A DNA stretch of 64,000 nucleotides from Paragordius varius (Eukaryota > Animalia > Nematomorpha), in assembly GCA_964247055.1 (NCBI GenBank), contig OZ176057.1, forward strand, positions 1,364,001 through 1,428,000, given 5' to 3'. The translations under genes were made by a program, and so were the position numbers. Of the stretch, positions 1-64,000 are shown piece after piece. Numbering within the stretch: the first letter of the stretch is position 1; every line of letters starts with the position of its first letter. Below the pieces are notes generated by a model, which saw only the letters and a list, made by a program, of their open reading frames with translations, was not told the origin of the DNA and ran no database searches.

Positions 1-639
1 TTTTATCATTTGTGCTGAAGGGATCTAGGTGTTGAAACCGATTATCAGGAATACTATCCCCATTAAGTACTGATTCTTGAATGGGTGCATATATGACCAA
101 TTTTATGTCTGTTATAGTTACCCAATCTTGGAGCACGGGACTAGTATCAAATGTAATGGCTGAGGGTCGACCCTCAAGTGCCGAAAACGCTATTCTTTTA
201 TCCTGTTCATACAGGGTATAAGAGACTGGATCATTTATGAGTAGTTTTGTACCGTCTTCAGTAATTTTATAGTTATATTTATTATTTAATGATGATATGT
301 TAGCAACTTGGTGATTTCCGACATTAAATCGGTTTTTCGGGTAAATATTAAAGGATGTAATATCATCACTCGTCAAAGGTTTGAAAGCGTGACAGGTAGC
401 TTCCTGTTCATTGGCTTTACTTATGAGGGAATCGGCCGATTTATGGAAAAATGTTTGACAATCTCGAGCATAGTATTGCAAGGGTATCCAACTTTTGCCA
501 TAATCTGTGCTTTTGTACAGGGCTAAAGCACCCGGGAGTAATCCACAAAAACGCATACTCAGGTACGTAAGCTCATACTTTTTATGTAATGGGAGAACAA
601 GGGTCACATTATCTCGCCATTGATCTAATGATAAAATAC
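1..639 (-). CDS. NTN1: Netrin exon 2 (laminin N-terminal/domain VI, C-terminal half); runs off the left edge
   Basis: Hand translation after acceptor tctcaaag|GT (phase 1): ILSLDQWRDNVTLVLPLHKKYELTYLSMRFCGLLPGALALYKSTDYGKSWIPLQYYARDC...NEQEATC...RIAFSALEGRPSAITFDTSPVLQDWVTITDIKLV. The NEQEA, IAFSxLEGRPS and SPVLQDWVT motifs are netrin/UNC-6 hallmarks. Frame is open to base 1; absent from the ORF track. Confidence 0.93.
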
Positions 640-1334
640 CTTTGAGAATCGAATCAATATATATATAAATATAATATATATACATCTAAATAACAGGTTA
701 CGACAGATGTATAGACAGATTTAAACGATGTTGTTTTAACATATGGCTCTAATATAAATGAAAAAACCGGGTTTTCTTGCCCTTTGCAAAAAGTAATAAA
801 GTTTACCTACCCATTTGTTATACGATTTTTGGTAAGGACCATTTCTATATATTCAACACATTGGTATTTATCAAGTATAAAAAAGTGCCATAATTTGCTA
901 TTTTATTTTAATTGGATTTTTATATGCTAATTTATGGAGATGGTTTTTGTATTATTGTAAAAAATCCATAAAATATAAATTTATACTAAAAATCTTTGTT
1001 TTCATTTGTTAGCACCATCAGTACGACACGACTGTTAGACATGCCAGTTCACATATCAGTTTAAAATAAACCAAGACTATATTTACCCGAGCGGGCTTTT
1101 ACCGCAAAATCCATTTGATGTAGTTTGAATACAAAGAAATTTATAAATTAATTATGTTTTTTACATTAAATGATTTTTGATATTTTTAATCAACGGCAGA
1201 CATCTTAGTTAATTTATAGTATATGTTTTAAATAGATATATGTTACCTTGAAACACAAGATTATAAAAAAATTATGGAGTGATTTATCTTAAGAGAAGTC
1301 ATGCAGACACATTCAAATTATCATGCAAAATTTA

Positions 1335-1337
<3 letters not shown>

Positions 1338-1369
<32 letters not shown>
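1338..1369. repeat. (TA)n microsatellite in netrin intron
   Basis: Perfect TA run; similar runs at ~7478-7502, ~21653-21675 and ~29963-29984. Confidence 0.9.
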
Positions 1370-1372
<3 letters not shown>

Positions 1373-1915
1373 ACATATGCAATTATTCAAATTTACGATA
1401 AATTGAGATGCATGGTTTAATTTTTACATTTACCTATCTAATCCCTTAAAAGATTATTTATCCTGATATCTCAAGGTTGTTAAAAGCAATAAAGATTAAA
1501 AAATTATAATGATATGATTTATGTGAATAACTAAAAATGTATAAAAAATTATTTCGAAATACGGGTTTAATATTATAACGGACCCATAATATTTAGATTT
1601 ACACTTTGCCTTTCCAAGGTTAACAAAAATAAAATAAATGTGTTGTTATGGATTTAAATTCTCTTTTTTAACTAAAAAGTGGTGAAAATCATGACTTTAC
1701 TTTTGAAACAACAAATTACCAAATCCAAAGATAATATGTGCTATAAAAATTAATATACAAGAAAAAAAATGATCAAACAATGTCAAAAATCCCCCATTTA
1801 TTAATTATTAGAATAGAAACGTATTAGCTAAATTTAGTTTGGAGAAGTTTGATTAGAGCAACTCTACACCTTTATATTTTAGAAAACTAATCATAAAAAA
1901 GGAGAAAATATTTAC

Positions 1916-4709
1916 CATGTGCGAAACTTTTCTCGATTGGTCTGGATATCCAACATGTGTCGTTTAACGGATTTATCGTATCAGTCAAGAAGGATAACAC
2001 TTTTTGTTCCGATTCCTCCTCTATAATATCATCGTTTCGGTTTGGGCCAGAATTTATCATGTAATATTTATTGTTAGTTAAATAATCCATGGTAGAAGCT
2101 GGTATTATGGAGGATGAATTTTTAGTATTTGCACTATTAATATCGTGGTTTGCTGGACATATGTAACATTTTTCCATTTGACGACGGCGATCATATTGAT
2201 GGAGAAAAGCATTTTTGCTTCTGTTTATACCTTCATCATTTTGTTGTTGCGATTCATCTTCATATGCTGATGATATAATTGGATCTATTTTATATGTTTC
2301 ACGTTTTGGCGATAATTTCTGATGACTGTAAAAAAACTTGTTTGCACCTTCAATATTGCCCGTAGGGTCAGAAAAAATATTTGTGTCATAATGTGAGGAC
2401 GACCACATACTTTCGATATCAGCATTCAAATTATTAATTTCATAGTCGGACAATAAGAGTGCCGCATTATCCAACAGCTCAGGGGAGGCTAGGAATTTCT
2501 TGAAATCGCTGTAAGTTTGTGGAAAATAAACGGAACTGAATAAATTCTTTTCACCCATATGCATGAGAGATGATCTTTTTACCAATTTATTGTTTCTTTC
2601 CTCCATCAAAGCTGAATCTAAGTAGGGCGCAAAATTATCTACTGTATCATAACGTCTATAACAAAACTGTTTAATTCCATTTGCGTGGGTGCACGATGAA
2701 CCCAGGTTGCTTTTTCTCCCGATGTAAATATTATTTGCCGATGTTACATCTACATCATTTTGACTTTTGAAAGATCGTTCAAACGCTGCATTTATGAGAT
2801 CGGGCACACATTTAACTGGGAAACCAGAGATATTGTCATAACATGGATCCTTTTTGTAATTTGTCTGTTGACCCAAGTCATGTTCCACAAGAGATGACGA
2901 AAACCTTTGAGTATTTTCTGCATATTTGTCTAACGCATAGGACATTAATGGTTTTTCTTTCTTCTGATTTTTAGATCTTTTTCCATTTCTCCTGCGCGCC
3001 CAATTTTGCTTAGGTGTTGATAACCCAGTCAAAGGATAATTGCTAAAAGTTGATGTCGTATGTAAGTTGTGAAAATCCGTATTCGGTGGTGGCGCCATGT
3101 ACCAAAACATGGATCCAGCCTTATTTTCTGACTGTTCTATTTTGTGCCGCGCGGGAATGTACGGAGTAGACACTATTTTCTCCCAATGATGGTTATTTAA
3201 TTTTTCCAAGGGTTTGTTGTTGTTTAAGTCGTTATTTTGATGTACAGTCTTAATTTGTTGTATTGCACTATGTCTGTTTCCCAATGAGTTTGCAACTTTG
3301 ACTATGTTTTCGCCTTGTGCCATATTAGGATAGAAATGGGAACCGCCTTGTTCATTATTATTATTATTATTTAGATTGTTTTCGCGATCATAATATTTAT
3401 TGTTACTATAATAATAAGGTGTCGGTACATTAGCGTCCAAATGCAATGGTGGTTGAGACATTTGAATTTGTGTTTCATAATGATGTAAAGCTGGTGTCTC
3501 ATATCTATCAAAGTGGTTGTCACCAATCTTCTCTGGGTACTTATCAAATACTATTTGCTGCTTATTATTACCCAAATTTGTCGGGATTTCTGATGTTCCA
3601 CCAGGTTTATAAATAAGGGGTTGTTGATGGAAAGACATAGATTGGCCAGTATTCTTACTTTGAGGCGACCCCACAAATCTAAAAATGCGATCTCCTTTAC
3701 CCTCAACATTTATCAGGCGATTCGACAACGAAGGATAGTTCTTTCTATTGCTATTATCCAAAGTTTTAAACGTAGATGATTTGGATTGTGGAACATAGGT
3801 TTTGAAATGATTATTTCTATAAGATAAATGAGTAATTGGTGTAGGCGAAGCTGGTAGGGGATAAGGATATACTGGGATCCGCATTAAAGCTTCCTGTTCA
3901 TAAGTCATGAATGATGGCTGCTGTACAACTCTTTTTTTCTGCTGTGCAGAATAAAATTTCTCTAGGTCTTCGAAGGATGGAGGACCCAATTTTTCATTTA
4001 AATTATCATTTGTCAGGTCAGCAGGCGTCTTTAAAGTATGTGTTAGTTGTGATTTTTTGGAGTTTTGAGCTTGTTTTCGCCATAATTTACGATTCTTTCT
4101 TCGTTTAAACTTTTGAAATGGCGAATTCGCGGAGGAAACGTTCGAATTTAATATATGGTGCATCGGTTCTTTTCGAGTTATTTCATTATTTTGACTATAT
4201 TGAACCGTTGGATCAGCAAGCCCTATAATACTGTTAAATTTAGGTGCATTATCATTTTGTGGGATACGCGGCGGTACTCCTAAGCCATTTTTATTTTGAT
4301 CGTTCAGATCAACTGTTGCTATTCCTGTTTTTTGAAATTTTTTATTTTGGTCGGTATTGACCACATCGGAAAAGTAATATGTAAAATAATCAGAATCGTA
4401 ATTTGGCTGCCTATGAGGGTATGAGGGAAAATTTTTGAATTGACTATTGCTCTTTTCATTCGTATGGTGGAGGACTGAATTATATGTTTGAGGATGTTGA
4501 TTTTGATATTGTTGTGCCGTAATTAATATGACTTTGTGGAAGTTATAATTTGATAAGATAAATAATGTAAAGAATAGATTGTGGCAAAAAAATTTTTTCC
4601 CACAAAAGGATAAGAATGTTTCATACAAAAAATTTTTTAGTGTTTGGGCTGTCCCTTCTCTTGACCGACAATTTCGTTGCCCGAAATAATTTTGATCTAC
4701 TAGCGCCAT
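1916..4709 (-). CDS. NTN1: Netrin exon 1: long N-terminal extension plus first half of domain VI
   Basis: 940-codon ORF containing DPCYD..KCVPDLINAAF (from aa ~621) and FLTDTINPLNDTCWIS. Donor CAT G|gtaaat at 1915 joins in phase 1 to the exon at 639. Confidence 0.9.
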
Positions 4710-7477
4710 TATTTAAGCTAAAAAATTATGAATCAATCCTTTTTTGTACACAAGACTTGTTAAATAAAGCGTAAGAAATCATTTTTAATATATTATGTTA
4801 TTAGTATTCGGTTTTAAATATAAACATTTAAATATATATAAAGGATGGACAAAATGTCATTTAAAAACAAAAAGGTGTCAAAATGTTGAGTTTTCAAATT
4901 AAATATCCAAATTAAACTTTAGTGCAATATGTTTGTGGACAACACAATACAGATTTGAGGATAAAATTGGAATTTGTTAACAAAAATAAAATTATTATTA
5001 TTTTTTATATCAATAGAGATAGACACTTTGGAGACACAATGTCTAACTTATTTATATCATAGTATATATATATACGTATTTGCTTATCATAAAAGCTTAA
5101 TATTTTTTAATCCTGTATACATTTTATTTTATATTTACATATCAATGTATATGTACTTACCTATATATATATACATATATATTTGTCATATTCATAATTA
5201 CAAAAAAAATGAATTTGTTTTTAACACCCTTTGAAATAATTTAAAGGAGAAGTAAAAAACCCTTCCTATCTTTCCATTCATGTTATATCTTAATTAATGT
5301 CATACACCAAAAAAAATTTGCTGTCAAGCTGTGCGATAATTTTTATTTTTATATTTTATGTATTTTATGTTTTTTTTCAATTTTACATTAATAATTTTGT
5401 GATAATTTGCATTACACTATATCAATTTTGCATTTTATCTTAATTTTAAATTAATTTTGACTAAAAAAATATATAAAAATTGTAAATTAATACCATCTCG
5501 GGGTATCATCTCGCTATTTTAAATTATATCATTCTTTTCTTTGAGTCATTAGTATATATATAATTTGTTTTTTTATACTTTGTATTAGTTTATGTTTTTA
5601 TTCAATCTTTTTTTACCAATACTATAACAAGGGTGTACTTGAAAAAACATTTATTATAAAATATTTGCGATTTAAACTTTATTTTTATAATTTATTTATT
5701 TAAAGATAAATAAATATTTTAATCAATAATATTTTAATCACAGGTAAAAATACTTTTAAAAATTAAACAAACAAATATAAATCTCAAGTATTCGTAGAAT
5801 AGGGCAAAATTAATATTGATAGTGATGAATCTCAACACTTGAAACTATGAGAGAATATGGTAAAAATCTATCCGGAATAATTCGTGATTTTTTTAATTTT
5901 TTTCCAATAAATTAATAATAACTTTCATCAGGATTAGAATATATGTAAAATCTTAAATTAAATTTCTCAATATATCATATGACATATAGAAAGAAGTCTG
6001 AAAAACTCGATTGCGGTAATGTTATGAAGCAACTGCATAGTTCGATATCCATATAATTATTTGCTCAGACTCTATTATTGTTTTGATAAAAATTATAGTT
6101 AACAAAAATAAAGCCAGGTAATTATGATAGTTTTGATATATTGAAAAGCATTTCTATCCTAATAAAAAAGAAATTTTAAAAATATTTTTAAAAAATGATC
6201 CTTAAATTGAAAACATGTAAGGACAAACGTACGTTGTTGCCAATCAATAGTCGTCTGACTGTGTTTTTACATTTCATTATAAATTAAATTTATACGGTGT
6301 ATAATTATTATTGCCGGTTTCTATTTAAAATAAACAATCATTGCAGCTCATTTGAAATGAGGGATTTTTTGCATTTTTATATGATTTTAAGGCGCTTAAA
6401 AGGTCAGAAACTGCAAATTTTTCGATTTGGCTCAATATCATGATCATTTTTTGAGATATTCATATCTTCATGAAAAAACCACCCTATGTTAATTTATTGT
6501 TTTTTAAACAAGAAATATTTTTATATTAATTAATTATTTAATTATTATGCACATAGGTGTTTCACAGTGGGCACATTGCATTTTTAATATAAATGATATA
6601 AAAAACCACAATTATCAGACATAATCATTACACCAATATTTGGATATAAAATTTTTAGAATATTTTAGATACTTTATTTTCAGTCCCAACAACGACATAT
6701 TTATAATACATCTATTATTGTCTCCTTTTATATTCATAAAATATATCAACATTAAAGTTGAAAAATATGATATTAAGATGTTAGGAATACATTTAGGAGC
6801 TCATATTACAATTTTATTGTAGAGCACGTTTGGACTTGGTTAATGGTGAAAATCTCCCATTTTTTTTAACGCGAAAATAAAATTCTTACCATCCAAAAAA
6901 TGTTTTGTACTCCAAATTTTTATAGAATAAAAAAAAATGTATTTCGAAGGGAAAAAAGCAGAATCTCCTAATTAAATTATCAATAATGTTAGGATAAATG
7001 TTATAATAACGACCATTTTATCGCTATACAGGGACAATAAGGTTGACCACACTTGGTTCTACAATGACACTCCGCACCGGACAATGTACTTTAAAACATT
7101 AGGGGATTTTTGAAAAAAACTATATAATTGATTAAAAATTCAGAATTTTAAATTTTAATATTTAGGAAACTGTAAGTATTAATAAAAATGATAAAAACAT
7201 TTTGTGTTACATATTTTATAATTTAATTGTGGAAGTTTACAATTAAATGGATAATAATTTGTAATGACCTAATAACAAATAAAGATAACTAAAACTGACG
7301 CTATTTTTTTATTTTATTCTTGATTTAACATTAATTTTTATAGTTTGTTAATTTAAATTATTTATAAGGAAATTAAACTAAAACATGTATTCAATAGTAA
7401 ATTAAATATAATCCGATTATGCATAAAGTAAACTACGCATCTACATTTATCATTGACATCTAACTGTCTTCATCTTA

Positions 7478-7508
<31 letters not shown>

Positions 7509-10500
7509 GCCGTGTGTTAATTATGAGGAGATATCAACAAAACGGTTGTTAAAAATAAATATATTTTAGCCAATAGGGTTCCAATAGGTTTGTATAACAT
7601 AATGTTTTACGATAAAAAATAAAATTATACGGACAAAACGTTAAAGCAAATAGCTTGATTCTTCCCACATTAATTATTTAATTACAATTTGGAATAAATA
7701 TATATAATATATATCTCTATTCATTCACTGCTCAACAAGGTTTGCACCACCCCATTATTTTTGCATTTTCTGATACCTAATGGCATGGGAAGGCCAAAAC
7801 AAAAAAGAAAATTGAGGCCACCAATAGGATTTTTCCGAAATTTAATTTTTAAATTTGTATTTAATTAAAAATAATAATCATTCCTCGTGTATATATGTTT
7901 AAATATTCAAACGAACAAGTCGATACAAGTAATATTCCATGCACGAATAACAAAATTCTAGGCATTAAATAAGATACTAAACAAGCTAAGAGCCAAAGTA
8001 TTAAAAATCTAAAAGGGGCTTATGTATAGTGTGATGGATATGGGCGGCTGCACAAGCTCTGCATATCTCCCAAGCGATCCAATTATGCCAGATATGGCAA
8101 TGATAACAATAAATAATCGTAAAGCCCAATAAGAGAGACTTGCAAGCAAAATCCAGGCAAATTGACATGTCAAATTAACCAATTCACAGAATAAAGTTAG
8201 ATAAATTCTACTATTAAATTGAATAAAAAGATTAGGTAAATACAAATGGTCCAATCCCATAATAGTAAATTCTACTAAAAGTGGCTACACAACATCCATC
8301 TGAAATTAAAAATACAAAACAACCAATAATTTTAAAAAATAAAGCATATCCACTAGGTATAAATAAAGGATTTTTTGTTAGAACCAACTCAAGAAAAAAA
8401 GCCTAATAAGTACTCGAAAGAACGAAAACTAACAAAAAAATATAGCCTATCTAAAAGCCGAAGGTTTAAACCAAAGAATGCCTTTTTTAGAATTTTTTTA
8501 AATTTTTTTTTATACGTATTAAAAATTCACTTGAAAGAAAAAGACTAAATTTTCACGTTTAAGTCCGTACTATTTTTTTCTCTCTGATATTTAAATGACA
8601 TATTTATATTCAAAAGATAGAGTTTAAAACGCTTTATTAAATGATATTAATTTTGAAATATAATAACATTTTATTTTAAAGTTACATTTAATTTTCTCTC
8701 GATTTTCTCTTGTTTTTGAAAAATTGAAAAACCTATAATATTTCAAAATTTTAATTGGCGGGATCAAAAATTTTTCACATTCGGTTTTAAAACACTGAAA
8801 TTAGTCATAATTTATAAGTTTGAGTGGTGGTGCTCAAAAATGTCCAAATTTGTCGACTAGTGTCATTTAATAACCCAAATGATGATTATATTCAAAGAAA
8901 AACAATATTTCACTTTTGACATTTGGGGGTAACCCCAAAACCATTTTTATATCTAAAAAAATATTTATACTATTGGGCCAAGTTTAAAAAATATTACCGG
9001 TTTCCGTCTTTCCAAAAATCTATTTTAGAAGCTAAAATCTAAACAAACACATATTAGGTAATTTGATGATCATCAAAAATGTATTGAAAATAATCTTTTC
9101 TACGTTTTTAACCAAACGTTTCAAATTATCAATATTGTATTTGGCGCCCTTTGATATAAGTTTTTTATGTAAAAATAACATTGTTAGCGATAAAATTTAT
9201 TTTATATTTATGAGGTATTATTAATCCGACCGTTAGACTTGATTGATATTTTAATAAATATATATTAATTTTTAAAATAATTGGTATGGCTTATTTCACA
9301 CGCTTGTTCAAAACTATTATTATTAAGCATTTAAAAGGATAGCTATTTTTCGATAACTTTTGGCATTTGTTTAGTGACCTTTTGTTAAAAAATAAAAAGT
9401 TCTGTAAAGCTTAAAAAGACAAAATTAATAAAATTAGTTCCCATATCTAGACATTTTCGTAATTTATACTTTTTTTCTTAAATATTATGCCCATTTAAAA
9501 TACAGAATTAATTATTATTTGTACAGAATATATTATCTTCTTTTACTATATTTACAATGAGTTCAATATATCAGGAAAGAGTTTTTTTCACGTTCCCAAA
9601 AAAGTGTGAAAATCCTGAGAATATATATTAAATAAGACACTTTTAATAAATAATATATCACAAAAAAAGTTTAGAGTTAATATGGTTTAATTAATTCAAC
9701 TATAACAAATATTTTTGACTTTTGTGGTTTTTACACTTTGAAAATTAACAGTTTATTATTTTTTCATTTTTTGTACACGATGACATTTTGTGGTATTTTT
9801 GATCCCTAAGTAAGCGTTCTCGAATTTGTAAACCCGTCTGGAAGAAGTTTCGGAAAAATTGAGTTTCTTTAAAAATTTAATTATAGAAAAGTTTGGTGAA
9901 GCAAGTTTTACCTTATTTCTAAACATGGATGTAAAGGGTAAAAAACGCTATATATAGAAAAACTTTTTCTCTATAAGTCGATTGCTGAACATCCTTATTT
10001 CAGATTTTTTAAAATATATAATTGACAAATTTAAATCATATAGAAATTGTGTATTTACTGAAAATTATTTATTTTGATGTCAAAAACATTGTTAAATCAA
10101 AAATCTGAGGTGATAATAATATACAATAACATTGAATTTAGTAAAGTGTTTTTTTAAGTTTTAAAGTTTTTTTACCGTTTCTACCATGCTTCAAAACGCA
10201 TATAATCACGTTTCGGCAAAAAATTTTTATAAATAAAATTTACTAATTTTTTAGGCATAACTTTATTTCATGTCAAAATTTATATATTTAAAATTAAATC
10301 AACATCCAAAATGTTACATATGTTTTAATGATATTTTTTAAAATGAAGTATTTAGCTTTTATTAACCAATTTAATTTAGCAAAATGTGCGCAAATTTTAA
10401 CATTTTGATATATAGTTGTTACCGTAAAAGGGGAATACCTTATATCACACCGCTTTTTAAATTTTTGTCATACTTAATTTGATTTTAAATATGTGCAAAT

Positions 10501-11935
10501 GTATCATGCATCTATGATTCTCTGTGAATAGTTGATTGCCCTGACAAAAATTATTTTTGCAGGCCCTTAAATTTTTTTGGCAAGCACCACAGTCTTAAAG
10601 TGTTTTAAACAGCCATGCTTCAAAGTAAAAGTACTTCGCTTCCCTAAAAGTTTGGTATAAATTCATTTTTATTATCTATTTTATTTATATATCTAATATT
10701 GTATAATAAAAATTAACGCAATATGCTGAAATTTTTTAGATTTTAATGGTAAAAGCATTATTCCAAAAAATATAATTAATATTGGTATGTAAAGCAAGAC
10801 AATTAATTATATTGGAAATTTTTTTAAATAATAGGCTCCACAGGGGCGAAAATTTTAAGCCCTCTAGCTGGTTTTCTTCAAATAAACAATGCGATAAGAA
10901 GAAATAAAACTTATTATACGCTGGATTATGGCATAAAAACATTTTTGAATGCATTTGTTCAAAAATTTATTTTTAGAAAATTGGTTGAAGCGTACTTCAT
11001 ATGATTTTAAAGCGTAGTGGAAAAATGTAAAAAACACTTTAAGATATTGAAAAACGCTATATAAAATTCAAAGATAAATATTCTATGATCCAAAATTTAG
11101 ATTAAAATATTCGTTCGTCTTGAAATTCAATCATTAACAAACTAATCCTTACTCGATATTAAGAGGTGATACATATGTTAAGCCATCGAATTATGTAAAA
11201 AACTGTTTTCATATTGAATATCCTTTTTCTTGCTTAAATGCCATGAATGATGCTTTAAAATATTGCCAAATTTTGATTTAAAAGCCGTACCTGCATTTTT
11301 TAAATCTTTTTGTCATAATCTAGCATATGTTAAAAGTTTTTATCACAAAATCTCGGCATTTTAGCGTTTATTTTAATTAGACCATTTTGGAGGCATCCAA
11401 AAATTTGCGATTTTCGGGTCCACATAATATGATTTTCATGTTTAATAATAGTTTTTGATGATATTTTTTGAAATAAAAACTTTAGCTACCACCAAAAAAA
11501 GATTTATTTAGCATAATATGGGCAAATTGCAATTTGGCATGGTGTAATTATCACAAAATGGCAACTTTCATAAATCAATCTTACTACAAACCCAAAAGCC
11601 GCTTAAAATCCTGATACATTTTTCCATCATAAAATATTTTTATTAAAATATTTGTCTGTTAGGGTTTCAAATACAATTAATCCTAAATTTAAAAATTATT
11701 TTCTTTCTTGTTGTGCTTCAATGAAACAAAAGTTTAGGCTAAATAAAACGAAAAAAGACCATTTAATGTTTGCTAAACTAACGTAAAACCAATATCATTT
11801 CAAATCTAAACTACGCCCAACTTGATATATTTTTCCAAAAACTCATGCGGTGTTAACAAGTATACTCAGTTTATAAACATATAATATAGTAAATAGAAAA
11901 TATATAATATGTTTTGGAAAGAGCGCTTTAGCAGT

Positions 11936-12067
<132 letters not shown>

Positions 12068-12502
12068 CTACATACAATATAGAAATTATGTATTAAAAAA
12101 CAATTTAACTATAAAAACTAAACATAAAAAGCAAAAGGATATACAACATTACAACTATTATTTCTGTGACCTATCGTTTTAAATTACAAATGCAGAAGTT
12201 CAGTAATTTCAACATTAAAAAAGTAAACTCAAATTTTTCGTTTGAGGATTCAAAAATAGTAGTATATTCAAGTACCACATTTCACAATAAATATCAAAAT
12301 CCAAAAATATGTTTTTTATGAGATAAATGATTTTTTAAATTTTACTTTAATTAAATTTATGCAGACAAAAAACGTAAAATTGACGACAAATATTTCCATC
12401 CTTATTGAAATTCAAAATTATGAGTTAGTCACATTTAAACGTTTATAAATATAATATTTGTCGTTTTTAATTTACATTTCGTCTGAACAATTTTATTTTT
12501 TA

Positions 12503-12655
<153 letters not shown>

Positions 12656-13140
12656 TCAATTATTAGTTAATTAAAAAGTTTAAAATACTTTATTTTATAA
12701 GTTTCCTATCTTTTATTATGGAATATATATTCAAGATTTGCTTTAATGGTATAATGTTAAATTAAAACCAAAACAAAGTAATTTACCCATTTATTTAAAT
12801 AATAAAACCAATATTAGCGATAATACTTTTACACATATAAATGCGTGAAAATTATTATTAATGTGAGTTAAATTGTTAATAAAGTATTTAAAGTGTGTCT
12901 TTTGTTCATCAATTAACGATAATGTTAACTTGGATTGAAAAAAAAAACAGTTGAACTAAACTAGAAAAGTGGTGTCTGTTTACAGATAAAGTATTGGTTT
13001 AAAGTGGTGTTGTAGATCGTTTCAAAATACAATAATAAGCAAAAAAAGGCATACTATTGTAAATTTAATCACCATATATTTATTTATGTGAGACCAAAAA
13101 AAAATTTATACATTAAATGACCAGAAAAAAATCAACTCTA

Positions 13141-13293
<153 letters not shown>

Positions 13294-13811
13294 CTATATA
13301 AAAAAAGGCATAAGGTAAAAACATAAATTTCCAGGTTATTTGAACATTTTTAAAAACGGTTAGTTCTGAGTTTTTTTCCCTTAAAAAATAATGGTTCCGG
13401 TTCAATAAAAATTATAAATAAATTGTTTTGGAAAACATAGATAGTTTCAAAACAATTCCGGTTCCAATCCCTATAAATTTCTAGTTTTTCATACATTGAA
13501 TATGCCAACTAGCATGGCATATTTATCTAAATAAAAAGCTGCTAATACAGGTAAAAACGAAAATTAAAAAGTTGTTTGCTAATATTTTAATGGAAATAAA
13601 AAGGACAAAAAAATAATATGCATAAAATAATATATTGCCTTTAATTACATAATAATGACAAATATTATTTTTAATGTAAAAGAAAAATTTTATTGGTTAA
13701 AAGACACAAAAAGCAAAAAAACGTTATAATTAACAAAACAACTATTGATAATATAACATTTTTATAAATATTTATGGCATGCATTATGGATTAGAAAATC
13801 TAGGTATATTA

Positions 13812-14027
<216 letters not shown>

Positions 14028-14233
14028 TTATTTATAGTTTTATAAATATAAAAAATGGCGTAAATTACCCTGTTTTTTTAATTTAGTAGATATTTGTGTT
14101 CTTACATATAAATAAGAACGTATGGGAGTTTCGAAATTAAATGTCTTTTTATTCAAATTGAAATCATATGAGATAGATAAACCTCGTTTTAGACGTAATA
14201 GAATGAGTTTTTCCCATGATATAAAATTAATTA

Positions 14234-14395
<162 letters not shown>

Positions 14396-15290
14396 CTATG
14401 TAATGGGAAAATCAAAAGCCTTTTCACAAGAGTTAAAATTAAATTATGATTTATTTTTTACCATAGAATAACTTAAAAATTTAGGTGATAAACCCTTACG
14501 TATATATTTACCTTATATGATATTTCAATTTATATGCTTGATTATTTTTAAGTTTGCTTATGTTTAAAAACTATTCATATTACAGCAGTTTTATGGCGAA
14601 TGAGTTTTGTAATTTAATTATGTTATTTTAATAAATACTTTATTATTATATTAGCATATTTAACAAATATGCTAAATACAATTTAAATACTTATATTTTA
14701 AAGGTACCCGTATATACATTTCTCTTTCAAAGGGAACATATAATTACATCCAAAAAAATTATTTAGTTTGATAACACTCTTTTGGATGGAAAAAATGTTC
14801 CGTTAGATTGAGAAATGTTTCATGATTTGTATTTAAGTTAATATAAATATGGATATAATGTGGATGATGTAAAAGATATTACCGATCAATATAGATATAT
14901 ATATATATATCTATATTAAATCCAATTTCGAAAAAAATATATGGATTGTCGATAAAGACACCTAAAACCTAAAAGAAAAAATGAAAAAAAATCCGTCGAA
15001 TTTTTGCCCAACAAATCTAAAAATATAAAATGTGTGTATGCTTTTGCACAAACAAACACAATAATAGAGAAGTAGTTGATTGCAAATTGCATAGTAATTT
15101 TCATCATTAATTCTCTCTTTGCACACCCTATGCACTAGAGAAAAAAAACGGATAAAATAGAGATATAGTTTAAATTTATAAAAAAAAGTTTTATAGAAAA
15201 AGTTATTTAAAATGCTTTTTATAAATATCGCAAAACCAGAGATTTGTGCATAGTAGATTTGATAAAAAAAAAGTTTGCAAAAATACCAAC

Positions 15291-15355
15291 TTGTTCATCA
15301 TTAAGGTAATTGGGTAATCCACCAACAAATAGCTTGTTATCATCTTTGCTAATTA
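15291..15355 (-). CDS. U2AF2: U2AF65 exon 6 (RRM2 start)
   Basis: ataatag|(V)ISKDDNKLFVGGLPNYLNDEQ|gttggt; acceptor chosen for phase-1 compatibility, exact 5' boundary less certain. Confidence 0.85.
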
Positions 15356-16012
15356 CTATTATAACAAAAAGACAAATCATAATTCACATCGGTTTGGTAA
15401 AGTTACTGAGAATGGTGATTACAGTCAGAATGGAGTTTAACGGTAAGACCCAACTTTTAAATAAAATAAATTATAACGTATCACAAAAAGTCTTAATTTT
15501 TTACATACCAAAAAGTTACAAAAGATAAATCTAAATAACAATTGCATTCCACTGTTTGTTTTGTACCCAAAACGATAAGTTTTATCGAATTTCAAATCAT
15601 TAAATATTTAGTCTTCTCCATTTATAAAGGAAAAAATTTCACATCTTTGCAGTGAAAAACCTTTTTCAACTAAAATGAACTTTAACTTTAACTGAATATT
15701 AAATTAAACAAAAATCATATATTACGGCTTTAAAACTAAACATAGTGGAAGTGTACAACACAAATTATTTCGCGGGCCGTTTTAAAAAACATATATAGAT
15801 GGGCATTAATAAATCTTTTAAATGTGTAAACACAATAAAATAATTTTTTGTTGTCAAATATATAGATAGACGACGTATTCACAAAAATTGTTTAAGCATT
15901 ATCAATTTTGCCAAAATTTTGCACAAATTATGGATTTTCACGGGCCGCGACAAAGGTCTCAAAGGAGTGCGCATTGGACACCTCTGATATTGAGCAAACT
16001 AAACTTAATCTA

Positions 16013-16285
<273 letters not shown>

Positions 16286-17173
16286 CTACACCCAGGCAAG
16301 ATACATTTTAATTATTTATTGCAATAATGAAAAAAAATGTTTTATAAGTGTATCCTTAAAACTCTTTTTTGTTCAAATTTGTTTAGGTATTACTCATAGC
16401 TAACACCTAACATACAAAATTTATTTTTATTTCCATCATCACATATTATAACATACATGTCTAAACACACTTATTTAGACCAATGCAATATAAACCTTTT
16501 TTGGCTTACAAAACACACTAGTCTCAATAAAACATTTAAAAAATCTCCTATAGTCTACAAATCCATCTAAATTAAAATCGCTAGATAGCACTAATCAATC
16601 ATAAATTTATTCTTTATAACCGTTTCAATTAAATACTTTATTTTAGTGGTCCTTACACTAATGATCGTAAATACTTAAAACACTAAATATTTATATTTGT
16701 AATTATATACTTGACAATCGATCTTACAATTTCGTTCGCATTACTAAAACGCATTGTTTACATTAATCGATATATATGTTTTACAAGGCAATACTTTTTT
16801 TTCAAAAAAAACTGTCTATAAACGTAATCTCACAACTTTTAATCTTTATTATCTTTTCAAGACAATAACTCACTATTAAATACTGATGAGTGCTAACAAG
16901 CACGAAACTAGTCTGCGATTACTATTGACGAAGGGTCTCACATATCGTTTATAATTTCTATTTATACTTTTATTTAATTCTTTTAATTATCCTTTATCGT
17001 TATGTTACGGATTTTAATTGTTATTCTAATCTTAATAGTTTTCGAGCGGTACTACCCCGTAATATAAATCGATACTTTTTGAAAATCTAAGAGTTTCTAA
17101 CGCGTCAGCACATTTTAATTATCCAAAGTTGTTAAATTAACAAGAGTTTTTGTGCCGTATATCTCAAAAATTA

Positions 17174-17354
17174 CAGTAGCGTATGGAGTAAAAGATTGTT
17201 AGAGCAAAATAGAATAAATTAATGTTGTTTTTTTTAAAAAAAACAATCCTAGTTGTAAATACACATATGTATAATGTCCCCTTGTTTTTTTTGAAAAAAA
17301 ACAATTTTTTATTCTATCATATACTAATATTGTTTTACTCCATACGCGCTACTG
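17174..17354. mobile_element. Tc1/mariner-type MITE
   Basis: TA|cagtagcgtatggagtaaaa ... ttttactccatacgcgctactg|TA: inverted ends with TA duplication. Confidence 0.7.
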
Positions 17355-17424
17355 TATTTTGTGTTAAACTCATCCACCATTCTTTATATAAAGTCAAGTA
17401 TTTAAGTTATATATATACCATTTA

Positions 17425-17847
17425 CAGTTCAAATTCACCCTTAAACAATTCAAATTCACCCTTAAATAAATAACATGTTTTTTAAGATTAAAAATTACCT
17501 ATATTTTTATATATTTTAAACAAATAAAATTTTGTTTTTAATTAAAATAATACTGAAAAAATAATAAAAATTATGCCATAAAGATTTACTTTATATTAAT
17601 AATGAGTTATATTAACTCGAAAACACATAATTTATTTTTGTGGTGAATTTGAAATGTTCACGGGTGAATTTGAATTGTTCGAGGGTGAATTTGAATTGTT
17701 CAAGAGTGAATTCGAATCGTTCAAGGGTGAATTTGAATTTTTCACGGGTGAATTCGAATTGTTCACGAGGGTGAATTTGAATTGTTCAAGGGTGAATTCG
17801 AAATGTTCGAGGGTGAATTTGAAATGTTCAAGGGTGAATTTGAACTG
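17425..17847. mobile_element. Tc1/mariner-type MITE with 21-bp subterminal tandem repeats
   Basis: TA|cagttcaaattcaccc ... gggtgaatttgaactg|TA; about 10 copies of ggtgaatttgaattgttcaag in the right arm and 2 inverted copies in the left arm. Explains ORFs 17632..18120 (tail) and 17654..17866. Confidence 0.8.
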
Positions 17848-17886
17848 TAAATGGTATATAATGTAAAATAAAATCAAAAAACTCAC

Positions 17887-18119
17887 TTCCGTAGCCCCGA
17901 ACGGGATCCCGCCCACATAAATTCGTCGACTTTGTCGCGAGGCTGTAACACCCCCTCCTACGCCTACACCCCCGCTAATTCCCAAAGCACCTCCGCTAGC
18001 CGCTAAGCCCGGCATGAGCGGAAAGAGAGAAGCGGACAGTGGGGCTGGGCTCATGGTTGGAGCGGCCAAGCTGGCTAAATGGGCCGTGGGTAAAATGTTT
18101 AGCGGGATTTGACCAGCCA
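17887..18119 (-). CDS. U2AF2: U2AF65 exon 4 (Gly/Ala/Pro linker and RRM1 start)
   Basis: tttatag|(L)AGQIPLNILPTAHLASLAAP...TASRQSRRIYVGGIPFGATE|gtgagt; 233 nt, phase 1 to 0. Confidence 0.94.
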
Positions 18120-19700
18120 CTATAAAAAGGAATAAAAAACAAGTAAAAGTTTAAGAATTTAAAACCGTGAAATTGTTTAAAAGGATAAAAAAATTAAGAT
18201 TGTATAAAAAGGATAAAAATATAAAACGTGAAAAGATACATGGAAAAATTTGTAATTTCAAAGAAAATAAAAAAAGATGTAAAAACCGAAAAAAATGGAA
18301 AATTTAGACAAAAAACTGGCTGGCTAAATGGGCCGTGGGCAACAGCCACTAAAAAAAGGAATAAAAAACAAGTAAAAGTTTAAGAATTTAAAATCGGGAA
18401 ACTGTATAAAAAATGATAGAAAAAAACGTGAAAGGATATATGAAAAAATTTAAAATTTCAAAAAGAATATAAAAGGGTTAAAAACCGAAAAAAATGGAAA
18501 ATTTAGACAAAAAACTGGCTGGCTAAATGGGCCGTGGGCAGAATGTTGAGCGGGATTTGACTAGCCACTATAAAAAGGAATAAAAACCAAACTAGTAGTA
18601 AAGTAAAGTAATATAAAAACCGTGAAATTGTATAAAAGGATGAAAATATAAGCCAAAAATTAAATATATATAAAACGTGAAAAGATACATGGAAAAATTT
18701 GTAATTTCAAAAAGAATAAAAAAAGGTTTAAAACCGAAAAAAATGGAAAATTTAGACAAAAAACTGGCTGGCTAAATGGGCCGTGGGCAACAGCCACTAT
18801 AAAAAGGAATAAAAACAACAAGTAAAAGTTTAAGAATTTAAAATCGGGAAACTGTATAAAAAAGGATAAAAATATAAAACGTGAAAAAAAGATACATGGA
18901 AAAAATTGAAATTTCAAAAAAAAATAAAAAAAGGTTTAAAACTGAAAAAAATGGAAAATTTAGACAAAAAACTGGCTGGCTAAATGGGCCGTGGGCAACA
19001 GCCACTATAAAACAAAAAATTAAAAATCGGGAAATTGTATAAAAAGGAATAAAAAAAGTAGAAATTGTATAAAAAGGATAAAAATATAATACGTGAAAAG
19101 ATGCATGGAAAAATTGAAATTACAAAAAGAATAAAAAAGGGTTAAAAACCGCGAAAAAAATGGAAAATTTAGACAAAAAACTGGCTGGCTAAATGGGCCG
19201 TGGGTAAAATGTTGAGCGGAATTTGCCCAGCCACTATAAAACAAAAAATTAAGAAATTGTATAAAAATGATAAAAATATAATCCAAAAATTAAACAGATA
19301 TAAAACGTGAAATGGATATATGAAAAAAATTGAAATTTCAAAAAGAATAAAAAAAGGTTTAAAACCGAAAAAAATGGAAAATTTAGACAAAAAAACTGGC
19401 TGGCTAAATGGGCCGTGGGCAGAATGTTGAGCGGAATTTGACCAGCCACTATAAAAAGGAATAAAAACCAAACTAGTAGTAAAGTAAACTAATAAAAAAA
19501 CCGTGAAATTGTATAAAAGGATAAAAATATAAGCCAAAAATTAAACATATATAAAACGTGAAAAGATACATGGAAAAATTTGTTATTTCAAAGAAAATAA
19601 AAAAAGATTTAAAACCGAAAAAATGGAAAATTTAGACAAAAAAACTGGCTGGCTAAATGCGTGGGTAAAATGTTGAGAGGGATTTGCCCAGCTAAAAAAC
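18120..19700 (-). repeat. Tandem array (~200-250-bp units) of the U2AF65 intron 3/exon 4 boundary
   Basis: Seven extra copies of the exon-4 5' end with its acceptor at 18317-18348, 18516-18567, 18765-18796, 18973-19004, 19182-19233, 19397-19448 and 19646-19691. Confidence 0.93.
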
Positions 19701-20150
19701 AAAAACAGGGAGATTCAAAAAAAGGAATAATAAAAAAGGTATACATACAATTTTTTCAGTCAAAAGTAACAACTTTTCAAGCAAACGCACAACATATTTT
19801 TTTTTCTTGCGTTTGACGGAAAAAATGTTGCCTTTTTACGAAAAAATTTTGTTTTTGACTGAAAAATTTAACATTTAATGAGTAAAAAATGATAAAATAA
19901 TAAAAATGCGATTATTAAATACAGAAGACGTTCTTTAACCATTTTTTTTCAATTTTTTTGAAAACGGTAAAAGTTTTTCCACATTTAAATATATTTTTGG
20001 AACATTAAAGGCATATTAATTCAAAAACATATTTTTAAAAATTTAAAGCCTCTATAATTATTAAGATGATCAAATTTCAATTATTAAAAAAAATCGTATT
20101 TAGGTAAGTATCTAATGCTGCTTTTATTAAAATTTAATTTGGATTATTAA

Positions 20151-20731
20151 CACTTCGATTCAAATTGGGGTATCTAAATAACCCAGACTAAATTTAAATT
20201 AAAATTTTTAAAAAACTACTGAAGGAAACGGTCCCAATTTAAATTTATGCTTCTATCCTGATAAATATTATATAAATATTCCAAAATATCTTAATAAAAT
20301 TTTGTTTGAAAAAAAAGTTCCATCTCAAACTACTTCGACGCCATTTTCATTTTGCAAAAATTTTGCAAAATATCGTCTTCATTTAATTTTAAGGGTAAAA
20401 CTAAAGCTTATTTTTTATATAAATTACATTTAACATTGATAGAAATAGAGAAAGCGGTTTATTTTGTATTATTTTTTAATTTTACAATTTGACACATGTC
20501 ACGTTGACTAAATTTTTACCTTTCAGTTTTAGCTCAAATTAAGTAATATCAAGTATTTTTAAATAAAATTTTTAATATATTTCAGTTTTTTAATGTTAGA
20601 TAAGTGCAAAATTTTGTCATGGATTCAATTCCTTCCATATTTTTTAAAGTATTTGATTTTAAACAGGCCTGGGGTATCCAACTACCCCAATTTGAATCGA
20701 AGGAATAAATTGAGTGTGTTGTATCCAAGTG
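20151..20731. mobile_element. piggyBac-like MITE (TTAA-flanked), copy in U2AF65 intron 3
   Basis: TTAA|cacttcgattcaaattgggg ... ccccaatttgaatcgaag-spacer-gtatccaagtg|TTAA; homologous copies at 21546, 27886 and 53618. Confidence 0.8.
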
Positions 20732-21106
20732 TTAAGTAAACAGAAAATAAAAAATAATAAAATAAATAAGTCCATATTAATTAAACTCCTAGTAATTTTC
20801 ACTAAAAATTTTGCAAGAATGAATTTAAAATCTTTTGTGGGAAACAAAGATTGATCGTCATTCTAGAAGATGTTTGGAATTGAAGTTAATACATCAATAC
20901 AACCTAATTTTTATTGTCAAAAAAATAATAATTTTAGGAACCAAGATTTAAAGTCCCATTTAAACAATCAGTTTGTGATCTTTTTATATTATATAAATTG
21001 AAATGTTTTCCAATACCTCTTGACAAAACTGTAATTTACAATATTGAAACTTTTTCTTTAAAAATAATTAATTTTTCGCTATTTTTGTTAAAAATGTAAT
21101 TAATTA

Positions 21107-21217
<111 letters not shown>

Positions 21218-21280
21218 TTAAACAAAAGTATGTAGAAAGGTACTTCATTGGCAAATAATAAAATTGGGTAATTAAGTTAC

Positions 21281-21356
21281 CTTTTGTGCCTTGGAGATCT
21301 TGATCTGTCTCTATGTCTATCTCTATCACGACTGCGAGACCTCTTTTTCTTTCGAT
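21281..21356 (-). CDS. U2AF2: U2AF65 exon 2 (RS domain)
   Basis: ttag|(N)RKKKRSRSRDRDRHRDRSRSPRHK|gtaact; 76 nt. Confidence 0.93.
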
Positions 21357-21421
21357 CTAATAAAAGTTTTCAAAATAATATGTTAATTTAAAATTTTAAT
21401 TAAAATAATTGAAAAATAAAC

Positions 21422-21482
21422 TTTTATCCTTTTTGTGGGAATCATCACCGTTTTCGTAATAATCTTTTTCGTTGTCAGCCAT
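21422..21482 (-). CDS. U2AF2: U2AF65 exon 1 (start codon)
   Basis: ATG at 21482, MADNEKDYYENGDDSHKKDK|gtttta; phase 1 fits exon 2 across a 65-nt intron. Confidence 0.85.
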
Positions 21483-21545
21483 GAGTTAATGTAATTTGAA
21501 CGAACAAGAAAAGATATAAAAGGTTGTTTTAAAATTATTTTTTAA

Positions 21546-22083
21546 CACTCCGATTCTAATTGGGATATCATACCCAGATTATAAATTAAAAAAACTACTG
21601 AAAAAAACGGTCCCAATTTAAATTTATATAAAAATATATGAATAAGCCGAAATATATATATATATATATATATATAAAATAGTTTTGAATAAAAGTTCCA
21701 TACAACACTACTTTGGCACCCATTTTATTTTGCAACATTTGTGCAAAATATCGTGTTGATTTTAGACCTAAAATTATAGCTGGTTTTTAATTTAAATCGC
21801 ATCCATTAATAGAAACAGAAAAAGTGGTTTATTTTGTGTGATTTTTAATTTACCAAAACACACATGTCATGCTAAATAAACTTTTACCTTAAGGTTTTAC
21901 CTAAAATAAGGAATATCAAGTAAACATTTTTATATATTTTGGTTAATGTTATAAATATGTAAATATTTGCCATGGTTTTAATTCATTCCATGTTTTATGA
22001 ATTATTTATTTTTTAACAGGTTTGGAGATCCAAATATCCCAATTTGAATCGAAGGACTGAAATAAATATGTTATATACAAGTG
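21546..22083. mobile_element. piggyBac-like MITE immediately upstream of the U2AF65 ATG
   Basis: TTAA at 21542-45 and 22084-87; diverged homologue of 20151-20731. Confidence 0.75.
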
Positions 22084-23400
22084 TTAACTATTGGGTTTTG
22101 AGTTAATATTATTAAGACTAATGAAACAAACGATTAAATTTATGATTCTATCCTAATCAAAATTAAAATTATCTTTATAAATTTTAAGCTCCGTATTCAT
22201 CATATCGTTTTTTTGTCCGCTATGACATGTTTGGGCAGTTTTATATCGCACAATTTCTAAGTTAATATTTAATTATAAAAATTTTTTATTAGATAATAAA
22301 GCTTATATTTTTAAGAGTGGGTTTGAGTCACAATCATAAAAAAACTTTCGATACTTACGGTGTATATTATATGTGTATTATAAAAACTACCGTTCTAGTT
22401 AAGAAACGGAAAATATATAATATGGCCGGCATATTCTATGCAACGTTTTTCTGTTACCCTCTATGTACTTATCGTTAAGAAATATTTATTTATCACATAA
22501 TTATCTGATTTAGAATTCAACTAGGAATTGGTTAAAGCATGCTTGATATTAAAATTTTGTTTAGTCCTTTAAAAATATATTAGGAAATCTTGTTTTAACT
22601 AAATATCAAGATAGATTCATTTAAGTGGGACTTTCCTTGAGATATACCTTTTTTATGCAAAGACATCGGGTGGGGTGATAAAAAAGTCGCACTTGACTTG
22701 TAAGCCAAGCGTGGCAAGTTGAGCAAGATTACTTAAGCAAGTAAGTGCACACTTGAAGATCGGTGATAAAAAAAACACTTAAGTCAAGTTTTTTGCTTAT
22801 GAATGTAACTTTTTTTTACCACCCAATTCAAATTATGCGGGGAATATTTTGAAATTTTACAACGAAAATTTATTGATTAAGGCAACAAAGAATAAATACC
22901 CAATACTATATGCATTTATTGAAGTAAAACTCAAAGTTAGGTATGTTAAAATAATAAATATTAAGATTTTTTAAATATTCAACCCTATACCTATAGTTTT
23001 TAAGAAACCATTTGCCCTTCCACACTTATATTATTTTACTACAAGTGTAACATATTACAGGTATAATACATATATAATTTTAGATTATATCTTAATTATT
23101 TATTTTAAGCAACATTAGTCTCACTAAATAACAATTGCGCTTAAAAAAATTAACAAAGGTATATTTGAGGGCAGGTGATATCTGTAAAAATACAATTAAT
23201 TCAAGTAAAAATATTGGTATAATTATATAGATTGTTAAACGTTAATAAACGTATCTACTTTAATACGCATCCTGAACAACTTTTGTCATTAATTCTGTAT
23301 ATCTATAAATTAAGGTTAATTTATTTTTGAAAATACATATATAACCTTTTAGATTATAGATTTTAAGAAATATCCTTTTATTTGTTAACTGATTACAGCA

Positions 23401-24357
23401 ATGTACATGAACAATTTCAAAAACAAATTGGAGCGCAAAAAAATAGAGTTGGAACATATGAAACGTTTGTTAAGATTTAATGATGAAAGCATCGATTTTA
23501 TAACTTCACAAATTTTCCCTAACGATATTATTGAAAAAAGAGGTAACGCACTTTCACCTAGATGTTGTGTGGAGATTTTCCTCCGTTACATTAGCGACCC
23601 CGGGTTTCAGAGTGGTGTCGCTAATGATTTTGGTGTAGAACGATCAACCGTAACTAAAACAGTATCTAGAGTGGCGGAAAAAATTTGTGACATTGCTCAT
23701 AAATGGATCCGATTTCCATCTGACCAGTTCCAATTAGAAGACGCTAAACAACGTTGGCAGAAGAATCATAAGATGCCAACAGTTATCGGTGCCATAGACT
23801 GTACCCACATCGACATCATGAGGCCTAGAGAATTTGGTGACGAATATATCAACCGAAAAGGCCGTTATAGCCTTAATTGTCAATTTACCTGTGACGGTGA
23901 TGAATTTATAACGAGTTTAAACGTTACAATGCCGGGAAGCGTTCATGATAGCCGGATTTTCCGCAAAAGTATAATACGTTCCTTTTTAGCCAATACCAAT
24001 GCGGCAACTCCATATATAATAACACCATTTAAAAACCCTAACAACCTTTTACAAACGAAGTTTAATACATTCCATGCTAGAGAAAGAATAGTCAATGAGA
24101 GGCTATTTGGTCAACTCAAACGCCGGTTTCCCATATTGCATAATGCGAGTCCATTTCGATACCGCAGTAAATATTATTGTAAGCTACGCCGTTCTACATA
24201 ACATGGCTAAATTTTTAAAGATTTTGATATAGATGATGTGATATCAATTGATTTAGATAATATTAGTAACGATGATGATTGTGAAGATGAAGACAATATG
24301 GATAGTGCTTTGACAGACAAAGAATCTCAGGTCAACAAAAAAGAGATAACATTGTAA
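23401..24357 (+). pseudogene. Harbinger DDE transposase (HARBI1-like), defective
   Basis: GAIDCTHI, YINRKG, PGSVHDSRIF and ERLFGQLKRRFPIL motifs. The GDSGY motif is missing before TPYIITPF, and a frameshift near 24150 continues as DTAVNIIVSYAVLHNMA...* at 24357. Confidence 0.88.
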
Positions 24358-24480
24358 ATGTATTAAAAACATTAAATTTATTATAAATATATTTGCTAAA
24401 AATAATGATTCGTATGGATTATATATATTAATTACATTTTAATATTGGATTGCATTTTGAAAAGATATAATAAATTTATT

Positions 24481-25416
24481 TCATGAATTAAAATTATTGA
24501 GTTTATGTTTCTCTAGCAGTAAAACTTCTTTCTGAAGCAGTAATACTTCATAATGAAGCTCCCAAACTTTAAATTGCATATTGGCTATAGTATTTTGGGA
24601 CACCTTTTCTGATTCTTTAAATATTTTTTTATTTGTAGTTGGTCGCGGCACTGATGTACCTATAATAATTATAATTTACATTTTTTATTACGTCTATAAC
24701 TTTAATATCGAGATTAAAAAAATCAGAGTTGCAATTGTACTATATATGTATAAATATATGGATTATGGCTTACAAGGAATATCATTGGCAATCGTTACGA
24801 TACCACATTCTTTACCACCAGGAACATTGATATGCACTGGATTATGTTCGTAATCCATAATATCCAACATAACCTTCTCATGGGGTAATAACACAATTTT
24901 TTTCTTACCTATGTAAATGGGTAGATAAGGATTTCAACTAAAAATAATATTAACCGAGACTTAGGTGTTTTTATATTTTTTGTGAATGAAATCACGTTTT
25001 GTGATGTTAAAAACTTCGAACATTCTTGCTTATTATTAACTTTGTATTAAAAATACCCCTTAGCATATTTCCTAATCATAAAAAATAATGGGCATAGTGA
25101 AATTGCCTTGATTATGATAAAAAAGGGTAAGCCCGTTAAAAATAATACCCGTTTGACGAATATCCATCTTCTTCTTAAGAGTTGTTTTGATATTTTGCGA
25201 CATTTTTTTCAATTGAGAAATATTAATATCTTCCCCAGTGTCCATCACGAATTCCTGGTGTATGTCTCTCCATACTGCTTCACGTTTTGCTATTGATTTT
25301 GGGAGGAGCCCTTTTGCAAATACAATGGGATATCTATTAAACATAAGTTAGGAATAAAAATATAATAAATTTAAAATTTACTTTTTTAGAATTTCCACTA
25401 ACTTATCTCTATTCAT
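24481..25416 (-). CDS. Harbinger-associated Myb/SANT-like DNA-binding protein (spliced)
   Basis: MNRDKLVEILK|48-nt intron 25334-25381|KYPIVFAK...REAVWRDIHQEF...QLKKMSQNIKTTLKK; later exons KIVLLPHEKVMLDIMD and a coiled-coil-like LHYEVLLLQKEVLLLEKHKLN*. Internal exon borders are approximate. Confidence 0.75.
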
Positions 25417-26984
25417 GAAAAGAATAGAGAATTTTAGCTAAATTAAAAAACGAGTTGAAATATATATAATACTTATATAATATTAAAATTAACTTTTACG
25501 ATTAGCGGTTAGTAATTGATTTATTTTAACATAAGTTGTGTTTTCGATTGGTAATAAAATTAAATATATTTATAGTGACATGTATGATAAAAGCAAATTA
25601 TTTTTTTGTATGTTGTTATATCAATATAAATCAAATACCTTAATAATTTGCTTGATACTATTCATTTACTTCATTTGTTAATTTTTATTGCTAGAAGTAA
25701 AAATTGATAATAATGTATTCGTTTTCTTGTCTTTTTTTGATGAAATTACTCGGAGTGCGATTAGTTTCTATAAAATAAATATTAAATATAAACTTGTGAT
25801 GGAAACTATAATAAGATTCTTTAGTTTAATATTTATACACATTTTGTACAGTTTTTCCAAACTTTCATTCTCTCCACTTTGAATAGGTAAAATTAGTCAA
25901 AATTAGCAAATAAACAGACCAAAGGTTCCAATTACAGATAAAACCTAAATTATATACATAAAAAGTTACTAAAATATTTTTTTCTCATATTTTTGTATAT
26001 GTCAAGTGTGCCCTATACCACACTTGCAATTTCTTCAAGTTTTTCTTCATCATATGATTTTTTATCACCTTCTGTTCAAGTTTTCTTGCTTGACTTAAGT
26101 GCCCTAATGTTACTTTTTTTTATCACATGAAAGCAAGCCATGACTTGAAAAACTTGTAAGCCAAGTCAAAAAAAAATTTTTATCACCCCACCCATCATTT
26201 TTTCCCAAATGCAACATTTTTTCAACCAAACGCGACATTTTTTCAGTCAAACGCAACATTTTTTCAAGCAAAGACAACATTTTTTCAACCTAACGCAACA
26301 TTTTTTCAACCAAGGATGCCATTTTTACTACCAAACGCAACATTTTCTCAACTAAAGACAACATTTTTTCAAGCAAAAACAACAATTTTTTTGCACCATT
26401 TTTTTTGTCTTATGACATTTCTATAATTATTCATTTAATTTTTAAATGACTAGGTAAATTTTAGCGCTTAATTATATTTATTTTTTTATTATAAAAATAT
26501 TTGATGGTAATGATTCCAAACATTTTAATTTCGACCTATTATATTAAATATTCTATTTTATTTAGATCAACTTTATTTTAATATATAAACATATATTTTA
26601 AATATTTGACTTTTTTAATATTTTAAAGAATTGATAAAATAGATAAATACATATATGTTTTACGCAAACTACTCAAGATAATAACTAGCTTAAAGTCTGA
26701 GATTTAATATAAGTTAATATTTGTCATTTTTGATTAAATGCAAATGAAATATAAAAACAGTAAAAAATTACGCATTTTTCATATATACTGATATATGGCA
26801 AAAAGCGTATAGATCTTTAAAAAATAGATTATTTTAAAACTTTAAAATTCGTATGTTGGTAAAATTTCAAAATTAATCAATACGTACCTGGATTTGTCAA
26901 AACAGAATATTATGATTTAGTGTTTTAGAAATAATCATACTAAAAAATTACTCTTCAAGATAAAACAAGATTGCTTAAAAGGGA

Positions 26985-27885
26985 GTGTTTTGTGGGGAAT
27001 GTATAAAAAACGTATCTACTGATTTGGAAATTAACTATAACACCGCCCGAAGCGTAGTTTCTAAATTTAATACCACCGGTAAAATTATCGATAAACCTCG
27101 TGGTGGTCCAAGAATATTAAAAATAAACCAAAACATTACCAATTTGATAGAAAATATAATTGAGCTAAATCCTCTGGCAACCTTAAAAGAACTCAAACAA
27201 TTAATTTATGGACAAGAATAAATTAATATATCTCTTGCGAATATACATCGAGCATTGATTCAATTAAAAATAACGCTAAAATTTACACATAGAGAAATCA
27301 ATAAAGTTAATAATCCAATTAGTATCGATTTAAGGAAAGAATAAATTTTATGGTAGACTAAAAACATTTCAACTATGTCTCATATCATATTTATTGATGA
27401 AACTGGTTTGAATAATCATTTACGCAGATCGCAAGGAAGATCGAAGCGCGGATCCAGGACAAACATTGTTATCCCCACGTCAAGGGGAGGCAATGAGAAA
27501 CGTTCATGCTAATGTATTTAATGAATTTTATATATCTTTATGTGAATATCTAAAGGAAAATAATTATATCAACATAATATTTTTTATGGATAATGCTACC
27601 ATCCATAAAAAAGAAGTAAAAAAGGATATTGCATCTAGTTTTGAGTATGGCAGTCACTTCTTGTCTCCGTACTCATACATGCTTAACCCTATTCAATTTT
27701 CGTTCTCAAAAATTAAATTATACGTGCGTCAACGGTTGTCTGACTCAAATAATAATCAGCAGATATGTGTCCTCCTGGAAGAAGGTGTAAAAACAATTAC
27801 ATCTGATGATTGTAACCAGTATTTTAATAAAATGATGAATAATATGTTTAACGCTGCTGGGGGCGTCCCATATAATCATATTTAA
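26985..27885 (+). pseudogene. IS630/Tc1-like transposase remnant
   Basis: HTH-like INYNTARSVV..KPRGG, then IFIDETG, FMDNATIH and SPYSYMLNPI across stops, frameshifts and an internal deletion. Confidence 0.85.
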
Positions 27886-28465
27886 CACTTGGATACAACA
27901 CACTCATTTTAGTCCTTCGATTCAAATTGGGATAGTTGGATACCCCAGGCCTGTTTAAAATCAAATACTTAAAGAAGTATGGAGGGAATCGAAACCATGA
28001 CAAAATATTGCACTTATATAACATTAATAAACCGAAATATATAAAAAACTTATCAAAAATACTTGATATTACTTATTTTTAGCTAAAACCGAAAGGTAAA
28101 AATTTCGTCAAAGTGACATGTCTCAAATTGCAAAATTAAATAATAATGCAAAATAAACCGCTTTTTCTATTTCTATCAATGTTAAATGTAATTTATTTAA
28201 AAAATTAGCTTTAGTTTTACCCTTTAAATTAAATGAAGACGATATTTTGTAAAAATTTTGTAAAATAAAAATGGCGTCGAAGTAGTTTGAGATGGAACTA
28301 TTTTGTCAAAACAAGATTTTATCAAGCTATTTTGGAATATTTATATAATTTTTATCAGGATAGAAGCATATATTTAAATTGGGACCGTTTTCTTCAATAC
28401 TTTTTTAAAAATATTAATTTTAATTTAGTCTGGGGTATTTAGATACACCAATTTGAATCGAAGTG
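27886..28465. mobile_element. piggyBac-like MITE, reverse orientation
   Basis: TTAA at 27882-85 (overlapping the transposase TAA stop) and 28466-69; reverse complement of 20151-20731. Confidence 0.82.
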
Positions 28466-31400
28466 TTAATATTGTAAATCAAAAAATAAATTAATATTTT
28501 TACATAAATATATAATTTATAATATAATTCTAGCATTAGTTATTTCGATTTTTTGCATCATTCGATTTCAAATGCCTATTAAGTAGTTTGCATAAAAGTG
28601 TATAGAAATTTTGAAACCCAAAGGTTTATATACGTTTAAAATATTAAAAAAGTCAAATATTTAAAATATATGTTTATATATTAAAAAAAAGTTGATCTAA
28701 ATAAAATAGAATATTTAATATAATAATAGGGCAAAATTAGAATGTTTGGAAATCATTTTACCATCAAATATTTTTATAATAAAAAAATATATATTTCAAC
28801 GCTAAAATTTAACTAGACATTAATTTAAAATCAAATGAATAATTAGAAATGTCATAAGACAAAAAAATTGGTGCAAAAAATTGTTGTTTTTGCTTAAAAA
28901 AATGTTGTCTTTGGTTAAAAAAATGTTGCGTTTGGTTGTAAAAATGTTGCCTTTGGTTGAAAAAAATGTTGCGTTAGGTTGAAAAAATGTTGCCTTTGCT
29001 TGAAATGTTGTGTTTGCTTGAAAAAAATGGTACGTTTGCTTAAAAAAATGTTGTTTTTGGTTGAGAAAATGTTGCGTTCGCTTGAAAAATGTTGCGTTTG
29101 CTTGAAAAAATGTTGTCTTTGCTTGAAAAAAGTCGCTTTTGGTTGAAAAAAATGATGTTTTTACATGAAAAATGGTATATCAAAGGTTACTTTTTATCTA
29201 ATTGTAAGTTATAAAAATATTTAAATAGGTGTCTAACACATGCGGACATCCGCGGCTTTTTGTACCCGCAAAATTTTTTAAAAATACAAAATAAAATGAA
29301 ATTTTATAATTTGTCAAGGTATTTTTGATTTCACTAGCTCAAATTTATATTATTCTCTGTGTGTTACTTATATTTGTTCTAATTTACTCAGAGATATGTC
29401 TATTTTATAAACACTATTAAGATAGATCAATAAAAGTTATAATAATATCTTAGACCGTTGAATATATATATATACAGCCATTTACAAATTGATATTATAC
29501 GGACAAAATGTGAAAATATAAAGACAAATATCTTTATCTAAAAGACAACCATACATATAAGCTATTAAGTTACTATTGTAAATATTGATTGTGTTATTAT
29601 TGTATATGTCTCTTTATTTCACACTACCATTTAAAATGAATTATAATGAAATAAATCAAGATTTAAAAAGCATGGTAGTCTTTTAGAAAAAAATATTTGT
29701 CTTTATATTTTTACGTTTTGTCAGTATAATTTCAGGTTACTGTATGTTTGGGCGTTTTTGTTTTTCATTATATAAGATTAATTTAAAATTTATTTTTGGT
29801 TATGAAAAATTTTGTTAAAAAAAATAATTTAGAAAAGTTTTCCATAAGTCCCATTTTCAAGGTTTGGCCATACAAGCTACTGGACAGCCCTTTTTATTGT
29901 AGCGATATCCATATTTGCATTGAACAGGTGGTATTTTGCAGCCTTCGAGAGAAGAAAACAAATATATATATATATATATATATATGAATATTTTTAAAAC
30001 ATATGCTAATTTTTTAGTTCTAATTATGCATACTCAATTGAATGTCTTCTTGTTTTAATATAGTACGGGTTTTGTGCATTTTAAAAAAGCAAATTTTGAA
30101 AAAAAGTTAAAAAATATACGATTGGTTATTGAGTCGATACTTGGTAACGTAACTTCTTAAAATCACCATTAGACATTTTTTGTAATTATTTCTCAGGTAA
30201 ATATTATTATAATAAAACAATCAGAGGTCCTTACAAACACAGATATAACAATTTCGACTATCTTTCTTGAACATATTCATTTGCTCTGCAAGTTACATTG
30301 CATGATGGGCAACCTTTAATATACAGAAAAAAATCAATCTATAATTATTATTAAAATTAATTATTTTGGGGATCCTTTTTATTCGCATTGGGTAAAAACG
30401 TGCGTTTGATACAAAAAATTAAATTTTCAGATATGCAAAATATTAAGAAAAAATCCGCATCTTTTCTACACTTTTATAAAAGGATTTGATTAATTATGGA
30501 AAAAATATCATTATATGTTAAAAGTTAACAATATATAATAATATAAATGTACATTCGCATATTGGATAGCCGTTTACATATTGATACATTGGACAAATTA
30601 AAGCACAGTAAATGATGGGTCACTCTGTTTTATACCGTAAATTAGTAATTATAATTATAATGAAAACACGTAAAAATTAAAACACAAATATTTTTAACCA
30701 TCCAAATATATTAACTCATAGTTTTTGGTTGCAAAGTGGTGATTAGAGATGTAAATTAATAAAAACTCAATTAAGTTTATTTTTAATTTTAATAAAAATA
30801 GTTAAGGTAGAAGATATCAAGGTGGTTCGTTGTCTTTTCAAAAAACATTTCTTTTGACGTTTTTTCTGTATAATTACAATTTTTAGGGTAAAAGTCTTAT
30901 TTTATTTAATTGTTTCTATTTTTCTTGATCAAAATTGTCAATTACAAAAGTATATTGCTAATTGACATCTCTATCCATATTTTGCTACCCAAAAAAATTA
31001 AAAAACATATTATTTTTAAATTTATAGGCTTTGCAATGTGTTGTTCGTTTCCTACTATCAATTCATTTACAAATCTTTTAAAATCTTTTTTAAAAACCAA
31101 AATTAATTAGATTCTTAAAAACGTCTCTAAAATGTGAAATAAAAATTATTTTTTTGTTAAACGCGTCGAGTTTGTTAAATACTTGCCCCAAAACAAGAGG
31201 TCTCTTAAATGATCATAATTTAAAATTTAAAACTTTTTAAAAAATCCTCATAACAATAAAATTAATAATAATAGTTTTATTCATAGTTTTATTTTTTGAT
31301 GAATGCAGAATTTAATTTTAAATTATCAGCAAACTAAAAGGGTTATTTTCGCGTATAGAAATCATTACAGATGGTTCAGGGTTTTGTCGAATGGTTATAA

Positions 31401-32012
31401 CTGTAGACTGCATTTTAAGCCGACATATTATATATCACAAAAAACAGCTTATAATAGTATTTTATGCACTTAAAGATAAATCCAGTTTTTTAAAATTTTA
31501 TATGTATATAAAAATTGTATTGCTTTTGTACTTGTAATCATCTTTGATGTTTAATAATTTATTTGAGTTTTATAAAAATTATTATTTAGATTTATAATTT
31601 TTATTTATGTTTTATATATTTTTTAAATATGTAATTCTTAAACACATATACAGTAAGTGAAAAATTAATTCTAAATATTGTCAGATGCATTTACAAGAGC
31701 GGATTATTGGCTTAAAGATAAAAAAGCTCATTTCTTTTACGCAGACTTATATCTGGAAATCGAAAAACTGGCATGTATATTTTATAAAAAGATATAAATA
31801 TAAATTTCAGTAGTTTTGGGTTGAGTAATAGCTATATAACAATAATAAATTGGTATGTAATCTTTCATAAAACTTTTACAAGAATAAATTTATATAGAGA
31901 AAAAATAAATAAAATATTATAACTTGCATCGGTTCGGTTTTTGTTAAATTAGAGGTTGCTATAAAATAAGAAAAAATCAAAATCAGATAAAAATAATTTT
32001 GTGATATACATA

Positions 32013-33050
32013 CCAGGTCTAGTCAAAAGTTTTTACAGGTTTTTTATTATAAAAACGTGTTTGAAGGGAAATAAATTATTTTATTTTATTTAAAATATTT
32101 TCTATCGCCTTCTATATTCGCCCATCTCTCAGGTTAAAGATGAATGCCGTTCCAAAAAAACTGTCTTTTGTGGGCAAACCATTTGTCAAGCCATACAACA
32201 TTTTTGAATTGAGGTGCCCGAAGGCACCATTTATGCGAAGAGGATATAGTCAGATGGCGTTATGTCAGGAGCGTACGGATGCGGATGAAGTTTCGATCAA
32301 AGCGATTTTAAAGGTGTCTTTCAATTGTTTTGCTGTCGCATCAACGCGTAGGAAAATCACTTTTCCACATCTTTCCTTACAAATCCGATCGTTTTCCGAT
32401 TAATGCATGGTTCCCAAACAGTCATCACTAGCGTTGGGTTGTCGGATTTGCCAGCATCAAAAGCTTATAGTGCCGGTCTGGTCCCACCTGAAACTGAGCA
32501 TTGTTTTCTTGAGGTAATATGGTCTTTTAATGAATCGGCTTGAAAGATGTAAGCCACGATATTTTCCGCTTTAGATTTATGTAATAAAGCATTTTTCAAC
32601 CCCCGTCACAATTTGATGCAAAAATGTCTCTAAACGCCGAAGCAGTATTACATCAAGTTTTTGATATTATGTTCTTTCGAATTGTGTCTGTTGATTGTTT
32701 TTTTGTGATACATGTGATACCTTGGAGTTAAATCATCATATTCCTCGATTGATCGCTTCGCAGTTATGGGTGTCCAACATTAAATCAGAACATTATTTTT
32801 GAAATATGTTTCACATGGTTTAATCGATAGGGCATGTTCCCATATGTTTTTACCACAAACGATGGCTTTCAACTGCCTTCTTCTGGTAAAATAAGAAAAG
32901 CAATGCGTGCTGCAAATGTTCTTTTATAGGCCCAAAATTCGGCCTAATTATTGTAAATGATAAAATAAGACGCTAGCCTTTTGCGGAGTCAAATTGCGTA
33001 TGTTTGTCGTGTAATAAGAATAAAATGGAGTCTTAATTTAATTGTCGGGG
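32013..33050 (-). pseudogene. Decayed mariner element
   Basis: Minus-strand HPHPYAPDITPSDYILF (YSPDLAPSDY motif) among many stops; mariner-like end TA|ccaggtctagtcaaaagt at 32011; the other end was not found. Confidence 0.75.
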
Positions 33051-35569
33051 TACTTTTTGATTAAAAACAATCATATCAAAATAAATATAAATACACAAAC
33101 ATGAATAGTAAAATTTTTTATAACGTCAATTTTAACATGTTAATTTATATATTAGGAAAAATTTGAAAGAAATATGGTATCTTATTAAAATAATAGCCTT
33201 TTCAATTTTATATTCCTTTTTTTGTAATCTATAATTTTCACATTAAAAGTGTCCTTGAATACTAACTTCAAGTTGGCCATTGAACATATTAAATGGGTCC
33301 TTAAACACTTCAAGTTGGTCCTTGAAACACAAGTGGATACAATTATTAATGTTTTAAACGAATTGTAAATAACCCAGAATTATATTTTTTTCAATTATTG
33401 AAACTTATTAAAATTAATTTATTAATAAACTTAATAAAGATATACAGATTCTGATTGATCAAACGTGATTTTAAAATTTGGTTAAATCAAGAAAATAAGT
33501 TAAAAATTAAAATAGATGAATGATACAGAGATTTGATTGATAAAAGTTAAAAAATATACCAAAAAAGTTAAAGGACCTTAGTGTTCAACCAACGTGAAGA
33601 CACCCTTGAAGTGCAAAAGTATGTTTGCTTATGTCATTCCTACATTAAATGATTTAACAAATTACTTGTTAAAGACACTGTAGTTGTGGATTGTAGAGCA
33701 GCTAAATGAAAATATTTTTCATTTAAAATGATTTTTCATATAAAGACCTTAATACCTTTTCAAACCTTGGTATATTCAACTCAATCACGATTTTTAATTT
33801 TATAATTAAGTCTAACAATTCGCATCACTATTTCATATTTTGCAACCCGAAATTATGAGTTTAAAAAAATAAGGTGTTTTAAAAATATGGTTGTTTGACT
33901 TTTAGCTTTATGTGTCGTAATCTTTCATTTATAACATAAAGTATTAATAAAAATCAGACTTGAATTGGGTTTGATAGTGGTTGGGATGGTAACTAGAAAT
34001 AAATTCTTTTTCAAATTACTAACCGTAAAAAATTAAATCTTTTTTTGATCTTGTCGCATTAAAATTGATTAAATAGGGGTGTCCACCATGCATCCCCCTG
34101 AAACATTAAGTGCGGCCCGTGAAAATTTTAGAAATCCATAATCTAAAAATAGTCATAAAAATTTAGTAAACTAAATATTTATTAAACAAATATTTCAATA
34201 AGTCCACCTAAGCAATTGTCAACGAACTGGATAAAATTGTTTTATTTTAACTCTCTTATGTTTGAAATCTAATGAAATATTTTCGAGTGAGGCCCACCGA
34301 TGTTTTCTTTTCAAAAAAGCGCGCACCGTAAATTTTTGTTTTGATTATTGATCTAAATAATAGCGACTAAATTTTGAATAAAACAGTTTTATACATTAAA
34401 ACTATTTTTTGTGTTATAAAGATAGTAAAAATTGAAACACGGCTAAATGTAAAAATATACAATTCTTTTAAAAGACCGCTATACTGTTTCATGATTTTTA
34501 TTTAATAGCTAATTGTCTGCAAAATATGAGTAGAGCTGCAAGTTGCTAAAACAAATTATAATTCTAACTGTAACAAATTGTGTAGATAGGAAAAATTAAG
34601 GTTTAAAGAAGTATTTTTTGAAAAATGATATTTATCCGATGTTTTTGAGTTTTGTCTCTTTGATTTCAATTTTAATAATTATAGCACATTAGATGAAAAC
34701 ATTATCTTATTTTCAATAAAAAAATTATCATAATTTAATTTAACATTTCTTTACCTTTTCAGTTTTTTGTAGACTACCCTGTGGGGAAGTTTTATATCCA
34801 AGAGCTCAATTTCGTAAATAAACTACATATTTGGAAGTTATTTTAAAAATTTAATTATCAAACATTGTTCTTACTTAATAAAATTCTTATATATTTTATA
34901 GTTTTGTTATCTCTAAAGTCTAAAATTGGACAGCTCTAAAACACCATAGAAACGAACAGCTGAATTAAAATCAAAATATATCAGGTTTTTGCTGGTAAAA
35001 TGTAGCCTGAAAGCTTTTTAATTATTATATTTTCTAACAATACTTTATTTCCTTGGTTGAGTTGGAGATAAAAAAATTTAAAAAAATGGCGGCAAATTAT
35101 TTTATAATTTTCCATTTTAAAAAAATTTTTGTATGATGCGCGTAGGCTAAAGGAAGTATTTTTTTATATTCGACTTAATACCTTAAGTATTTTTTAAGAT
35201 ATTCATCGCTGTGAGATATTAAACTACCCCAAATGGAAATGGAGTGTGATATAAAATTTAGCACACAAACTAATCAAAATCATTTTATTTGCCGAATAAA
35301 ATTAAAATATTATCTACGAGAACGAATAATTTATATTAGAATAATAATTTATATTAAATCGTATGTCGATGTAGTAGCTTTTTCAATACAAAAGAAAATA
35401 ATGATAAAATATAATTGCAACAAAATTTGATAATATAAAAATTAAAATTAAAAAATGTTATATCTATGTGGTTTTTCTCTATTGTTTTTTCTTGGAGTGA
35501 TAAATATCTTGAAATCATCCGTTCTTTTAATGACATTAAAGTTATTTTCTTTTCTCTTTTCTGTTGATA

Positions 35570-36380
35570 AGGTTGATACTATTTGAATGGATGAAACAAG
35601 CCTCCAAAATTAACCCCGTCGGATAATTTGTCTGCTTGTGCTATAAGGAATGCTGGGGGGAAAGTGTGGCCGCCTGTATTCTTGCAATGGTCTTAGACAC
35701 CCGAACTTTTTTTATTGTACTCTTTAGAGAAAAAAACAGTTTTTTTATTGCCCGTAATAACAAGAGTATATGTATGCAACTCCATTGTAAAGAACTTTTT
35801 CTTACCATTTTTTACCCATTACATCTAACCATCGCAACTTATAAAGCCATAACAAACGCCTTTCTAAAAAGAACGCTAGGTTACTAAATGACATAATGGT
35901 ATGAACACAAACATCAGATATTGTGACCAAGTTGCTTGATCAATGTTACAAAAAGCATTGGATAACCGATTCAATAAACAATAAGTATGTTAAACTCAAG
36001 AGAAAAACAAAATCCGTCCGAAAGATGTGTATGCCTAACTCATATCAACACTATAAAATATTAACAACATTATAACAAAAAACGATGTGCCTTTTATTAC
36101 AAACAATCATTAAATTTATTAAGTTTGTTAAACCACGGCGAGAACCAACCGAATACACCGTCTACCACAAGAAATTTAATGATGTCCAGCGAACTATATT
36201 GGGCAATCCAAACGCCCTTTAAGTATTAGAGAAAAAGAGCACAATATAAAAAGTTCGGCCTTCTACGACCAATGCAAGATTACAGGCTACACCTTCTCCC
36301 CAGCATCTATTATAGCACAAGCCGAAAAATTATCCGACAGGTTTAGAGACTTGTTTCATCCATCCAAATAGTATCATCTA
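35570..36380. mobile_element. Unclassified non-autonomous element with ~150-bp imperfect TIRs
   Basis: 35576-35725 (gatactatttg...gtcggataattt...cttgtgctata...gaacttttt) is an imperfect reverse complement of ~36230-36376; no clear TSD. Confidence 0.6.
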
Positions 36381-36823
36381 TATCAACAAAGAGGAAAGAA
36401 AAGAACTCTGTCACTAAATGCTTAAAATAAACGGACTATTTTGATATATATACCACTGGAAGAAAAAAACAATAAAGATAAATCACATGTACATCACATT
36501 TTATTTGTTTTACCATATTTTATAATTATTTTTTCAAATTTTGTTTTAATTATGTTTTTCATTATTTTCTTTTGTCAGTTAATCATTGAAAAAGGTACTA
36601 CCATGTATCAGAAATTATGGATATAATTTAATAAATTTTACGTCAATTCATTTTGTTATTAATATAGTTTGTCCATTTTTAAATACAAATTTAATAAAAT
36701 GTTAAAACAATGGGAAATATTCTTTAACTGCAATGAATTGCTTTTTTACCTGTGCTGTAAAAATATAAATTATATTTCGATACGCTAATCTGCAAATGAT
36801 TTTGTTTTTAAAAGCCTTTAAAT

Positions 36824-37634
36824 CAGGGGTGTCCAACTAGTTCCGGGGCACTTGGGGTCATTTCAAAATTTTGACTGGCAATTGAAAAAATTTTCGCAAA
36901 AAGTTTACATTTTTGAGTGGCGATGTAAAAATTATAAATTTTTTTATAATATTATTATTTTTCATCACATTCATTTAATCATTTAATTACTTTAAAATCT
37001 AAAAATATTTAGAATACTTGCCACTGGTAAATCTTTTAGGTAATTATTTAGTGAAAGAGCCATATTTCTGAAAACGACAGTCCCATTTTTATATCCATAT
37101 TATTGGAGTTATAAATTACGTATTCGACAGTAATTACAATTGGTAAACTTGGGTCATTGTAACGGGAATATGTGGTGAAACAAGCGGTGTATTGTTAATA
37201 TTGATCTTTATTAGGACGCCGAATTTTATTTTAATACAATTATAAAAGATTTCACGGTAGCCCATACATAAATTTCTAATATCTTTGATAAATTTAAAAA
37301 GTTGCTAAGCACAGTTCAGCACGAATTTAAGTGGGGTAAGTTTAAGTTGTCTTCAATAAAAAATCCAATTCTCGAGTAGATTTAATTGTGATATTTTTGG
37401 GCTTTCAACAATGGTAGATATATTTAAAAAATTAAGTTTAATTTGATTTCATAGCATATTGTAATAGTTAAATAGTAATTTTGTTATTTATATAAAAATT
37501 AACGCATCAGCATATGTTCATATAATAAATTTATTTGATTCTTATGTCTTGATATATATTAATTTCAATGTGGCTCTTCGGATCTTTGAGGTCGAAAATG
37601 CGGCTCTTCAGGCCATTTGTGTTGGACACCCCTG
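36824..37634. mobile_element. hAT-type MITE
   Basis: TIR caggggtgtccaac / gttggacacccctg with perfect 8-bp TSD ctttaaat. Confidence 0.9.
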
Positions 37635-38086
37635 CTTTAAATTATAATATTTATCTTGAAACTACATTTTTTCACTTCATAAATAACGATGGAATCAAGA
37701 ATTATTAAGTAAAAAAAATATTATTTGCATAATTATTTTTTAAAATGTATTTCAAAAATTAATATAAAAACATATCTATTTTTTTGAGTTAGTTTAATTT
37801 TTAAATAAAATACTGGTCGTGGGTTCCTCTGTCACTGTTGGCTGAGCATTAGCTATAGAATAATATACTATAAATAAAATGTAAAAAGCAAATAAGTTTT
37901 TTTTAGAAAAAACAACCTTAATAACTATTTTTTTTCTATATAAATAGTTTTGGGTTACAATACGATGGAAATAGAGATGTTAATTAATAACACTTTAATT
38001 ACAGTATGCATTTTAATGTATGTTAAGTAATTTTATTGCCAGTCAAATAACATAAATGGTGCGTAAAATACTGACCTACAAAATTA

Positions 38087-39832
38087 CAGTAAATGTTAAT
38101 TTTTAATATCAAGAATTTTTTTTTTAATCCATGTGGCATTTTTTTATCCTTTTAAAAGTTGTTTTACAAGCATATAAAAAATAACGCTTACATATATATT
38201 TAAATGTACTTACATGTCCCTTTTCGGTACACATACATGAGAGATACATTAACATTGCAATATGTTCCCCTTCTCGCTACATTTATTATTTGAGAAATGG
38301 TAACATCGCATATGGGTTTTGCCTACTTTGATAAATATTTAGGTTTGATATAACATTTTTGATAAATATTTAGGTTTGATATAACATTTTTATAAAATTA
38401 GGTATTAATCAGTATGTTATGTGTTGAGCATACTTTGATTTTTAATTTTTAAGTTTATATATTTTTTTTATAAAAAATATTAAGTTTTTATTATTTTGTC
38501 AAAAAGAAATTTAGAATTAATGTATAGTTTTTGTGAAGAAGATAGTATAGATGAAAGTTTGCCATCAACATCAGATTCAAACTATGGGAACACATTAATA
38601 ACCCAGACTCCAGAGATCAAAAAAAGTATTTTTTTTATCCTTATTTTAGGGCAGTATTGGAGCAAAAGAAAGATGGAAAAAGCCATCTATCTTTTTCCAT
38701 TACACAATGAAAAACCAAGTCGATGGTTTTGTGATTTCTTAGATATGTCAGAATCAAGCATAAATAAATTGCGACAAAAGTTTATGCGAGGAGAGTCAAT
38801 GATCATCACTAAACAGGGCCGAAAGAAGAAATATGATAATTTAAAATTACAGAAAATTATAGCTGACATCATTAAAGATAATAATCAAATATATTTGGAG
38901 GAACTTTTAAAATGTATTCCGGAAAACTTCAGCGTTTCCAGATCCACACTTTGCAAATGTTTGAAACACATGAATATTACACACAAAAGAGGTTATTTTG
39001 AACCCATCAACCGTAACACGCCCCTAAATATAGACAAAAGATTTCAATATGCCCAGGATGTATTACAAAAAGATATGGATCTTTTTTTATGTGGATGAAT
39101 GTGGATTTAATGTAAAGCCCCCAGTTAAACCCAATTGAAAATTTTTTTGCTAAAATCAAAAAAAGACAGGAAAGATGCCATTTCAACAATGTGGAAGAAT
39201 TGATTGAAAACATAACTCAAATTCTTGAAAATATTCAGCACATTCATCTTTTTAAATATTATGAGCACACCAAAAAAATTGTCAAAAATATTTGCTTAAA
39301 TAAATTACCACTTGAACCAGATAATAATTATAAATAAATAAATGATATTATTTTACCATTTTTCGTGACATTTCTCAGTTTTAATTTTAGGTGATATTGT
39401 GTTTTCAAAAAAAGTCAGCAAAATCAAATTAATATTTAAATTTGTATAATACAAGTTTTATTACGCACATAAGCGATTTATATGTTATCAAATATATTTT
39501 TTTATAGTCTTTACTGATATTATTTAATTAATTATTAAAAACTTAATTTTTAAAATTACATATAAAACCTAAAAAATTATTTAATGAAGTAGGCAAAACC
39601 CATATGCGATGTTACCATTTTTCAAATAATAAATGTAGCGAGAAGAGGAACATATTGCAATGTTATAATATATATCTCTCATATATGTGTACCGAAAAGG
39701 GACATGTAAGTACATTTAAATATATATGTAAGTGTTATTTTTTATATGCTTGTAAAACAACTTTAGAAATGATAAAAAAATGCCACATGGATTAAAAAAA
39801 AAATTCTTGATATTAAAAATTAACATTTACTG
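38087..39832 (+). mobile_element. IS630/Tc1-like element with ~245-bp TIRs, internally deleted, nested in the palindrome arm
   Basis: TA|cagtaaatgtt ... aacatttactg|TA; transposase pieces QGRKKKY..VSRSTLCKCLKHMNITHKR, VDECGF, then directly PQLNPIENFF (catalytic middle deleted). Confidence 0.9.
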
Positions 39833-40249
39833 TATTTCGTAGTACACATATGAAAGAGGATTGACGTGAGATTTAACATATGCTTTAAATTTGATGGATA
39901 TTTTGTAATGTTAAATTTTGAGAATATTTATTGTTAACATTTGAAATATTGTTGTTACGCATTTAGATGCGGAATTTTGTGGGTTTTTATATTTGATAAA
40001 TTAATAAATAGTAAAATACGTATTTTAAGATATTTTATGTTAATTATTGCTAAATTTAATAATAAATATTTTTCAACATGCTAAATACCTGTATTAATCA
40101 ATCTTGGTACTATATTTTTATATAGTTGTTATTACTAATTAAAAAAACACAGGTAAATATATATTTGTAATTTAAGTATATTTTTGTCTTTTATGTTTTG
40201 CATTGTTATTTATTGATGGTAAATATTCGGTTTTTAAATTTAGTTAAAT

Positions 40250-41520
40250 TTAATTATTTTTGTTTTTTTTATGTAACATTGTTAATTGTACTCAATTACT
40301 ACATATTTTGGACATTTTAATAAATACTAGTAAAAATTGCGGTTATTAATAAATTTAGTAAAAATTTAGTTTTGTTTTTTTGTTTTTTAGGTTTTGCATT
40401 GTTAATTGTAATTAATTACTACATATTTTACACATTATTATAAATACAGGTAAAAATTGCGGTTTTTAACAAATTTAGTAAAAATTTATATTTTTAGGTT
40501 TTGCATTGTTATTGTAATTAATTACTACATATTTTAAACATTATTATAAATACAGGTAAAAATTGCGGTTTTTAATAAATATAGTTAAAGAATTGTAATT
40601 AATTACTACATATTTTGGACATTTGAATAAATACAGGTAAAAATTGCGGTTTTTAATAAATATAGTAAAAATTTAGTTTTTTTTGTTTTTTAGGTTTTGC
40701 AATGTTAATTGTAATTAATTACTACATATTTTGGACATTATTATAAATACAGGTAAAAATTGCGGTTTTTAACAAATATAGTTAAAATTTAATTTGTTTT
40801 GTTTATTCATTGTTAATTGTAATTAATTACTATATTTTGGACATTTAAATAAATACAGGTAAAAATTGCGGTTTTTAACATATTTAGTAAAAATTTAGTT
40901 TTTTTTGTTTTTCTAGGTTTTGCATTGTTAATTGTAATTAATTACTACATATTTTGAACATTATTATAAATACATGTAAAAATTGCGGTTTTTAACAAAT
41001 TTAGTAAAAATTTAGTTTTTTTTTGTTTTTTTAGGTTTTGCATTGTTATTAATTACTACATATTTTGGACATTTTAATAATTACAGCTAAAAATTGCGGT
41101 TTTTAATAAATATAGTTGGAATTTAATTTGTTTTGTTTATTCATTGTAATTAATTACTACATATGGACATTTAAATAAATACATAAAAAATTGCGGTTGT
41201 TTATATATTTGGTAAAAATTTAATTTTTTTATTTAACATTGTTAATTGTAATTAATTACTACATATTTTGGACATTTGAATAAATACAGAAAAAATTACG
41301 GTTCTTAACAAATTTCAAATTTAATATTTTTTGTATATATATCATTGTTATTTGTTATTAATTACTAAATATTTTGGACATTTAAAAAACAGGGGAAAAT
41401 TGCGGTTTTTAATAAATTAGTAAAATTTTTAATTTTTTGTTCAACCTTGCTAATTTATTAATTACTATATATTTTTTATACATGATATATACAGGTAAAT
41501 ATTACTATGATTTGCGGTTT
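40250..41520. repeat. ~110-130-bp tandem repeat, left arm of palindrome
   Basis: About 11 units of attactacatattttggacatt...caggtaaaaattgcggttttt; inverted set of about 7 units at ~43020-43830. Confidence 0.88.
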
Positions 41521-44478
41521 TTTAAATTAGGAAAATTATTTTTTTTGTTTTACATTGATAACTAATATATAAATAAGTTATATCTGAGCAAACATGTATA
41601 AACGCATGTTACCGTTTTATGTTTGACATTTTATTTTCCAAATCCAACGATGTAAATTTTAACAAAAGATTGAAAAAATGATCGATATATAAAACACTTT
41701 TAAAGTATTTGAATATGCCAAATATAAATAAATTTATTTAAATTATAAATGTATAATTAAACAAAATATTCATAATATTATGTTTAAAATTAGCATTCTT
41801 CTTATTGATATTAATACAGGTAATATGTTTCTAATATTGATATACGATGCGGTGTGCGTTCATAATGATCTTATCTTAGATTGAAGAATATGAGATGCAA
41901 AAAATAATTAAATGTAGATTGAAAATTCAATCACCATCATTTTCTTGGTAGATTCTATCAACTAAAATATAAGATAGAAAGGTATTTATTAATATATTAG
42001 AAAATTGATACCTGGATGCTAGAAGTATTTTCAATTTCAAATAGTGGGGGCTAAAACACTCAAAGTTTGAAAGGGAACAAAATAAGGTTGATTTGGCATT
42101 TTAACAATTAAATTTGAAAAAAATACTTTCTTCATGATTAAAAATTAAAAAATGTACTTTGTTTTTGGGTTTTCGTTCTACTATCCTAAACTATAAATAT
42201 GAAAAAGTATTCTTCACCAAAGCGAACAATGTTAGTGTTGCCTGCTTAGTTTTTGGAGTGCTGTTGCATTCAAAGCTTTTGAAAAAAAATATTTGTTTCT
42301 ATTTTCTGTTTGACGTCATTGGTGAAATCATATAAGCCTTTTCATATTTATAGTTTAGGATAGTAGAACGAAAACGCAAAATATAAAGTATATTTTTTTA
42401 TTTTTTATCATGAAGAAAGTATTTTTTTCAAATTTAATTGTTAAAAAGCCAAATCAACCTTATTTTGTTCCCTTTCAAACTTTGAGTGTTTTAGCCCCCA
42501 CTATTTAAAATTGAAAATACTTCTAGCATCCAAGTATCAATTTTCTAATATATTAATAAATCCCTTTCTATCTTATATTTTAGTTGATAGAATCTACCAA
42601 GAAAATGATGGTGATTGAATTTTCAATCTACATTTAATTATTTTTTGCATCTCATATTCTTCAATCTAAGATAAGATCATTATGAACGCACACCGCATCG
42701 TATATCAATATTAGAAACATATTACCTGTATTAATATCAATAAGAAGAATGCTAATTTTAAACATAATATTATGAATATTTTGTTTAATTATACATTTAT
42801 AATTTAAATAAATTTATTTATATTTGGCATATTCAATTAAAAGATGTTTTATATATCGATCATTTTTTCAATCTTTTGTATAATATACATCGTTGGATTT
42901 GGAAAATAAAATGTCAAACATAAAACGGTAACATGTGTTTTTACCTGTTTGCTTAGATATAACTTATTTATATATTAGTTATCAATGTAAAACAAAAAAA
43001 ATAATTTTCCTAAAAATTTAAAAACCGCAAATGATAGTAATTTTTACCTGTATATATCAATGTATCAAAAATATATAGTAATTAATAAATTAGCAGGGTT
43101 GAACAAAAAATTAAAAATTTTATTAATTTATTAAAAACCGCAATTTTCACCTTTTTTTCCCAAAATGTTTAGTAATTAATAACAAATAACAATGATACAA
43201 AATACGAATGTTAAATTTTTACTAAATTTATTAAAAACCGTAATTTTTACCTGTATATATTATAATGTCTAAAATATGTAGTAATTAATTACAATTAAAA
43301 ATGTTAAATAAAAAAACAAAAAAATTAAATTTTTACTAAATTTGTTAAAAACCGCAATTTTTATCTGTATTTATAATAATGTCCAAAATATGTAGTAATT
43401 AATTACAATAGCAATGCAAAACCTAAAAAAACAAAAAAAAACCAAATTTTTACTAAATTCGTTAAAAACCGCAATTTTTACCTGAATTTATTTAAATGTC
43501 CAAAATATGTAGTAATTAATTACAATAACAATGCAAAACCTAAAAAAAATCTAAATTTTTACTAATGTTAAACCGCAATTTTTACCTGTATTTATAATAA
43601 TGTGTAAAATATGTAGTAATTAATTACAATTCAATGCAAAACCTAAAAAACAAAAAAACAAAACTAAATTTTTACTAAATTTATTAATAACCTCAATTTT
43701 TACCTGTATTTTTTAAAATGTCCAAAATATGTAGTAATTGATTACAATTAACAATGTTACATAAAAAAAACAAAAATAATTAAATTTAACTAAATTTAAA
43801 AACCGAATATTTACCTGATTAAAATGTCTGAAATACTTAAAATCAATAAATAACAAAGCAAAACATAAAAGACAAAAATCTACTTAAATTACAAATATAT
43901 ATTTACCTGTGTTTTTTTAATTAGTAATAACAACTATATAAAAATATAGTACCAAGATTGATTAATACAGGTATTTAGCATGTTGAAAAATATTTATTAT
44001 TAAATTTAGCAATAATTAACATAAAATTTCTTAAAATACGTATTTTACTATTTATTAATTTATCAAAGATAAAAACCCGCAAAATTCCGCATCTAAATGC
44101 GTAACAACAATATTTCAAATGTTAACATAAATAATATACTCAAAATTTAACATTACAAAATATCCATCAAATTTAAAGCCTATGTTAAATCTCACGTCTA
44201 TCCTCTTTCATATGTGTACTACGAAATAGTTTTGTGGGTCAGTATTTTACGCATTTGATAAACCATTTATGTTATTTGACTGGCAATAAAATTACTTAAC
44301 ATACATTAAAATGCATACTGTATATATACACAAATATTATATATTAACAAAGTAAAAAAAATCCAGGTTTAAAGCGAGGAAGATGATCAACACACTTAGT
44401 TCGGTGTACAAATTGCTCAAAAAATGTTTAAAATTAAAAAATGTGGATTTATATCAAAATTTTACGATTTAATAAAGC

Positions 44479-44549
44479 TTAAAATAAATTAAAAAATACA
44501 AAAATTATCGATACAGCCCGCATAGAAAGTATGGTTGGTTGTTTAAAAC
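44479..44549 (-). CDS. Terminal exon of micro-exon mucin-like gene (hydrophobic C-terminal tail)
   Basis: aaaatag|GT TTT AAA...: (S)FKQPTILSMRAVSIIFVFFNLF*; phase 1 entry matches all upstream micro-exons. Confidence 0.75.
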
Positions 44550-44872
44550 CTATTTTTGGGTTAAAGTTTTTACATAGGACATTATAAATCTACTTTTACT
44601 CTGTTTTATAATGAAAATGTGGAACTAAAGATTACCACAAAATTTTTATTGGGTATATGCGTTTAAATTTGCTGTTGATGAAATTTTATTAAAATCAATC
44701 ATATAAATTTTTTAAATTGTATTTATAATATTTTTTTCTAAATCATGTGCCTAAAACGCTAAAGTATGAATATTTTTAAATTTGGCACAATATATTAATT
44801 GTTGTTTGAGTTTAAAATAGGTGCGCGCAGGGAATTTAGAATTTGATAAAATTAAATTTTCTCGAATTAAAC

Positions 44873-44911
44873 TTGTTGTAGATTTAAATGAAGTGTTTGA
44901 AGGGGTTGTAG
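44873..44911 (-). CDS. Micro-exon, 39 nt, (T)TTPSNTSFKSTT
   Basis: tatttag|CT...ACA A|gtttaa; phase 1-1. Confidence 0.85.
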
Positions 44912-45059
44912 CTAAATAATATTAAAAAACAGGATTAAAATAGTTTTATGGATTGCAATTATTATTAAAATTTAGTTTACAACTAAAAAAAATCCGGTAG
45001 GTAATTTTTAATACATTTTTTATATTGAAATAATAATAATTTTATTAAAAAAATATAAC

Positions 45060-45086
45060 TTGGAAGTTGAGTTGTCAAGGTGGCAT
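45060..45086 (-). CDS. Micro-exon, 27 nt, (N)ATLTTQLP
   Basis: attacag|AT...CCA A|gttata; phase 1-1. Confidence 0.82.
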
Positions 45087-46081
45087 CTGTAATAAAGTTT
45101 TTTTTAAAAAATCAATATATATAAATAATAATTTTTTAAACTCCAAATGTTTTTTTTCAGAATAATTATTAAATAAAGTTGTTTTTGTCGCTTTTTCTTG
45201 TTATCAGCGTATGATTAATTTATTTTGCTGTATATGCCAACACCATGACTAATGAAAACGGACAATGTATATTTTCTCACACTGCATTCCAAAATAAACT
45301 TCTTTTTATATTAATAAATTTTAGCATTATCATTTAATCCATTACAAGATTCTCAAAAGATAGGAAAAAAATATAAAATATATGAATATTCCCGGTATCT
45401 AGGCAAAAGCTTTATTGACCCATTTTTGATTAGCCGATGGGTAAGGCAAACTATGTTAAATATGCCAACCATATAAAAAACATATTATGGGTAGGACTTT
45501 TCACTTAGTTTAGAATATATATGATAGGGCAAAATTTGCCAATGTTTCAATTTGATTAATATAAACATGACATGTCTTTATTTGACTAAGTTATACCATT
45601 GGGGTAATGATGGTTTTAATTATATAGAAAAAAATAGTTGAGGGCTCCTTTCAAATAAACTGGGCAAGGGTCCCTGTAATAAATTACGCCACCATATAAA
45701 TTATGTATTAGCTTTAGAGCGAATTTTTGATGCTAGGAGATTAATTTTGACAACTCATTTTTGACTTGCTGAGCATCCAATTTTAAATACGTCAGCCCAT
45801 ACAATAAATTAAGATGAATTTAAAACAACCGTGAAAATATACGAGAAACCTTATAGATTCAATAAGGATTATGCAGTATTTCCCACTTTGAGAAAATGCA
45901 ATACATACATAAAGTATGATAAAGACAAAATTTTTAGTCAAAAGATAATCAGACCTTTTTAAAGTTTAACTATTTTATTTATAATTGTGCCAAAATTTAC
46001 ATCTCTATTTATACTTAAATAGTATGCTTGGATTTCGTTTAAAATATATTATGTTAAATATAATTTCCACAAATAAAAAAC

Positions 46082-46117
46082 TTGTAGATGGTTCATCTGT
46101 AGTTTGAGTGGTAGTAC
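46082..46117 (-). pseudogene. Micro-exon with mutated acceptor, 36 nt, (S)TTTQTTDEPST
   Basis: Same family and donor ACA A|gttttt, but the acceptor reads ttttat|GT instead of ttttag|GT. Confidence 0.65.
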
Positions 46118-46239
46118 ATAAAATTTGAGAAGTTATAAAACTTACAGTAAAAATTTAAAATAAGCCAAAATGTAAAAACAAACAAATTTTTTGAAAAAAC
46201 AACCATATTTTTTTAACCTTCAAAAATATGCTTTCTTAA

Positions 46240-46630
46240 GGCTTTTAGGCGCATTACAAATTTTTTTTAAAAAATATTGTATAAAAATACTCATCTCAAA
46301 CATTTTTGCCGCCATTTTTTTTCGCTAACAGACAAATAAATGTATATTATGCTTCAAAAGTGTAAATAATTTTTAAAAAGCTTGACTACATTTTACCAAC
46401 AAAAAAAGTTTTATTTTAATTATAATATCAGCTGTTAGTTTCATTCGTATTTTGTAACGTCCCCATTATAGCTAGAAGTCAAAAAACTGTAATAAAATAA
46501 TCTTTTTTCTTCAAATGAGAAAAGTTTTTGATAATTAAATTTTGAAAAAAATAACTATAAATAGTTTATGAAATTAAGCTCACGGATACAAAACTAACCC
46601 AAAAGTTAAACTAGAGTAAAAAAGTGAAAA
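46240..46630. repeat. Dispersed ~400-bp repeat family copy (probable MITE)
   Basis: Shares ggcgcatta(t)acaaatttt..gccgccat..cagctgtt..aaaactaccc..aaaagtgaaa with ~52520-52945, ~56320-56735 and an inverted copy at ~34745-35160; boundaries approximate. Confidence 0.55.
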
Positions 46631-47322
46631 GGTAATAAAGTAGTGACTATTTGTTTACAATTTTTGATTAATGTTACCAATTTAAATTTTCAATTTTGCA
46701 GCTCGTTATGTTTAAATAGGATTGAGAAACTTTGTTGTCTTTTCAATAATGTAAGTTAATGTGACCAGATCGGCTGTTTTTCGCAGTACAGTACTGAATT
46801 TTCAGAAAAAAAACTGCGACTGTACTGCGCCCACTTTTATACTGCTTTTTGAAATTAAAAAAATCAATTTTTATAAATATATATTAATTACCTTTTATTT
46901 ATTCAAAAAAATTATTTTAGAATTTGATATAGTATCCACTGTAAAATAACCTCATAATTTGTAAAGAAAATGTTCATTTTTCGGTAAAAAACTAAGATTG
47001 GCCTATTTTTAATCGGTTAATATTTATTTTCTGCTCGAATTTACATAAAATTGGATTTTGGATCGGTCAGTCTGCTTATGATCAGCCTTTCGCGCAGTGG
47101 CGAAACTATAAATTACGGGCTCCACAGTAAGATTCAGGTAATGGCTCTTTCACCCAGGGCTTTCAAAAGAGGTGCCTCAAAATTTAATTAAAAAATAAAA
47201 TAATGATATTTTAATAAATGTTTTAATAAGTTTAGAAAGTTCATTTTTTATTATAATTATCAAACGGAAAATTGTGTAGAAATTGTTATTCCTGTAACAT
47301 TTTATTTAAAATTTATTAAATA

Positions 47323-49104
47323 CTAGCGTAAATCTCGTGCTGCTACGCAGCCCGAGGAAGTCCTTCGGACTTCTGGGGGGGTGGGTTATTTGGAAAAAAG
47401 GGACAATAAAATGATCCACATATGTGGATTATTTCGAAACATTATTTAATAGCTATGATCTCATAGGAATTATACGGTGCATTCATACATTGATTGTTTA
47501 CTTGAGGGAAAAATAGATTTAAAAAAATATTTATACGTATGATAGAAAGTCCTTACTCAGCAGCTATCATCATAGAAACGCTTGACTAAAATTTTTGCCT
47601 TTTAACAGGGAATATGTAGAATCCTTAATGAATTTTTACGGTCTCATACCTAGGGCGAAAAATCGATTTAAAAAATTATTTTTGTGGACTTTGTTTTTTG
47701 AAAAAAATGGCATTTTACCGGGGGAGCGGGTAAAAAGAGGGCCTAAATCAAAAAAGTGACTCGACTATGTTCGACGCAATCGAAAATAAGTAAACAAAAA
47801 TTATATTTGAAATTGAATGGTCCAACACGTTCTCCGGAAAATTGTCTCAAAGACACGATTTTTGTGGACTTCTGTTTTCAAAAATAACCCGTTTTTCACA
47901 CGGGGTGGGCCCGAACTCGGGGCCTATTTGAAAAAAAGGGCGAAGCTATTGTCGGAGCATTCATTAATGATTATATTTTTTCGAAGTTTGGATTTGAATG
48001 GCTGTACCAGATCACAAAGCCAGCATTTTCCATTTTTATAACTATATAGATTACCATAAATAATGTATTAATATCCATATATCTTTTAACATGCTATACA
48101 TATGATAGATACTCCTTACTCAGCATCTATCATCAAAGAAACGCTTGACTAAAATTGTTGCCTTTTAACAGGCAATACGGTAAAACCTTCTCGAATTTTT
48201 AGAGTCTCATACCTTGGGTAAAAAAAATACAATGAAAAAATTATTTTTGTGGACGTTTTTTTTGAAAAAATGACATTTTACGGGGGTAGCGGGTAAAAAG
48301 AGGGCCTAAATCAAAAAAGTGAGTAGTCTAAGTTCAGCGCGATCAAAAATAAGTAAACAAAAATCATATATGAAATTGAATGGTCCAACACGTTCTCCAA
48401 AAAATTGACTCAACCCATTTTTCACACGGGGTGGGCCCGAACTGGGGACTTAATTCCAAAAAAGGGCGAAGCTATTGTCGGGGCATTCATTAATGATTAT
48501 ATTTTTTCGATGTTCGGATTTGATTGGGTTCACCGGTTTTCCGGAAACAGATCACAAAGTTACATGAAAAATCGGTTTTTAACGGGTAGCTCATTACCCA
48601 GCAGCTATCATCATAGAAACGCTTGACTAAAATTTTTGCCTTTTAACAGGGAATATGTAGAATCCTTAATGAATTTTTACGGTCTCATACCTAGGGCGAA
48701 AAATCGATTTAAAAAATTATTTTTGTGGACTTTGTTTTTTGAAAAAAATGGCATTTTACGGGGGGAGCGGGTAAAAAGAGGGCCTAAATCAAAAAAGTGA
48801 CTCGACTATGTTCGGCGCAATCGAAAATAAGTAAACAAAAATTATATTTGAAATTGAATGGTCCAACACGTTCTCCGGAAAATTGTCTCAAAGACACGAT
48901 TTTTGTGGACTTCTGTTATCAAAAAAAAACCGTTTTTCACACGGGGTGGGCCCGAACTGGGGGCCTATTTGAAAAAAGGGCGAAGCTATTGTCGGGGCAT
49001 TCATTAATGATTATATTTTTTCGAAGTTTGGATTTTAATGGGTCTACCGGCTTTCCTGTACCAGATCACAAAGCCAGCATTTTCCATTTTTATAAATATA
49101 TAGA
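47323..49104 (-). mobile_element. Non-autonomous Helitron with internal ~500-bp triplication
   Basis: Minus strand: A|TCTATATATTT 5' end at 49104; 3' end CTCGGGCTGC-GTA-GCAGCACGAG hairpin then CTAG|T at 47323; A-T insertion site. Repeated units at ~47550, ~48110 and ~48590. Confidence 0.82.
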
Positions 49105-50330
49105 TTAAATTATATTAAATTTCAATTAACAACAAATTCTATATAATTAACAATATTGTACAAGTAATTGAAATAAAATGGATAAAAAGCTTATTTTTTG
49201 AGTTACTATAGAGCCTTCTCAACACGTATTAAGATGTATGATTTTAATTTTGGATAGGGCCTTATTTAAAAATAGTGGTAATCTACTCTATATGGCTAAA
49301 CTTTACACACGAGGGAGGGCAAGTGTAAATGCAAAATGTTTTTGATATTAATCAGCCATGATGACATATGATTTCAAAATAACCCTTTTTTCCTATTAAA
49401 AAAATAAGAGTTTTTTACGTTTTCTACATTCATTAGGTGAAAGGAATTATATTTCTTAATACTTTTCCTAAACTTTAATTTTTATTAGTTTTTTTATTTT
49501 TAGCATAAACAAATTTGAGATATTTTGTTACTAAGGCTTTAAGATAAAACAAAACCATTTTTCTAAATTCGATGATTGTGAACTTTACTGAAGTTTCAGA
49601 ATTTTAATTTAAAGGTTGGTTGCAAATTTAGGTGAATTTTTATAAAAAACATAATTTTTATTTAATATAAATTTGAAAACGAACGAATTTAATCGAAATT
49701 CTAATAGAAAGGCTTATCGAATTATATATATAAAATGTTATGACATCTCAACCCATCATATCCATCATGCTCAAAATAGTATGAAATATGCTTCAACAAA
49801 AATTAGATTTTTGAAAGTATGCATTTTTTAATATATTTTGATATCAAAAATTAGCACATATTTAAAATTATTGCACAATGTCGGAATTTTTGCGTTTATT
49901 TTAAGAGATCAGTCCATTTTAAAAGAGCCAAAAAATTTGGGATTTTCAGAGCCCCATATAAAAATTTAAAATTTTTAAAAATATTGTTTTGCTTTTTATA
50001 TGTAGTTTATGTTATATTTTAGTGATATTTTTTAAAATAAAGCATTTAGCCTTCACCAAAAAAATGTTTGAAAAAATTGCGCACTTTTTGCAATTTTATA
50101 CGGAGCACCTACCACAAAAGTGTAAATAACTTTCTTTAATAATCGTAAAGGTTATAACCAAAAGCACCATAAAAATCCTGTTTTCTTATCAGAATATATA
50201 TGTGTTCATATAATAATTCATCATAATATCTTTTTGTAGAAACTGTAATATACCACACCGATGGTGTACAAACAATCAAAGTATGTTTTAATTCTGTACT
50301 GGTCAAGGTTCAAAATATCTGGTCACATTA

Positions 50331-52278
50331 CAGTCATGTCTATAGAATTGTCATAAATTTTTATTTAAATGATTATAATTTTTTTTTAATTGTTTTGATG
50401 TTTGATATGTCAACTTTCAACATGCGCATTTTTAAGCCTTAAAATAATAATAGCCTATTTAGTGTAAGAATTTTTAATTTATAATTAAAAGATGTTGCAA
50501 AATATTATTCTTGAACATTTTATCTACAACATGCGCATGTAATTTATGATAACCAAGTTTAATATATGTTTTCATTTTCTAGGCGTTTTTAACATGCACT
50601 TAAAATATATAAGAAAACCCAAGCAGATGTCCATTTAATCTCTATATATATAAAGAAATAAATCATAAATATAGAGTTATTTTAAAAAATTATGAATATC
50701 AACGATAACCCATTATTTCTTCTTTACTCGGCAGCTAGTATACTTGAAGGTTTATATTAAAAAATAAAAATTCAGAACGAAATCCAATATTAAAGGAAAA
50801 CATAGCTCCCTCAGTTTATACTTTTGAATCGGATACAAGTGAAGAGTCTTCAAGTATTTGAAAATAACAATTAGTAGTATCTGATTTGGATGTTCCATTG
50901 AATGAAAATGAATTATCTCGTGAAAAAATAAAACATAAAAGTATTAATATTTTTAAATTTTAGAACATTTGGAATAAGGAAAAAATAGATAGAGCTAAAA
51001 AATTATTTTTTGATCCAAAAAATTTGGAAAAACCCTCAAATTATTTTTTGGATTATTTTGATATTAACATCTATAAATATATAAAGAAGAAAAATAATTC
51101 TTGGAAATTTTACTGATAGAAATAAATCTGGTCGGCGTAACAAATTCAGAAATCCAGAAATAATAGATGCTGTCAAAACATTAGTAAACAATGATTGTGA
51201 ATTAACAATCGATGAAATAATGGAACAAATACCAGACCATATTAAAGTATGCAGAACAACTATTTACAAAATTCTCTCGGATTCAGAAATTACTCGAAAG
51301 AGGTGTATTTTACAACCTCGGGAACGAAACACCCCAGAGAATATAGAAAAGCGTTATAATTATGCCAGATTGGTGAAAGATATTCCACAGGAAAAAGTTT
51401 TTTTATTGATGAGTCAGGCTTCAGTTTGAAACTTACAAATATATGGGGTAGAGCTCCAAAGGGCAAATCTCCTATTGTAGAGGGATTTAACAAAGGTAAA
51501 ATTTGAATTTATTTTAGGAAAAAATGTTTCATTGATATGTATGATTGGTTGTCAGGGAGTTATTAATTACAGAACAAAAGAAGGCGCCTTTAGAGGCGAT
51601 GATTTTCGAATTTTTTTGACGGAATGTTTAACAAGAATTCCTGAAAGTTCAATAATAGTTTGCGATAATGCACCTATTCACAAAGCCGCGGTGTTAGGTG
51701 AGCTAAGGAATAAAATTGTTTATTTACCTCCTTATTCGCCGCAACTCAATCTCATTGAATGTTTTTTTCATGAGATTAAACATCAATATGATAAAAAACC
51801 CCGGTGTAGTACCCCTCTAGAGCAACATAATAAAATTGCAAGACTTTGCGAAGAGAGAAGGGAAAAAAATCTAAAAAATTATTATAATTTTTCTTCACAT
51901 ATTTTGTTGGAATGTATGCAAAGAAAACCCCTAGAAAATGAAAACAATTATAAATTTATTTAAATATTATAATCAATAAATATTTTTATCTTTTAAATTA
52001 TATTTTAGTTATGTGTGTTTAAACTTTATTAATAAAATTTTATAATTAATATTTTACAAAAGATAAAAATTACAATATGCGCATGTTGTGCATCAAGAAT
52101 AATATTTTGCAATATCTTTTAATTATAAATTAAAAATTCTTACAATAAATAGGCTACTATTATTTTAAGGCTTAAAAATGCGCATGTTGAAAGTTGACAT
52201 GTCAAACATCAAAACAATTAAAAAAAAATTATAATCATTTAAATACGAATTTCTGACAATTCTATATAGACATGACTG
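50331..52278 (+). mobile_element. IS630/Tc1-like element with ~195-bp TIRs
   Basis: TA|cagtcatgtcta ... tagacatgactg|TA; transposase motifs IDESGF, CDNAPIH and LPPYSPQLNLIECFF. Confidence 0.92.
50692..51963 (+). pseudogene. IS630/Tc1-like transposase with four putative 21-26-nt introns and frameshifts
   Basis: ATG at 50692; GT-AG segments 50750-50775, 50854-50874, 50941-50963 and 51496-51518 each carry an in-frame stop; extra frameshifts near 51080 and 51400. Confidence 0.75.
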
Positions 52279-52354
52279 TAATGTAAGTGATAATAATTTA
52301 ATTAAACAATTTAAACAAATAAAAAACTGTGGTATAAAATTTCATATAATAAAC

Positions 52355-52387
52355 TTGTAGGTTTCGCAGTTGATATTTGTGTTGTGA
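52355..52387 (-). CDS. Micro-exon, 33 nt, (I)TTQISTAKPT
   Basis: taattag|TC...ACA A|gtttat; phase 1-1. Confidence 0.85.
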
Positions 52388-53154
52388 CTAATTAAAAAGA
52401 ATTAAATTTTTTATGAATTATATAATTAAAATAACATAATGACACTTCCGTGACCTTTTTGAGTAATATTAGAGTTTAAATTTGAATATCTTGAAAATAA
52501 AGTATAGCCGATATATAATTTCTTTAGCCTTGGCGCATTATACAAATTTTTTATAAAAAATTGTGAAATTGTAAAAAATCCTTATTTCATTCGCCGCCAT
52601 GTTTTTCAAATAATTTTTTTAAATCGCTGCAACAGGCAAACAAATGTTAATCAAGGTTAGAAAATGTACAAAAAATATAAGAACTTTCAGTCTAAATTCT
52701 ACGAGCAAAAATTTGATATATTTTGATTATCAGCTGTTCATATGAATCGTGTTTTGCTGTCTTAATTTTAGACTCTAGAAGTCACTACAAAAATATAAGC
52801 GTTTTTATCTAATACATGAGAACAATGTTTGATAGTTATAATTTAACTATAATAACTTTCAAAAGAGTAAACTATTCACAAAATTGAGCTCTGGGATTAA
52901 AACTACCCCAATACGTCAACTAGGACAAAAAAGTGAAAAAATGAAGTGTGACAAAATATTTTTATATGGTATTATCACAAATATTTAGCTTATTTTTATC
53001 AAAGTTGAATTACCTAATAAAAAGCATCCCATAAAACTAAAAAGTTTTTAGCAATCGACACTACAAGGAGAGAAAATGATTTTTTGCTTGCTTAAAAACG
53101 CTATAAAGTCATTATATTTTAGTAAAATTATATTTTAATTTTTTAAATTTAAAC

Positions 53155-53196
53155 TTGTTGTGGACTGTTCTGTGGTTATTGTTGAATGAGTAGTGG
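53155..53196 (-). CDS. Micro-exon, 42 nt, (T)TTHSTITTEQSTT
   Basis: tatattag|CC...ACA A|gtttaa; phase 1-1. Confidence 0.87.
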
Positions 53197-53322
53197 CTAA
53201 TATAAAAATTGAAAAAAACAACGTACAAATAAATGTTATAAAAAATTATAAATTTAAAAATAAATTATTACATTTATCGAATATCATAAAGTTATATATT
53301 TCCGTATAAAATATAAAATAAC

Positions 53323-53340
53323 TTGTTGACCGTGATGCAG
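53323..53340 (-). CDS. Micro-exon, 18 nt, (T)ASRST
   Basis: attttag|CT...ACA A|gttatt; flank homologous to that of the 57396 exon. Confidence 0.7.
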
Positions 53341-53617
53341 CTAAAATAATTATTAAAAATATATTTTTTAATTTTGTCGGAATAATCGTTTTTATCTTGA
53401 TTTATTAAATTCTGAGGTTAAGTCTGTTTTAAATAAATGAAACGATATAATAGTTTATATAAAATAGCATTCATAACAACCCTGTAAACTATTTTTAATC
53501 CAAAAAATGATTTAAGAAGGTAAAAATGTGAAATAATAGACAAAAGGTTAAAAAATACAAATATTTTTTAGAAAAGACAGCCATTTTTCCAACCTTAAAT
53601 TTTCCCATATATATTAA

Positions 53618-54185
53618 CACTTCGATTGGGGTATCTAAATAGCCCAGACTAAATTTGAGTTAGGATTTTCAAAAAACTACTAAAGGAAACGGTCCCAATT
53701 TAAATTTATGCTTCTATCCTAATCAAAATTATATAAATATGCCAAAATATCTAAATAAAATTTTGTTTTGAAAAAAAAGTTCCATGTCAAACTACTTCGA
53801 CGCCATTTTTATTTTGCAAATTTTTTGCAAAATATCGTCTTCATTTAATTTTAAGGGTAAAATTAAAGCTTAACTCTTATTTAAATTACATTTAACATTG
53901 ATAAAAATAGAAAAAGCGGTTTATTTTGTATTATTTTTAATTTTACTATTGCACACATATCACGTTGACTAAATTTTTACATTTCGGTTTTAGCTTAAAA
54001 TAAGTAATATCAGGTATTTTTGAATAAATTTTTTATATATTTCCGTTAGTTTATATAAGTGCAAAGTTTTGCCAAGGTTTCGATTCCTTCCATATTTTTT
54101 AAAGAATTTAATTTTAAACACTCCTGGGGTATTTAACTACCCCAATTTGAATGAAGGACTAAAATGAATGTGTTGTATCTAAGTG
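53618..54185. mobile_element. piggyBac-like MITE in micro-exon gene intron
   Basis: TTAA at 53614-17 and 54186-89; homologous to 20151-20731. Confidence 0.8.
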
Positions 54186-55625
54186 TTAAATAACTCAAAA
54201 TGAGTTATAATTATTATGAAATAAAGAAAAAAAATATGCGTATATTTTTATATATTTGTCTTTTAGTGTTTTTTGTCTGATTAATTTTTATATATATTTA
54301 TTTTTTACAACTAGTTATCCTAAAATTCTCAAAAATATAATATAATTTATAAAGTTAAAATCGGTTTCGTTGTCCACAAAAAATATCCTTATTAAATTCC
54401 TGTATTCTGATAGAAAAATGTATCAGGATAATCGGTGCTTTTGATTATGGCCCTCACGAGTAATATGAGAAAAATATCCCTTTTATACAACTCTGCTCCA
54501 CAATAGAAATGGCAAAATTTGAACACATTTTGTTAACAATTTGTTTGAAAGCTAATTGCTTAATTTACAAATATATCACTAAATATATCATAAACTACAT
54601 ATGAAAAGCAACAATGTTTATAAATAATTTTTTCGATGCGCGAAAGTTTTAAAATCTTTAACTTCTTTTCAAATATTACTATTAAAATAAATCAAAAATG
54701 CAGAGGTTGCGTCAAAAAATTTATACATATGCTATTTTTTGATGTCACCTAAAAATAATTTACATACTTTTTTTTAAAATTATTTTTTAGCAAAATTTCA
54801 AGCCTACTTCATACTATTTTAAGCATGATAGAAACGGTATAAACACGTTTTAGGATATTACAAAATTACAGATTTTGATTATAATATCCTTTCATCTTTA
54901 TTTGTGTTTTTTAAAAAAGATTACCAAAATTCGAAGCAAAACCTTTAAATTAAAATTCCAAAGCGATATAAATGTTCGGCATCATCAAATTTAAAAAATG
55001 TTTTTTAGCACTAAAGCGTTTTATACTGTTTCCCTCATTGAAAAAGTATAAAGTAAGTTTCAACTGCTAAAATTAAATTTTTTAAAATATCATTTTTATA
55101 AAAATATTTTTATTTGATATCCAAATTTAGCTTATTATAAAATATATCGGGAATCGGCATCTAGCGTTTATTTTAAATAAATCAGCCCATTTTAGAAGAG
55201 TAATAAATTTGGGACATTCGGATTATGCTTTTTATAGTTGGTTTATATATCTTATAGTGATATTTTTTGAAATGAAGCATTTAGCTCACCATATGGAGCA
55301 GTTCTGCAAAATTGTTAATAACTTTCTTATATCACTAGTAAAGGCCAAAACTAAAAGTTCCATGATAATCCTGATACATTTTTCTATCATAACATATCCA
55401 TATTTTTTCAGAAATTTTTACCAGATTTGGCACGCAGCGTATATAAATTTTTCATAATTAGAAAGTATTTTGATATGGTATTGTCCATATTAAAATTTGG
55501 GTTTTATTAAAGTTTTTAATTTAATGAAATAAAGCTAAAAAGAATTTGAGTTTTCATTATGACAAGATAGATTATATAATTTTTAAATTGCTTTAAATTA
55601 TATATTATATTTTATAAATTAAAAC

Positions 55626-55667
55626 TTGATGTAGGCTCTTCTGTGGTTGTTGCCGATTGAGTAGTGG
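55626..55667 (-). CDS. Micro-exon, 42 nt, (T)TTQSATTTEEPTS
   Basis: ctattag|CC...TCA A|gtttta; phase 1-1. Confidence 0.87.
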
Positions 55668-57116
55668 CTAATAGTAATAAAAAAACAATAAATTATATAT
55701 TATATTTATTAAATTTCAAAAACCATTGAATTTTTACTATGTTTAATTTTATTAATAAATTGATACATATTTAATATCTTACAGACTTAATTAAAACCAG
55801 GTTTTATAAAGTAGTGAATTAGTATAGGAAAACAATTTTATAGGGTTAAATTGTATAAAACACCCTGTAGAAAATTTGTTTTTCGATTTTGTGAATGTTT
55901 TATTTAATTAGTTTGAAGACCCTACTTTTTAAACCTCGGATTCCATATATGTTTAAATACTTAATTAGTTTTAACAATATGGCATACTTAGTTCACCGAT
56001 TCAAATTAGGGTCATTGAGGACCCCAGGTTCTAAAATTATGGAACTAAAACAAACCTTTACAAAAATGTGCATATAATATCAGTGATGCACCGAAATGAT
56101 TTATTTAAAAAACTTGATATTACTTTTTTTATAAATAAATAAATATCTAGCCAACATGATAATGTATTAGCTAAATATGGAAATAACATAAAATAACCAT
56201 TTTTTTCTGTTTACAATAATATCTAATTTAACACCATTAGCTTTTGGGATAGTTTAATATTCTAGAGCCAATTATAAATTTGAATATTTTAAAAGATCAA
56301 GCCGAATTTAAATATATTTCTCTAGCCTTTTAGACACATTATATAAAAATCTTTTTTAGCAAATGTAAAATAAATCCTTATTTCGAACCCCGCCATTTTT
56401 TTCCTATAAATTTTTTTAATCGCTGACGCAACAGGAAAATAAATGTATGTTATGGTTGTTAATGCAAGTAATTAACTTTGATAAGCTCCAGGCTACTTTT
56501 TACCAGCAGTGATAGATTTTGATTTCAATATCAGTTGTTCATTTAAATCGTGTTTTGGAGCTGTTTCAATTATAGGCTTTATAAGTTAATTAAATGAAAA
56601 AATATATATACTTTTTATCCAATACATGAAAATTTGATAATTTAACTAAATTCAGTTAAAAAATGTAGTTTATTTACAAAATTGAGCTCTGTGATATAAA
56701 ACTACCCCAAAATGTAAGTAGGACAAAAGAGAGGAAATCAAAATTAACTTTAATTTTAACTTTAAATAAACACGGTAAAAAAATTTAAAATACAAATGGC
56801 ATCGAAGCATTTGGATATGAAGAGGCTTATTTATATAATTTTTGTTCTAATTGGACTTCAATAGTTTTCCAAATATGGTTTGGGGTTTTAAGATACTTAA
56901 TTTAAATCGAAGTGTTAACAAGGTTCATTTATCTTTTCATTTGCAACTCAAAATGATGAGTTATACATAAAATAAAATCAAGGGTAAATTATATCCGTGT
57001 ATTTTAATGTATTTGTCTTTTAGTTTTGTTATAATATAGAATTTCTATTATTTATTTTTAACGACAAACATATTGACAATTACTAATTTAATATACTTAT
57101 ATTATAATTTAAATAC

Positions 57117-57152
57117 TTGTAATCGGTTTCGTAGTTGCGGCTTGGGTTGTGT
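57117..57152 (-). CDS. Micro-exon, 36 nt, (N)TTQAATTKPIT
   Basis: aaattag|AC...ACA A|gtattt; phase 1-1. Confidence 0.87.
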
Positions 57153-57240
57153 CTAATTTAAAAATTTAGGTAAATAAAAATTATAAAATTTTATATATTA
57201 AAATATAATTAATTAGTAAATTTTTTTTATAAATAGTAAC

Positions 57241-57279
57241 TTGTTATGTCCTCTGTGGTTGTTGTCGACTGAGTAGTGA
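57241..57279 (-). CDS. Micro-exon, 39 nt, (I)TTQSTTTTEDIT
   Basis: tatattag|TC...ACA A|gttact; phase 1-1. Confidence 0.87.
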
Positions 57280-57395
57280 CTAATATATATAAAAAACCAT
57301 AGATATTCTAATACATATATTGAAAAAATAAAAATTAATTTGTTTAAATATCACACAGATATTTATATTTCTTCCGTATAATATATATTATAAAC

Positions 57396-57431
57396 TTGTC
57401 ATTGGCAAAATGGTTGTTGAATGAGACGGAG
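57396..57431 (-). CDS. Micro-exon, 36 nt, (T)PSHSTTILPMT
   Basis: cctttag|CT...ACA A|gtttat; phase 1-1. Confidence 0.85.
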
Positions 57432-58895
57432 CTAAAGGAAACATTTTTTTCAAGTTTAAATTGGAATTTCAAAATATAATATCAACGTTTCATCCTAATA
57501 AAAGCGATGAGGTTATTTTCAAGCATAATTTTAACTGAGTAAAATAAAAAAGTTTTATCCAATATATGGTCAAATGGTATTAAAAACAAAAAAACCTTAA
57601 AAAGTTTTTTTTCATAGTTCACACAAAAAATATCCTAATGATATTTTGATTGATAAAAGTATCAACATTCTCATTGGTGCTTGGGTGGGCCTTACGATTG
57701 ATATGACAAAAATATTTAAAATGTTCCATAAAATCGGAAAAATTCTCACATTATGCAAAATATTTTTTAGGTAAATCAAAACGCTTGATTCTCCAAACTA
57801 ACTTAAATAATATATAATTTCAGTTTGGGTGTAGAATCCGAAAGTATTGAATTTTTGGCCTCGTTATAATGTAACTTTTAATCATAAAAAGACTATTGTA
57901 CAATAACATTTAAATGAAGTAATACTCAAACCGCGGCCCAGGGGTCGTATGCAACCCTAAAAGTTCTTTTTTTGGCCCTGAAGTATTTATTTTGTGATTT
58001 AATGGTACAGCATTAAAATTCTATCGGTAATATAGCCCAGACAAGAAAAATATTTTTAAGCCATTTTAAAACTTTTGAGTAACACTCGTTAAATGCTAAA
58101 TTTTGACATTATCAAAAATTTAGAAAATCCAGCATTTGCTTCAAAATATAATTTTTAGCACTATTGATGAAATTTATTTTAGCTATTTTAATCATGATGG
58201 AAACAATATAAAGAGCTTTAATATAAAAAACATTTTTTAATATGAGATTTTGAACATTTTTAATATATTAAACTAACGAATTTTAAATATCAAAATTATG
58301 ATAGCAATGTTGAGTATTCACGAATTAATCAAGAAAAGTATTTATTACATCTTTTATATGCTGTTTTATCATTCATAAAAGCATAAATTCTTTAAAAAGT
58401 ATACATTTTTTTTCAAATATAATTTGTCTTGATATCACTATCTATAATTTATAAAAGTTTTTGTCTCCATTCGACTTATTCCCTTTATTAATTCCTCATT
58501 TTACATGAGCGAAAAAATTTGACATTTGCGGAACACACTCTCAAAAATTTTAAAAAATATTGTTGTGCTTAAATATATTTAATGCTATTTTAAAAACAAC
58601 TGATTTAGCTTTTATCAAAAAATATTTTATTTGGCAAAATGCGCACGAATTTCGCTTTTTTTCCTATGGTGCAATTACCGAAAAAATGGTAACTCGTGAG
58701 GCCCAAAATTAAGAGGACCACGAGGCTGATAATTCTGTCTATTAAAAAATATATATATATCATCAGGATATTATTTGATCCCCGATTTTGTACACAATGT
58801 TTATTTAATATCAATTTACAGTAATGATATAGAGACGAAACGCAATAACACAACAACAAATATATATCAAGAAAGATAAGCACCATACTTTAAAC

Positions 58896-59190
58896 CAGGG
58901 GTTTACAACACGGGGTCCTTTGGCACTTTGTGTGCGGCTCGCGAAAATCGGAAATCCTAAATTTGCGAAATATGTTCACAAAAATCTTAGTAAAATGGAT
59001 ATTTTTAAATAAATATTTCTTAATAGGCCTCTTCAATTGGCAAACAAATTGTTATATTTGTGGTAAATACTGGCAGTCTAATGTTTGAATTCCAATAAAT
59101 TATTTCTGAATGGCTATATGTATTTTAAATGTGGCCTGCCGATTTTTTTAGCTAAATATGCGGCTCCCTAAGTCATTTGGGGCTTCCCTG
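58896..59190. mobile_element. hAT-type MITE
   Basis: cagggg...ccctg ends with near-perfect 8-bp TSD ctttaaac/cttttaac. Confidence 0.6.
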
Positions 59191-59395
59191 CTTTTAACCT
59201 TGATATTGTCTATATATATTATCTGCATTTTTTTAAACTTGAGTGCGTTGTTGCCAATTTACTCTATTACTTTGACAACCCTTAAGGTTAAATATATATT
59301 TTACTTTTACGTTTTGTCTATGTATACCATTTTTTAATTATATAATTAATTTTTTAATTTTTTATTTTTTTCGAATAAATAAAATAAATTAAAAC

Positions 59396-59425
59396 TTGTG
59401 GGCTGTGTAGTGGTCAGCGTGGTAG
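59396..59425 (-). CDS. Micro-exon, 30 nt, (T)TTLTTTQPT
   Basis: aaattag|CT...ACA A|gtttta; phase 1-1. Confidence 0.85.
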
Positions 59426-60729
59426 CTAATTTAGAATAACATCAAATATATAATAATTATATTATTATAAAGACCACATTACATATAGGAGTAGTTTTAC
59501 ATCCCTGAGAGCTTCAAAATTCGAATAACTTAACAAAAACACCATTTATGTCTTTAAGAAACCTGCTGCCATATATGTTTATAAAAATGTAAAATTGCAT
59601 TTCTCCACCATTTATTATATGTTTAAATCTAAGGGGGGGGGGGGGGAGGGGCGAAAAATTTGTAGAATTTAATTAAAAAACAAAACTAGAAACAAATTTA
59701 ATTTCAAGGCCTATCAGATGTCATCGATATAAAAATTATTAAAAAATACAGATATATGGATCTCATTGATTGGGATATATATAATATTATAATATATTTT
59801 ACATTTTTATCGTGTATTTTTTGAGAAGCGCAAGAATTTTTATTTTCAATTTTGTGGGGGCTAAAACAAAAAAGGTTGGGAACCACTGTTAAAAGCTTTT
59901 AAACGATTTAGTAGTTGGGAATGCATTTTCATTTTAGCAAAATTTAGTATATAAAATTATTTTTAAACGCAAACAATACATGAAAAATATTTCTTTAATT
60001 TAAAACTACATATATAATAATGTCCTGAATTTTGAGTCAAAATATGGTTTAGATTTTATTTAGTTAAAAACAACACGGAAAAAATTAAAAATTTGAATTG
60101 ACCCGTGTAGATTTATAAATGATTATTTAATCAAATATAATAAATTTATATGATAATTTAAATTGTGTTAAAAACGAATTTAATTCGAATATAATAACCG
60201 GATGATTTACAATTTTTCAGCTAATTAATAATTTTAAGTGTCAAAGCAAATCAATATATATATATATATATTATAGATGTAAATTTAAATAGTACAATTT
60301 AGGTAAACATAAAAAAAATTAAAATTTAATAAAAATTATATAGGGCAGTTTATATCGAAATTTGAGAGTTTTTGTAATTTATGTTTTGTAATAATTTTTT
60401 TATAGCTCCGAAGATTAAACTAAATTTTAAAGCCTTTCAGTCAATTTAGTGAATATACTCCACCTAAATTCAGCTGTAATAAAGAGTTGACATTTAAAAA
60501 AACATTTCAGATTAATACTTTCCCGTTTTTTTATAAGTCAGGCAGTTTTATTTTTAAAATAACTTTTCCAAAATGCATAACGAATTCGGCCCAATATATT
60601 AATGAGATCGCTTTTAAAAATACACGAATGTAACGTATGAGGTATTTTTATTAATTTTATAAAAGCGAATCGTATATCAATATTAAATTGTTAGATTGCT
60701 TTAAATATTTATAAATTATATTTTTTTAC

Positions 60730-60768
60730 TTGTTGTAGGCAGCTCTGTACTTGTTGATTGGGCGGTTG
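60730..60768 (-). CDS. Micro-exon, 39 nt, (T)TAQSTSTELPTT
   Basis: aaattag|CA...ACA A|gtaaaa; phase 1-1. Confidence 0.87.
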
Positions 60769-61094
60769 CTAATTTTTATTAAATATACAGCATATTAAAA
60801 AAACCTTTTAACCAAAATTTTTTATTTAAAATTTATAATCAAAAAGTTATAAATTTGTAATATAATTTTTTATTAGCAAAATAGATGTTGAGTTTTCGCA
60901 TTTTTGGATAAAAAGACAGTTTTAATTTTCATATTATCAAATTTTATAGAGAATATAATTTTATAGTATGGTTGGTTTTTTTTCCGATTTTATACTCTCT
61001 ATTAAATGTTTTTAGTTTATATTTTAAAAGTTTATATTATTGATGAATAGTTGTATCTTAAAATAAAAATTTTGGGATTTCTAAAAATTAAAAC

Positions 61095-61136
61095 TTATGG
61101 TAGGTGCTACTGTAGTTGTTGTAGGGGTGGTGGTAC
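61095..61136 (-). CDS. Micro-exon, 42 nt, (S)TTTPTTTTVAPTI
   Basis: tgattag|GT...ATA A|gtttta; phase 1-1. Confidence 0.87.
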
Positions 61137-61275
61137 CTAATCAAAATATATATAATTTTGGAATTTACATTTAATATGAAAATAAAAATACTCGCTAAAC
61201 ATCTGGAAACCACCAATTTCCAAATAGAAATTTAATAATTTAAGTATTGTTCATTAATTTCTTCAAATTAAAAAC

Positions 61276-61311
61276 TTGTAATCGGTTGCGTAGTTGTCGA
61301 GAGCGTTGGAG
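61276..61311 (-). CDS. Micro-exon, 36 nt, (T)PTLSTTTQPIT
   Basis: aaaatag|CT...ACA A|gttttt; phase 1-1. Confidence 0.85.
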
Positions 61312-62223
61312 CTATTTTTAAAAAAAGGAATAAAATAAATATTTTTTAAACTTTATTTATATAGATTTGTCATGGTGTATCAATATTGTATTTAAGTTAG
61401 AATGGATAATGGGATTTTATAATTAGAAAATTAGGTGTCCACCATATGAGAGAAATGAATGCAAAAATAACACATAAAAACAGCCGGTTTATTTGTCTAT
61501 TTTCAACAAAAATGCAAACGCTCAAAATATTTATTTCATATTGGTTTATTTTACAAAACTGGAGATGGCATCAATTATTATTTTTTATAAAACAGTTTTA
61601 TGGTAACTGTAAAAATCACCTCTAAAGATTCTGACAAGGTTTTTAATATTACTTTATAGAAAACAATATTATATAATTTGACATTTGTAATCAAATTTAA
61701 TTCAAAAGTTATTTATAGTTTTTTAAGGTATAAAGACATGGCTAACCTTATAGATATTTACCACAGTTTAAATAAACGTAATTAATAACCATTAATCAAA
61801 AATAACCATACTTTTAATTTTTATATTTTATGAATGTGGTCGTTTATATTTGCACCGAAGTACCATGTTTTAAATTGACATTTTTAGCAATTTAAACTAT
61901 ATTGGCAAATGTTATCCACAAGGGCTTTATTAACAACTTATAAAATTCGATTTTAAAACATTTTATGATTACTTAATTTTTAATGCATTTAATAATGTTT
62001 TGAAAAATAAGTTTTTATCATTTCTTTGTGTCACTGAGAAAATATATAACTTTTAAATCAATTTTGAGGTCACAAAAATTCATAAATTAATTTTAATATT
62101 TAAATAAAATCACCTTTAATAATACACCAAAACACATCTCATAATCAATTTTAATAAACTTTAATTAATTATTAAAATGTCTCTAATAAATAATAATCAT
62201 TTTTATGCATATTATGTTTAAAC

Positions 62224-62262
62224 TTGTTGTAAGCTCGTCTGTGGTAGTTGATTGCGTGATAA
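62224..62262 (-). CDS. Micro-exon, 39 nt, (I)ITQSTTTDELTT
   Basis: tatattag|TT...ACA A|gtttaa; phase 1-1. Confidence 0.87.
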
Positions 62263-63328
62263 CTAATATATAAAAATTTTTAATTTGTTGAAACTCTACC
62301 CATTATAATTTAAAAAATTTTGTATTCCTTAAATAAAATTTTAAAATTGTTTTTGCGAGGACAATAACCAATAATAGAATTTATGGGGCCGTTTTGCTAC
62401 ATTTTTCAAAATATCCATTAATTTCAACACCTCGATTCAAATTTGGGTATCTAAAGTCTCCCCAGATCATGAAATCGATATTAATTAAAAACCACCCAAT
62501 AGAATGGTCCTAAATTAAATTTATGTGTGTATCTTAAAGTACAATTTAATTTATATTTAAATAAAATTCAGTGTTTTTTTACAAAACTTATCAACCTACT
62601 TCGACGCCATTCATAACAATTTTGCAAAATATCGTGTTTATTTGACTCTAACGCTAATAAGGTTTATTTTTTATTCAAATCACATCTAAGATTGATATAA
62701 ACAAAAAAGGTGGTTTATAATGCATTATTTATATTTAGCTAATACACACATGTACTGACTATATTTTAAACTTGAATTGCATCCATAAAATAAGTAATAT
62801 CAACTCAAAATAATAATAATGGCAAAAATATTTGAAAAAATTGATGACTTTCTTAATTACGATGGATGATGTTTTATTCTACAAAATGGATAGGGAAACC
62901 TATTTCTTAGGAATTTGTGATACTTTTCCGAAAAAATAACTCGAATATTTAGGAATTATTATCGTAACTTCTATACATAAGAAAAAAGGTTTCCCTTAAG
63001 TTTTAGAAAAGTCTATTATTTTATGAAATCGATCAAAAAAGATGGAATCAGGAAATATATTATTTAAAAAATATGTGTTTGGTGGCGGAACCCAATTATT
63101 TTAATTTTAAACCTTATTAATTTGGTAAAAGAGTTATTTTCAATACTCTTTCAATATACTTAAAATTTAATAAAATTTGATTAAGGCGTGTATGGAATAA
63201 AAAAAGTTGTCTAAAATTAAATGATCAAAACTATCGTTAAAGTAAAGTTTGGGAAAATATTGTCAAATTTTAACCATTTGTTGATTTTTACGCTACTGTA
63301 TTATGAGAATTATTAATTTTTCATTAAC

Positions 63329-63367
63329 TTGTAGTTGATTCCTCGGAAGTTATCAATTGCTTGGTAG
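63329..63367 (-). CDS. Micro-exon, 39 nt, TKQLITSEESTT (most 5' one in the window)
   Basis: tatatag|CT...ACA A|gttaat; phase 1-1; the gene continues beyond base 64000. Confidence 0.82.
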
Positions 63368-64000
63368 CTATATAAAAAATTATAAAGATATCAAAAATTA
63401 TTGAATAAAAGTATTAATTTAATTTTGTTATTCTAATAATATTTAAGTTCGAAATAATAGGTGTTTTTTGTTTTACATACAAAGAGCGCCAAATTAGGGT
63501 CAAAATAGTCCCTATTTTCCTTATTTTAGTAAATATTCAAAAAAAATCAGGTGATACATTGCATCTAAGGGTAATAAACTAAAAACTTTTTTTAAGCGTT
63601 CGTCCATTATTTTCATTAAAATACTTATCGTTTAAATATTTTGTAATTAAGCTCGTGTTTTTAGAGCTTAGACATTTATTATAAGTAAAGCGTCTAATTT
63701 TTGAATGAAAATTATCAAAAAGATCGTATAGCATTATGGTTATTTGGGGATTCAACATATATAAATTTTTCTCAACATGACCTCTTAACGTTTGATAGTA
63801 AAACATGTGTGCTTAACCCGTTTGGCATCTGATATGGATTAATATAATTATTATATATAAACGTACGTTTTAAATAATATAGCACTACGACTTACTTTTC
63901 TAAATAGAAAAAAAAGGTTCATGACAGACCTAGATTTCGTATTGTTATCCGTTAAAAATAATTTCTCCTATTTCAAGAACACATATTTTTAACCAAATGT

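Follow-up and report, generated by a model that had tools for sequence, protein, structure and literature searches.

Do the short Thr-rich islands scattered over the minus strand of this DNA belong to a hidden gene built of micro-exons, and where would such a gene end? The window, the whole 64,000-nucleotide stretch that was analyzed, comes from an AT-rich animal genome, and scans of it for Rfam families and tRNAs were empty. An independent scan of positions 44873-63367 recovered 15 minus-strand AG...GT islands of 18-42 nt, the identical set described by a sequence-only reading of the same DNA, and each of these is stop-free, flanked by AG and GT, in phase 1-1, a multiple of 3 in length and terminated by A. 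Joined, the islands encode 179 amino acids, 20 of them Ser and 83 Thr; counting the first split codon as Thr gives 84, which reproduces the earlier hand count of 84 Thr and 20 Ser. Between 44401 and 63500, Thr-rich phase-1 islands numbered 13 on the minus strand and 0 on the plus strand, and 200 dinucleotide shuffles yielded a mean of 0.48 and a maximum of 4 islands against the 13 on the real minus strand. This pattern is far beyond chance.

Two exon types alternate along the array, and each exon encodes one peptide repeat. Type A (TTQSTTTTEEPTT-like, ~39-42 nt) is found at 63329-63367 (39 nt, phase 1-1, TKQLITSEESTT), 62224-62262 (39 nt, ITQSTTTDELTT), 60730-60768 (39 nt, with an internal GT at 60750 that could yield an 18-nt variant), 57241-57279 (39 nt), 55626-55667 (42 nt) and 53155-53196 (42 nt). 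Type B (TTQxxTTKPIT-like, ~30-36 nt) is found at 61276-61311 (36 nt, PTLSTTTQPIT), 59396-59425 (30 nt), 57396-57431 (36 nt), 57117-57152 (36 nt) and 52355-52387 (33 nt). The remaining islands lie at 61095-61136 (42 nt, TTTPTTTTVAPTI), 53323-53340 (18 nt), 45060-45086 (27 nt) and 44873-44911 (39 nt). A 16th, degenerate type-A exon occupies 46082-46117 (36 nt, in frame); its acceptor, at 46117/46118, is dead and reads AT, and an internal AG could provide a 15-nt exon at 46082-46096. This exon had escaped the earlier reading, as had the micro-exons at 37814-37852, 33960-33992 and 33666-33701 and three antistasin-like exons at 30624-29857. Stalk exons fall into 7 length classes, all multiples of 3. 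Two sets of candidate exons were rejected, namely 50869-50916, which has T as its last base and falls within a Tc1-like transposon, and GC-rich 24-nt candidates at 47.7-49.0 kb, which are part of a repeat of roughly 500 bp.

Comparison of the paralogous exons showed that similarity covers the exon and a few flanking bases and fades within ~6-30 nt, leaving introns that are unalignable. The exons are 60-85% alike, and their differences concentrate at third codon positions, which differ in 58-67% of paralogue comparisons. Codon periodicity in the exons (A 54%/C 68%/mixed) contrasts with 25% GC in the introns. Among the 18 exons with both splice sites, AG and GT are present in 18/18 each (72/72 bases kept), T stands at -3 in 17/18, and the exons end in ACAA. 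The restriction of similarity to the exons, the 72 retained splice bases, the length changes by multiples of 3 and the concentration of differences at third positions show that the islands are constrained coding exons made by old tandem duplication. All exons are in phase 1-1 because every unit retains TAG/...ACAA/GT, and the array is old and not homogenized, given unalignable introns and exons of limited similarity. The donors are unusual, as T directly follows GT in 13 of the 18 exons and G is missing at +5 in 17; the U2AF gene in the same window has far stronger donors (GTAAGT/GTGAGT). Transposon insertions account for the long introns, those of 6-7 kb among them.

Downstream of 44479 on the same strand, phase-1 micro-exons of the same type are found at 37814-37852 (type A, 39 nt, phase 1-1, NAQPTVTEEPTT), 33960-33992 (33 nt, phase 1-1) and 33666-33701 (36 nt, phase 1-1), followed by the three antistasin-like exons. 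Exon i (30553-30624, 72 nt, phase 1-1) did not match Pfam PF02822, and its TGA at 30620-30622 occupies the position of the first Cys codon in exons ii and iii. Exon ii (30235-30313, 79 nt, 3n+1) has a second half that matched the C-terminal half of the profile at 16.2 bits, short of the cut-off, and carries a one-base frame shift near 30261-30268 that leads to a TAG at 30258-30260. Exon iii (29857-29942) has a phase-1 acceptor, ends in a stop codon at 29857-29859 and scored 22.4 bits (E 1.8e-4), above the gathering threshold of 21.2. Each of the three modules has its final Cys codon divided T/GY by the same kind of phase-1 junction, and an AATAAA lies ~65 nt downstream of exon iii. When the last antistasin exon (30 aa) was compared with representative proteins, the only matches were bacterial proteins with Cys repeats, all unrelated, and a homologue search with 50 aa pieced together from four exons returned no match. 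Both results weigh little, as a netrin control likewise found no match. We found no signal-peptide-like start exon from 44.4 down to 30.7 kb. The ATG at 30701 (MVKNICVLIFT...) was rejected as the beginning of a small antistasin gene of its own, as the sole phase-1 donor joins into a stop.

Judged by strand, phase and exon type, the array most likely continues past 44479 to the antistasin-like tail. We consider it reasonably probable that the islands are real exons of a gene for a secreted, mucin-like protein, that this gene belongs to a local cluster and that it runs to this tail. Such a gene would start, at its 5' end, beyond 64000, would carry a Thr-rich and presumably heavily O-glycosylated stalk produced by repeated tandem duplication of the two alternating exon types, and would pass 44479 and proceed through 37814, 33960 and 33666 to the three Cys-rich antistasin-like exons, ending at 29857. 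Exon anatomy, frame, conservation and the antistasin match are observed directly; secretion, O-glycosylation, the joining of particular exons and present-day expression are inferred. The proposal of a hidden gene with symmetric phase-1 micro-exons, a Thr-rich mucin-like stalk and a structure like that of the micro-exon genes (MEGs) of flatworms is supported. Two of the three tail exons are disrupted, by a stop in one and a frame shift in the other, and in the stalk one acceptor is lost, so that the 3' part of this copy may be decaying.

The same lesions, i.e., the nonsense TGA in antistasin exon i, the AT acceptor of 46082-46117 and the shift by 1 nt in exon ii, would fit a locus that is one recently inactivated copy among tandemly clustered micro-exon mucin genes. 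Its exons would then owe their intact look to the short time since inactivation and to the resistance of Thr codons to nonsense mutation. The transposon-bearing introns of 6-7 kb fit this possibility, as do a putative 3' end that is devoid of sampled words in the listed RNA runs and protein searches that returned no matches. However, both splice sites are kept in 18 of the 19 stalk exons, whose lengths are all multiples of 3, and at one indel per ~230 nt, as in the tail, ~3 frame-breaking indels would be expected in a stalk of ~650 nt, where 0 were seen. Both lesions of the tail could, moreover, be assembly errors. We regard inactivation of the whole copy as possible and as less likely than the favored reading.

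A gene of this kind might also use its exons selectively, which is compatible with the favored reading and concerns exon usage only. The sequence-only reading had suggested a MEG-like diversification, in which combinatorial skipping of symmetric exons, with up to 2^15 isoforms, would vary the stalk length and glycan load. Any pair of exons joins without a stop because all are in phase 1-1 and all end in A; the donors are uniformly weak, which is common for skipped exons; internal ACAG motifs in type-A exons could give in-frame 15-nt variants; and the micro-exon genes of flatworms behave in this way (PMC7653826, PMC4015677). Against this, neither the symmetry nor the terminal A needs selection for mixing, as both were inherited through tandem duplication of one ...ACAA/GT unit. 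In other tandem-exon genes, symmetric exons are spliced largely constitutively. A word search found the region only in DNA sequencing runs, using an index that is insensitive to micro-exons; it cannot detect exons of ≤42 nt, and 0.00 scores are uninformative for them. On balance, diversification by skipping seems unlikely. We hold equally little confidence in a fuller version, in which a non-flatworm animal lineage has independently evolved a micro-exon mucin gene cluster with A/C-rich exons of 18-42 nt and uniformly weak GTT donors; exonic enhancers would define these exons, and their regulated, combinatorial skipping would tune the stalk length and O-glycan load of a secreted mucin with antistasin-like protease-inhibitor modules.

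Less probable still is a surface mucin with a GPI anchor whose last exon lies at 44479-44549, the terminus originally proposed for this gene. A minus-strand phase-1 open reading frame (SFKQPTILSMRAVSIIFVFFNLF followed by a stop, the stop being preceded by AVSIIFVFFNLF) does exist there; it is phase-compatible and lies 323 nt past the last stalk exon, its first half is GC-richer, and its last 12 residues are mostly hydrophobic. This part of the claim is confirmed; the anchor is not supported. Defining an equally hydrophobic ending as an open reading frame of at least 12 codons with at least 10 hydrophobic residues in its 12-residue tail, we found that, of the 68 phase-1 AG sites over the 7 kb further on, 7 yield one, and such endings are frequent by chance because T-rich DNA encodes F, I and L. 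A GPI signal combines small residues at omega and omega+2 with a polar spacer and ~15-20 aa of hydrophobic tail. By inspection, the tail here (AVSIIFVFFNLF) is only 12 aa long and includes an Asn, and the candidate omega Ser precedes Met-Arg, not small residues. The listed RNA runs contained 0.00 of 87 sampled words of 43800-44620, which argues weakly against this exon, given that expression of the gene is itself presumed. The anchor had been proposed to hinge on the absence of a further downstream exon, and candidates for such exons are present on the same strand, tentatively linked to the stalk by strand, phase and exon type and followed by the antistasin tail. The reading of 44479-44549 as a GPI exon is probably due to chance.

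That there is no gene, and that the islands are chance occurrences or a dispersed non-coding repeat, is close to refuted and highly improbable, as the unusual donors, which would fit it, are set against a strand-specific excess over shuffles, codon periodicity with third-position variation, indels solely of 3n and invariant AG and GT.

How does the favored gene compare with known systems? MEGs are defined structurally by exons of <70 nt that are divisible by three (PMC7653826). All 15 of the islands noted earlier and all 3 of the further micro-exons are 18-42 nt long and multiples of 3, giving at least 18 consecutive micro-exons, predicted from sequence rather than taken from RNA-backed annotation. 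The flatworm genes, known from Schistosoma, Echinococcus and Hymenolepis, contain many tiny 3n exons separated by introns of 0.1-5 kb, and they encode secreted products, are hard for gene finders and have a symmetry that permits in-frame skipping (PMC7653826, PMC4015677, bioRxiv 10.1101/2023.06.21.545858). The locus described here shares the runs of symmetric 3n micro-exons of <70 nt, the difficulty for gene finders and, as predicted, a secreted product, but belongs to another phylum, so that a sequence relationship is not expected. Whereas the flatworm micro-exons encode unrelated short segments, those here are paralogous Thr-rich repeats that would form a mucin stalk, followed by a putative antistasin-like tail, and exon skipping is only possible.

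The polymorphic mucins of Schistosoma mansoni (SmPoMuc) have one repeat per 27-bp exon, with up to ~20 copies in tandem genomic units; their genes are clustered, pseudogene copies included, and their ~1 kb repeat units are >94% identical, introns included (PMC2576457). The alternating A and B exons likewise place one Ser/Thr-rich repeat in each micro-exon, in tandem. In contrast to the homogenized SmPoMuc units, the introns here are unalignable and the exons only 60-85% alike, and the gene differs further in its two alternating exon types and its C-terminal domain. Membership of the antistasin family is indicated by exon iii, above the gathering threshold, and by the fit of exon ii to the C-terminal half of the PF02822 profile. 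Unlike in that family, each module here is a phase-1 exon whose last Cys codon is split across the junction, two of the three modules are disrupted, and their connection to a mucin stalk is one that we infer.

Genes of this class are overlooked by ordinary gene finders and RNA aligners. Their non-canonical ACAA/GTT donors, beside the canonical donors of housekeeping genes, would be useful as a natural test of the recognition of very short exons. If expressed, the gene would show an independent origin of the one-repeat-per-exon micro-exon design in a further parasite lineage, beyond the flatworm MEGs and SmPoMuc known to date, with this mucin design here fused to antistasin-like modules.

The sequence-only reading had described 15 minus-strand micro-exons, from 44873 to 63367, encoding a Thr-rich stalk. 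A mechanical minus-strand scan for AG-(3n)-GT islands that were stop-free in phase 1 and Ser/Thr/Pro-rich returned the identical set, with lengths of 18, 27, 30, 33, 36, 39 and 42 nt. When joined, these exons encode 179 aa with 20 Ser and 83 Thr (84 if the first, split codon encodes Thr), in agreement with the earlier count. Between 44401 and 63500, 13 islands of at least 35% Thr were observed on the minus strand and none on the plus strand, and 200 dinucleotide-preserving shuffles of this interval gave a mean of 0.48 islands and a maximum of 4. The GC content of the exons was 33-57% vs ~25% for the surrounding introns.

Five lines of sequence evidence identify the islands as exons. The exons sort into two paralogous types, A and B, which alternate. 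BLAST comparison of the exons with 150-nt flanks showed that paralogue similarity ends within ~6 nt on the upstream side of the exon and within 8-30 nt on the downstream side, and that the introns between stalk exons are unalignable, indicating that the duplications are old and that the exons alone were kept. Between paralogues, third codon positions differed in 58% of comparisons for type A and in 67% for type B, with 129, 112 and 192 differences at codon positions 1, 2 and 3 for type A and 230, 154 and 294 for type B. Length changes between paralogues are multiples of three without exception, invariant AG and GT dinucleotides flank 18/18 exons, and all four ACN codons are used for Thr (43/19/18/6). 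Codon-position periodicity is strong, with A at 54% of first and C at 68% of second positions. A 19th exon, recognisable as a type-A copy, lies at 46082-46117 (-); its acceptor is now AT, and an internal AG is a possible acceptor for a 15-nt in-frame exon. Each type-A exon (e.g. 62239, 55641, 53170 and 37829, minus strand) contains a conserved ACAG 15 nt before the donor, derived from Thr-Glu codons, which is a potential in-frame alternative acceptor that would yield 15-nt exons.

The earlier reading had also ended the gene in an exon at 44479-44549 (-) with a GPI signal. This exon, which closes with SFKQPTILSMRAVSIIFVFFNLF and a stop, is present and phase-compatible. The gene structure was borne out by the sequence evidence for exons, but the proposed GPI anchor probably reflects chance. 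The 7 kb after the last stalk exon of the original array contain 68 AG sites from which a phase-1 ORF runs for at least 12 codons, and 7 of these 68 have tails with at least 10 of 12 residues hydrophobic; such endings are frequent in T-rich DNA, which codes for Phe, Ile and Leu. None of 87 words sampled from 43800-44620 was found in the listed RNA runs carrying the same species label. Furthermore, the stalk array extends beyond this exon on the minus strand, with a clear type-A exon at 37814-37852 and Thr-rich phase 1-1 exons at 33960-33992 and 33666-33701 recovered by the island scan. By inspection, the hydrophobic tail is short for a GPI signal, and the candidate omega Ser is followed by Met-Arg. 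A search from 44.4 to 30.7 kb for a start exon that resembles a signal peptide and has a phase-1 donor found none.

After the stalk exons, on the same strand, lie three Cys-rich antistasin-like exons: i (30553-30624), ii (30235-30313) and iii (29857-29942). Exon iii matches Pfam Antistasin at 22.4 bits, above the gathering score of 21.2 bits, and the second half of exon ii matches the C-terminal half of this domain at 16.2 bits. All three have phase-1 junctions, and the module-final Cys codon is split between exons as T|GT or T|GC, features that tie these exons to the architecture of the stalk. A 36-nt AG...GT island between exons ii and iii (30120-30155, minus strand) would, if joined after exon ii, create the stop T|AA at the junction and may be of chance origin. 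A tandem array of ~12 copies of a ~21-22 nt unit (caa[ac]c[ag]caacatttttt-like; 28890-29150, minus strand) begins ~700 nt past exon iii.

In exon i, a TGA (30620-30622) occupies the exact place of the first Cys codon of exons ii and iii. Exon ii is 79 nt long (3n+1), and a one-base shift near 30261-30268 leads to a TAG at 30258-30260. Together with the acceptor lost at 46117/46118, these lesions suggest that the 3' part, or the entire copy, is decaying, although the absence of frame-breaking indels from all 18 stalk exons argues against wholesale decay. Alternatively, the lesions may be assembly errors. We consider this copy of the mucin-like gene to be possibly partly degenerate.

The window, with a GC content of ~25%, is animal DNA. 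It contains a netrin-like ORF and, at 15200-21400 (-), the gene for a U2AF large subunit, with canonical introns and GTAAGT/GTGAGT donors, which served as the splice-signal reference; its intron at 18.1-19.7 kb holds multiple copies of the exon start AGQIPLNILPT. Remnants of Tc1/mariner and PIF-type transposases are also present, including a PIF/Harbinger-type DDE_Tnp_4 ORF (23401-24198, plus strand, 78 bits). A Tc1/mariner-type DDE_3 remnant (51532-51960, plus strand, Pfam 57.6 bits) sits in the intron that separates exons 52355 and 46117 and accounts for the length of this intron, 6.2 kb. An ORF (38496-39095, plus strand) weakly matching an HTH_Tnp_IS630-type transposase (19.4 bits, below cut-off) lies in the 7 kb that separate exons 44873 and 37852. 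A GC-richer repeat of ~500 bp occurs three times at 47550-49126 (82-99% identity) and creates false micro-exon candidates, such as 47900-47923 and 48941-48964, which were rejected. One intron of the mucin gene carries CCCCT followed by a ~14-C run (59620-59650, minus strand).

Stalk exon acceptors are T-rich, with TAG in 17/18, and resemble those of U2AF. The donors are unusual: exons end in ACAA, followed by GT+T in 13/18, and G occurs at +5 in 1/18. The five U2AF donors in the window are GTAACT, GTAAGT, GTGAGT, GTAAGC and GTATTT. Weak donors on A/C-rich micro-exons are compatible with exons being defined through exonic enhancers, and they would permit skipping. The stalk donor motif, however, comes from one ancestral unit and so reflects one evolutionary event, not one per exon.

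Neither a 50-aa segment spanning exon junctions nor the last antistasin exon had a relevant match in the protein libraries; a netrin control was equally empty, so these searches were uninformative. Among the papers searched, no substantive link between micro-exon genes and Nematomorpha was found; a single paper contained both terms, and it concerns flatworm phylogeny. The closest system in logic is SmPoMuc, in which each 27-bp exon encodes one mucin repeat within tandem genomic units (PMC2576457). Unlike in SmPoMuc, the repeat units of the Paragordius gene are not homogenised, and unlike in typical MEGs, its micro-exons are paralogous repeats. Up to 2^15 isoforms, as proposed earlier, are a possibility that the exon anatomy allows rather than indicates.
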